Shown one piece after another: positions 1 through 64,000 of a stretch of DNA of 64,000 nt (the first letter of the stretch is position 1; each line of letters opens with the position of its first letter). Below the pieces are notes generated by a model that was not told where the DNA came from, made no database searches, and saw nothing but the letters and a program-made list of their open reading frames with translations. Origin of the DNA: Botryllus schlosseri (Eukaryota); the NCBI GenBank assembly GCA_051294905.1, contig CM119372.1, positions 23,498,001 to 23,562,000 of the forward strand. Direction: 5' to 3'. A program made the position numbers and the translations under genes.

Positions 1-120
1 CATGTTTCTAGCCCTAATGTTACCTCACGAAGTTTTGAATCAGTTTAAAATTAGATGTTTTATTTATTTTATCAAAGGACAAGCCTTCAACACTGCATCT
101 TGAAATTGAAGTATAAAATT

Positions 121-197
121 GTAATGTTCCTCGCGGACCGGCAGGAATGTCGTCGCGGACCGGCACCGGTCCGCGGACCGGCGGTTGAGAACCACTG
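121..197. mobile_element. Right end of a hAT-type MITE (left end not located)
   Basis: Ends GTTGAGAACCACTG, the reverse complement of the CAGTGGTTCTCAAC terminus class seen elsewhere in the window; GCGGACCG subterminal repeats. Confidence 0.6.
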
Positions 198-480
198 CAC
201 TACACCACAAAATGCGATACAATGAAAAGATAGGAAGGTGTCGAAGCGACTTGGAGTAGTCTATGGAGTCGGACACCCAACTTGGCCTAGGCGATGTAAA
301 GATGAGGCATCAACACTGAATGAAAACTAAAGAAGATAGTATAGGAAAAAAGCAAGCAACAAGAAATGGGGTTGAATACTTTGTTGCGCCGATAGCAGAC
401 GATATATATAAACGTAAGACCTTGGTAGCTTTCACACTCTATTTAACGTCCACTTGCGAATGAATATAACTTTATTAGTT

Positions 481-517
481 ACACGAGCTTTCGGAGCGCT
501 GCTCCTTCATCAGGTGT
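481..517 (-). ncRNA. Minimal type I hammerhead ribozyme (older PLE family)
   Basis: ACAC-CUGAUGA-A-GGAGC(AGC)GCUCC-GAA-AGCU-C/GUGU: intact core, 5-bp stem II, 4-bp stem I, palindromic AGCU stem III. Confidence 0.75.
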
Positions 518-753
518 CAAAGCGAAAGTAACGCAAAAAGAGCAACGCAAAAATATTTTCAATTTGAACATATACATATTATGACATCATAGGGAGTGAG
601 AAATTATAGATTCCGAAGTCACGTACTCTATGGCGTCATAGACACAAGTATCAAGTTTTGATTTGAAATGCAAATAGTGAGTTTTCCGGAAGTACACAAA
701 GAGACGCTTAGGAGTACAGAACTTCATGACACATTTGAATAAAATATTCATTT

Positions 754-793
754 TATTCCCGAAGCTTTTCGGCTGACCCTCGTCAGGGGAATA
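754..793 (-). ncRNA. Minimal type I hammerhead ribozyme (young PLE, left arm)
   Basis: UAUUCCC-CUGACGA-GG(GUCAG)CC-GAA-AAGCUU-C/GGGAAUA: 7-bp stem I, full catalytic core, palindromic stem III. Confidence 0.88.
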
Positions 794-935
794 TCGTCAG
801 CAATAATGCGAGAATTCGAATAACTATGTTCAGCAACAAAATATATCGCTAATTATGACGTCACACAGACAATATACAAAGTTGGGAAAACGAGAGAACT
901 GCAGCGTTGGCATGGAGATAGCTAAGCAAAACAAG

Positions 936-2264
936 TTAATGCGCGATTTTCAAATGATACACAAATTCTTTCTGTTGGCATAGACTAGGTTTGCTCATAG
1001 TGATGATCGTGGACTCAAGAACAGACAAATGAAATAAATTGCGACCCTTAGCCAATATAGAGAACATGTCCTCGTGATAGTTAGCAGCACACGTATGATT
1101 TTCTAGTAAATGTTTGCCTATAGAAGATTTTTGACCCATGGCCTGGTTATGTTCAAGAACAAGCGGATTGTTAAGCTGCGAATTTGAGATATAAGATTTG
1201 ACAGACGGTGGAATGTGTTCTTTGATACGGTCCTGCAACCGTTTGGAAGTTCTCCCTACGTACCGACAATCACAGTGGCACTTGAATTCATAAATTACGT
1301 TGCTTTGTTTTATAGCGGGGAGAACGTCCTTTCGGGTTGCAGGAAACATTGGTATCGTGGTAAAAACAACATTGGTTTTCACCGCTGGATAACAGCGGTA
1401 GACTGCTGAAGTTATCCGTTTCTCAAATCGATAAGAAACCGGGCCAAGCCAAGGAAGATGAATGTACACATCCCTATTTTCACGAGAAATTACTTCGGGG
1501 GTTTCTTCTGGTTTGGTATCATTCCAATGACTTAACTTTTTACTTATTGTCCGCTTAATAACATACTCTGGGTATCCGTTGTCAATGAAAATTTTACGGA
1601 TGTAGTCAAGTTCATTATTCAATTTGACCTCGGAACAAATCATCAACGCCCGGTGAACCAAGGTGCCGATTAAATTGATTTTACGACTTTTTGGGCTGAA
1701 AGAGCTCCATCGAAGGTAATGACCCGAAAATGTGGGCTTCCTATAAACGGAGGTAAGGAATTTGTCATCCCGTTTCTCCACAAGAACGTCAAGGAATGCC
1801 AGGCGATTGTTAATTTCTTTTTCCGACGTGAATTGCAATGCTGGATGTAGTTTGTTTAAATTTTCCAGGAAACTATCACAGTCAGATTCATTATCGAATA
1901 TCACGAACGTGTCATCGACATAGCGATGGTATGATAAGGGCGGTTTAATACAAGAAGAGAAGAGCTTATCTTCATGGAATCCTACAAATATATTGGCTAG
2001 AATAGGACCCAATGGTGATCCCATTGCTACACCATCAGATTGCCGGAACATGATATTGTTGAAGCTAAATTCAACAGAACACACAGCGTTTCTCATCAAT
2101 TCAATGAAGGTAGCTCTCGAGAAAGGAGGGGGTATTAGCTTACCGTTATATAGAGCATCAGCGCAAATATTCAACGTCTCATTTAGTGGTACGTTGGTGA
2201 AAAGACTCTTTATGTCGAATGAGCCTAGGAAATTATCGCGCGCGGATAGCTGTGAGCGACGCAT
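936..2264 (-). CDS. Penelope-like reverse transcriptase plus GIY-YIG endonuclease (N-terminally truncated; frame open to about 2330)
   Basis: Motifs SFDIKSLFTNVP, GVAMGSPLGP, YHRYVDD, LAFLDV and VIYEFKCHCDCRYVGRT; no stops or frameshifts over 442 codons. Confidence 0.95.
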   Translation of the reverse strand: MRRSQLSARDNFLGSFDIKSLFTNVPLNETLNICADALYNGKLIPPPFSRATFIELMRNAVCSVEFSFNNIMFRQSDGVAMGSPLGPILANIFVGFHEDKLFSSCIKPPLSYHRYVDDTFVIFDNESDCDSFLENLNKLHPALQFTSEKEINNRLAFLDVLVEKRDDKFLTSVYRKPTFSGHYLRWSSFSPKSRKINLIGTLVHRALMICSEVKLNNELDYIRKIFIDNGYPEYVIKRTISKKLSHWNDTKPEETPEVISRENRDVYIHLPWLGPVSYRFEKRITSAVYRCYPAVKTNVVFTTIPMFPATRKDVLPAIKQSNVIYEFKCHCDCRYVGRTSKRLQDRIKEHIPPSVKSYISNSQLNNPLVLEHNQAMGQKSSIGKHLLENHTCAANYHEDMFSILAKGRNLFHLSVLESTIITMSKPSLCQQKEFVYHLKIAH

Positions 2265-2345
2265 CTCATCAGCGAAGGTAAAAGAATCGCGTACGCAATG
2301 CGACCCGTAAAGTTCGCGAACAGGTTCCAGTATGTTGAGTATGTT

Positions 2346-3191
2346 GAGTATGTTATTAAGCGGACAATAAGTAAAAAGTTAAGTCATTGGAATGATACCA
2401 AACCAGAAGAAACCCCCGAAGTAATTTCTCGTGAAAATAGGGATGTGTACATTCATCTTCCTTGGCTTGGCCCGGTTTCTTATCGATTTGAGAAACGGAT
2501 AACTTCAGCAGTCTACCGCTGTTATCCAGCGGTGAAAACCAATGTTGTTTTTACCACGATACCAATGTTTCCTGCAACCCGAAAGGACGTTCTCCCCGCT
2601 ATAAAACAAAGCAACGTAATTTATGAATTCAAGTGCCACTGTGATTGTCGGTACGTAGGGAGAACTTCCAAACGGTTGCAGGACCGTATCAAAGAACACA
2701 TTCCACCGTCTGTCAAATCTTATATCTCAAATTCGCAGCTTAACAATCCGCTTGTTCTTGAACATAACCAGGCCATGGGTCAAAAATCTTCTATAGGCAA
2801 ACATTTACTAGAAAATCATACGTGTGCTGCTAACTATCACGAGGACATGTTCTCTATATTGGCTAAGGGTCGCAATTTATTTCATTTGTCTGTTCTTGAG
2901 TCCACGATCATCACTATGAGCAAACCTAGTCTATGCCAACAGAAAGAATTTGTGTATCATTTGAAAATCGCGCATTAACTTGTTTTGCTTAGCTATCTCC
3001 ATGCCAACGCTGCAGTTCTCTCGTTTTCCCAACTTTGTATATTGTCTGTGTGACGTCATAATTAGCGATATATTTTGTTGCTGAACATAGTTATTCGAAT
3101 TCTCGCATTATTGCTGACGATATTCCCCTGACGAGGGTCAGCCGAAAAGCTTCGGGAATAAAATGAATATTTTATTCAAATGTGTCATGAA
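2346..3191 (+). repeat. Inverted copy of the PLE 3' region (pseudo-LTR arm)
   Basis: Reverse complement of 723-1568; the encoded GIY-YIG peptide (YVIKRT...HLKIAH) is identical in both ORF translations. Confidence 0.95.
3121..3160 (+). ncRNA. Minimal type I hammerhead ribozyme (young PLE, right arm)
   Basis: Exact reverse complement of 754-793; predicted cleavage after C3153. Confidence 0.88.
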
Positions 3192-3903
3192 ATAGTGAGT
3201 TATGTGCCTAAAATCGGATTGGATAAGGTGTTATATGCTAATTTGAAAAGAACAAAAGGCGTTAAGTCAAACATTCATGGTGTAGTGAGACATACATCCT
3301 CTATCTATATTCAGCCCTTGTCGGAAAGTATCAAATTTGTCGATATATTTTTGTTCTGTAGCCTTGCGGAGAGTAGCGTCTTCCATGTTCCCGACCAATA
3401 CATTGACAGTCATGTCGCTCTCCGAGTGCCCAGCGGAAGAAAAATGATCACCGACAGGCAAGAAATGGGGTGGCATATCATGGAAGGCAAGATCGATAGG
3501 TCAGTCGTGGTCCGGTAATCTTGAGGATGGACTAGTATTCATTTAGTAGTAATTGCTTGTATTTCGACTTGAATGTGGAGATGCTCGTCGACTGTCGGGT
3601 AGTCGAGTACTAAAATCTGGATTTAGGCTACGGTATACTGTGATCAACCTAGGTAGTAAAAAGTGATGTCGAGCGAATAGGATGAAGATGCCTTGTCCGC
3701 AACAGCAGGGTCTTCGTTGGTATCAAATTAGCATATTTTGGAATCCGTGAATGAGAGCCGAAATTTATTCATTTAGTGCAATGACTTGGCATTTCCTGTT
3801 GTCATTTGTCACCGCTCTTGCATTTTGTTACCTCATATAGCCAACACGCGCAACCCTGGTGCATTTAGCTCATGCGTTTAATGTTTATATAGTTCCATTT
3901 ACT

Positions 3904-4260
3904 TAGGCTTACCATACGTCCTCTTTTAAGAGGATTTGTCCTCTTTTTTGACTTTTTTGAAAGTGTCCTCGGAGACGCCCTTTAGTCCTCTTTTTTGGAA
4001 ATTTAGGTCAGATTTAGAGGAAATCGCGAGTGATATGCCGTAAATTAGCGCAGAAGTGAAGCTCGCCGGCGGGTATTTCGGAGGGAAAAGTGGTGATTTA
4101 AGCTCTGAGCGAAAAGAAGAGACCTTTTTTTTTTTTTTTAGTCAACCGATCACGAGGTGGGAAAAATTTACCGGTTTTTGAGAATTCTTCTCCAGTTTTG
4201 CATGTCTGAAATTTCTGAAAAAGTGTCCTCTTTTTACTTTTCCAAAATATGGTAAGCCTA
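3904..4260. mobile_element. Non-autonomous DNA transposon (MITE), TAGG-ended
   Basis: TIR TAGGCTTACCATA / TATGGTAAGCCTA; both flanks share ATTTAC (imperfect TSD). Confidence 0.7.
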
Positions 4261-6636
4261 ATTTACAGTACTTCGAACTTGATGAAAAAGTCAGCCTATG
4301 GTGCAATCAGCACTAGACTAATAATTTCATCAATTAACAATTGAACTTACACAGTGCAAAATGCCTCAGTCGCCAAGAAGTGACCAACCCCCATCAATAT
4401 CCTACGTGCCATACACAGGCCTACAAACATTCACTCCTTGACTGTTTTCATAGGATATTGAATAATAAAGCCACTCGTGATTTCGAACCATTGGTTTGCG
4501 AGTGAAGGGCTGTGATCCAAACGTGTCAGCAACGATTTTGATTTTTTTTATCATTAGTGGTATTGTGATCTGTTGGAATGCAGGTAATTATGCAGTATGC
4601 ACGCATATCGAATCGACTATTAGGATCACATATTTCAGAAGTAGTCGGTTTTGTATTGGGTGAATTGACTCTCCAACACCGTTGTCAATTCGGTATTTAC
4701 TCTCGCTGCCAAAAATAAAATCTGTAAAATGCCAAAAATAAGCACTGCCTGCCAATAAGAACATGGTTTCATCAATCAACAGGCATGGTGTGAAATGCCT
4801 TCAGATCTATACGTACCATCGGGGCCTACGTAGGCCGCGGTACCATACATAATACATTCAGTCCTTTCGTAGTTTTTCATTTCCGTGTGAATAATTTTTC
4901 ATATCATATTGATTATTTAGTTGATTAGTGAAGGCTGCGAACAATACGTGTCAGAAACTCTTTTGAATTGCTATCATAAGTATTGTGACCTCTGTGAATG
5001 CCGATAATTTTGCACACATAGTGAATCGACTATTGAGAATAGCCGTCAGTGGGCCGAGAAATACCCAAGCGGGCGACGTCTGTATGAGAAAGAAGAGGCA
5101 AGTCCTGCTTTGACTGTGGCCTCAGTAGCAAATATATCATGTCAGCAATGGCCTCCCAGCCTGAGGATGGGTTAGTCTCTGGTGGCAACAGAATTAGGTC
5201 TAAACGAAAATCCGAGAGGAGAAACAAGCGGGTCCCCGTCTGGAAGATGCATTAAGGCGTCATGTAGTCGGCTCGGCCGACATTGGAGGGTATCGGAGCG
5301 TGTGCGCGGGCGGACGCCTATTGGGCCATTAACGATCTTAGGAAACTTGTCAAGCACTGGGTGGAAACCAGTGGGTCCCGCAGAGGTCTGGAATTGTGTT
5401 GCGACTGTGTCCTGCCACCCTACTCAGGGGGGTTCAACGACCACTGAGGGTCTTCTTCCACAGCTATGTTCCAGATCAGGGGTCACCAATGCGGTGCCCA
5501 CGGGCTCCCGATAGCCCGCACGGATCCAGTGAGTCGGTCGCGATCCTGTTCTAAAAATAGATGGAGTAACAGCTCTTCTGCTCTCTAGCTGTTGTGTAAA
5601 TCACACTAACATGTAACATTAGTTACTCCCACCATTTACCCGCTTCAAAATTTTAGTGTTTTAGGCTGTAACTCGTTTTGAGTTCACAATAGAGAAAACT
5701 TTTTTCTTGAAACAGATAGAGATATGATGTTTTGGCAGCTTTTGAGCTATATATATCATGACTGTACGACCAGTGGTTGTCGAGATAGGCAATTTTACCC
5801 CAACACGCGCAGAAATTGGCGGGTTACCGGCTGGAAAATGGGGGCAATCCCCTAAAATCAATTAACAACCCTCTTTTAACGATTTGATAAAAAAATTAGA
5901 GTCACTCCACCGTCACCCTATTGTATAGTCCCAACAGTCGCCTATGGAAATAAATCCTGCGTGATGAGAGCTTTTCTGCTTAGAATAATTAAGTAATTGA
6001 ACAGAAAATCCTGCGTGACATTGCCACCAATTCCACTCTGCAACAGAAATTGACTAAGGGGCTTTGTTTTAGTAGCCTGCCGTAGGGGGCAAGATCTAGA
6101 GCAGGCTAGTAAACAAAGTATGTAATTTAAAAGGATATCAATGAGGCTGTCATGGGGACGCACTGCGTTTGTTTTAGATGCATCTGATCTGCTGAACCTT
6201 ACACATGCTCAAAACAATACTGACAGGAATAAGGGCAATTTAAAACCGCGGCATGGAAATTCGAGATGAGCTCACATACCCATCAAAAACTCAACTGTTT
6301 TCATTGCTGAATTCTTGAGTAAAATGAGTATACAGTATAGTAACGTTACTCGGATCATAATCATTTTTCCTACAAATTCAGAATTTAATTTCAACAATCA
6401 TGATAGCAGTCAGCGCAAATCTCAATAGCTATAGCAGCAGGAAGGCTTTGACCATGTTTCACGGGATGTGATACCGGTATGAATCCTCATCCTCTACATG
6501 TCAGAGAACACTATCAATGCTGTAGGGGCTTTCGGTGAGGATTCAAATTCAGTTCTGGCAATCCCATTCAAAAATTTTATGCACAGGGTAGCGACAGATA
6601 TCAACAATTATTGTTAGTATTAGTTGAGACACACTC

Positions 6637-6999
6637 TTAAAATCTTCTGGGAGGTCCACCCCGACCGCGTCCTCGCATTCCTCTGCCCCGTCCGCGTCCT
6701 CGGCCACGACCCCTTCCTCGGTCACCTTTCTGAACTCTGGGCTTGGGACCCTCATCGACGAGCAAAGTATCGAGTGGCAAACTATCCGGCAAGATGTAGT
6801 AACGAATGTTATTGCCGCGGATGCTCAGAGTTTCAAGATTCACCGGTTCTTTATTCTTCACTGTCATCTTGACAGACTTTAGATGGGTGTTCATGCATAT
6901 ATCCACTCCCGTAATAGTTCCATGAACTTGAGTCCCGTTCTTCAGCTCGATCGTGACAGTCTCGTGACTGAGCTTCATTAAAAATCGAGCGAGCTTCAT
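6637..6999 (-). CDS. SNRPD1: Small nuclear ribonucleoprotein Sm D1, intronless, 120 aa
   Basis: [23 protein letters not shown]...[25 protein letters not shown] followed by a GR-repeat tail. Confidence 0.97.
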
Positions 7000-7639
7000 G
7001 ACTACAGACTTGCGTTAAATCCAACACAGCGCTGCGAGTTGAAACTTCTCAGAATAATTGAGGGAAAGCGCGAAGCGCCACTGACTCGTCGTGCGTGAAT
7101 ACCATTGAAGCGTGTTCATCTCGATTTGAACGTTTTCACATGCATGATTGCGCTACACGCCACTAGCTGTTATGTGTACCGTCACTGGATTCCGCTCCCT
7201 CGTTCAGTACTTTTTAAACTATGATTAATTAAAGGCACCTTAATATCGCGATATTACTAAAAGGAAGGAGTTGAAGTAACTTGAAAAACTAATAATGGAA
7301 AAGCATTTGACCGGTGGCCACTGGCCAGCGACAATCGAATGTATATCCAATACACTGATTGCTAGACCGTACTTTGTCGTTTCGACATCTTCCTACCTGT
7401 TCATTACATCGCACGTGTGTCTTGAGTGGATGAAAATCACAGAACCGCGAATTATGATTATAGTACACGTTGGTCCATCAGATTGGGCTGTCGTGGATCA
7501 AATCACATTTCCAGAAATACCTGTCCGTTCAAACAAAAAGCGACCATCGTCTAATTGTTTTCGATGTAGTCTTGTCCATGCATGAATCCTAGTCATCCCT
7601 CAAGTTTACCGGACCACAACCTGACATACAGATCTCGCC

Positions 7640-8440
7640 TTCCGTAACATGCCCCCTCATTTTGTTACTTGGCTTTTTATATTACCTTCTTTTACTTTCA
7701 TTCAGTGTGCACTGTGCATGCCTCATTGTTACATCGGCTAGACCATGGGTCACCAACACGCAACCCGCAGGCCACATGCGGCCCGCGAGGTCATGTTTTG
7801 CGACCCGCGATTTCAGATTTCGATAGAACGCTAATTGAAGCTATTCTCCTATGTCCAGCATCTCTATTCCTCACTAGCTGAAACCACTTTGGTGATGGCT
7901 ACAGCATTCCATCGGGGGAGAATCAGTTGATATGAATGGGCATGGGCTGGGCATATTGCCTTGATGCGCAATGGCTCAGACACTGCTAAGACCGAAACGG
8001 CTTAGAGGGCTTCCCCACAAGATCAGGCTCTACCAGGAGATAGGGTTTCAGCTAGCACCGTGTGTCGCTAGCACCCACATAGATTCAGTAGTCTCTGAAA
8101 AGTGTTTTCCAGTATCGTGCGCAACTCACAGATCAAAGTAAAATGAAATTGATTATCATGATATTTTTGTTGAATTTTATTTCAATAATAAAATATTACT
8201 TCTTTTGTTGGAACTATTCCCGTTGCCGTTGTACTAATTAACGTAAAGATTTAAAAACGTGGTTCCTAAATGCGTGGCCTATTTTATCACGATATTGCAT
8301 GTTTGCGGCCCACGGCCTGTACGAAATTTGGAAAGTGGCGACCTCTGGCCTAGACCCAGTTGGGTGTCTGATCCAAGAATACTCCAAGTCCTTTCGTCAT
8401 CTTCCCAACTTTTCATTGTATCGCAGTCTCGTGGTGTTTT
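7640..8440 (+). mobile_element. CR1/L2-type LINE 3' UTR split by a MITE
   Basis: 7640-7743 and 8348-8440 match consecutive parts of the LINE tail. Confidence 0.7.
7744..8347. mobile_element. hAT-type MITE, with a decayed RTE-like fragment inside
   Basis: Degenerate TIR CATGGGTCACCAAC / GTGGCGACCTCTG; TSD GGCTAGAC / GCCTAGAC. Internal WAGHIA and GLPHKIRLYQEI remnants resemble an RTE ORF end. Confidence 0.7.
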
Positions 8441-9257
8441 GAACCGAGGAGATTGTAAGTAAACTGATACATTCTTGCGCAAGTGCGCATTAATCACAAT
8501 TTCATATTCCGCTTCAAGGTCAAGGCTAATATGAATCTGACTGACTGTCAGAAATGAACCTAAATAACTCGGCGAATTACCAGACTCGTACCAGCAAGTC
8601 AAAGCCACCCGAGGACGCCAAGTCACCCCCTTAACAGTAGTGTTACCGTATTTTGGAATCGGGAAGGGAGGATACTTTGTACCAATCATAGAAGCCATAT
8701 ACCGAAAATATAATGCAGCTGATTTTATAATTATTACTGCAAACCTTGTAGTGTTGACTACAAAAAAGGCCATCGAATGACCGCATTACGTATTTATGGC
8801 GATTTCTGGTTGAGCCTGTCCATTAGCCTAGCCGTCAAAACTGGACGAATTTTCTAATAGGACATATGGTAACCCTACCTGACAGGCCTAAATTACCACT
8901 AATCCAAACGTCTGCTATATAACTACGTAGTATAATCGTTTAGTGTTCAGTAGCACAGTCGGAAAACGCTGTCATCCATTTCAAACAACAATGTGACAAA
9001 AAAACGAACCCAAAATTCTGACATGCAAAAGGTTTATTCAATTTTCTACGAACACGTTGAGAAAAAGTGACACTAGTATCAACTCCAAGTAAAATAATCT
9101 TAGTGACGGCTCGGTGTAGACTTGGCGGCAGGAGTCTCCAACCTTCATCCGTGTCAAGAGCTATAGCGATGCCGATAAGGTCTAAAAATTCATCAATACC
9201 TTGAAGAAAAAGTAATTGTACTTGTACTGAAGCTGAGATGCTCACCACACAAATTCG

Positions 9258-12200
9258 TTACGCATTCCCTTTCAGAGTTGCCATACCCGCTCTCATCATC
9301 TCATCGACCAGGAGAAGATTGGATGCAATGATTTGACTATAGACAAAGAAAGAATACCTACAGTATTTTATAAAACATAGAAGAGTACCAAATCTTACCA
9401 TGAATTAAGAAGTTGCTTCATAACACAGTAATTGTCCACTATTCCAGCCTCCACTGGGGCCAGCACCTCACCTGTCAAGCGCAGTAAATTTTATACCCAC
9501 TTACTCTCGATTACAATCTACTGATAGAACATGCATTTTCGATAGAACAGCACAACATGCCTCCATCGCGGAGCAAAAAAGGGGAATAGCACACAGGACT
9601 GAAAACCTTTTTCGGTCAGCGGGCGAACGATGCACACAGTTTAGTGATATTGAGGGTGACGTCAGTTTGAGTAGACTGCCAGACCTCGGAAAATAGATCA
9701 TAAGATGTAAAAGTGTGAGCAGATTGAGCACCCTGTTCTAGGTTGTCGCCTATAATCATACAGACCTCATTAAAATCACTTTGCCAGTCAAGACCGTGAA
9801 ATACTACATACAGCATGAAGAGTCGTAAACAAACAGTACACAAATCTGCACATGGATTATTCAATTCATTATTCAATTAGCTGCTCCACAACAATTTGAT
9901 TACGCATATATCTTTGTGCCCTATTGTGAGTCGCATCACGAAAGCGAGTCTTTACAAGTGATAAAATCTACATTGGACACCAGCAGATTATCTCACCAGT
10001 CTGCAGATCAATTCCGACAGGAACCTTCCCTCCATTGACATTGAGTTCATGTTGCAGTTTGACAATAGTCTCCTGGGGATCGAGGCCAGAATTTTGAGCG
10101 AGAACTTTCGGAATCACGAGAAGAGCATCCGCAAACGCCTGCAAGAATCAACGGGATGCAATTGTGCGACAGAGCTCATGGTGTAACTCTAACTTTATTC
10201 TTTCAGCGAGAACCTAATAAGAAGAGCAGTTGATTTTGAAAATTGAAAACTGTGACCATCTAGGGATGACCCAAGGTACTATTTGAAAGCTTGTTTTGTG
10301 TTAAGTGATTGTATTGTTTGTGATTACTTTCAAAGTCTAGATATCCCAAATGGAGCATTCATCTTTAAATCTGTAGTGAAGCTGGAGCAATCCAACATTT
10401 ATGCCTGCTTCAAAGCCCTGGTTTCAAGCCAAAACTAATACAAGAGTTGGTTTTCACCGAAGTTTACAGTAGCAGAACTGCATAAGAGTTTTCACCCAGG
10501 ACATCTAAATATAGCACAACATCAAAATTTCCGAGTCTGAATTACAGACCACTAGTCAGAGCCAGACTGATTCTGCAATTTGGGAATCCGCTCATACTCA
10601 CACTATTCTATACCTGTGCAAGTGTGCAGTAAACTGACAACTTATATTAACGGCAGCAGAGCAGGAGTAGGTATAGGGAGCTACGTTTCCGACATTGAAT
10701 CTTATATGAGCCGAGTCGAAATAAAGCATGTTGCTACAAGCCCAGACCGAGAGCACTAATTGCAATTCATTATATCCACTTTCAGATGGAGATCAGATCA
10801 CAGTTGTCTGAACGGTGAGCCTGAACATAACCTGAGGTGGTCAAAGTAGTCAAGAAATCTACTCAAGTAGAAGTAGCGACAAAAAAATCTGCTCAAGTAT
10901 GAGTAGAAGTATTTCTTTCATAAGCAACCTGAAACTACTTGAAGTAGAATTGACTGACTTTAAATCTACTTGAGTAAGTAGTTGTGAAAATGATCGTAAT
11001 TCATTCGCATGGACTGTCAAAAGCTGCAAATTGAGGTATGCGGAAGGTGTAGCAAGCTTGATTGATATTGATGCATCCCAGGAGGTGTCAATTTTTGACA
11101 GAATAAGCATTCGTCCACATCATGGGATGTAAATCAGTGATTCCCAAACGCGGCCCCCAGATAGTCTTCTTGCGGCCCCCAAAATTTATGCGAGTTTTTC
11201 AAAAATTATTCGCGCTACGCGCTATTTCAATTCGCCACACATAATCTTGATTATTGGGTACTCTTCCCCAAGAAAAAATACGCAAGATTTATAGAAATGG
11301 GAATATGAGCGTTGGCCATGACCGCACCAAGACATAAAGTTTTAGGCCATGTAACATGTGACTCCAAGAAGTGTGTCAGAACGATCGGCGAGAAAGCCTT
11401 TGCCGCAAAGGACTGCTTTTATGATGACCAAAAACTTCGAAATACCAAAAACATCGTTATATAAACACAATACATATAGGTTTAATTGTCCATATAGGCG
11501 CCTAAATGACTGGCGCCGAATGTTCTTGTCTTGGCAATCTGAACCTCACAAGACAAATACCATCCCGCAGGAAAGACAATTATATGCCAGGGAAGAAATA
11601 CCAACCTGAAATCGTGTGATCTTTTAGTTTAGTAGGTTTGGGCAATTCTACATTTTTTGATATAGCAGACAGGAGGTCACGAAATAACATCATGTAAAGA
11701 AGTCATACCTAACCTAGGGGTCCGCCCGCCCGAAGATGTTTAATTTTACGGGGTCTGCAGTTTTTAAGACACCTCTCACTCAGCCCTACCAGTAAATCTG
11801 ATTACGTGGGCAAAGAGGACAACCATGCAATTCCCGATCTTATTGACCGATTTTATCATGAATTATCGAAATATTCGCGCATCGCGCTGTCTCACTAAAC
11901 AGTACAACTTTAATTTCGTGGCAAAAAGCGAACAACGTGATCTGGGGTCAGTTTATCACCCTATGGGAGCCCGGGATCCTGACGAAGTGCTGTTACGTTC
12001 CTGCCAACGGGTATACCCCCTGAGATGTTTAATTACTATTGAGGGGGCCTATACCTTTTCAAACACACCTCACTCAGCTCTACCGGTAAATCAGATTACG
12101 TGAACAGAGACAGGATGAAAATTGATAGCAATACATGCAATTCCCGATCATATTGACCGATTCAGTGATGAAACTAAAGAAATTTATCGCGCTTCGCGCG

Positions 12201-15200
12201 TTTAGGCGAGAAAAGCTGATTCACTTAACTGACACCAAATGCAGCAGATAAGTAGCGGTAAACAGTGTACACACTGTACTCTGTACAGTTTTGAAATTTC
12301 GTCAGGGCAATAAAACTACTCCGAAATAGCCATGATGACTGTTTGGGTCCGTTTCATAGCTGTGGTATTCGTGCGGCCCCGACCGTACTCTGAAATTCTA
12401 AATTTGGCCCGCACACCGAAAAAGTTTGGGAACCACTGATGTAAATGATATGGAAATGCGATACTAATTCTTTGTTTACCGTACTTGAACACCCCGTTTT
12501 AAACAATATTATGGCATGGCACACTCCCCCATATTATAAGGCCCCCAAGTTACGTCAAAGAGCAATACGGAGAAGTTGTGTCGAATACGGCTTCAACAGT
12601 TTGCGCTATTAGTATACGTTGATTAAAAATATGGCAGATCGTAAAAATGCCATATAGTGTATAGCTTTATTTTCGGAAAATATCAGGCATTACTACAATC
12701 AACATGTATGTTTTCCAGACAAAAGAAGAGAAACTATAATCAGAATTCAACGTATAATACTCGTAATTGAAAGAAAAATACAAATGATGCTTCTAAAAAG
12801 TGGAAAATATATTTCATGTCTTTTTTCCAGAAAGTTTCACCGGTGGTCTGCTGAAAACAGCCCCGAAATTACTCAGGCTATCTTTCTTATTTGAGGATTA
12901 AACTACTTCTACTTGAGAAACTGAAAATAGTGATAAGTAAGTAGTTCAAAAAATATTACAAAGTAGAAGTAGCGAAAAAAATATCTACTTGAGTAAGTAC
13001 CTGAAGAAGAGGAAAACTACTTGAGTACTTCGAAAAAGTAGAAGTACTTCGTTACTGACCACCTCTGAACATAACACACCGTAACTAGCAGCAAAATGGA
13101 AAATCCATTACTTGGACGCCCAACTGAGCTCTTCCTTTCACAGTCGGCTTGTATTTCAACAGTTCGGAATGAGCGGCGATTTCGAATGCGCCGGCTCCAG
13201 GCACGACGCAGCCTAAAAAGTAAAAGACAGTTAAGTAAGTGCGTGCAAAATCACCACAGAAAAAAAATCAACTTGCCATCTTCAATCGCGTTCTTCACGG
13301 CGCGCAGGCCGTCTCTGACGGCGTCCTTGATTTGCGTGATGGTGTGCTTGTTGGGACCTCGCACGAGAATGGTGACGCTCTGCGGGTTGGCGCATTTCTC
13401 CACGAAAGTGTACTTGCTCTCGCCCTGCAGGGTCAAGAATCACGTTAATCCTAGCAAAAAGAGGCTGTACGCAGAATGGACTCACAAGAACGTGTTCGTA
13501 CACCAGACCGGCCTTGCCCAGACAGTCCGGTGTCAATTCGTCAAATGAGTTCATAGCCATGCCGCCACACGCAAGGACGAGACGCTCCATGTTTCTGCAA
13601 CAAAGTAAAGTTGAGGCATGTGCATACATACTTGCATACCCCCAAGCACGCTTTACCTGCGTTTCGCTCTTCTCAGCGCGACGATACCGTTCTTGGCGAG
13701 CATGTCGAGAGACATCGGGTCGATACCCTGCAGACGGGAAATACCGTGAAAATAGCATCGCGAGGATGTAACAAATCGGGCAGCGTTTATATTAACAATC
13801 AGAGACGGCTTAAGTAGTCAATGTTTCAAGCCATAGAGTCGGCAATACAAAATTCTAACCGATTACAAGCAAGACTGGGGTGTTGTTTTACTAAACCACC
13901 GACTCCGGACATTTTCAATGCACCAAATACTTTCCGCACAAAATTCCGACTTTCACATTAGGGCCTCTGGCGGGGCTGCTGATTGACCTGTTTCAACGAG
14001 CTCGGCCAGTAGTATAAACATCGGTGGCTAGGAAATTTGGGCCGCTCCATGACTCGCGGCGCGTGATAGTGCTATCATTGTTTGATGTGATGTTTTAATG
14101 TTGTGAAGTTATAGTCATGGCCTGGACAATTCGCAATTGTCACTTTTGCACCGTGAAAGCATTTGGGAATGCTTTTAGATTGTCAGCCTGAGTCGGGCCA
14201 CTGTTATTTACGAGATACAATCGCACAAGCTTGAGCATTAATTGGTCTTTACCATCTCCATACACCAAAAATACACCATCTTGGCAGACAGTATATATCA
14301 CATCAATTTAAACAAAATTAATCCAGATCATGTGCAAAAACAGACTGAACAATTGATACAAACGGCAACATGCTATAATTCAATAGCTAATCTTCACTGT
14401 TCGTATTTGAGCACAAAATGGAGAGATCTCCAGCTGCGCTGTAATTTGATCTGAGCTCTTGATAACAACCTCGCTTTGGTAATTGAGGTCAACATACCTA
14501 GTGGCAGTTATCTTAGCTTATGTGTTGTGGTGCTGTATTAGTACAACTTAGTTTGTAGATGCGAATGAAATAGTCACAAATGAGGGATATTATGTCTAAC
14601 CGTTGTAATATCTGAATTTATGCATACTTTAACCCGATCAATCGGTTAGAACTTGGAACATCATTTTTTGAAGCATTATCCTCTTATAAAAAATATCCTC
14701 CGTTTTTTCTCGGCTGGATGCGCCTCTGCTACAACAGCACTGCTTAGGAAAAATTCGAGAACATTTGGCACGATTCTAAATTTGGAGTGGGAGTAGAAGT
14801 AGGCTACTTCGTTATTGACCATCTCGACAATACCAACCTTCTGATTGACAACGACGAAACCGACATCGCCGTCTCCGCTACCTTTCACAATCTGAAACGC
14901 ACGTGTTTAACAGTAATGGCACCGCATCAGACTAGATTTGGTAGATTTGGATGCCGTTACCTGCTTTTTAAGGGCGATTACTTGCGCGACTTTGTCGTCG
15001 GTGAATTTCCTTTCGGCGGCCACTAGCTTTTCCCGTTCTTCCGCAGACTTGTAGAAAAAGCCGGAGTTGACTTCGCTGAAGAAAACATATCCGGAAAATA
15101 AACATCCTTCTAGATTTCTTCCGTGTGTACTTCGGTGTCATTTAACAACCATATTCATAAATTCCTGGGATCACAACAATCGCGATACGATGAAAAGGTA

Positions 15201-17631
15201 ATGAAGTCAAGGAATGAAACTTAACGCCTCTGTCGACAAATATAGCAACACAGATATGAGAACGTCTTAAAAAGAGACACACATACTCGATGAGAAATAG
15301 ACTACAGAATTGGACGAAGAGGGGTGTTTCAGGATGGGGTAGATGGGTAAGCTGAGAGCGCAGTGGATATTTGCTCGAAACATCATCGAAAATATATACA
15401 AATATCCAAAGTTTCCTACCTCTTCTCATACTCCATGGACACGTTGCACGTGAGAATGTAGGCATTTTCAACTCTCTTCTTCATGTCGGGATGTCGCGCT
15501 CCGTGGTCCATGACCAGGCCTCTGACAAGTTTCGTGTCGGAGTCTACTCTGTGCTGCATTTCCATTATCTCGACCATGTGAAGGTTAATAGGTTCGTTTT
15601 CTTTCTTTACTGCCAACACGGCGTCGACAACAACCTGTGACATTTACATAATTCATTAAAATCTTTCAAAATATTTCCATTCTCCTTCCGCCATGCCCAT
15701 GCCACAGAGGATCAATGATCCGAATTATGGTTTGACTAAAGTTCTTATGCCAGAGGCCTGTTCTGCAGCAACCCTACCAGTTTTCACAGGCTTTAAACCT
15801 GTACTGGAATGGAATTTGCTTGCTGTTTATAGGGGTAGATTTGAACGCAAGCCACCAGATTGCCAGGTTTTCTCTCTAGCCGCTCAGCTACAGTGGCTGC
15901 TATGGAATCCATTGAAATAAGAGACGGAATGGTGTAGTGAATTTGACGAGTGGAAATTTACACTGCTAATTATTTAATCTCTGTCAGCTAACCGATTAAT
16001 TTACTGAGCTTGTACATGACGGGTAATACTGACTTGGGAAAATTTCTTCTGGTAACAGTATGTTGCCTTCGGAAGAGACTAATCGATACCAATTCCAAAA
16101 CTAAAAGCACAGTGACATCGTGTAATGGAGTGACGCTTTAGATATAAACGGGTGAGAAACAATGTCGTATTCCTGTACTAGATGCATTGACCACACAAGT
16201 CATAAGTCCAGCTGGCAGTGACTGGTCTACAATATAATTTATGGGCCTAGATATCATCAAAGGTTTCAAGTTCAAGGAGTGAAATTATGAACGAAAGAAT
16301 ACCAGTTTTAACAAGTCAGAATAAAAACAGTACGACATCTAGCCACCAAATACCTCGGTCAACTTTTCAGCAAGCTGATGATGAACTTTTGTGGCCAGGG
16401 AAGTGCGCGCAACGTTAATCAGCTCATCACGGGTCATTTCCTTCATGATTTTCAAAGAATCGAGAATCTCTTCTGCCTTCTTTTTAGCGAGTTCAAAACC
16501 CTCCGTGATAATTCGCGGATGGACACCCTGCCGAAATTCATTGTCAAATATAGCGGCGCAGAGTAACGAACATTGAAGCTACCTCGTTGACGTATAAATC
16601 AGCTTGTTTCAAGAGCTCGCCGATGATGAGCACGTTCGAAGTTGTTCCGTCTCCTGTGATATCATCTTGCGCAGTCGCGACCTGTAAGGTTCACAACTAA
16701 TTTAACATTTTCAAATGAAAAATAAAAAAGTTTCACCTTCCAGCACCACTTATCACAAAGTTGTAAAGCCCTGGGTCTGAGTGGAATTGGTCATTGGTGG
16801 CAACGTCAGGCTTATTTTTCTGTGTAATTACTTGATTATCCAATGCAAAAGAAACCCTTCTGTCATGCGCCACTTATTGCCACAGGGATCAACCTTTTTG
16901 ACAAGGTGGCCAGCCCAGATAGAGATAATGTGGCAAGACTGCGACCCGGCAATAGGTGTTCTAGTAGTTTCAAAGCTCAATGTCTCTTAAATATGTTCAC
17001 GGCGATGGCAAGGATTATATAATAGCCTACTACTCATTACTATGATTTTTACCTGTAATTGACAGCACGGAAAAATGATAAAGTTATTGGATTACAGTAA
17101 TTTTTATCAGTCCGCATCCACATGTTAAAGTGATATTAGTTTTTATCTATTTGTCTTAGTCTACTTGAGCTTGGGTATAAAATCTACTTGAGCTTGGGTA
17201 TAAAATATATAAGGCTATAAAAGGAAAATTGGAAACCATTTGAGATAGGTGAGTTGCACACCCCTACGCCATAAAATTACACCAGATAAACTTCCTATAG
17301 GCTATAAAGGTTGGAAGTTAGAATGATTGTCAAACCTTCGCAATCAAACTAGCGGTCGGATGTTGTATCTGCATTTCGTTCAATAGTACGTTTCCGTCTT
17401 TTGTAAGTTTGATATCACCAGCTCCTGATACAAGCCTGAAAATTATGGGATATGAAATTGAATCAAGTACGGTAATGGAATACTTCGTCCTCACATCTTC
17501 ATAGTTCCTTTCGGTCCAAGGTTTGTTCGTAATACATCTTGAAGACCTTTTGCAGCATTGATATTAATCGCTAGGGCTTGCGTAGATCGGGCAACCTCTG
17601 CCTTTGGATTGAGAGATTTGATAGCCGCCAT
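9258..17631 (-). CDS. CCT6: T-complex protein 1 subunit zeta (CCT6), 14 coding exons, 538 aa
   Basis: Exons 17495-17631, 17336-17435, 16583-16681, 16354-16527, 15420-15634, 14961-15075, 14838-14891, 13657-13727, 13486-13594, 13277-13424, 13112-13212, 9997-10138, 9399-9471, 9258-9336 sum to 1617 nt in one frame. Motifs [47 protein letters not shown]. Confidence 0.97.
10832..13067. mobile_element. hAT-type MITE (CAGAGGTGGTCA family) in CCT6 intron 11
   Basis: TIR CTGAGGTGGTCA / TGACCACCTCTG; perfect 8-bp TSD AACATAAC at 10824-10831 and 13068-13075; AGTAGAAGTAG subterminal repeats. Confidence 0.9.
11135..12438. mobile_element. hAT-type MITE nested in the 10832-13067 element
   Basis: TIR CAGTGATTCCCAAAC / GTTTGGGAACCACTG; perfect TSD ATGTAAAT. 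Confidence 0.92.
13819..13963 (-). ncRNA. Candidate intronic H/ACA snoRNA (CCT6 intron 7)
   Basis: 145 nt with hairpin - AAAACA (H box, 13884-13889) - hairpin - ACA(N3) layout. The 5' hairpin carries UCGGAAUU and CCGGA, complementary to 18S UCUGG-U-U-AAUUCCGA. Folded by eye only. Confidence 0.4.
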
Positions 17632-18085
17632 TTTTCCAACTGTTAATCAAGTAATTCTGCAAACTATAAGTTGAAGTTCATGAAATCACTGAAAGTTGGT
17701 GCGTATAGTATAGACTTCATTCAACTAGATACATTCAACACCAGTTTACAAAAGCGAAACTATCAAATTTACTGAACTAGGATTCTGCTGTGCTAAGCTC
17801 CCGTGACAAAAGTATTGGTCACGCCTATACTGTACATGTACAGCTGTTAACTTGTCCGGCACAAATAAATGCTATCATTCCATTCAACAATCTAAGGCGA
17901 TGGTAGACTTGTTATTTACTGAATAATTGAACATAACAGTAAATATAGACACATAATTTTCGAGTATTCCGGATAACTACATGAATTAGAACGAATCTAG
18001 ATTCAGCTTCAACAAAAACATGTGCCGTTATCGCTTGACTTCATAACCAACGGCCCACGCTCTACGGTTCGGTGAACATGGAAGT

Positions 18086-18100
18086 TTTCCAGAACATTCG
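18086..18100. promoter_or_regulatory. Heat-shock element upstream of CCT6
   Basis: tTTCc-aGAAc-aTTCg, three perfect alternating nGAAn units about 455 bp upstream of the ATG. Confidence 0.55.
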
Positions 18101-18399
18101 TTTTCATTGATCAATAAGGCAATCCACTGGTAGTTTATTATGAATATGTACCATGGAATCAAATCAACATAGTACCGATGAAAAATCATTCTCAAGACAT
18201 TAGTGACATTGGAAAATTTATTATTGATACCAAATTTGGGAATATGCCTTGCCTATTTTGATCCGCTCAAGGCAATTTAGAATACGGTCCCGGCAAGACG
18301 GTGTAATGAACAGATAAATTCGGGTTACCACATGCCCTCCGTTACGAGTATTTGTCCTCCTTTTTCAGGAAATTGGAAATGTCCTCCAAGGACGCCTAA

Positions 18400-18643
18400 A
18401 TGTGTGGAACAGTATCCCGCCGGCCATCCGACAGTCGACGAGCATGTCCACATTCAAGTCGAAATACAAGCAATTACTATTAAATAAATACAGTCCATCC
18501 TCAAGATTACCGGACCACGAATGACCTATCGATCTCGCTTCCCATGACATGCCGCCCTATTCTTGTCGCTTTCTATTTCTATACTGTCTTCTTTACTTTC
18601 ATTCAGTGTGCATGTGCATGCCTCCTCTTTACATCGCCTAGTC
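18400..18643 (+). mobile_element. CR1/L2-type LINE 3' end
   Basis: Translates [26 protein letters not shown], then the shared 3' UTR. Confidence 0.8.
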
Positions 18644-20165
18644 CAGTGGTTCCCAACGTGGGCGATATCGGCCCCAGGGGGCGATTTGGCGGTCTAGGGA
18701 GCGAAAATAACGAAGGGGGCGATAGGGGGCGAAAACGGACGAAGGGGGCGATAGGGGGCGAAAACGGACGAAGGGGGCGATAGGGGGCGATGACGCGTTA
18801 AAACGGCTATATTGGATTCAGGACCGTAATTGCCTCACCCCAAACCCCCAATTGGGGGTGGAGGGCCCGAACTCGAAGGAGGCCCAAAATTATTTCTTGA
18901 ATTAACATAAATTACAGAGTAATTTTTTTGAAATTCATGCAACATTTACAAAAATTTTTCGCGCTGGGCGCGATAGAATATGGCCATATATTTTGATTTT
19001 GGGGTAGGCTACCCGTCACCAAACAAAAATAGACGCATAATTTATGGGAATGGAAGAATTCGGCGTCGGCCGTTACTGCACCACGACGCACCAAGACATA
19101 TGAAGTTATGATGAGCCATGTAACATGCGACTCCGAGAAGTGTGCCTTAACGATCAGCAGCGAGAAGACCTTGGCCGAAAAGGAACGCTCTTGTGATGAC
19201 CGAAAACTTCGGTATATATATATATATAAATGTTTAATCGTCCACATAGACGCTTCAATGGCTGGCGTCGAATGTTCCTGTCCTGGCGACCTGAGCCCTA
19301 CAGGTCAAATGCCATCCCGCAGGGAAAAAATTATTTGCCAGTAAAGAAATACCAATTTGAAATCATGCGTGTCTATTAGTTTGGTACGTTTTGGCGATTT
19401 CCGTATCTTGTGACATAGCAGATATAGGAGGTCACGAAATAGCATCATGTAACGAAGTCAATATATCAACGATTCCGGCCGAAGATGTTTAATTAATATT
19501 TAGGGGTCCTACCTTTTCCAACATTCCTCACTCAGCTCTACCGGTAAATCTGAATACGTGAGCAGAGAGAGGATAAAAAATTGATACCAATATATAGGCC
19601 TATGCAATTCCCGACCAAATATTGACCGATTCAAACATGAATTATATAAATTTCTAGCGCTTCGCGCGTTTAGGCGACGTACGGTGACTCACCAAACAGT
19701 ACATGAAATAGGGTATGTATGTAGGCTATAAGGGGTTTTATGGTGCTCGACTACTAAGGTCTTGTGCACCATGCAGGCCCGGGTGAGCTAATAGTTGAAT
19801 GAAATAGGGTATAGCTGATGATATGTAGCGACAAACAGCCCACTGACTGAGGGGGGTCTGGGGTTTGGTTTTGCACCCTGTGGGGCCAAAGACCAATGTT
19901 TTTTTTGGGGGGGGGGCTGACGAAGTGCTGTTACGGTGATGATTAGAGTCAAGTCGGAGTAATGACCTTTTTTAGTCAACTCACGAAAATTTAGCTGTAA
20001 AAGTGTAATTTCGAGGTCGAGCCGAAAAGTTAGCCTTTTTTTATTGGTCAACTCGCCGGTGATCCCAGTTTATATGCCCATTTTCGGTTCTCAATATTTG
20101 GGGGGCGATGATCCATGTGGAGCTTCAAAAGGGGGCGATGAGTCGAAAAAGGTTGGGAACCACTG
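18644..20165. mobile_element. hAT-type MITE with GGGGGCGA subterminal repeats
   Basis: TIR CAGTGGTTCCCAAC / GTTGGGAACCACTG; tandem GGGGGCGATAGGGGGCGAAAACGGACGAA units near 18715-18790. Flanks (GCCTAGTC / GTTTAAAC) do not form a TSD. Confidence 0.85.
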
Positions 20166-21268
20166 GTTTAAACGGTGGTCTGATAAAACAGGTCAAATGT
20201 TGAAAAAAAGTCAAAGTCCACTTTCCAGATAAGGAAACGTCATGGGCAGCTAGGTATAATAGGTTATTGCTAGATTGCGAAACAATAGTTTCAAACGTTA
20301 TGGGTGGCCGGCCATACTTACTGTGATGCAATATTTGGTATAGGCGACAATGCAGTGTGAACAGATGAACCACGCAACCCGGTATCTAAATGATATTCAG
20401 CGATACTTTCGTTAGAACATATTTGTCACTCCATATCTACTGTGAGCGAAGCGCAACGAAAATTCTGGGTATTACATGACTTTTATGAAAATTAAATGTT
20501 GGTACTACGCAGGGTTGTAATGACTCGAGTCATGACTCGACTCGAGTCAGACTCGAGTCACGATTTTCGGATGACTCGACTCGAGTCATTTTCTCAAAAT
20601 ACGGAATGACTCGACTCGATTCGAGTCAATCTGTGTATTGACTCGACTTGGACTGGAGTCATTGCGCATGACTCGAAGCAAGTCATTGACTCGAGAATCA
20701 GACGGCGAAGACCGACATTTCATTGTAATTTCGAAACCAACACACTATTGGGATTTCGTTTGTTGGTACTGGTGCTTGAAAATGAGACCAGAAACTGCTA
20801 AAAGTGAGGAAAATTGATATATTATGAATGCGAACCATTCAATATCACCAAACAGAGTTAAAAAAAAAAGTGGGTACAAGAAGACTTTAACAGGAAACTG
20901 AGCAGTCAACGAAATGACTTGGACTCGGACTCGAGTCATAATGCCATGACTCGGACTCGATGCTCTGTTCGCTGACTTGGACTCGGACTTGACTTGGTGG
21001 GAATTGAAAATGACTCGACTTGACTCGAGTCAAAAAGATAAAAGTGAGATTGACTTGTGACTCGGAGCCTTGTGACTTGCCCAGCAAACACCTGACGTCC
21101 AGTTGACTTCCGGTGGAATAGCAGGCCGGACATCCGGTTACTTCCTGCCGTTACCTCCCTGGATTGGATTTGTCGACAACTAGAGACGTCCTGTCCACTC
21201 TCTGAGTACGTCCGCAATGACGTGTTGTGGACATGAAGCGACTCCTCATGGACTCGTCTGACCTAGCC

Positions 21269-21457
21269 TGGACGTCACGTGGTTCCCTATGGACGCGCCT
21301 GACGTACTGTGGACGTCACGTGGTTCACTAATGGACGCGCCTGACGTACTGTGGACATGGTGCCACTCCCTACTGACACGCCTCACGTACTGTGGACATG
21401 GCGCCACTCCCTACTGACACGCCTCACGTACTGTGGACATGACGTCACTCCCTATGG
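21269..21457. repeat. Subterminal tandem array of 41-42 bp units (about 4.6 copies)
   Basis: Units start at 21269, 21310, 21352, 21393 and 21434 (TGGAC...CACGTACTG). Confidence 0.9.
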
Positions 21458-24400
21458 AAGTGTCATTCACCCTCTTTCTCATCTCCACTCCATACCTGGT
21501 TCAACGCCTCACGGCTAACAACATGGGATACAACATCATATCAGCTCACACACAGCGTATATTGGCTGAGCGAGCAACGAAGCTATACTACTCACACACA
21601 GCGTATATTGGGTGAGTGGGTAACGAAACTGGCTAAATACAAATATGATATTGGTTATTATCAACGAAGCTATGCTACTATTAACGAAACACAAAATGTG
21701 AAAGGCGAGAACTGCTACCACTGAAGTGAAAAATCATATTGCAACAAGTAATCATAGAAAATGTGTCACAGGGGTTTACCAAACAGCAGCTGCTAAAATC
21801 ACTCAATGCTTTTTTACTTTGACTGTTTGTCATTAGTTTAAGTACATAAAAAGGTGTCGTAGGAATATAAGACACTGCAACTGCTAGGACAACTCAAAGC
21901 TAATGGAACAGTCCACGTGAAAAAAACATTGATTATATGGAAGAATGGTATCACAGGAATAAAGAAACAGCAACAATTTGAAACGAGCATGACAAAACGG
22001 GTTCAGTAAAAATTCACAATGCAAGAATTAAATCAAAGCACCGTTTGCTGATGTTGAGTTCCTATTCTTTTTCTTCGGCAATCGCAAGTGGTTGCACCAA
22101 AACGTTTCTTCTTGGCGCTTGTGCCTGAAATACATACAGATTGTCAGTGAATTCTTTACGTTGCCTACTTCCCCCCGAAGTAGTTAAACAACGCCTTGGA
22201 AAGCGCTACTTACACTTCACTACAGATTCACGTTACTTAGATGTCTACTTGAGAACTAACTACTCCTGTTCGACGAAGACTACTATTTCAACTACTCGAG
22301 TACTTATCAACTTATATTTCTACTTCCACTTGAAATAATTGACATACCTTGAAAATCGCTACTTCTACTTCAATAGAAATTTATGATGTTACTTCTTACT
22401 TCAGCTTGAGCACTAAAAACAACCACTTCTACTTCGGCTACACATGTTCGAACCATTACATGGTAAAAGAATGAAACATTACAACCAAATCTACTATTTT
22501 CAAACTACTCGAGTACCTTTCAACTTCAATATATACTGGAGTATGCTGTGATTTACGAAGTATGTTAAAACTACTCCAAGTTACTTCTCCTTCCACTATA
22601 GTCCCAACGCTGAATACTTCTATTTGATAATCGCCACTTACAGTTATATGCTAAAATCAACCGACACCTCGACCAAGTTTACGACATCACACTAACTGCT
22701 TCCTTGAGGTCGGTTTAACATGTCTTGTAAACCACTATATATACTTCAATAGAAATGATGTATTACTTGAGCAGTACTGACTACTTCTACTTCACTACCC
22801 AACCCGTGTTCGGAAGAAGCCACATTCCATTACATCAGGGGTTTCAAACATACAGACTGCCTAGCAATTCTGCGTAGATTGAACAATGCGTGTATTATGC
22901 AGCACTTTTCTAATGTTTGAAATTTTCACAAGAAATAATTCCATTAAATAATCCTTTAACACTGCAAATGTCCAGTACGGAAAAAATTGAATATTGTGTT
23001 CCGAGTTCTATGGAAAAATTCCCTAAAACAGAAGCAAAAACGCCAATACGGAACTGCTACGTGCAAGTTACATGGTGAATACGATAGTTTCACAAAAATA
23101 TAATTACAATATCTGTGGTCGCACTAGTGCATCACAAAAGACTCCAATGGTTTCCGGCCTGAGGGAAACCAGAATCGCTTTTTAAGACGATTAGAAAATT
23201 CCAACGTCCGCATTTACATTTAAATACTTTGTTTACATCAACGCATACCCAGGTTTACCACCATGTTCGAGTAAAACATCGGTAGCATAGAAAAATACCG
23301 ACTTGCATCATATTAGAAGAGATACTGTTTCATTGATTTTCAACTGTATTCTGCCGCCTAATCACCATATTATTGACAATTTCGTTGTTTGCTAATATAG
23401 GTGCAACTAGAATAGAACCCATATGATCCGAAATATAATTCATCTATTACACTACTGTGTTGAAAGGCCTGATAGAAAAGTTTCAAATGAAAGGCCATTG
23501 CACGGATTTTCAGGTGATAGTTTGGAATACTCCATTGATGGACCCTGCGAGCGATCTAAAGCTTTCGAGTCCGGCCTGCGACATCAGGCGAGTTTGTCGC
23601 CACTGCGTTACATATTTAATGAATGCGATATTACGCCCAAATCGACTTTCATTAAACTACAGAGTACTTGCACTTGAAATAGGTATGGCATACCCTGTAA
23701 ATCGCTACTCATACTTTCAGTACAGTTTTGATATACAGTCGACTCTACTTTATTCACAGTGTGGTTCCGCCCACTTTGGCCGAATTAACCACATAATCGG
23801 CGCTGTTCGCATTAACCGGCCAGAGTATTTTAAATGCAATTTTATTTCTCTCCTGTACAAGCATTTTTGGCCGAATAAAGCGGTTATACGGTCTCAGAAT
23901 TCAGCGGACTCGACTTTACTTTGTAAATTGCTACTTATGCTTGGGAGGGAATCTATGACATTACTTCTACTTGGGTACCAACACCGACTACTTTGACCCC
24001 TCCCGGTTTCATATGAGCTCAACTGATCGATACCTTCAATTGCTGCTTTTTGACTTTTTCCGGGGCATGACGTAACAAAGAATTCACTGCTTCCTCGTAG
24101 TCCACTTGTGTTGCAGATGAATGGACTTTGCAGCAGGCAGCGGAGAAGTGATTACCTTTTCATTGATTTGCGGATTAGTTTGGTATATGGCGTACATGGA
24201 TTACAAGAAATAATACATCATAGCATCGCAATGCCAGAATACACAGTACAGATTGCATAATGGTTGGGAACAATTATATATGCTCAAAGAAAGCGACACC
24301 AAGACCAGATCTACTTCTTTGAACGACTTACTTGACTAATTTTCAAGTTCATTTTCTATTTCCACTTGGAGTAGTCTTATCATGTCTTGTAAATCGATAC

Positions 24401-24521
24401 ATATACACAATATATTTATGATGTCACCTCTACTTCTACTTGGGTAACAACACTACTTGGATAACATGTACTTGGAAACAGTAATTTACAATTACATGCT
24501 ATGATAATGCAACACCTAGAT

Positions 24522-25366
24522 CAACGGTGGCCAAACTTTTCAGCCAAAGGGCCACATGAGATTTACGAACCACTGCACGGGCCACTTTAATGTTGATGTC
24601 CTTTTTTTTAATCGTCCGATAGGAGCAAACAGGATTGGGTAATGGTAAAAATAGGACATATATTAATATTACTATGCATCAAATTCGATAACGAAAATGT
24701 CATGAAAACACTGTGTACAAGTCCTAGCTGGGCCAAGCGCGAAATTTTTTCAAAGTTAATGAATGAATTCGGGCAATAATAATGTTGCATATATTGTGGG
24801 TCGCCTCTGTATACAGCTTGGCTCAATTGACCAGGACATGAATAATCACGGCTTGTATATATATCAATATCGAAGATTTCAGTGGACGTCTGTCGATCAT
24901 TTTGCGCAAAGGTTTCATCAACGACTATCTTTCTGCGAGTGCAGGCGCGAAGTCGCATGTAGGACAACACGTTCTCACATAATTGCGAATATAGTTAGGC
25001 TCAATTCTGTAGAATGGGCGCATATTTAATTTTCATGAGAGGGAAACAATACTAGAAATCGAGTGACAATAAATCGCGTGAAGTGTCAAGAAAAATATCA
25101 AGTCAAATAAATCTGCGACGAAATATTCGACTTCATGTTCATACACGAAAATGTGGATGGTCCTTGCCTCCGTCAATGAGTCGGAACGTATATTTTCGTC
25201 ATCAACATCATAAAGCTCGCGGTCAGGCTAATCACATTTACGGTTGATCTTGCAAGCTCACTATAAGTTACCTGCCTATTTGATTTATTGATACAACAAC
25301 CAATTTCGAAAATTAACTCACGTGACACTGAAAACCTTCTCGCGAGCCACGGGTTGGCCACTTCTG
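24522..25366. mobile_element. hAT-type MITE nested in the CACTA-like element
   Basis: TIR CAACGGTGGCCAA / TTGGCCACTTCTG; TSD ACCTAGAT / ACGTAGAC (6 of 8). Confidence 0.75.
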
Positions 25367-25610
25367 ACGTAGACCAAATCTACTCTATCAAACAAATTAC
25401 TTGAGTTCTTTCAACTCTATTTCTGCTTGTACTAAAAGCAGTTTTTACATGCCTCAGAGATCTCTACGTACACGTGATTAGAAATTTGATGTTTCGCTTG
25501 GGTTATAATTTTATTTCCACTTGTAGTTTTAACATTGCTTGTAAACTGCTGCGTACGCTGGAGCAGAAATTTAGGATGTTGCTTCTAGTGCTACTGGAGT
25601 ACCAATGCTA

Positions 25611-25873
25611 ATATCGTCGCAGTGGAATCAAAGTATCTTATGTCCAGTCTTCAAATTTTGAAGCTCCCTTTTTCAAACTTGAAAAAAATCGACTTTTCGA
25701 AAATTTTTGTATTTCTTTCCGTCATAGCTTAGCCATGGTTATATCTGTCTCAGTGTATCAAAGTTAATCGGGGCCAATATATGGCTGAAAGAAGATGAAA
25801 ACTTCACTCAAAGTTAATTTTCCCAAAATGTGTAAAATGGACATAAGATACTTTGCTTCCACTGCGACGATAT
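25611..25873. mobile_element. Small MITE with about 36-bp TIRs, nested in the CACTA-like element
   Basis: ATATCGTCGCAGTGGAATCAAAGTATCTTATGTCCA / TGGACATAAGATACTTTGCTTCCACTGCGACGATAT; TA-type ends. Confidence 0.8.
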
Positions 25874-28559
25874 ACTTTTACCTTGACTATACCTATATTC
25901 GGAAATGGTCACTTACGATTATACTTTAAGAATTCCACAATTCGGGCTAATCCACTTCTTGATACTCATGCAATTTTGAGAACTTGATTCTCTACTTCTA
26001 CTTGAACACTCGGTCAGTACTGCTACTTTAACTTGAGCAGGAATGTATGCCGCTATGACTGATTGAGTACCAACCAAAAATTCTTACACCATCTTTGGTT
26101 TTTTCAAATTGTATCCAAGTTATTTATGTTACCTTCGTTTGCTCTCCAACTTTGATACCGGGGCATGGCGCAACACTTGACATTGTTGATGAATGGATTT
26201 CGCATCCGGTGCCTGAGAATAGCTTCTGATTTTGAACATTGATTTTCGGATATGATAGGTAGGATTACCATGCAACTCACAGAAAATGATATCATACAGG
26301 CACCACTTGGTCCGTGCTCTTTTCTATCGAGTTGAAGCCCATGCTGTGGTTTAGTACTTCATTATGTTGACGGTACACTGCGCACTCTATAATGCATTCT
26401 TCGTACAGTCTGCTTGACGTGTTCATCACCAATGGTAGACATTGCTGATATCTAGGAAATTGAAATAATCAGAATGGTTGTATTAAAGGCATCTGACAGC
26501 ACGTGAAACAAAAACAAACCGATGCGGGTGCAAGCATGCTGCTAATAGTACATTTACACACTAACCAGTTATCAGGTTATTGTTGGCGAGAATATTGGCT
26601 ACCGTACTGCGAATCACCCGGAATATGATTACATCATCAATGGTAATTCGATAGTTCATCCTGATAGCTGCGATTTGCTGGGCAATATAGGCCAAACCGC
26701 GGCTCTGAGTTGAGGGTTTGATTGAGGCACATGCATTTCCTTACCTTGCAGAGGGGTTCAACCCAATTTTAAAACAATGCCTTCCATCACGTTCAAACAA
26801 TATGCTTGTATATCACATCAGTTACCTTGCCGTTGACGATACTGGACAATTTACACGGGTGCGGCTATATATACAGGGTGAATTTGGCCACGGCAAGAGC
26901 GTTTCATGTACGACAAAGGTGCATAGTCATCAACAATGAACTTGATAATAATCAATCATGGTATCCTATCAAAGTATATAACTTAATTGCACTTGTTCAG
27001 ACTCAATTACTCATAGAGATTGTATATAAGATATACTATTCAGTAAATGTACTCATTTTATAAGGTTTTCGAAGGAAAAGTCAGCAGAATACTTACAAGT
27101 TCAACAGGAGTTGTAAATTGGGAATAATCCACAATGGCGGCAACCAGTCTCAAGCGCAACCGAACTAGTATAATTCATAGAGTTAGCCAGTGATCAAGCA
27201 ATATATAATTGCCTCATTACATAAATTACTATATGACCTAGCAAATACACAAGATATTTTTATCACTATCTTGAGGAACATTCAAGTCTATCGACCAGCA
27301 AAGCATTGCTATTGGAATGAATCAGCAAATCGGTATCTATGGCGTTTCAATCATATTACAGCGTATTCACACTTCACAGTATGGCGTATCTGTATTCGAA
27401 GAAGGCGTAGCAAACAATTAATGTTCTGTTCTACCATATATCGATATTGAACACAAACTATCGACGAAAAAGGAGAAGCTAAATTACGCTCACAAGAAAT
27501 GTATACGGTAAACCGTATAGTAAGGTCTATTTACGCCACGCATCATTGTAAAAATTAGAACTCTTACCAATTCAAACTGTTTCTCTGCTGGAGCGGTTCA
27601 GGTATAGTTTCTGAATCAACAACACTAACAACAGACAGCAAGTCTTCTGTTTTGCTTCGTACAGCTTCTCAATCTAATCAATGACTATGTTTTGTCTGCG
27701 TCCATTATCTCTAAGAAACTCGTCGCATCAGTCGCACAGACATCAACTCAGATTCAAATCAAATGCCAGATGCACGCGTCGTCGCGCTGCACTGCGCAGG
27801 TAACACGTGACGGAGAAGGAAGAAGGCTGTCTGGTTTGAAGATGTCTGTCTGGTTTTCATGATAGGGCCGCGATTGTAGAGACGTGCCGTGTGCTACGAA
27901 TAGTCATGGCGTATCATCCTTAGTGAATCACGTTGTGATGCCGCCACGTGCATCACAATTTCACATTGATGCGCACATTTGTTCCTGTATTTCGCTATAT
28001 CGGGATACATATTCAGAACACGTATTTCGCCATGATGTGCACAATTGTGCAGTTGTGCACGCTTATGGGTCCAGCTATACGCCTCTTTATTGTTCAGCTT
28101 ATTAACAATCTCATCGAATCAATACAACGCAGGATTGTGATATATTTTCATAAAACCAGTACACTGATAAATGGCTATAAGCCTATATGTCTTACGATTT
28201 CGTCCGCGATGTGTGCAACCCACATGGGGAAGAATAATGATAATATGTCATTTTCAACAAGCCAGCTGGACCCCATGAAAGCGATATCCAAGTAGGGGTA
28301 TCCTGATGAACTCCTATGTACGTCGCATCCAGGTGACATACTACTATGACATCCTCTGGAATATTCATTGGTGACGGGAATAGGAATATTCCAAAAATTT
28401 CTTCCACTGGAAGTCATCTGGAGTTACATAACTGGACGTCCAGTTTGTGACAAACTGAGCAAGTCCTCAGTAACTAACCGTGGGAGGTGGGACGAGTTGG
28501 AACAATTGTGGACATACCAGTAAATCCATGGGATATCGGGTGTTTGCTGGGTTGGTTAC

Positions 28560-29499
28560 CAGTGTTGGGATGACTCGAGTCATGACTTGACTCGAGTCAG
28601 ACTCGAGTCACTTTTTCCTATGACTTGACTTGACTCGAGTCACTTTGCAAAAATGACTTGACTTGACTTGACTCGGCGCTTCAAAAATGTGGATTGACTC
28701 GTGACTCGGAGAAAAATTTACGAGTCAATTTCAAGTCATCAAGTAAACGATGTCGATTAAATCACTGTATTTTGTGTTTGTTCGTATCGATCGCGATACG
28801 CCTGTGTCATGTGTGAGTGTAACCACACATTCACTGATGGTACGTTCCCTGATCCTCTACTGTTACATCACAAATTGATTGACCACAACCGAAATGATCA
28901 CAGCTTACGTTGTCGTAGTAGCAGTAGATTAATCCAAAAGCAACTATCTCAGGTGTTTCTTTAGGTGGCCCAGTGCTTACATTGATTACAGTGATCACCT
29001 TAACCAACCCTCTGGTATGATTGAAAAATCGAGCGAATATAGTTTATGCGTCTATAGTCTCAGGGATGTGTATATGGGAAGTGTATTGTATCATATCAAT
29101 TTGTTTCAACTTCTCGGGGCTTCGCATTCAATCCTCTTGGTTGATAATAACAGACTGTATCATGTAGCAGTAGCTATAGGCCTACTAAATACAGTTTTTA
29201 TATTCGTTATTTTATTCAAGATAAATGGCCAATTATTCTGTTTATCACACAGCTAACAAAATGTAATGAGTTTGAATCGTCACTGATACTGCGAAAATTC
29301 AATTTGACTTGAATTGTGACTTGACTCGTGACTCGACTTGACTTGACTTGACTTGACTCGAGTCACCTCCAAAAAACGAGTGACTTGACTTGACTCGAGT
29401 CACCTTCGAAAATCCATTGACTTGACTTGACTCGAGTCAAAATGTGCAATGACTCGAGATGACTCGTGACTCGAAGGTAGTGACTTGATCCCAACACTG
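28560..29499. mobile_element. hAT-type MITE (CAGTGTTGGG variant of the GACTCGAGTC family)
   Basis: TIR CAGTGTTGGGAT / ATCCCAACACTG; perfect TSD TTGGTTAC at 28552-28559 and 29500-29507. Confidence 0.92.
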
Positions 29500-29522
29500 T
29501 TGGTTACAACCCTGGTACTACG

Positions 29523-29747
29523 TGAAAACAGCCCCGAAATTCCTTAGGCTATCTTTCTTATTGGGGGATTAAATAACTTCTACTTGACAAACTGAAAATA
29601 GCGAAAAGTAAGTAAGTAGTTCACAAAATATTGCGAAGTAGAAGTAGAAGTAGCGAAAAAATATATACTTGAGTAAGCACCAGAAGTAGAGGAAAACTAC
29701 TTGAGTATTTCGAAAAAGTAGAAGTACTTCGTTACTGACCACCTCTG
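29523..29747. mobile_element. 3' half of a CAGAGGTGGTCA-family MITE
   Basis: Closely matches 12855-13067 and ends TGACCACCTCTG; the 5' TIR was not found. Confidence 0.8.
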
Positions 29748-30010
29748 GTTGCGACTTATGATTCGTCAGTGGGTTGCGGCCCGGATTTGAGCCTTGCGGG
29801 TCTGACCAGTCAAATGAATACAAATTTAAATAGTCTCATTCGATACAATTCTAACGTCGAGAATCTAGCAGTGTTCTATTGCGTCGTTGACGGCGGATTA
29901 CCCACCACCATAATTACCCCTGGAACTCGTCCCACCCGAAGTTATATTTTGTATATGCAGCGTAACAGGTGGCAGTCATAGCCTAGGTCTTCCTACCGAA
30001 GTGTTGGAAG

Positions 30011-30195
30011 CAATGCTCCCTCTAAGCAGCGCACGTGCGCAAATGCGCAGTATACTGACACGGTCTTTGCGCACAGAAAATCCAAGTTGCGCACAAAGAA
30101 TCCGAAGTGAAGGACCTCTTTTTTAGTCGTTACGCACTGTTGTCCAAGGGTCTGCGCAGTGTCCTCAGACTAGTCAAATATTAGAGGGAACATTT
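30011..30195. mobile_element. Short MITE (CAATGTTCCCTCTAA family)
   Basis: TIR CAATGCTCCCTCTAA / TTAGAGGGAACATTT; perfect TSD GTTGGAAG. Confidence 0.9.
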
Positions 30196-30733
30196 GTTGG
30201 AAGTTTATCTTGGCTGCCCCCGCCATCTCATTCGTGAAAGCGGTGTCTTATAAAAGCCTAGAAGTCGGCAGCTACAGATAAAATTGAAGAAAATAGGCCT
30301 GGTGTAAATGACCATACCAGTCGACAGACACTATGAATAACAGAAACACCTTAGACTTGGTCTTTGGCCCTTTTATCATAATGAATATGTCAGAATATGT
30401 AGAAACTAAGCAGGCGAGATGATAATCTGGTGCCACACCATTGCTGCTGCTAAATGAATCGCTTCTTGAAAGTAGAAAGTATCCAACAAAATTTCCACCA
30501 CGTGATCTACTTGGTTCATGATGCTTAAAAGTACATTTCTACTTCTGGAACCAAATTATTATAACCCGTTAGCACAGGGGCGGGCAACATACGGCCCGCG
30601 AAGGGATTTTGTCCGGCCCGCGGACAGTTTTCCTTCTTACATGATAATGGGCCCGCGGTCCCCGTCTGCCGAGATTCCCCACTACTTGCTTACTACGTCA
30701 AATTGTAGTGACTATATGCTATTATTAGACCGA

Positions 30734-31839
30734 GCGAGATGGTGTAATGGTTATGCGTCCGGCTTCTCGAGCGGTAGGTCGTGGGTTCGATCCTCGGCCG
30801 GGTCATACCAAAGACTCGAAAATTGGTATCCGCAGCTATCCTGCTAGGCGCTCAGCAATCACGGATAGCATGGAGGAAAAAGGAAAGGACGTAGTTTTAT
30901 TTTTGTCCTTGATGTTTTCGCGGCATATACACTGTGACGGTGAGGCTGTGTCGTGCCTGGAGCAGTAGATAGCTGACTTGGCGACTGGCTGGCTGTCTTT
31001 AGGTTGGCGACTTCTTAACTCACAGTTTCACTCGGTACGGATGTATTGCAGCAGAGATACGTTAGGCGCTGAGGTGAATCTCAGATCTCAAGGGACGTCA
31101 CAGAGAAACGTGGGTTTATATACCCGGAAATGCGTAACAATGAATGCGATTGTAATGCGTTAGCCAATGAGAACGGGTTGGTAAAGTTCTAGTGACAGGA
31201 AAAAGACAGTACTCTAGCTAGGACTATGTTTGGCGTAACAATGCTTACAAAGCTTGCGCAACACTAGCAGAGATAGTAGAGTTCTACAAGTTGTCATGAT
31301 ATACTAAAATCCTAATACACGCAAAGTATATTTCCTTCATAACGGATGCCTGGCGTTAGCTAGGGACATCGGGTTAAAAGGACCAGCGGTTCGCTACAAC
31401 ACCGACTCATGATATACATACACACGATCAGCGCATATGCATACCATGAGTGCAGGATTTGCATATGCCGCTGGACAAGGAAGTGCAGATATAGCCTTTA
31501 CGACTTTCTAAGTCATGCACCACCCCTCCATGCTATCCCAGTAATGCATGAGCGCCAAGCAGGGAAGCCATGGATACCAGTGTTACTAATCAGGTCTTTG
31601 GTCTGACCCGGCCGGGAATCGAACCCACGACCTACCGATCAAGAAGCCGGACGCTTAACCATTACGCTATCTTGAGGAGGAGAGAAGGAGGAGAAAGAGA
31701 GGAGGAGAAAAAAACGGGAGGAGAAAAAAAGGAGGAGAAAAAAAACGGGGGCGCAGACTAGATGACCTCATGGGGCCGTATCGCAACTCCGTCGTCAAAG
31801 CATCTCGATGGTGCAGGCGAAAAAGAATATCATATCTCT
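30734..31839 (+). mobile_element. tRNA-derived SINE, interrupted by an antisense related SINE
   Basis: A box GGTGTAATGG, B box GGTTCGATCC, core GGTCATACCAAAGAC...CCTGCTAGGCGCTCAGCA (resembles my recollection of the MetaSINE domain). Tail at 31745-31839 matches the uninterrupted copy at 48430-48687. Confidence 0.8.
30889..31672 (-). mobile_element. Longer related tRNA-derived SINE in antisense orientation
   Basis: Head at 31530-31672 is a diverged reverse complement of 30734-30875; part of its body recurs at about 55410-55470. Left boundary approximate. Confidence 0.65.
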
Positions 31840-32889
31840 ACACCTGTATAGTGTATAGTAATACGCACGCGCGGCGTTGCGAGACTGGAGCTTACGCGTA
31901 AGTTCCTCGAAGCGAGGAGAAAGAAGACTTGCATTATCGGCATTTACGATGCACTCAACCCTAATGTCGTCTGTGCTAATCATGATTTCTGTCAACTACA
32001 ATGGTCATTTACACCAGGCTGATATTTCTTATATTTGATTCTGCAACCGCCGACTTGTAGCACGGCACACTTCTAGGCTTTTGTAAGGCACGGCTTATAC
32101 CAGGAGTCGCCAACACAAAACGGGTCGCAGGCCACTTTTCAAATTTCGTATATAGAGGACGCGGGCCGCATGAATTCAGTATCGAGATTAGTTACGCCAC
32201 ACAGTTGAATAAACGACCTACTCAACTGGTAAACTTGGTAGACCACGGGTACCGGGCTTATCGAACGCCTTGAAATCTTAATTAGGGATTGCACCGTGTG
32301 TTGATTGATCAGAGAGCAGCAGACATGGCGGCGACAATTTTATTCTCAAATTCACATTGTCTTCGCCATTATCGTCGAAAAATGGCTTTGATGTGACATT
32401 GCTGACGTTAAAATACATTCATTAAATACGATTTATTCCTCGTATATGTGGATAAATGTGCGAACAATGTATCGATTCAGCAATCCAGCCCGCCAAGTAC
32501 TTAATTTTCCTATATCCGGCCCGCCGACAGGAGAAGTTGCCCGCCCCTGCGTTAGCATTAGCGCATAGCAATTTACAACGTTTACAACGTTGCAACGTTG
32601 TAAATTGCTATGATTAGCGTGTCACATGTCATCAGAGAATTTGCTCTTAAATTTGCTCTCTTCATTAGTTATCGACTGTGAAAATTGCTCCTGTCCCGGG
32701 TGGCTCGGCTCTGAAGACTATGTCATATCGAGCCTCCCGTCTACCTTGCATGTCACATTTCACTGTTACATTTGTGTAGTGTTATGTTGATATGTAACGT
32801 ATACGAATAAAGATTCTCTCTCTCTCTCTCAAAACACTTTGTACTTGCAAAACGGTGCCATATGATGGTGCCATTGCGCCATTCCGAAT

Positions 32890-32902
32890 GTTGCTAGGAT
32901 AC
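32890..32902. promoter_or_regulatory. RFX X-box at the probable AGBL2 promoter / non-coding first exon
   Basis: GTTGCTAGGATAC, 74 bp upstream of a strong donor (AAG/GTGAGT, 32976/32977) that precedes the first coding exon. Confidence 0.55.
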
Positions 32903-33220
32903 AACCAAGCATGCTGCAACGAGTAGATCGCATCAAAATAACGACGCTATGCGACACCTGCGTCTCTGTCAATAAGGTGAGTTCGCTACTCTTTCAATAC
33001 TCTTGAACATACTAGATAAATTTATAGCTAGGGTTAGAGATGCCGCCATTTGATCTGAGTGCTCTTGCAATGACTGATAAACTGATAAGATAATGCCAAG
33101 CAGAAACCGTCTCAGCGCTGCATGTAAATTATGAATACTTCATTTCAGGTCTCGTTATGTTTAACACCTGAAGTTGTATACACGTGATTATGGTTTAGAA
33201 GATATACCTCAAGAAACAAA

Positions 33221-36200
33221 ATGGCTCAAAACGCAGTGATGGAAACTGGCTCTCCCAGGAGGACTGAGGAGATTGGCAACGAATTTCTTCAAGCCGTAGA
33301 TGTTGAAGATACGGAAAATGTCCTGTTAGAAATTGATAACAAAAGCGAATTGGATAATCAGGTAATTCTTTGGTAGTAATGATAGAGTAGATTCTAATTA
33401 TGAGTCATGTCTCGTAATATATCTTTTTTATTCAATGTAGTTAAAAAGATATTTGGTTTACAGCTATAATTATATGACCAAACGAAAGGATGACATAGTC
33501 TGAAGGTGCCCTAATTAGTAAAAATGCAGTCGAGCCACTGCAAAACTACAACATAACGTACTCCGTATCATAGCTAGGGGTCCAAAGGGGCCTGGATGTC
33601 CATCCAACAAGTCTCTGCTGAAGAGATTCGGTGTCATAAACATAGAAGATATGCGGAAATTCGAAATCGCCAAGTTTATGTATCAGTTCCACTGCGGTCA
33701 TTGCCCCGAATATTTCGATGACTTCAAAAGCGCACAAGTACAACACAACCGCGTCCACGTCATCCAAATATCATATGATCGACTGAAAAGATCATCGCTC
33801 TATCAAATGGCGAACCAGATGTGTGGAACAGTATCCCACCGGCCATCCGACAGTCGACGAGCATGTCCACATTCAAGTCGAAATACAAGCAATTACTACT
33901 AAATAAATATTAGTCCATCCTCAAGATTACCGGACCACGACCTGACCTATCAATCTCACCTTCCATGACATGCCACCCAATTTTTTGTCGCTTTCTCTTT
34001 TCTATACTAACTTCTTTTACTTTTCATTCTGTGTGCATGCCTCCTCTTTACATCGCATAGGCCAAGGTGGATGTCTGATTCTATAGACTACTCCAAGTCG
34101 CTTCGACACCTTCCTGTCTTTTCATTGTATCGCATTTTTGTGGTGTATTGAACTGATAAAAATTGCTAATTAACCAATGATGAAGTTCTCTATGTTATTA
34201 TAACCAACAATATCATTTTTGTTGACAAAATATAATTTTTATGTAACATTTGATTGCAGATCCAGTTTAGCGAGTTGTAGAAAATGATATGGCAGCATGT
34301 AGTTCCTACTGTGATCTTCAACCTGAGGAATTTTCCTAAGTTGAAAAAAAAATTGTAAATCATACCTTGCATATATGGAAACCCACAGGCCCGGGTTGTG
34401 CAAACCTTGTGAGAAAAGAAGTAATGACTTCATTTTTTGTTACGAGAATTCTTTAAATTGAAATTAAAATCTGAAACATGTTTCCAATGAATATAGGATA
34501 GGCCCTATGTACGTTAACTAAAATTCTCAGGCATCCATTTTACATTTTTTGTTTCCCAGGCATCCCCAGCTTTTCAATAAATTCATTGAAGCTTTGACGT
34601 TGTTCATCGCTCTCTGTCCGCAATCATTGTTTTTGCTTGACAATCAGACTTGATTTAACCACCAGACAGCATAATTTCTTTACACATGTATCAGTGATAT
34701 TATTGAGATAACGAATATTTCACCTAAAAGTAATTTTCATATACATTGCCCAAATACACATCATCAATCAGGTTTCTTAATATTTTCATTGTTTCAAAAC
34801 ATCACAAGACTGCGATACAATGAAAAGATAGGAAGGTGTCGAAACAACTTGGAGTAGCCTTTAAGATCATACACCCACCTTAGCCTAGGCGAAGAAAATA
34901 AGAGGCATGCACATCGAATGAAAAGTAATGCAGAGAATATAAGACACAAGCGACAAAATGAGGTGGCATATGTGGGGAGGGCGAGGCCGATGTTAGGTTG
35001 TGGTCCGGTAATCCTGAAGACTGGCTGTTATTCATTTAGAAGAAATTGCTTGTATTTCGACTTGAATGCGGACAAGCTCGACGACTGTCGGATAGCTGGC
35101 GAGATGCTGCTCCACAATTGGGGTCTGGCATACTTGTATTCAGTCCTGATGATATGGTAGTTGTTCTTCGTTGACGCGCGTGTGCTGTACACATCTATAT
35201 TAGTAGCCTATTACGATCAATACCACTTATTGAATCATTGTTGAGACAGGACACAGGTAGAGGGAGCTAAACTCTGATTTATTTGAATTGATGAACAGCA
35301 ATTGATTTCCAACAATATCCGACAGACAATGTAAGTAAGCATTTTAGCCATAACATACACATTTAAGGCGTGATGTCAGGTTAGCGTTAGAAGGCTAGCA
35401 ATTGCTGTCCCACAATTCAAGATTTTAAAATTTCTATTTCGTTTAGCTATTGAACTCAGACAGCTTAGTTATATCGCAAGATATCGATCTAACTAATACT
35501 GCAGTCACCCTGCCTTGGTCAAGTATGAGTATTTCATAATCTTGTGATGAAAAATTAATTACATCACCGTGTAGAACAGATTCTGGAAGCATCTGCAGTC
35601 AGAGGATGAATGGTGTGAAACCTTGCAGGCTAGCAGTGTTGAGAAGATGAAAGATGTGAGTAGACACGCTCTACTTCATGAGGATGAGTAGAAATAAACG
35701 AGTCGGGTTATTGTGAAAAACCAAATTGTTTCATTGAGAAGATATGAATATATTGATAAGAATAATTGATTACTGAATTATTTTTGATCTAACACTATAT
35801 GAGGCCCAAGTTGGGATGTTCAAGACTTGTTCATAGTTTGGCAACATCGAATTTGGCAATATTTCTTCATTTGCAGAAACATTGAAATTCAAATTTTTCA
35901 GTGTTAGGTTAGTTAATATTTCCATACCCACTTAGTCTTCAGAAGGGTACATCCTCAACAAAAGATATTGTAGCCGCACAATTTGCGGATTTGAAATGAA
36001 GTAGGAATTCAGTTAGAAGAGCGTGTTACAGATATGTGTTACAGAGAAGGTATAACAAGTTTTAAGACAATATATATAATTCCTAGATTGGATCAAAGTG
36101 TTTTACTTTATTGTATTTAATGTCAGTCAAAATCCTTCTAGCATTGATAAGGAAAATATAGGCACTACCGCAATATAATTGCTTCACATTTTATCAATGT

Positions 36201-39200
36201 ATTTTACATTAAGCAACAGTTCTTATCAATTCCTCTCAATAATTCTTGACAAGGTTTCTGTTACCCTTGTTTTTCAGGATCCGTATGACTCATTTATGAG
36301 AAGACATCTGGAACATTATGGCTATTTCACTGGTAGGAGTTTAATAACCATACCGTATAGCATAAAAGGGATATTTGTGTATGTGTGCAACTGCTTATAT
36401 TAGAAAAGTTAGTGAAATGCACTTATCGTTGGAAAGAAGATTAACTATTCCCTCATGTAGGCCTGTGTTCAGTGTTGAGCTGTTCACCCTTTTATAAGTT
36501 TTTAATATTGTTGTTTTTCTACTCAAACTATGTAAATTACTAATAAACATTCCCGAGTGGCTCCGTTCTGTTGTTCAATTTGTTGATAAAAGTAATACCA
36601 GTTAATTCTATTTACATGTTTGATAATTTATCTCAATATAGAAAATTAAAATGTCAGAATATGTCTTCACGAACAAATATACATCCAGTAGCAAACAGTG
36701 GCAGTATCAATCAAAAAAGTTCATATTGTTATCAAAAATACAAACATCATGTCTCAAATATAGCAGGGACATGAAAACAGGCTCTTTACGCCAGTAGGGC
36801 TCTTCAGACTACACCAGCCTACCTAATAGCAAGTATTTTTATTTGATATCACAAAGCTATTCTTGTATGCAATGTATCCATGAAAAGTTTTAACCCAACG
36901 GGGTACTTGATAGCTTTGTGGTTCCTTTGGTCCTCCACCTTCCGAGCACCTCTGAGTTGAAGAAGAAAGTAAACCGCCACTCCCTTCCTTGCTACATATT
37001 GCCAGAATCTTTGAAGTTCCTTATGGAAAGCTTCTTGGTAGTACAGAACTACAATATAAGATTGAATAGTATATTCATAATGAAATGAGCCCAAATGTTT
37101 TCGACTGACACTCTTGGTGACGATTACCCCCCGACGAGTGTCAGTCGCAAATATTCGGTTTCATTTTAATATTGAATATACTATTTAATTGGAAATTCCT
37201 TATTCACCACAAATTTTCTAATGTTGTGCCATTCACATAATTGAGGTATAGGTTCAGTGTCAAAATCGGTTTTAGTGTACCTGAATATCAAGAGTAACAA
37301 TATTATTGGCAATTCTGGTTTTGATAAAGCTTCGAAAGATCATTTCAAAATACTCAATGTCATGTTCTTAATGGAGATAATATATGTTCAAAGAATTGTA
37401 ATGTTCGGTATTCGCTTAAGATGTTTATGAGATATTGCTTCAGATAACAGATTTCTAGAATGCCATCGAAGGGTCACTTAACATGAGTGAAGTGCATGGG
37501 AAATTTTATTCGTGTATAGAGTATGATGTATCGCACACAGTGTGAATGTCCTTAAAATGTTAGAGAAACTGCCTACTTGACAGTCGTGAAATTTCGACAG
37601 GATAAATAGAGAAAGTAATTGACCAAGAGCGAGGGAACTTCTCCTTAATAAATTGCTGATTGAGTTCATTCATACTTGATAGTAGAATTTGGGGCTTGAA
37701 CTTAAAAATTCTTATCAACTTTCATTTTTATCATAATATACTGTTGACTTGATATTGCCAAGTAGCCTACATTGTAGGCTGCTTACCTTGTGGAATTACT
37801 CAATCATTCATTCTGCCCTGTCTTGAGTTGGAATTTCATCAAAGTAGAACTACACTAGAAATGACGATGGTGGCAAACAATGACTGCCTCTGATAAAATG
37901 CGATTTGATTACAGTATGTTTCTAGCACTTGAGTAATGAATCCCAACAACTATTTTATTTTTCCTCTTATAAACAGCAAGAACTCTTATCATATGAATAA
38001 CAAATTATCATCTTAATATCTCTATGCATTGAGTAAATGATGTAGGCTTTGATACCCGAAAAAAAGTTACTTGCTCTTTGTAAGTTGCACAAATTCTATC
38101 TGCTAAGTATATTATCTTGTGATATTGCTTGTTCAATTCAAGTTTTCTTGAAGTAATACAGTTTCTGCTACAGACTCGACTTGACAAATATTTAATCTGT
38201 TTTTATAACCCATGTCTTATGTGTTTCACTTGACCCATGATCCTCTTATGTGCCTTGGTGCCCTTGTGTTATATTTTCATTTGTTTCATAGTAAACCAAC
38301 AACTAACTCGAATCTTAACTCCCAAAGAAACTGTATTCAATGTCAATAGCAACAAGCGTCATCACAATGAACATTTCGACCCCCTGTCAAGATGTATCAG
38401 ATGGCAGGCGGTAGTTTCTTAGTTCAGGCAGTCACAAATCAGTAGACCAATTTACGGATTGTTTGTGTGTCTCAGCGATTCATAATGGGAATGAATGGTC
38501 ATTATTTACTGTCGTATGAAGCTGAACTTTCCGTGGAGAGCTATCTAAATATTTAGTAAGACAGGATATTTCGTTATCAATTGCTTACATAACACTTTGC
38601 TCTAAGCAATCACTAGATAGGCTTTTCAACTATACTGGCAAGAATCAGTCTGAAGATATACCGGAAATTTTTTTAACAATTTTAAATCCTAAAATCTTCT
38701 CAGAGCTGAATGATGTTTTTTTTATTGTGATCTCAGAAACACAATTCCCCAGTCGTGAAAACAGAGCATTTACGGAGTCTAATGAGCACGCAATGTTACA
38801 CTGTTACAGGACATACTGTTGCATTGTATTGCGTTGTATTGCATTGTAGTGCTAAAACGATTTTTTGTAGTGGTTTGTTCTTCCAATTTATTTGTTGTTT
38901 CATACTTTCATAATTACGTTAAATAGTCATTTGCGATTTGCATGTGCTCTTCCAAAGGTAGACCGAGGCAATTTTTGGAAAGTGCCGCTGGCGTAAAAAT
39001 GGTTAAAAACCACTGATTTAGACCAATTTATACGTAGAAATCTCCACCTTTGTTACGTAGGTTTCACTTTATCCCTCATTGTCCATTGTTTTCATTACAA
39101 GTAGTCGGTGGTGAAACACCTCTCATATTTCAATGATCTAATTACTTCGATATGCCCCTTCTGTATTTCAAGGATGCTTCATTAATCATTGCCCGAAGAC

Positions 39201-42200
39201 ACTTTGTTTGTGTGTAGGACATTTCACTCGGGCTTCCGATGTTTAACAATCATTGCTACCGATTGTGGAAGGTTTTCTATTTCACACTGGTAAATGAAGT
39301 ATCTGGGTATTTGATACTTGTGACTTGCTCTACTTCTCACACGTATACCATCCATACTCCAGACTGCCTTCGTCATTAAGATGCTGAAATCCTATCAATT
39401 GAGCTAATGTGGTAATACGTAGAGTTGATCGTTTCACATGGCAGTGTCACTCCTACTAATGAAAATATGAATTAGTATTTATGTTACTATGATGTCTTTC
39501 CGACAATGCGTTAGTGACTGACATCTATATTGTAAATGTTTTCTTTGCTCAGCCTTACAATGGCTGTGGCAACAAATTTTTACTTTCACGTCGATTTACA
39601 TTACGGGACACTCTGTTATCCAGTCGAGAGCGATTGAATGTTTGCTTTAGGCTGTAAACGATTGGAGACAAGTGAAAGACCAACAATTCCAACAACAGCA
39701 CTCTTCAAAACACCAATTGAAGAATGAATTTCAAAGCCGAGAATTGGCATGCGCACTCTATAGTTTATGTTACACCAGCTATATACTGAGCTAAATTTCA
39801 TAGGCCTACCATATGTGAGTGAATTCTATCAGTTTTACAAAATACAGATTGAGCTTATATTTGGTAAAAAAAAGTTCATTTTAACGTTGACAACATCACA
39901 TTACAACATTTTACTAATTGCCTCTTCATGAAATATCTCAACCAATCTGAACATACAAGACACGAAGATACTATACATTGCTAAGTATATTATCAGGTAA
40001 TGCAATCTCTGTGCCGCCAAATTCAACGACTTCTTCATGTTGGAATCTATTGCACATAAGTATAACACACAAGCCTCCTCGTCCTATTATAATACAATCA
40101 GTATAATCACAAGAGAACACAACACTCTATCAAGTATAATGGACCAAAATTGTGGAATTGTGCAATAAAATTGTGCATGTCCATTGTTCATGTGTCCACC
40201 TTCATGGCAAAATACTAGTAGATTGTAGGCTACTGAATGAATGATATCTTGCGGTTGAAATTACCGTGCGGCAATGTGACATACCGATTTTCCGACACAT
40301 GGCACTTCATTTTCACTACTTGTCCATTTTATGTTATCTTCTGTTGCTTTTCATTCACGGTGCATCAATAAATCAATAATTGTCAAATTATATTTTCATC
40401 CGAGCAAGACACACACTAAGTACAAGGCGATACATGAGTCACAATGAAATGTATTAAACAGATAGGAGGATGCCTTAACGAACAATTGTGGTCTCTTAAT
40501 CTCGCATCCACCTCGGCCTCATATCCGATGTCACTGTTTTTCATGGTAATCTTTATTCGGTGGCCGTTTTAGAAGCTCTTTCTATTCTTTGCATTCTTCA
40601 CCGAGTGTTTTTGTGGTCATTTTTGTCACCGTGAGAACGGCGACACAGAGCCAAAGGAGCCCAGATAAACCTCTAACACGGAATTGAACCTAGAACGCCT
40701 GCGTAGCTGGCTATGCATGCCACCACTGCGCTAACTTCCCTGATGCCTTATGCATATATAGGTGTATAAATTTTAATTTATATTTTGTGTAGGTGATGGT
40801 GACTATTCCGAGTCGTTTTGTGCTTTGATGAAAGTGTTGATACAGAAAACTCAACCTGAACAGAATTAAATCTTTCAGGCCGAAATGCATCATTCCGGAA
40901 TAATTTTGATGGCTTAGAAAACTGGCATAGGAACTATGACTTACGCTTGAGCGGTACTCACAGCCTCTCCGTTGACGATGATCACCTGAAGAAGATGGGT
41001 CATTTCAAATCACATAAAAACATCCCGATGGACGCAGGATTGGGACAGTGTATGCAAATTTCAAAATGCCCGTGCAGTGATATTCGAACAACACTGCTTT
41101 CTTGCTTACAGTTTTTGCAGAAGGTCATCCGCCGGACGATTTGCTGAGCAGAACAACGCAACTAGTGTTTCATTATCAAGCGGGAAAGAAGATTCCGAAA
41201 TTACGAGAACCGAGAAATTTGTATGCTCTTACGAAAGAGCCCGGACCCCAGCAGGCAACCAGGTAACATATTATTCGTGTTATACCTTTTGTATGTGGTG
41301 GTGAGCAGACACGGGGTAATCGCGATTAGTAATCGTAATCGATTACGACGATTACAGCATTTTTAAGTAATCGTAATCGCAATCGATTACATTTGAAAAA
41401 ATTCCGAAGTAATCGTAATCGTAATCGACTACTTCACATATCTAATCGATTTCTTGCCCTTGAACGATTACATTTTATTTGCACAGGGACTAAGACATAA
41501 ACTGAACATTCGTCAACAAGAAGATATTATACCAGATTTATTGATAGCACAAATGCCTGATTTTTGAACGCCACTGCTCATTATTACGTCAGAAGTATTA
41601 GCTTTGCTCGTCATTGCGTAAGAAGTATCCACCCTCCAAAGCCACAGATATGAAATAGGCATTCGATGCTCATCGTAGTGCGATTGTAAGAACACCTGTC
41701 ATGCTATGCTGTATATCAGGTTATCAATACTCTCCAGACGCCACTACCTTGCAGCAGGATAATAATCACCACTCTGCCTAGTTTCAAATAGTAACTTATA
41801 AGCAATGTTCCCTCTAATTTTTCGCGAGTCTGCGCAAGCACGCCAACTCACTGCGCAGGCCCTTGGACAACAGTGCGCAACCATAAGGTGATTAATCGGA
41901 CTTCTGGGGGGCTTCGCCCCCCAGACCCCCCTCGGGCTATGCATTTTTTTGCGGCTGCTTATCATCTACATTGTAACTCTGTTTGGTGGGTGTGTCGCCT
42001 GAACGCGCGAAGCGCGAAAAATCTCTGTAATTTATGATTGAGTAGGTATATTGCTATCAATTTTTATGCTCTCTCTGCTCACGTAATTTGATTTACCGGT
42101 TGAGCTCATCGAGTCAGGTGTGTTGGAAAAGGTATAGGACCCCTAAATAGTAATTAAAGGTCTTCGGGCGTACCTACTTATGTCTTCCGTTTTCACATGC

Positions 42201-45200
42201 TCCGACAACCAGTCCATGTTAAACGGCTCGCACTTCAATGTTAATTTGGCTTGGTGAAGGGATGTCATCATTAAAAGCGATCAGTATAAACAGTGACAAC
42301 CAGAATTAGCGAGTTTTCACTCAACGTTGGCCACACAGGCAAGCACCTAGTCCAGAGGTCTCAAACTCAAATGTGCTCGCGGGCCAATTTTCCAGTTTTT
42401 GACGACGCCGCGGGCCACAGCATCAATAGGCGTATTCTATGTCTTTCCAAGTAGGCCATATTCGACTGGATGAAATTGTCCTATTCAAAAGCAACCGACC
42501 TATCAGACTGACATTAAACACACATAGCAAAAATGTGATTTACTTTTGAACAATTTGGACCTGGCACGAAAAAGATAATCACATTTATAACAATTTGAAT
42601 AGGATTGCCGTTGTACTTGATAGATAATAATTATAAGATATAGATACCATGCGGATGAACAAATGCATGATGCCATCCTAAAAGCTATCGCGTTATAATT
42701 TTGAAGCTACTATGAATATTTTGAATTTAACAGATTGATGTTGGATATTGATCTGATATAATCACAGCATTTAGGGTTGAGCAGTGTAGCGTAGCCCAAT
42801 CCAGGATTGGGGTACACTCCCGATAACTGGGCTATTAATCTCATGATTGTCCTTGGTCAAATACCGTGGAATATTGGGGAATATAAACAACAATATAAAA
42901 ATATTATTGAATGTGTCATAGTAATAAAAATGTCGGAACGCCGAACATCGTCACATCGTTGGAGCGTACCACTGCGGTATTCAGTAGTCAGTACCTTTAA
43001 GTGGCCTTAATAACATGGATATAGGGACCCACGATGTAACTAACAAATTGCCAATTGTTGCCATAAAGACTTGCTTGGATAGCGGAGTACCAAGCTATTA
43101 CCTTCTGATCTATTACTATTCCCCATGACACGTGACTAGTTTGTTGCATCCATATATTTGTGACCAAGTTACGGCGTTCCGAGTCAACTTGAGTCATTCT
43201 CATTTTGTCATCGAGTCTGCCGGAGTCCGAGTAATTCTACGCAAGTTCGCGTCCAAGTCACAATAACTTACAAATTTCAGTCATGAATCATCTAATGGTC
43301 CGGATTTATCATCATGAATTGGAAATGTGGCAAAATAGTGAATCTTTTACAGCATGGTAGCGTTTGCAATTGATGTGATGGTGAAGTTTGATGAATAGTT
43401 TCAGGCTCTCGGAGCAATTTGAGAAGGAATTTTACCTTTTAAACATAAAAAAGATATGTGTCTGTCACTTATATATTGTCAAATACTTGAAATTCTAAAA
43501 TGTCTTCACGGGCCGCACAGAATAATCTGGCGGGCCGCGTGTTTGAGACCTCTGAGCTAGTCAAAACACTTGTAGCGACACAAATGGACGCTTGTAACCG
43601 CAAGTAGACGGCGAATCGTAATTTTGTACGACCATATGTGACATCACAATAAATCCGTGTACGTACATTAGGGCTCTTCAAAATTGAATTTTTTTCTCAA
43701 ATCGTACTGGCTACTTTATAAAATCGTTAGGTTACCTAATTTAAGCCTACACACAAAATTTCGTTCAATTCCAGCCAGTAACCGCTTTGCTACAGGAGAA
43801 GAAAGTTCCTAATTGCTATATAAAAATAAATGATGAAAAATTTGAAAATTTTCTGTTCACTCCATGAAAGTGTTAGGCTGTCTATAGAAACTATGCTCAC
43901 CAAATTTGGTTCAATTCCAACCAGTGGAAGAGGAGTTATTGCCGTCGAAAAATTTGGATTTGAATAAAATAGTATTTACGGTGAGCAGAACTATAATAAA
44001 TAAACAAAGAATCGGTCACCGTAAATACTATTTTATTCAAATCCAAATTTTTCGACGGCAATAACTCCGCTTCCACTGGTTGGAATTGAACCAAATTTGG
44101 TGAGCATAGTTTCTATAGACAGCCTAACACTTTCATGGGGTAAACAGAAAATTTTCAAAATTTTTTATTATATATTTTTATATAATAAATAGAAACTTTC
44201 TTCTCCTGTAGCAAAGCGGTTACTGGCTGGAATTGAACCAATTTTTGTGTGTAGGCTTAAATTAGGTAACCTAACAATTTTATCAAGTAGCCAGTACGAT
44301 TTGAGAAAAAAGTCATTTTTTGAAGAGCCCTAACGTACATGGTACATATAGATTACTAGTAGGCATACACAGTACACACCCGACTTGCACGAGAACGCAC
44401 TTCAAATCAATACATGCGATGGATGTAGGCCTACCGTGTTAAAACACTGATGTGATATCTTCCGCAATGCACTCATTACTATCAAGACATATAGTAATTT
44501 ATAATGATACGAATATTCAAGTCTGACTGAAGCAAGAACAATAATAGTGTATGACCTTTTCGACAGAACATTCCCGTTAAAAACGAATCGAATAAAATCA
44601 AAATTTATGCTGCTGCGAAGCTGATTCAACGTTGCGCAATTAAGCATATCCCGATCAACGTTTGTAAGGGGATTGATATTTTCAACAATATTGGTGCTTG
44701 TACTTGCATATTCTGCATATTATCCTATCTCATCACACCGGATCAGATTTGCCTGATGGAAGTGATGACTTCGAAAATTCACGGCATGTAATTGTACAGT
44801 AAATCTTATGCAATGTTCATGCAACGCGGAGAATACTATTCGTTAGTTTCCCGCAGAATAACTTCCATTGTTATTTATAACTTAGTTAAACCTTGTTATT
44901 TCGCCATTCCCAGAGAAAGACTGCGCTATTGAAATGATATTATTATCGCTGACGCGTACGAGACCATACTAAAAGAAACATTTTCTTCGTGAGGCCCACG
45001 TCATTGCAAATTATCATTTCTTCACAGTGCGCAATTGTACCTCGGTTTCAGACTTCAGTGAGAACACTATCTGCCCTTGACAATGTTCCCTCTAATTTTT
45101 CAAGGGTCATCGCGCTTGCGCGGTACCTTGGAGAACAGTGCGCAACGACTAAAAAAAAGTCATCACTTCAGATTTTTTGTGCGCAGCGTAGATTTTCTGT

Positions 45201-48200
45201 GCGCAGAGACCGTTTCAGCACTGCGCATTTGCGCACGTGCGCAGCTTAGAGGGAACATTGCTTATAAGTACTGACGTCTGCATGGTTATGCTTAGTTAGA
45301 CCGTTGTTGCTTGGCGGACAGTAGGCCTATGTACGTACGTACTACGTACACCGGACAAAGATTTGAAATTTTGTGCTCGTCAAATGAAAGAAACACTGCG
45401 ATTTCCACAATGAATTTGCTGATATATATCATAACCGAGCCGTCATTCGCCGTTTCTCGTAACGGCAACTTGCAGTATCTGTATTAAGTGGAAGACAAAA
45501 TTTCATGTTCACTTTATCTTTTTCTCCTATGACTCTACTTGAAACGGTCTCCAATCGTAATTACTTGATTCTTTACTCAGCATTTGGAACTGCCGCCATA
45601 GCCATCCGCTAATACCACACGTTAGCTTGGGTTGTAGGTGTAGCTAGAACCAGGACCAAAACAGCAAGTCGTACCCCAACTCCAAACGTTAGTCTTGGGC
45701 CCTATACGGTGTTTAATTTTCAGGTTGATGACTGGATTTCGTCAGAATATTGGTATTTACAATATATTACTATTCAATTTTAATCCTTTCAACCTCCGAT
45801 GGTCAGATTTACTGGTAGAGCTGGGTGCACGTAATCCCTAGTAATAACATGTGATATGTTGTTATAATTGCTTTATTGTATGTTGTTAATTCGTGACCTT
45901 CCATCTGTTATATAATCAAAATATAGTGTAGTCACCCAAACGCAGCAGACTAAACTTCCGTGAGACGCACACACAAATTGTCATGTCTTCATTCCTCTGT
46001 GGGTGCCCCCGGTGGCATTTGTATTGTGGGACTGAGATTGAAACGTCAGGACTATTCGTTACGTCCATCCAGCGCGGCTATTGACAATGGACACATACTG
46101 AAAGCTTCGGCCTAGGACTTACTTTGGTAGCACACTTCGCGGAGTCGCATGTTGACTGAATTTGCATATATCTTGGGATGAGGCGCCGAAATGCCTACTC
46201 CTATAACTTGGACATGCTTTTATTCTTAAGGGAGAGACGAATGCATTTCAAAATCAAGTTATTTAGAGACAATAATTTGCAAAGCTCGAAGAACATTTTC
46301 AAGTTAATTAAATCTCTCGAAAATACCCCCTATAATTTATGTTATGAAATACTTTGGAGTTCCCTTCGAGCTCGCTCCCCACCAGGGTTGTAACCAAGTC
46401 ACAAGTCAATCTCAGTTTATGGTTTTGACTCGAATCAAGTCGAGTCATTTTCAATTCACCAACGAGTCAAATCCGAGTCCAAGTCAGCTAGTAAGGGGCC
46501 GAGTCGGAGTCATTATATGTTCACTATTCAGTTTTCAGTACAATTCGGTTCAACCCACTTTTTCAACTCTGAGTAATATAGATGGCTCGCATTCATAATA
46601 TAGTAATTTTCCTCAGTCTTAACACTTTCTGGCCCTATTTGTCTAGTATCAGGACTGATAGACGAATTATCAATAATGTGTTAACTTTACTTCTCTTCAA
46701 AGTTACAATGAAATGTCTGTCTTGGCCGCCCGAGTCTCGAGTCGTACGACTTGGTTTGAGTCATGCATAATGACTCGAGTACAAGTCGAGTCAATGCAAA
46801 AATTGACTTGAGTCGAGTCATTTTACGCATTTGAAAAAATGACTCGACTCGAGTCGAGTCACCAAAATCGCGACCCAAGTCATTACAACCCTGCTCCCCA
46901 GTCCCCACCCTATTAGGGAGTTTGGGGTGCGGCAGTTACGGACATGGCAAGAAAGCAAATGAGTGGGTGCGATAAATCGTCATCTATAAAGCTGGGCATT
47001 CGGTAGGCCTATATTATGACGTAACACGCAAATGATATATCATCTATAAATAAAGTTGTTATCTCATTACGCCTTTTCATCACAATAATTATATTTTCTA
47101 CCAATATCTTCTAAGATTAGTTCTAAGAAGCAAAATAAATGTAATCGTGAGTAATCGTGATTACTTTTCCAATGTAATCGTAATCGTAATCGACTACTTC
47201 CTGATTTTGCTGTAATCGTAATCGTAATCGCGTGATTCAGAAGTAATCGTAATCGTAATCGATTACATTCATGAAGTAATCACCCCATGTCTGGTGGTGA
47301 GTAGCATAGTGATTCATTTCACTGTTGCAACACCAATGGGTCGTCGTATCTTTCATTAATTGGCTCTGTTTTGATTATCTCGTCTGCCGTTGTTACTTTA
47401 GCATTGCTATTGTTATATGGTACCTTTCAAAGTTTGTTGTTGCCAATGTTATAATATAAATTCCATTGCTATAACTTTGATTGTTATGTGATACCTTGCC
47501 ATATTGGTTTCACTTTTGAACAGAGGTGGTCAAAATAGTCAAGAAGCCTATCAAGTAGAAGTTGTGAGGCAGAATTGTACTCAAGTACGAGTAGAAGTGT
47601 GCTTTTCGAAGCGGCCCTTCAAGTAGAACTATGATTTGGTGGCTTTGAAAACTACACAAGTAAGTGAGTGGTTTTGAAAATCAGTTATAAATACACTCAG
47701 TCAAAATCTGGCAACTGACTTATGCGAATGGTGGAGAGAGCAGGGTTACATATATTTTCAACGGCATAAGGATTCCACCACATCGTAGGATACAAATGAT
47801 ATCAACTTACAGTATGGCAGTACACTCTTTCAGAATGAGTTGCATCAGATACTACACTTTGCGCGATTAGGAAGGCAAGCGAAAATACAACAGATAGTAT
47901 AATTCCAAATGTTTGGCTGAGCCATATCATCTGTCATGGAACTATCGTAAGGGCGACTATACGAGCTGAAATTGCACACTTGAATCACGAAACTACTACA
48001 TAAATGATATTGACCGAGACTTTCATGGAAACACATTTCCACCAAAGCACAACGAAAATTCTGGATTCTCTGCTAAAATCATCTCCGAATTTCTCTGTCC
48101 AGGTCTCTTTCTCCCCTTATTGGAAGAACTTAATACTTCTGCTTGAAAAACTGTAAATAGCGAAAAGTAAGTAAGTAAAAATATGATGACGTAGAAGTAG

Positions 48201-51200
48201 CCAAAAATTGTATTTACTTGAGTAATTTTTGCAAGTAGAGGAAAAGTACTTGAGTTTTTCGGAAAAGTAGAAGTACTGTACTTTGTTACTGACCACCTCT
48301 GGTTTTGAATCTGTTTGAATCCCGTTAGTCTGTCAATAACTGTTGATGAGAGGCGCCCCGAGATTCTTTGAGTTATAAAGCAAGATTTCCAGCTTCGAAA
48401 AGCGTTAAAAGCAGCAATGGTACTAGTCCAAGAGAGAGAGAGAGAGATATGATATTCTTTTTCGCCTGCACCATCGAAATGCTTTGACGACGGAGTTGCG
48501 ATACGGCCGTAAGGTCATCTAGTCTGCGCCCCTGTTTTTTTTTTCTCCTCCATGCTATCCGTGATTGCTGAGCGCCCAGCAGGATAGCTGCGGATACCAA
48601 TTTTCAAATCTTTGGTATGACCCGGCCGGGGATCGAACCCAAGACCTACCGATCGAGAAGGAGGACGCATAACAATTACACTATCTCTAAAACAGAACAG
48701 CTTGATTAGGCACTGAACACACTCTTTCCTTGACCAGTGTGACCGCCTCTTGCTTTTATAGAGCACCTAAACAAGACGTACTAATATTTTCAGATGGCCA
48801 TCGCACATGCAAGTTGTCAGTTCACCAATCCATTTTATCGAATACACACCAAAAGTTCCTGATCCTTTCTACGAACCAACGGGAAAAGAAGCAACACCAG
48901 CAGTTCGAGGCACTCCTAGTGGAGAGGTATTTAAACACTTCATCGATGTTAAATTTCTGATTGATTGGTCTTCGTCGTCATCGCAGATCGTTTATCTCAA
49001 CGATCCTGGACGGGATTTTTACTTTATGAGGTCAAGGGTGGCCGGTTGCCGTCTGGCAATGAGAGATATCAGTCTCACACCGAGGGACACTGTCGATCAA
49101 GGAAATTTCACGCTCGAGTTTGAATCGAGATTCGAGAGTGGTAACTTGCTCAAAGCGGTGAAGATGTACGGATGTTGCCTGATTTCGTTTTTGAACTTTA
49201 ATGTTATGAATAGCCCTAGTTCGTTATGAATCACATGGCGCTTTGTTGCAGAAATTAGCCTTGCCGTATCAGATAAATCTGCTGGCACAAGCAATGTCTG
49301 TGGTGGAACACATGGATAGTAATAACTCAATAACACTCGTCAACACATATTTTTAGGCAGACAAAGTAAGAGTGGTTTTGGGGGTTTTGAAGGGCACTGA
49401 TTCCGAACATGACCTTAGTTTTTTCATATTGGCTCTATTTTTGGAGATAATCCATGGGGCTATTTTGACTAAAATCTCATATTTTTGCTGTACGGGCTAG
49501 ATAAAAATTCGGCTCAGTAGTACTATAAAGTTCTGAAATTCAATCTACTTGTTATTTTGACACGCTAAAAACTGTTTTCAATCAAAATATAAAATAAAAT
49601 ATAAATATCTTCTTTTCTATAGCCAATCTAGCAAAATTAATGTGATATTCGTAATCACAACCTTGAAAATCCCAGAAACGGCTCCCTGATGTTCTGCCAA
49701 AAATTTTTTCATTTTGTTGACCAGTGTAATCAGTATAGAGTAAATTCAAGCTTGTACTTTACCCAGCGTGTGACACATTAGTAGGTAGTAGTTTAATTGT
49801 CAGCTTTATCTACTAGATATCGAACGTACTGGACAAATTTTGTAAAATTACTTGCGGCCTGTTTGCATAGAATGACTTCTAGCATGATTAATATTTGGCA
49901 AAGCAACCTTCCAAGAAATATTTGAGTTTGAACAGAACACTTACTCAATTCTAGACAATCACTATCAGCTGTTGTATGTTCACTTGGTCAATAGAAGATG
50001 TTGGATTTGGGAGATTTTAATTGGGTCTCGTAACTGAACATGGTTATATTATGGTCTGCTATTTGCCTCCACATGACTTTCACCGGAGTTGATTGTTCAA
50101 TTACTGAATCGCATTCATTTCCAATTGAGTTTGGCACGTCCTCATTGATTCTGCTGATCGACTATTACCCACGTCTCTAACAAATAGGCTATCAACGTTT
50201 CACTCTTTTTTTATAACATTGTTGACTTTAATACTTATCCTAATATAGAGCCTTAATCCAAAAATATTTTGTTCCAGTAACGACTACGATTATGAGCTTA
50301 CATTGCGTCCGGATTTATACACCGACAAACATACCCAATGGTACTTCTTCCGGTATGATCCTTGTTATAATGCTTGGTTGTATAAGTAACATAGTCTACC
50401 TGTTGCAGGGTAAAAAACATGGTGCCTGGGAAACCGTATAGACTAACTATTGTGAATTTGATGAAGCCTTCAAGCTTATATAATAATGGAATGAAGCCAC
50501 TTTTCTACTCAGATGCCGATGCCAAGAAAAACAAGGTATGTTGCTTGCAAGATGCTGTTGCCAAATTAAAATGAACATTTTCCCTTCCAAACCAACTATG
50601 TAAACATTACAGATGTTTCCTCATAGTGATTTTGCAGTATTTCTTTATTTAACTATGCTCAACTTGTGATGTGTTTCTGTCAGCATCAAGTCGATGTCAT
50701 ATGAAAGTCATACTTTACCTAGTAATGAGGATTAATAATCATACGTGGGTTTCCTCGAAGGTTTTGGAATTTTCGGTTTTGAAATATCTTGACCCACTGC
50801 AAGGGTCGAAATGCAGGGATTGATTTGATACACTCAACAGTGTTACATTAATTGGAATCAAATTCGCCTGCCAAGAGCATCATTTTGCAACTAAAATATT
50901 ATTCACTCAAAAGCCAACTCCGCCCACTTGATTCTCCAAATTTATGTTCACAGTGTACAATGTGTACATTCGTCATACTTTTATGCGAATAATATTTTAA
51001 AGAATATATTCCTATTGAAATAACCCGGATATATTCGACTTACACTCGTCAGGGGTCATCGTCAGCAACTTGTAGAGAATTAGAAGAACATTGTAGATCA
51101 ACAATCGTATCACCAAATATTAAATTTCGAATAATCGAGGCAAAAAGATTGCTTAAGCTCAATGTACTATATCTAGATGGCACACGAACTCCTTCTGTTG

Positions 51201-54200
51201 GTACAAACTAGGTCGGCATATTTTGATAAAAGTCAAGTCCAAGGCATACAAATGAAAGTGTGAACGGCCTCTTCCGACGACGCGAAGTCTTTTATCGCGA
51301 TAATTTTTCGATAATAATTTAGGCATGATTTGAAAATATTAAATAAATAATTACTCATAGTACCTATTCATTTGAAGATCTGCATGATCATATCGCCAAT
51401 CACAGCCAATACCCATTGAAAAGACCACTACTGTATTATAATGCAGGGTTGTAATGACTCGAGTAATGACTCGACTCGGACTCGAGTCATTGTACATGAC
51501 TCGAACCAAGTCATATGACTCAAGACTCAGACGTCTAAGACCGACATTTCATTGTAATTTCGAAGAATAGTAAAGTAACCACACTGTTGGGATTTCGTCT
51601 ATTGGTACTGGTGCTTGAAAATGCAACCAGAAACTGCTAAAAGTGAAGAAAATTAGTATATTTTAAATGCGAACCATTCGATATCACCTAACAGACTTAT
51701 AAAATGAGGGTTTAACAAAACTTTAACCGGAAACTGAGCAGTCAACACAATGACTTGGACTCGGACTCGAGAGTCATAATACCATAACTCAGACACGACC
51801 CTCTGCTCGCTGGACTCGGACTTGACTCGAGTCAAAACTATAAAAGTGAGATTGACTTGTGACTCGGAGCCCTGTGTCTTGGTTACAACCCTGTTATAGT
51901 GTACAGAAGCAGTCATATATATCTATGTCTTCAGGTTTTCTCTCTTGAACCATGAATAAAACTATATTTTTCTCCTCCCAGATTGGTTGGACTCGTGCCG
52001 GTTCCGATATTCGATATTATCGTAATAATCTCGGCAGTCTATCGGGTCGTACGTTTTATTCGCTGACTTGGACGATGGAGTTCCCACACAAAGATGACAC
52101 CTGTTTTTTTGCGCACTGTTATCCCTATACTTATACCGATTTACAGGTGAGACTTTGTAATGTTACATCGAAGTATCGCTGCACAACATTAATACACATT
52201 CAATTCAGGAATATCTGTTGAAGCTTGCTAACGATCCGGTACGGTCAAGATTTTGTAAGCAACGAGTGCTATGCAGGACGTTAGCAGGTTTGAATATTAC
52301 GTTAATACAATTTTGCATGAACTGGTTGTTGTGGTGGTGATAACGATAAGTATCTGCAAAGGCGGTCAAACTTGTAAGCTTTGATACTCAGGTGGCAGTG
52401 GAAGTAACACCTGGAATTTCTACTCAATTACAAGTAGAAAGTAGAAAATGAAAGGTCTGAAAAATACTCAAGTAAGTAGTTTAAAAATCAGATTTCGTCG
52501 TAGGGTCGCATACTTTTAGCAGTAGATCGGAGGTGATTACTACGCACTCTAGTAGTCATCAAATAGCAACTGCTTGAGGCTGCTTGCACGCATTGTGGAA
52601 AATCTCGAGGTAGTCTATCGTCTTTTCGACGCCTTCCTATCTTTTCATTGTATCGCAGTCTTCGGGTGTTTTGAAATTATTAATAAACCGATGCTGATAC
52701 TGATGAGTTACTTGGCAGTTGGTTCTTTCAGGAAATCTCGTTTACATTCTTACTGTGACATCGCCATCGCGAAATCCCGAGATCGCAAGGGCAAAAAAGG
52801 CGGTTGTTCTCACCGCTAGGGTTCATCCGGGCGAAACCAATTCATCTTGGATGATGAAGGGATTTTTAGATTTTTTGTCTGGAAGTACCCCCGATGCGAA
52901 GGTATGCATTTTCTATTTTTCGCCACTTCTATGTTTCAACGTTATTCGAAATACTACATCACCACATTTCGGCTACGGCTAATAATACTGATAAATTAAA
53001 TTCTATGGCACTTCTGTGGGACTTATCCTATTTACTATAATTAGCCTACAAGTAACATTTGCTATTGGCACTTTTTCGTGACATTTGATGAGATTTGAAA
53101 TCTCGGTGGAGTCGGGATCAAGGGAAATCGAACAAACTCTGAAAGGGTTTTTCAATTTTTATGACTTTGAGTCTACAACCCTGAGCGACACAAACTGTTG
53201 CATACCGGTACTGTACTTGATGAATCACAAAACAGTAAATAATGTTTCACGAAATCTTATTTGGAGCATATTTCCATACTTGTTATTGCCATGCAATTAT
53301 TCTATGTGACACTCATAACATTGTAGTGATGGGTAAATTTGAGTAGCTGAGTGATTCCATTCCGTGTCGATTATTTGGCTTGTAGTCGAGTCGAGTATTC
53401 GAGAACACTACATTATAACATCATCACAGAACAGGTATTTATAGTGATAATGACCAGGAAATTTTCGTTACTTAAAAATTGCACATGGAATTATTGCAAT
53501 TGATGCTCGACTGGGAATCAAGTACTCGAATCACCCAGCCTTAAACGTCAGCAGAAACAGAACAGAATTATCAATATTACTTTCTCCAGCGTGCTTTATC
53601 ACGATCTGTTGCTTTTATTTGATAGCTGCTCCGTGACAATTTCATTTTCAAAATCGTTCCCATGCTCAATCCGGACGGAGTCATCGTTGGAAATTACAGG
53701 TAACAAAGTTGATCCTGAGTCATTTTTTGCACTAATAACACACCGATCGATTGTCAGATGCTCGCTGTCAGGTCGTGACCTCAATCGTAACTACAAGTCC
53801 GTATTAAAAGACTCGTTTCCGTCGGTATGGCACACGAAAATGATGATCAAACGTTTGCACGTTGAGAGAGAAATCGTTTTGTACTGCGACCTGCACGGGC
53901 ATTCGCGGAAAAACAACATCTTCATTTACGGGTGTGAAAACAAGAACAACCCGCAGAGAAAGCTGAAGGAAAGGGTAGGCAGATAATGTAGATCTCCTTA
54001 TAGCATCAGCTGATCGCTTTTCGCGCAGATATTTCCTTTGATGCTGGCGAAGAATGCCGACACCAAGTTCTCGTACGAAAGCTGCAAGTTTAAAGTGCAA
54101 AAAAGCAAAGAAGGCACCGGGCGCGTCGTTGTGTGGCTGATGGGCGTGATGAACAGGTAGGAAAATGCTACCTGAGTAATCTGTGTAGGTAGACGTGCTG

Positions 54201-57200
54201 ACCTATGGATTAACTGTCATCTGTTGGTGAGCTACATGTGGAATTATTCGGCACGATCGGGTCGATTCAGTGTTGTGTTTGAAGAAATATAAAATCCTAG
54301 TAATCGTTTATTGGCACGGATCATTATCATTATATCCATCTGTAATGAATTGCATTGGAGCCACCGTGCAAACCGTGTAAAGTTCTTTGCTATTAAGCTT
54401 GAGAAAAATGAAGTGAATCCAAATGAAAAATGACATATAGCTAGTGAGCAAACGGAATAATGGATTCACAGCAAAGGAAAACGGATGTTATTGTGGATTC
54501 TACCGGAGTGCCAAGACAAACAAAGGGAATGAAAAAAGATGGCGTCATTTTATGCGCTATCAAATTGAATTTGCTACAGTATCGCTTGACTGTGAGCTTA
54601 CTGATTTAAAATTTTTAGTGCTCTCATTTTAACAATTTTGAAGTATAGCATGGATGTAAGTTTTTTATGCTACTCTTTTCCTATTGTTATCATGTTACGG
54701 ATCCAGTCGGCAGTCTACATTTGGCAGTATTGATAAGGCAATATATATTTGTTCAATTTCACTATGCTTCGATTAAAATGCTTCTGAGGCGCAAGTTTTG
54801 ATTAAATGATGTTTGATGGCGCAAAATCCATGATTTCTATTGATGCACTTGTCTACTCGTGACTCGTATATTATCGCAGCTACACCATGGAAGCTACTTT
54901 TGGCGGAACGACTCTCGGCTCTCGCAAAGGGACACATTTCAGCTCGAGAGACTTAGAGGAAATGGGCCACAACTTCTGCGATACCCTGTTGGACTATTGC
55001 GACCCGGACACATCCAAGACTGACGCATGTTACCAGGAGATTCAGGATAGGTTGAGGAAACAAATCTTGAAGAGAATGCAGATGCGCAATGGATCTGGTA
55101 AGTCGTAATCAGTAGGTTACAGCCAGCGTCTGAACTAAATGCATTTGAATGTTTTCAGTACTTCAGTACTAGTTGACTAGTAATAGTGTATATAAACTGG
55201 TTCAGTCGATGCAAACCTGCTGCTTGTGACCCGCATGTGGCACTTTGGGTGCTCACCTGATATGAATGCTTCATAATCCACTCACTACAATTCACATCAG
55301 CAATTGGTCAGATACACATTTCAGATGCAATCCAATGTAGTTTACTCAGGTGTATCGAATCCATAATGAGAATTAGATCTGAGTACATTAGTTGTTCAAG
55401 TTATATCATGCACTTATGGTATGCATATATACACAGATCGTGTGCATGTATATCATGAGTCGGTGTATATGCCACAAGAACATCATGGACAAAAATAAAC
55501 TACGTCCTTTATAAAATATATCAGGTACAGGGAAATATGTGTTTAAATTCTTTTTAGTTATTAAACCCACCACTACCATCAATGAAGAGCCAAACTGTGC
55601 AACCTAATAAAAAGTACTAATCAAACATATGACATGGCACCAACTCTATACTGTATAGCCAGCGTATTCCGTATTGGTTGAGCGTGGCTGAATTACTGTA
55701 AATGTTCTTTATTGCTTGCATGTGGAATACATATGTGATGATTTGATCGCAAGAAACATTTGTCTGAATAAATGCATGCAGGGTAAATAGCTGGATGGAT
55801 AGATTTGGAAGCATTGCTGTCCATTTTGGTAGTTTATTGCTGCACGTTGTTCAACATTCATGTTTGTACAATCAGGCATTTAATGCTGTCATGGGCCACT
55901 TAAAATTACGTTGCAGCCCTCGTCGGTCAGGTGTTTGACGTCCTTGTTTTGGAGTATGATAGTGCTTGCGTTAGAGGCTGATATGGTCAATAGTCTGGTA
56001 ATACTATATCTATTTTAGGATCACTTGGAGATGTTGATATCGACAATTATTCGAGCGACTACGAGTCAGACACATCAGGATCTGACTCGTCCTGCGATGA
56101 TCGCTTGCCTGTTCATTTGCTTGCTATCGCGCCGAAACTACAGCGGAAGAGACGATTGAAGACGAGGCGTGACCGGAACAAACAATCATTACGGAAGGTT
56201 AGTTTATATCGATAATTCCATTGAAGCCATGATTGTTGTTAGTATAAATGAAAATGTTGGAACTCAATGTGAATTTATTCTCTCTGCTATGGTCACATTA
56301 TTGTGACTCGGATGGATTAATATTACAATCAATTTCTGCCACAGCCATCGTCAACTGGTCACGACGATGCTAAGCCTACGCCTAGCCATGGAGCGAAACC
56401 GATTCTCGACAAAGCGCCGAAACCTGTCAGGTTGTAACTCCTATACTTTTCTTTCAAAGTGTATCAGCCTATTTGAAGTGACATTATTGGCTCTGGACTT
56501 CCTTCGCACTAATTTGAACTTTCTTAACAGATATTCGCAAACAGCGGGTGGTAAACGGCGTGAAGAGAATAATCCAGCAGTCAGTGTGGGCACAACGCCG
56601 CAAGCCACCGCTTTCCACGCTGATGACAACGCCCGGGCTGCGAAAAAAGTTGGTATTCATGATATCGGTAGATTACTGTTTTCAAACCATGCCATTCCTT
56701 GTTTCCGTTAACGATCACTTGTTAGAATAGAAGCAGGCAGACAATTTATTTTACAATAATTGCAATTAAAACACAATACATTTTGCAGCCAGAGATCCCG
56801 ATGATCTTCTAGTCAACTGCATTGAAAGAGTACGAGTTATGCTATAATATCCTAGAAACTGTTTCTTGTATCTAAAATGATCTCAAATTGAAGTAAAATA
56901 GCTACAGGCCGAACAGCTGGGAAGAAGTTGGAACAGCAACAGAACCAATAATAGTAGTAGACAAAATAACAAATTTACAGCAGAGGGTCAATAAATATAC
57001 TGTAAAAGTTGGCCTGTCACGGAAATTCGTTACATCATTACAGCAGACTAGATGGAAATGCAAGAAAAACTGGCTGACAGAACAATTCAGTGAAATATCC
57101 GTCACCCCAGTACAAACCAGCTGGAAATTCAACATCAATTGAATATTGTCACTCATTTCACCCAGGCTTCAATGAGGTGCATAAATACTAGATGGAAACG

Positions 57201-58402
57201 TAAGGATATCAGGTCGGCAGAACAATTCAGTTCAGTCATGTGAGGGCTAATTCGAACCCAGCAGCAATATGTAGCCTAGAGCCAGTGTTGTTGGTCAATT
57301 TTAACACCGACTTCATGTTGTCACTCATTTCGCCCAGGTTGGAATGAGGTGTGGCGCCACCAAAGCGACCTTCGTTCAATTCAACCCGCCCCACAAGTTA
57401 CTCAACGGCCCGGTGATCATTCCCCATCAGCACCCCATGACTCATCGCAGACCGAGGAAAACTCAGCCGTTTCAGCTGACGACGGGTTATGCGCCACTAC
57501 CGGCGTGCATACGAGCCAAATCCGTTGATGCGAGTCAGCACGGCCCGATCGAAGATCTGTTCCGAGTGTTCTCGTCTCATTTGGACTTTGCCGTCTCCGA
57601 TGAAGAGGACGTGAAAAACGGAAAACGCGACGCGATCCCGAAAAGACATAAAATTCAACTTTCCCCGTCGCTGCTCAACATGATCGCGCAACCCACGACG
57701 TTCGGCGACGATATCAACATCGAGGAAATCATGAAGTATAAATCGAAGTTTAAAAAGGGCTGCGGGCATTTCCAGAAGAAAACAGCAATGTCGGGAGATG
57801 AGCCAAATCCTAAACAGCTACCGCAACCAAAACCCAACCTGCCTCAAAGTATTTCTAAATCGTCCGCTAGAAACTCGTGGAGTGGAGGTAAAACTTTAAA
57901 ATCAGACAAGAAGGGCTCAAAAACCAAGCTGCAGATCGATTTGGAGACACTACGGGCCTCGAGACACTCAGCTAGAAACCGTGCTAGCGTCGGCGAACCG
58001 ATTCGACCACGTGAAGAGATACGAAAGTTAGCCGCCGCTTGCGACAAGAAAAGAAATCAAATATCGTCTGCGCCAAACCGACCGTTTAGCACGACCGTGC
58101 GAGCACTGAACACGATGGCTTCACCAAAATCGACCATTCGGCCGCAACCTCCGGCTGAAAACGTCCAGTTATTCTACGACCATATCGACTTCCAACAGAC
58201 AGAGTCGTTTATGTCTCTGCCAAAAACTGTCAACGTGTCGACTTTGAGGGCGGACGAGGTGGACAAGTCGCCGAAAAAGACGGTCAACTTCCTGCTGACG
58301 AAGCCATCGAAAAAGATCGCCAAAAGCAAAGTCGATAAGATAGAAATTTACGAGCCGAAATTAGCGCTGTATTTTTCAAAAGACTGTAAAGCAGATTTGT
58401 AG
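33221..58402 (+). CDS. AGBL2: Cytosolic carboxypeptidase 2/3-like (tubulin deglutamylase, M14D)
   Basis: Phase-consistent exons 33221-33361 (tentative), 36278-36332, 41121-41262, 48794-48926, 48987-49165, 50278-50352, 50409-50535, 51982-52146, 52209-52287, 52732-52901, 53626-53699, 53758-53974, 54029-54156, 54880-55097, 56019-56197, 56345-56430, 56531-56648, 57338-58402. Motifs [61 protein letters not shown]. Confidence 0.93.
33648..34150 (+). mobile_element. CR1/L2-type LINE 3' remnant with ORF2 end
   Basis: Translates [22 protein letters not shown], then the WNSIP...[10 protein letters not shown] segment and the shared 3' UTR. Confidence 0.8.
34800..35110 (-). mobile_element. CR1/L2-type LINE 3' remnant
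   Basis: Reverse-complement match to 33830-34150. Confidence 0.8.
37050..37195. repeat. Imperfect inverted repeat containing decayed PLE-type hammerhead halves
   Basis: CGACTGACACTC...GAGTGTCAGTCG core; the plus arm CCCC-CGACGAG-TGTCAGTC-GCAA-ATATTC-GG resembles the 3121-3160 motif. Confidence 0.5.
40670..40742 (-). mobile_element. tRNA-derived SINE head (different family)
   Basis: A box TAGCGCAGTGG and B box GGTTCAATTCC at tRNA-like spacing; no valid cloverleaf. Confidence 0.5.
42353..43554. mobile_element. hAT-type MITE, third nesting level
   Basis: TIR CAGAGGTCTCAAAC / GTTTGAGACCTCTG; TSD ACCTAGTC / AGCTAGTC. Confidence 0.88.
43669..44332. mobile_element. Foldback (near-palindromic) MITE, third nesting level
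   Basis: Arms 43669-43984 and 44016-44332 with a 31-nt spacer; ends TAGGGCTCTTCAAAA; perfect TSD ACGTACAT. Confidence 0.93.
46383..46893 (-). mobile_element. GACTCGAGTC-family MITE, second nesting level
   Basis: TIR CAGGGTTGTAA / TTACAACCCTG; TSD CTCCCCAC / CTCCCCAG. Confidence 0.88.
47521..48301. mobile_element. CAGAGGTGGTCA-family MITE
   Basis: Full TIRs; TSD CTTTTGAA / GTTTTGAA. Confidence 0.88.
48430..48687 (-). mobile_element. Uninterrupted tRNA-derived SINE
   Basis: Head, core, GA-rich linker and tail as in 30734-31839, ending in a (CT)n run on the element strand. Confidence 0.85.
49375..49728. mobile_element. One end of a probable Tc1/mariner-type MITE
   Basis: Ends TTTTGTTGACCAGTG-TA; the matching end was not found. 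Confidence 0.4.
51010..51340 (-). mobile_element. Decayed 3' fragment of a PLE related to the young element
   Basis: Translates [45 protein letters not shown] versus NYHEDMFSILAKGRNLFHLSVLESTIITMSKPSLCQQKEFVYHLK; mutated hammerhead at 51020-51059. Confidence 0.8.
51444..51893 (+). mobile_element. GACTCGAGTC-family MITE
   Basis: Full TIRs; TSD TTATAATG / TTATAGTG. Confidence 0.88.
52600..52680 (+). mobile_element. Extreme 3' end of the CR1/L2-type LINE
   Basis: CCTTCCTATCTTTTCATTGTATCGCAGTC matches the other copies. Confidence 0.6.
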
Positions 58403-59823
58403 CAATGCGAGAGTCGTAGTTACGAGTGTGGAGGGGTAGGAGCAGCGTTAGCTCGCAGCGAGGTCTCTCATCTGAGCGACTTCATTATCGAGTCTTGTTA
58501 GGCCAAGATGGCAGGATGAAATTACTGAGCTGTTATATTATAGTTATAGGCTTTTACAAACCAGAATCAGTATATCAGGGAACGAACATTTTATTGCTGA
58601 TACCTTTGAAAATATACACTCCCTTGGGGTTCCGCATTATTCCTGTTTTAAGGACTCAATCAGAGGCCAATGTTGAAACTAAATTGTCCTTGTAAGATCT
58701 GTTCTGAGGACTAGGCAGAAGTGTTGACCTTAGTCACCAGGTAGCTTAAAGTCATGACCTGCACATTTTTGTCATCTACTTCTAGAATTTTAACTCATAA
58801 TTTTATCTTTGTCCTGAAAATGGTATGTGGTTCATACAACCACCCAAAACAATTTAGGGTTAGGTTTAAGAACCCCTACCCTAGATGCATTCATGCACAG
58901 CACAACCGTTTGCACTATTCAACAAGCTTCCAATGTTGTTTGTATTTCCTAACTGAAGCTTTACAAAACCATCAAGCGTCTTACATTTGAAGTCATTATA
59001 ACTAGTGACATTTTTTTACAGCTCAACTCTGTATCTATAAAGTACTTCGAACCCTTGGTCGGAATTCTGACCATTCAAAATCTTGATCGGCCTCACACAA
59101 CCAGTAGAGTTGAGTAACAGCCACTTTGTGTACTGCACCGCATGCGTGTCTCAATTAATTTGTGCACATGTCAAAACCAATCAATGTTACCAAGCTAAGA
59201 GATTGATCATCCTGTTCATCTTTACACAAAAATTCATTCGATTTGTGATATTTAATTAATCATTGTGTAATGTGTATCCATTACAGAGTCACTTCATTAT
59301 GATGTGTATTTTGTATTGATTGACGTGCTAGTCAGTTAGTAATCGATCAATGACATATTGAATGTTATACAATGCTTGAGATCCTATGAGCAAATTGCTA
59401 GCATTCCAAAGCAGTGGTGAATCTGCTCCTGTAGATTATCTTAATTTACTATGCTTCCTAATTAAAACATTATAATTTCCTACTTGGAGATCCGGCATCC
59501 CCCGCCTTGGAAAGTAGGACATCACGATCCGGATAAGAAAGCCGTATTCAGCCTTTTGCCAACATCACAAGCCGTGGCATTCGACAGTAAACCGCCACTG
59601 CTACCACAGGACCACATTTCCAAGCGGGAATTATCTTTCAAAATCACACAGCGCAGGGTATTGCTTGCATGGATAGCACGCCAGATAGTTATTTCAAATC
59701 AAAATGTCGGGATAAAGATTGATTATACAACGTTAAATCAAAGCTGGTTGCATCCATGTTGATTTAATAACCACTTACAATAGTTATATGCTATAATTAG
59801 TTTGAATGATGCTTGCTGTAGAT

Positions 59824-60631
59824 CAGGGCTTCTCAAACTATGAATTGACCTCATTTGAGATCAGAAAAATATTTGACGTCGCGAAGCATACATTGCTAAG
59901 TCATGTTTGTGTATTTTTCTGAATTGTTTACAAGACTGATCAGTGGTCACGTCACCATTGAATTTTTATGCATTTGCTTTGAATAACTTGGCTATTACTC
60001 TCTATTAAAGTTTTGACATCGTAATGCGCTCTCAAAACTGTATCCTCATGACACTTTTGCATTCGAGTGTAGGTTCTTGTATATCCCAGCAGTATCCTAT
60101 TCATTATTTAATTTTGATTTTATTGTACAGTTGGTTTCCAGGAAGCTATGGCTTGCATGTGTGTGTGGTGAGCTTTTACCGATATTGCAGTAAACATTTG
60201 CCCAAGAGATACAATACGGGCCCTAGTATTATTATTATTATAAATATTTACGCTTTTTGTAATTGGGTATTTTTTCATGAAAATAACACTTGATATTAGC
60301 ATTGGCACGTGTTTTTCTTTAAAGGACTTTTTGCATGTCGAACATACCATGCAGTGGTGCTATTCAAAATTTTAGCCAGCCACTTCTGTCACAAAAGTCA
60401 TATTTTCTGCTGATTCTGTTACAAAAAGTCATTGGCAGTAACTAGTAATGCTAACTGGTTTGCTGATCTCATAAAATGTCATCAGACTATTCTATGGAAT
60501 TGGTGCGAACTGACTGAATCCTGCCAATGACTACATCTATATGCTATTGATAGTGTTCCCTATTGTGAAGTCGCATAGAAATTGTTTTTTTATAAATGGT
60601 GTGTCAAAGTTAAAAAGTTTGAGAAGCCCTG
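59824..60631. mobile_element. hAT-type MITE, TSD decayed
   Basis: TIR CAGGGCTTCTCAAACT / AGTTTGAGAAGCCCTG; flanks match only 4 of 8. Confidence 0.7.
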
Positions 60632-62662
60632 CATCAGAAAACCTTATCAGATTATTCCTGTAAAACAGATCAGTCATGCTAGTGGAGATGTCTAGAAGTA
60701 GCTCAGGTATGTGATTTGGTAGCTACAATTTATCAAATATCATCATCTCGCTCTATTAATTAACGATAAAGTTCTTTCTCGGTCATTGGTGTGATTTCAA
60801 TCTTTAATTTTAATCGAGACTCGGCAGATTAAACAGCATTTGACTTGGGTGTATTACACCATGGCAGACAACCCTTGCTTTTGCTTGGAGAGTGGCATTG
60901 TGGTCAATTATAATTATCTAATTTTGATTTGTATAGATGTCAAGTTCCACTTTCTGTCTTTGATAATGACTGATTGACACTATTTGTGATCACCAGTCAG
61001 TCGATTTAAACTGACTAAGAGTCAATCACACTTTACCGTGGTTCAAAGGATATCAATTTATGTACTGGTTGCTGAGTCCCATTATCTGTGTATATCCTAT
61101 GCGTAATAAATTCTGTCAGGTTCTTGGGTTTCCAAACCTATTTTTCATTTCGGCTTCCTTTTGTATGCTGACCGTTTTCAAAATTCTATAATTTTTTAAG
61201 GGAAGTTGCATGTGAATTGCTTCTCTTCTATTGAGCATGGTTATTTCTGTTTTTATATTTTATAATTCTTTAACAAGTGAGATTCTTTTGGTTTACATAT
61301 ATTTTCAAAAGTACTGATTTTTTTATTCAGTCCGACTACCTTGAAGCTCTTACAACAGCATACATCCGAAGCGGTGTTTTGATGGTACCCGATAAAAAGA
61401 ATGGTATGTAATAAACATTGTAGATATTTACGATGCCGGCAATACCATAGCATGCTATTTCATTTTAGCAGCGTCTGATTATTCCATGCGCTATACAAAT
61501 AGTGTTGGAAAAAATAAAGAATCAAACCCAAATGTGCAATATCTCACCAACAAACTGGGTGATTTGACAGGTTAGAATAACTTTCAGCTGGGAACATACA
61601 GTCCATCCTTGAATTGTTCTAATGATATTATTGTAAAGTTTTAAACCTCAAACTTATTCTTTACTTTCATAGTGCATATTGATGAGAAGTTTTCCAGAAA
61701 TATTAATATTTGATAATTGCACTCTGCTTATCATTTGTTGGTTGTTACTTTCACTAACAAGGATAGACTGCTTGCACCCAGTTGACTTTCACCACGCCAC
61801 TACCACTATTTCTAATACATATCTTTACTCCGAAATTTAGTTGAATCTGATTCGGAAAATGACGCTGAGCCACTGATGCGGAATGCTGCTTGTCAGTGGT
61901 CACCCCAACCAGATTTGAATCAAAATGTCGATTCCGACAATAAATCATGTGATGATGCAACAAAAGAGGCAGTTTTAGGTTCCGTACAGAGTTTTGGATT
62001 ATCATAGCTCTTGGGTGCTCATCTATCTTCTCACTAATATTCAATCAGAGGCTTTCAGTTGCTTTACAGTGGGCATGATTGTCATTTCATATTTCTAAGG
62101 ATCTCAAATGCCTTCCATGTCTTGTAACAGCAGTATTGTTGATCTGCTGATGAACTTGTTGTATCAGTCGGGTACTTCCTCAAATAATATGATATTGTAA
62201 CATCCATTTTATAAGTTCAGGCATTGAGAATGGATAACAATATTCTTGAATCACATTTGCTTGTGAGGTTTTTATAGTGTAGTGAATATTTTCTATATAT
62301 TTGACTCACCGACTAGTTCCATCACCAGTTCCTACATAGATTCTCATATGTGTATATAGGAGAAATACTTATTTTCTATACAAAACTGATAAGCCCTGAT
62401 ATCACTGGCATGCCATAGTTTTAGCAATAACCTTGACTTAAAGATATAGTTGTGTAGTAAAATGGTTAATGATCATCAAATATTTTGTAGTGATTGTTGT
62501 TCTAATAGTTGCTGTGATCTGAGTTTCTATCACCTTTGCATGCTATTTTATTACAGAGTGACTGATTTCGTAGATTTCATTTTGTGTTTGGTATTGCCTG
62601 GATTGCGTTTTGTTGTAAATATATCATACCAGATTGTAATTATGCACTTCTATATTATGTAG

Positions 62663-63791
62663 CTGAAGAACAGTACGAAATTCTGAGGAGGTCTGCTTTG
62701 CGACGCCAACTATCTCCGGCGCAACAACGAATTCTGGCACAAAGACATTTGGCCGCTGTCGCACATTTGCAACAACGAAAGGAACAGGTAAATAGTGTAG
62801 AATAGTATTGAAATGAGGAAACATCATATCAACGTCATAGATCACGTCGCTAAACCGACATTTTTCTGTGGTCCAGGCAACAACAATGTCTCATCGTCCA
62901 GTTATCTCAGCAACTGAAGTACGTCGTGGTAGTGGGACACCGCTAAAACAGCACCCAAACCCCTTTGAAGCAGATGAGCTAGGTATGTATAAACTAAGAT
63001 TTTTATAATTGTTGATGGAAGAGCTTAATTGCTTACACACCACTCCTGATACATTGATGAAACACAACAAAGATTGATATCTCTTTTTGCAGCATAATTT
63101 TATCTCTTTAATCACCAGTACAATAGATTTACTGGATCCAATCTTTCTTGGGTATCATATGTTAACCTTATTCCTCCACTACCACCTGACGATTCATTAC
63201 AATCACCCTAACAATGATATGAAGTTGATAAAAATCTCATCTTTCTGTAATTCATATCTAATCATGGCAAGCTACACTATGCTTTATGAGTGCTGATCAA
63301 AACTCTGTTTTCTTGCATGTGCTATCTCATAATCACACAATATCCAGGTCAGTCAGTACCACATTCTCGTTGTGCATCTGCTACATGGAGGCAAGACACT
63401 GTGAGGTATGGCTCTTAATGTTAAATCTGTTTAGTCTTGAAAATTGTGCATGCTGGAATATACGATACTTGCTCAATTTCGCCTGGAAATTCCTACTTTT
63501 CTGCATGCGTAATCTCATACCATGGCATGACTTCTTTTCGATGTCATATCACGTATTTCAGTTAATGTAGGAAACTTCTATATTCCATAATTCCCATGAT
63601 ATCCCTGCATTTGTGATGTGGGTAAGTGGTAGGGGGTAATTCGTAATTGATTGTTTAGGAAAATTCAGGCGGCACGATCAGCAAGTCCTCCTAGCTCAAA
63701 TGAAGCAGCAATCCGATCCAGTTCAGCAAGAACTATCACTACCTCAAATAAAAGTGCAGTGCCTTCCTCTGATTCGACATACCCCTTCCAG
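62663..63791 (+). CDS. Four phase-compatible coding exons: probable alternative AGBL2 C-terminus, or a separate gene
   Basis: 62663-62787, 62877-62982, 63348-63405 and 63669-63791 have GT-AG ends and splice into one open frame (EEQYEILRRSALRRQLSPAQQRILAQ...), continuing toward the window end. Confidence 0.7.
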
Positions 63792-64000
63792 GTACTGAGA
63801 TTTTAATGGAATACCCGTTCGCAACTCGTTATCTGGGATACGGAATGTGTAATTAGTATGATAAGGCACAGTATCCGTGTGCTTGAAAATGAGTCTAGTA
63901 TAATTGAGAGTAGCAGCAGTCGATTGAAATTGATTTTAATTTCAATACCAGCATGATGGTCATGATAGTAGCTGATGATAGGAATATTTTCTAGATGTGG

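What the first reader, a model, noticed from the sequence alone, without database searches (positions are those of the whole stretch)
21080..28551. 7.5-kb CACTA/EnSpm-like element carrying an intron-containing gene relic
What looks like ordinary intergenic DNA between CCT6 and AGBL2 is bounded by perfect 13-bp CCCAG TIRs, a 3-bp TSD and a subterminal tandem array, the hallmarks of the CMC/CACTA superfamily (CMCWR termini, 2-3 bp TSD). I recognised no transposase. Instead the interior holds splice-flanked segments, a promoter-like GC-richer patch with CACGTG motifs near 27780-27950, and two further MITEs. It is a candidate uncharacterised non-autonomous or cargo-carrying family.
Basis: partly seen in the sequence, partly recalled or inferred. 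Interest (0 to 1): 0.75.

Follow-up and report, generated by a model that had tools for sequence, protein, structure and literature searches.

The report
Transposase-less DNA transposon with spliced relic
This 7.5-kb stretch is a real but defective copy of a cut-and-paste jumping gene found about 170 times in this animal genome; it has no transposase of its own but keeps a promoter and small spliced exons that its sister copies still transcribe, so it is a fairly ordinary non-autonomous transposon of a family whose superfamily is not settled.

Summary
Window 21080-28551 is bounded by perfect 13-bp inverted termini (CCCAG...CTGGG) and a TTG duplication, which three paralogous empty sites confirm as a true 3-bp TSD.

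The 21-nt terminus occurs 339 times in the genome and 0 times in the reversed control. Twenty fetched copies are collinear with the whole interior. Nineteen of 21 copies have a 2-bp TSD and two have 3 bp.

No copy and no majority consensus has an ORF over 235 aa. Pfam scans of 191 ORFs from four copies found nothing. The element is non-autonomous.

RNA-seq shows GT-AG splicing on the minus strand: exon 1 (~27850-27571), exon 2 (26451-26281), exon 3 (26212-26133), an alternative exon (24151-24033) and exon 4 (22124 leftwards). Nearly all reads come from sister copies. The exons carry stops in all A and B copies and diverge as fast as the introns, so this is a family-wide relic, not cargo of this copy.

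A third, young, expressed lineage (about 39 copies, 6.4-10.4 kb) may include the autonomous partner. I could not fetch it.

CMC/EnSpm membership is unproven: the TSD fits, the termini do not, and no transposase is linked. Earlier notes of this scan describe other EnSpm-like elements in this genome, not this family.

The parts
21077..21079 (.). Left copy of the 3-bp target-site duplication (TTG)
   Evidence: empty-site paralogues (window 51813-51900, window 46380-46520 reverse complement, L031) carry one cTTGgtta
21080..21100 (+). Left terminal inverted repeat: 13 bp perfect (21080-21092), about 21 bp imperfect
21226..21458 (.). Subterminal tandem array (41/83-bp period) rich in TGGACGTC / GTGGACAT motifs. 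21310-21351 is an extra unit specific to this copy
22031..22124 (-). Exon 4 (last exon seen). The acceptor AG is at 22126-22125. The 3' end lies left of 22050 and was not mapped
   Evidence: joints 22123->26133 and 22123->24033
22125..26132 (-). 4.0-kb intron with dispersed ~42-130-bp internal repeats. 23435-24737 is present only in lineage A
24033..24151 (-). Alternative exon used in a few reads (GT..AG on the minus strand)
   Evidence: joints 22123->24033 and 24151->26129, 3 reads each
25611..25873 (.). Nested MITE with 50-nt inverted arms, absent from all 20 other copies
   Evidence: (I1)
26133..26212 (-). Exon 3 (80 nt), donor GTAACA
26213..26280 (-). 68-nt GT-AG intron
   Evidence: 16 reads in X17, 8 in X21, 2 in X20
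26281..26451 (-). Exon 2. ATG at 26442, then tandem stops TAA TGA after 26 codons, shared by A and B copies
26452..27570 (-). Intron 1 (1.1 kb here). The exon 2-to-right-TIR interval is 1.6 or 3.2 kb longer in lineage C
   Evidence: joint 26452->27571
27571..27850 (-). Exon 1 (non-coding), donor GTAAGA at 27570. The upstream limit is approximate because read depth stops near 27850
27780..27950 (-). GC-richer, CpG-rich patch with CACGTG at 27804 and 27945. Inferred promoter/TSS region; its lower part overlaps the 5' end of exon 1
   Evidence: read depth starts here
28430..28520 (.). Right subterminal motifs: palindromic CTGGACGTCCAG at 28433-28444 and GTGGACAT at 28508-28515
28531..28551 (-). 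Right terminal inverted repeat (13 bp perfect at 28539-28551)
28552..28554 (.). Right copy of the TSD (TTG)
20510..21079 (.). Host repeat 'MITE-X' (GACTCGAGTCA-rich, TIR CAGGGTTGTAA). The element inserted about 5 bp from its end. A second MITE-X starts at 28560

Best explanation
Window 21080-28551 is an old, non-autonomous copy of a multicopy cut-and-paste DNA transposon family. Its nearest relatives differ from it by about 6%. The family has roughly 170 TIR-bounded elements in at least three lineages, here called A, B and C.

The copy cannot move by itself. It keeps the cis parts needed for mobilisation in trans: a terminus of about 21 bp beginning CCCAG, and subterminal arrays of a TGGACRT-type motif. 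Insertion makes a staggered cut of 2 bp, occasionally 3 bp; in this copy it was 3 bp (TTG), inside another repeat.

The interior is the family's own decayed transcription unit on the minus strand. A CpG-rich promoter patch lies about 0.7 kb inside the right end. It is followed by a non-coding exon 1, a 1.1-kb intron, exon 2 with an ATG, a 68-nt intron, exon 3, a 4-kb intron with one optional exon, and exon 4 about 1 kb from the left end.

Sister copies are still transcribed and correctly spliced. The reading frame is closed by stops in every A and B copy, and the exons drift as fast as the introns, so the unit is a relic here.

Inferred, not shown: the family belongs to or near the CMC (EnSpm/Mirage/Chapaev) group. 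The autonomous source would be a longer C-lineage element of about 9.5-10.4 kb, with about 3 kb of extra DNA between exon 2 and the right TIR. That would be an En/Spm-like layout.
For: Termini and copy number:
- TIRs are exact.
- The terminus has 339 genome hits against 0 in the control.
- BLAST found at least 40 left ends and 40 right ends.

Family structure:
- Twenty full copies are collinear over the whole 7.5 kb.
- Mismatch divergence is 1-2% within the A core, 2-3% within B, 6% from the window copy to A, and 11% between A and B.

TSD:
- 19 of 21 copies have matching 2-bp flanks of eight different sequences; 2 of 21 have 3 bp.
- Empty sites prove TTG here.

No coding capacity:
- No ORF over 235 aa in any copy. 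The two longest (235 and 140 aa, in L022) belong to a nested Penelope-like fragment.
- Consensus ORFs are at most 132 aa.
- Pfam found nothing in 76 + 115 ORFs of four copies, nor exon by exon.

Splicing:
- RNA joints with GT..AG on the minus strand appear in three of four runs from two studies.
- Splice sites are conserved in the aligned copies.
- Only 6 of 546 laid X17 reads are at least 99% alike, and loose-end sequences match A/B copies exactly.
- Stops are shared by all A/B copies.
- Exons diverge 10-11% against 8-11% for introns, while the last 120 bp diverge 2.5%.

Subterminal motif: enriched at both ends and nearly absent inside.

Lineage C:
- Its marker has 39 hits, 30 of them exact.
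- 14 of the 15 hits on C1-C4 lie inside TIR pairs.
- Recurrent exon 2-to-right-TIR distances are 3.7-3.9 kb and 5.3-5.4 kb, against 2.17 kb here.
Against: - No transposase has been tied to this family. Transposase_21 gave no hit, though the tool warns this search is uninformative. DUF4218 gave one hit, elsewhere.
- The termini do not begin CAC or CA as in CMC lineages.
- I hold no lineage C sequence, so the idea that it contains the autonomous element rests only on coordinates and on 30-nt read ends.
- The open start of the C-type frame (29 codons) is not significant by itself: chance of no stop is about 0.25.
- The RNA libraries look unstranded, so the strand is inferred from splice motifs.
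- Part of the exon 1 read depth in run X21 comes from another repeat family.
Confidence: 0.72

Rival explanations
1. Pack-type capture. The exons are a fragment of a host gene picked up by a non-autonomous transposon and then amplified with it, as in Pack-MULEs or gene-carrying CACTA elements.
For: Short exons with canonical splice sites and no usable ORF. No transposase similarity anywhere in the element.
Against: - The unit has its own promoter patch and first exon close to one TIR and its last exon close to the other, spanning the element. Captured fragments are usually internal pieces.
- It is shared by lineages A and B and, in diverged form, by C.
- 14 of the 15 checkable genome hits of the diverged exon 2 lie inside TIR pairs, so no free-standing parent gene was seen.
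Confidence: 0.12
2. The family is not CMC at all. It belongs to PHIS (ISL2EU/Harbinger-like, 0/2/3-bp TSD) or to an undescribed superfamily, and the resemblance to EnSpm is superficial.
For: - The termini CCCAG...CTGGG do not match the CAC/CA rule of CMC lineages (PMC4079192, PMC12730594).
- The TSD is mostly 2 bp and A/T-rich: TA x7, AA x3, TT x3, AT x2.
- PHIS relatives make 0, 2 or 3-bp TSDs (PMC12730594).
- The genome is full of DDE_Tnp_4 genes, with 891 candidates.
Against: - ISL2EU makes AT duplications at A|AT|T (PMC4482050). Here only 2 of 21 are AT, and eight different dinucleotides occur.
- None of the 150 best DDE_Tnp_4 hits falls inside any known element of the family.
- Variable 2-4-bp TSDs are described for CMC, and 2-or-3 bp for PlavakaB within the CMCT clade (PMC4482050, PMC12730594).
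Confidence: 0.3
3. The spliced unit is not a relic but a working product of the element: a non-coding RNA or a very small peptide that acts in the family's regulation. That would explain why promoter and splice sites persist.
For: Splice sites are kept in nearly all copies and transcripts are spliced correctly. Exon 1 and the promoter side are somewhat better conserved between A and B (5.9%) than the rest.
Against: - Copies within B differ by only 2-3%, so retention of splice sites needs no selection.
- Exons 2-4 diverge between A and B as fast as the introns.
- No Rfam family matches.
Confidence: 0.12
4. The element is autonomous, and its transposase is hidden in many small exons.
For: The family does use small exons of 80-170 nt.
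Against: - RNA-supported exons add up to under 0.8 kb.
- There is no Pfam signal in any ORF of 45 aa or more from four copies.
- The consensus has no long ORF.
- Frames are closed in all copies.
Confidence: 0.03

Closest known systems
Non-autonomous CMC (EnSpm/CACTA-Mirage-Chapaev) elements, e.g. maize dSpm/I and animal EnSpm-N families
   Same: Short TIRs plus subterminal repeat arrays. Small TSD in the 2-4-bp range. Large internally defective derivatives mobilised in trans. A transcription unit with a non-coding first exon and a large first intron that runs across the element.
   Different: Termini are CCCAG...CTGGG instead of CACTA/CAC...GTG. The TSD is 2 bp in 90% of copies. No CMC transposase has been linked to the family.
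PlavakaB (fungal lineage of the CMCT clade, PMC12730594)
   Same: One lineage makes either 2- or 3-bp TSDs, as seen here.
   Different: It is fungal, its termini are CATCA...TGATG, and its transposase is known.
ISL2EU / PHIS superfamily (PMC4482050)
   Same: 2-bp TSD and a preference for A/T-rich targets.
   Different: ISL2EU duplicates AT specifically at A|AT|T, whereas eight dinucleotides occur here. No DDE_Tnp_4 gene lies inside any mapped element.
EnSpm-like elements of this same genome with a spliced SAMD3-like second gene (earlier notes s1-249637, s1-274159)
   Same: Element size of about 10 kb. They have transposase-less derivatives. They carry a spliced, transcribed non-transposase gene, and the transposase is said to sit in that gene's first intron.
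   Different: No SAM_2 hit falls in this family's elements. I found no sequence link.
Pack-MULE / gene-fragment-carrying CACTA elements
   Same: A transposase-less element containing spliced exon-like segments.
   Different: Here the exons are common to diverged lineages, have their own terminal promoter, and no parent gene was found outside elements.

Membership tests
CMC superfamily (CACTA/EnSpm, Mirage, Chapaev) | Target-site duplication of 2-4 bp | tested here: met
   19 of 21 copies have 2 bp and 2 of 21 have 3 bp. The 3-bp TTG of the window copy is confirmed by empty sites. The range is taken from PMC4482050.
CMC superfamily (CACTA/EnSpm, Mirage, Chapaev) | Termini 5'-CAC(TA/G)...GTG-3' (CA...TG in most CMCT lineages) | tested here: not met
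   All 21 copies begin CCCAG and end CTGGG. CAG starts only at the third base. The rule is taken from PMC4079192 and PMC12730594.
CMC superfamily (CACTA/EnSpm, Mirage, Chapaev) | [quoted passage not shown] | not testable with these tools
   No transposase in any held copy. PF02992 gave no hit, but the tool says this is uninformative. PF13960 gave one hit on another contig. The candidate autonomous copies could not be fetched.
CMC superfamily (CACTA/EnSpm, Mirage, Chapaev) | Subterminal repeated motifs (typical, not exclusive) | tested here: met
   41-bp tandem array at 21226-21458. The TGGACRT-type motif occurs 8 times at the left end, 2-3 times at the right end and about once in the 6.6-kb interior.
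PHIS superfamily (PIF/Harbinger, ISL2EU, Spy) | Group-specific TSD: TWA, AT at A|AT|T, or none | tested here: not met
   The TSDs are TA, AA, TT, AT, GT, CT, TG, AG, TTG and CCT.
PHIS superfamily (PIF/Harbinger, ISL2EU, Spy) | DDE_Tnp_4-type transposase inside full-length elements | tested here: inconclusive
   None of the 150 scored PF13359 hits lies in a mapped element of the family, but 891 candidates existed and only 150 were scored.
Tc1/mariner | TA target-site duplication | tested here: not met
   Only 7 of 21 are TA. The other 12 two-bp copies have perfectly matching non-TA flanks.
Pack-type (host gene fragment capture) | A parent gene outside the transposon family | tested here: inconclusive
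   14 of the 15 checkable hits of the diverged exon 2 marker lie inside TIR pairs. The rest of the 39 could not be checked.
MITE | Small size (under about 0.8 kb), no internal gene structure | tested here: not met
   The element is 7.5 kb and family members are 4.7-10 kb. A 2.1-kb TIR pair exists at C1:10900087-10902214.

The most novel reading that the evidence does not exclude
The CCCAG-terminated family is an undescribed animal lineage of cut-and-paste transposons, either a deep branch of the CMC group or something outside it. It would make 2- or 3-bp duplications and still be active. Its young C-lineage copies (30 of 39 identical over the marker, and transcribed) would express an En/Spm-style alternatively spliced unit, with the transposase lodged in the first intron of a second small gene.
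Probability: 0.2. Interest if true: 0.55.

Novelty: new member of a known kind. Interest (0 to 1): 0.3.

Why it matters
For annotation, this 7.5 kb should be masked as a transposon rather than read as intergenic regulatory DNA or as a gene. Its spliced RNA-seq signal would otherwise produce false lncRNA or gene models at about 40 loci.

For transposon biology, the family is a clean case of 2-versus-3-bp duplication within one family. It also shows a defective element that keeps a working promoter and splice sites. Sequence divergence of only 2-3% among B copies, and near-identity among C markers, says that a transposase source was active very recently. The listed C-lineage coordinates are therefore the place to look for a possibly live element and to settle the superfamily.

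Tried and rejected
1. Long-ORF search in 21 copies and in lineage consensuses found nothing. The two longest ORFs (L022) belong to a nested Penelope-like fragment with weak GIY-YIG matches.
2. Pfam on 76 ORFs of the window copy, on 115 ORFs of L039/L029/L026 and on the four exon pieces gave only noise.
3. Genome-wide family searches, used for coordinates only:
   - PF02992: none, and the tool flags this as uninformative.
   - PF13960: one hit, on C123.
   - PF07647: 23 hits, none in the family.
   - PF13359: 150 hits, none in the family.
4. An ancestral reading frame of about 112 codons across exons 2-4 was considered and dropped. The A/B consensus has three stops where about five are expected by chance, so it is not significant.
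5. The loose end before 27571 (agreement 0.54) gave no genome hit.
6. The X21 loose end belongs to another repeat family that occurs as inverted pairs.
7. Rfam and tRNA scans found nothing above threshold.
8. A sequence look-up in earlier findings was blank.
I did not try to read those letters by other means.
10. The spliced model was examined exon by exon, by reference. The joined transcript was not built or searched.
11. The large protein searches were not used. No stop-free piece longer than 31 aa of the supported exons exists to serve as a query.
Full report
**1. Observation**

The window carries CCCAGCAAACACC at 21080-21092 and its exact reverse complement at 28539-28551. Two matches in 64 kb are not beyond chance by themselves: 28 of 100 shuffles gave as many. 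The genome settles it. The 21-nt terminus pattern CCCAGCAAACACYCGAYRTCC, with at most 1 mismatch, occurs 164 + 175 times in the 496-Mb assembly and 0 times in the reversed control. BLAST of the first and last 400 bp each found at least 40 places, with 180-190 candidates.

I fetched twenty TIR-to-TIR copies. All begin CCCAG and end CTGGG exactly where the window copy does. All are collinear with the entire 7.5 kb.

**2. Target-site duplication**

- Nineteen of 21 copies have identical 2-bp flanks: TA x7, AA x3, TT x3, AT x2, GT, CT, TG and AG.
- The window copy (TTG) and L039 (CCT) match only as 3 bp.
- For the window copy the 3 bp are real. It sits about 5 bp from the end of another repeat, here called MITE-X, which is GACTCGAGTCA-rich with TIR CAGGGTTGTAA.
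- Three other MITE-X copies read a single cTTGgtta where the filled site reads cTTG[element]TTGgtta. These are window 51813-51900, window 46380-46520 on the other strand, and L031.

The family thus makes 2-bp and sometimes 3-bp duplications, without sequence specificity beyond a liking for A/T.

**3. Family structure and age**

By mismatches in a MAFFT alignment, the copies fall into two lineages:
- Lineage A: the window copy and L021-L026.
- Lineage B: L027-L040.

| Comparison | Divergence |
|---|---|
| Within B | 2-3% |
| Within the A core (L021/22/24/25) | 1-2% |
| Window copy to nearest A relatives | 6% |
| A to B | 11% |

Features private to the window copy are a 259-bp nested MITE (25610-25868 by alignment, arms 25611-25660 and 25824-25873), one extra unit of the 41-bp array (21310-21351) and a 46-bp tandem duplication (21570-21615). 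Segment 23435-24737 is present only in lineage A.

A 27-nt core of exon 3 has only 38 genome hits. A + B therefore number about 40 of the roughly 170 elements implied by the terminus count.

**4. No transposase**

- The longest open frame in the window copy is 185 aa, and it is not kept in other A copies.
- The two longest frames in any copy, 235 and 140 aa in L022, lie in a nested, inverted Penelope-like fragment with weak GIY-YIG matches.
- Majority consensuses of A, B and all copies, used only inside the script to look for frames, have no ORF above 132 aa.
- Pfam found nothing in 76 ORFs of at least 45 aa from the window copy, or in 115 ORFs of at least 52 aa from L039, L029 and L026.

**5. 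The spliced unit**

I laid four RNA-seq runs of the same species label on 22050-28049 at 88% likeness. Depth is confined to a few blocks. The joints read GT..AG on the minus strand:
- 26280..26213, a 68-nt intron: 16 reads in X17, 8 in X21, 2 in X20.
- 26132..22125: 17 reads in X17, in three near-identical forms.
- 27570..26452: 8 reads in X17, 2 in X19, 3 in X21.
- A rare alternative exon at 24151-24033.

The sequence shows matching signals. Exon 1 ends ...GAATTG|GTAAGA at 27571/27570. Exon 2 follows CCTAG| at 26451. Exon 3 is 26212-26133 with donor GTAACA. Exon 4 follows TTTCAG| at 22124.

The libraries look unstranded, so the strand rests on the splice motifs. Splice sites are kept in nearly all aligned copies.

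Almost all reads come from sister copies. Only 6 of 546 laid X17 reads are at least 99% alike, and 93% run on into unlike sequence. The read ends beyond exon borders match A/B copies exactly: the exon 2/3 and exon 3/4 junctions, and the exon 1/2 junction of B copies. This copy itself is close to silent.

**6. Relic, not gene**

From the ATG at 26442 the frame meets TAA TGA after 26 codons in essentially all A and B copies. Most copies have a further stop in exon 4. With three stops in 112 codons of the A/B consensus, against about five expected at random, I cannot claim an ancestral ORF.

Exon pieces give no Pfam match. Between the A and B consensuses, exons 2-4 differ by 10-11% and introns by 8-11%. 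The last 120 bp differ by 2.5%, the right 400 bp by 4.7% and exon 1 by 5.9%. Constraint is visible on the ends, as expected for cis sites, and not on the exons.

The spliced model was handled exon by exon, by reference. The joined transcript was not assembled or searched.

**7. A third, expressed lineage**

Many reads overlap only 26386-26420 and continue on both sides with sequence absent from every locus I hold. One of these 30-mers has 39 genome hits, 30 of them exact.
- Fourteen of the 15 hits on contigs C1-C4 lie inside TIR pairs, in the expected orientation.
- Five more lie 2.6-3.3 kb from left ends found.

This lineage C has a diverged exon 2 whose frame stays open for the 29 codons visible in reads, which is not significant alone.

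| Measure | Lineage C | Window copy |
|---|---|---|
| Element length | 6.4-10.4 kb, up to 17 kb with presumed nested insertions | 7.5 kb |
| Exon 2 marker to right TIR | 3.7-3.9 kb (six copies) or 5.3-5.4 kb (three copies) | 2.17 kb |

The extra 1.6 or 3.2 kb therefore lies on the exon 1/intron 1 side. That is where earlier notes of this scan place a transposase in other EnSpm-like elements of this genome. This is a lead, not a result.

**8. How it most likely works**

Shown:
- Defined ends with short TIRs.
- A TGGACRT-type motif repeated 8 times in the left 450 bp, 2-3 times in the right 450 bp and about once in the 6.6-kb interior.
- 2/3-bp duplications.
- Recent amplification of transposase-less copies.

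Inferred:
- A transposase made elsewhere binds the subterminal motifs and TIRs, cuts out the element and reinserts it with a 2-bp (rarely 3-bp) stagger.
- The internal promoter and splice sites are left over from the autonomous ancestor's transcription unit. They still fire in young copies.

**9. Comparison with known families**

- A TSD of 2-4 bp is described for CMC, and 2-or-3 bp for PlavakaB in the wider CMCT clade (PMC4482050, PMC12730594).
- CMC termini start CAC or CA (PMC4079192, PMC12730594), whereas these start CCCAG.
- ISL2EU makes AT at A|AT|T (PMC4482050), which does not fit.
- Tc1/mariner needs TA, which does not fit.
- Transposase_21 found nothing, and the tool warns this is uninformative. 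DUF4218 hit once on another contig. None of 150 DDE_Tnp_4 hits and none of 23 SAM_2 hits lies in a mapped element.

My reading is that the element works like a defective En/Spm-type element. Membership in CMC is about even odds and untested on its defining protein.

**10. Context**

The flanks contain Cpn60_TCP1 exons, consistent with a CCT subunit gene, and an LSM-domain ORF. I did not verify AGBL2.

**11. Verdict**

This is a real, ordinary non-autonomous DNA transposon copy. It has two mildly unusual traits, a mixed 2/3-bp TSD and a family-wide spliced relic that is still transcribed. Its superfamily assignment is unresolved.

Noticed in passing
window 20510-21079, 28560-~29460, 46380-46520, 51813-51900; also L031 and L037: A GACTCGAGTCA-rich repeat ('MITE-X') with termini CAGGGTTGTAA...TTACAACCCTG occurs several times in the window. 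Two copies abut at the insertion site of the studied element.
   Followed up: partly
window 25611-25873: Nested 263-bp MITE with 50-nt inverted arms. RNA reads with loose ends at 25611, 25663, 25758 and 25817 show that other copies of it are transcribed inside unrelated RNAs. It gives a weak sub-threshold miRNA-like Rfam hit.
   Followed up: partly
L022:2660-4121: A nested insertion in another copy of the family holds two opposed ORFs with weak GIY-YIG matches. It is probably an inverted Penelope-like fragment.
   Followed up: partly
genome, e.g. G000:C2:17101962/17111322 and C3:36053389/36058564: A 30-mer seen next to exon 1-like sequence in run X21 occurs 78 times, mostly as inverted pairs 4.5-15 kb apart. 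This is another long-TIR transposon family that shares about 80 nt with exon 1 of the studied family. One copy of the 30-mer lies 1.06 kb from the right TIR of a C-lineage element (C1:30865290).
   Followed up: no
genome, 50 sites listed: About 46 termini of the variant CCCAGCAAACACCCGATGTCC have no partner within the pattern search. They may be truncated elements or a further lineage whose other end differs.
   Followed up: no
G000:C123:20980-21138: The only DUF4218 hit in the genome sits in a 615-aa open frame. It is a candidate EnSpm-type transposase of another family.
   Followed up: no
genome-wide: Harbinger-type DDE_Tnp_4 genes are extremely abundant: 891 candidates, with dozens of full-length domain hits in open frames of 300-500 aa. 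This suggests recent activity.
   Followed up: no
G000:C33:164044-171035 and C21:365367-372358: Two copies on small contigs have the same length, the same scores and the same exon 3 deletion. They are probably one locus assembled twice (haplotig).
   Followed up: no
window 3600-20500 and 29500-45000: Five ORFs match Cpn60_TCP1 and one matches LSM. This is consistent with a CCT-subunit gene and an Sm-like gene near the element.
   Followed up: partly
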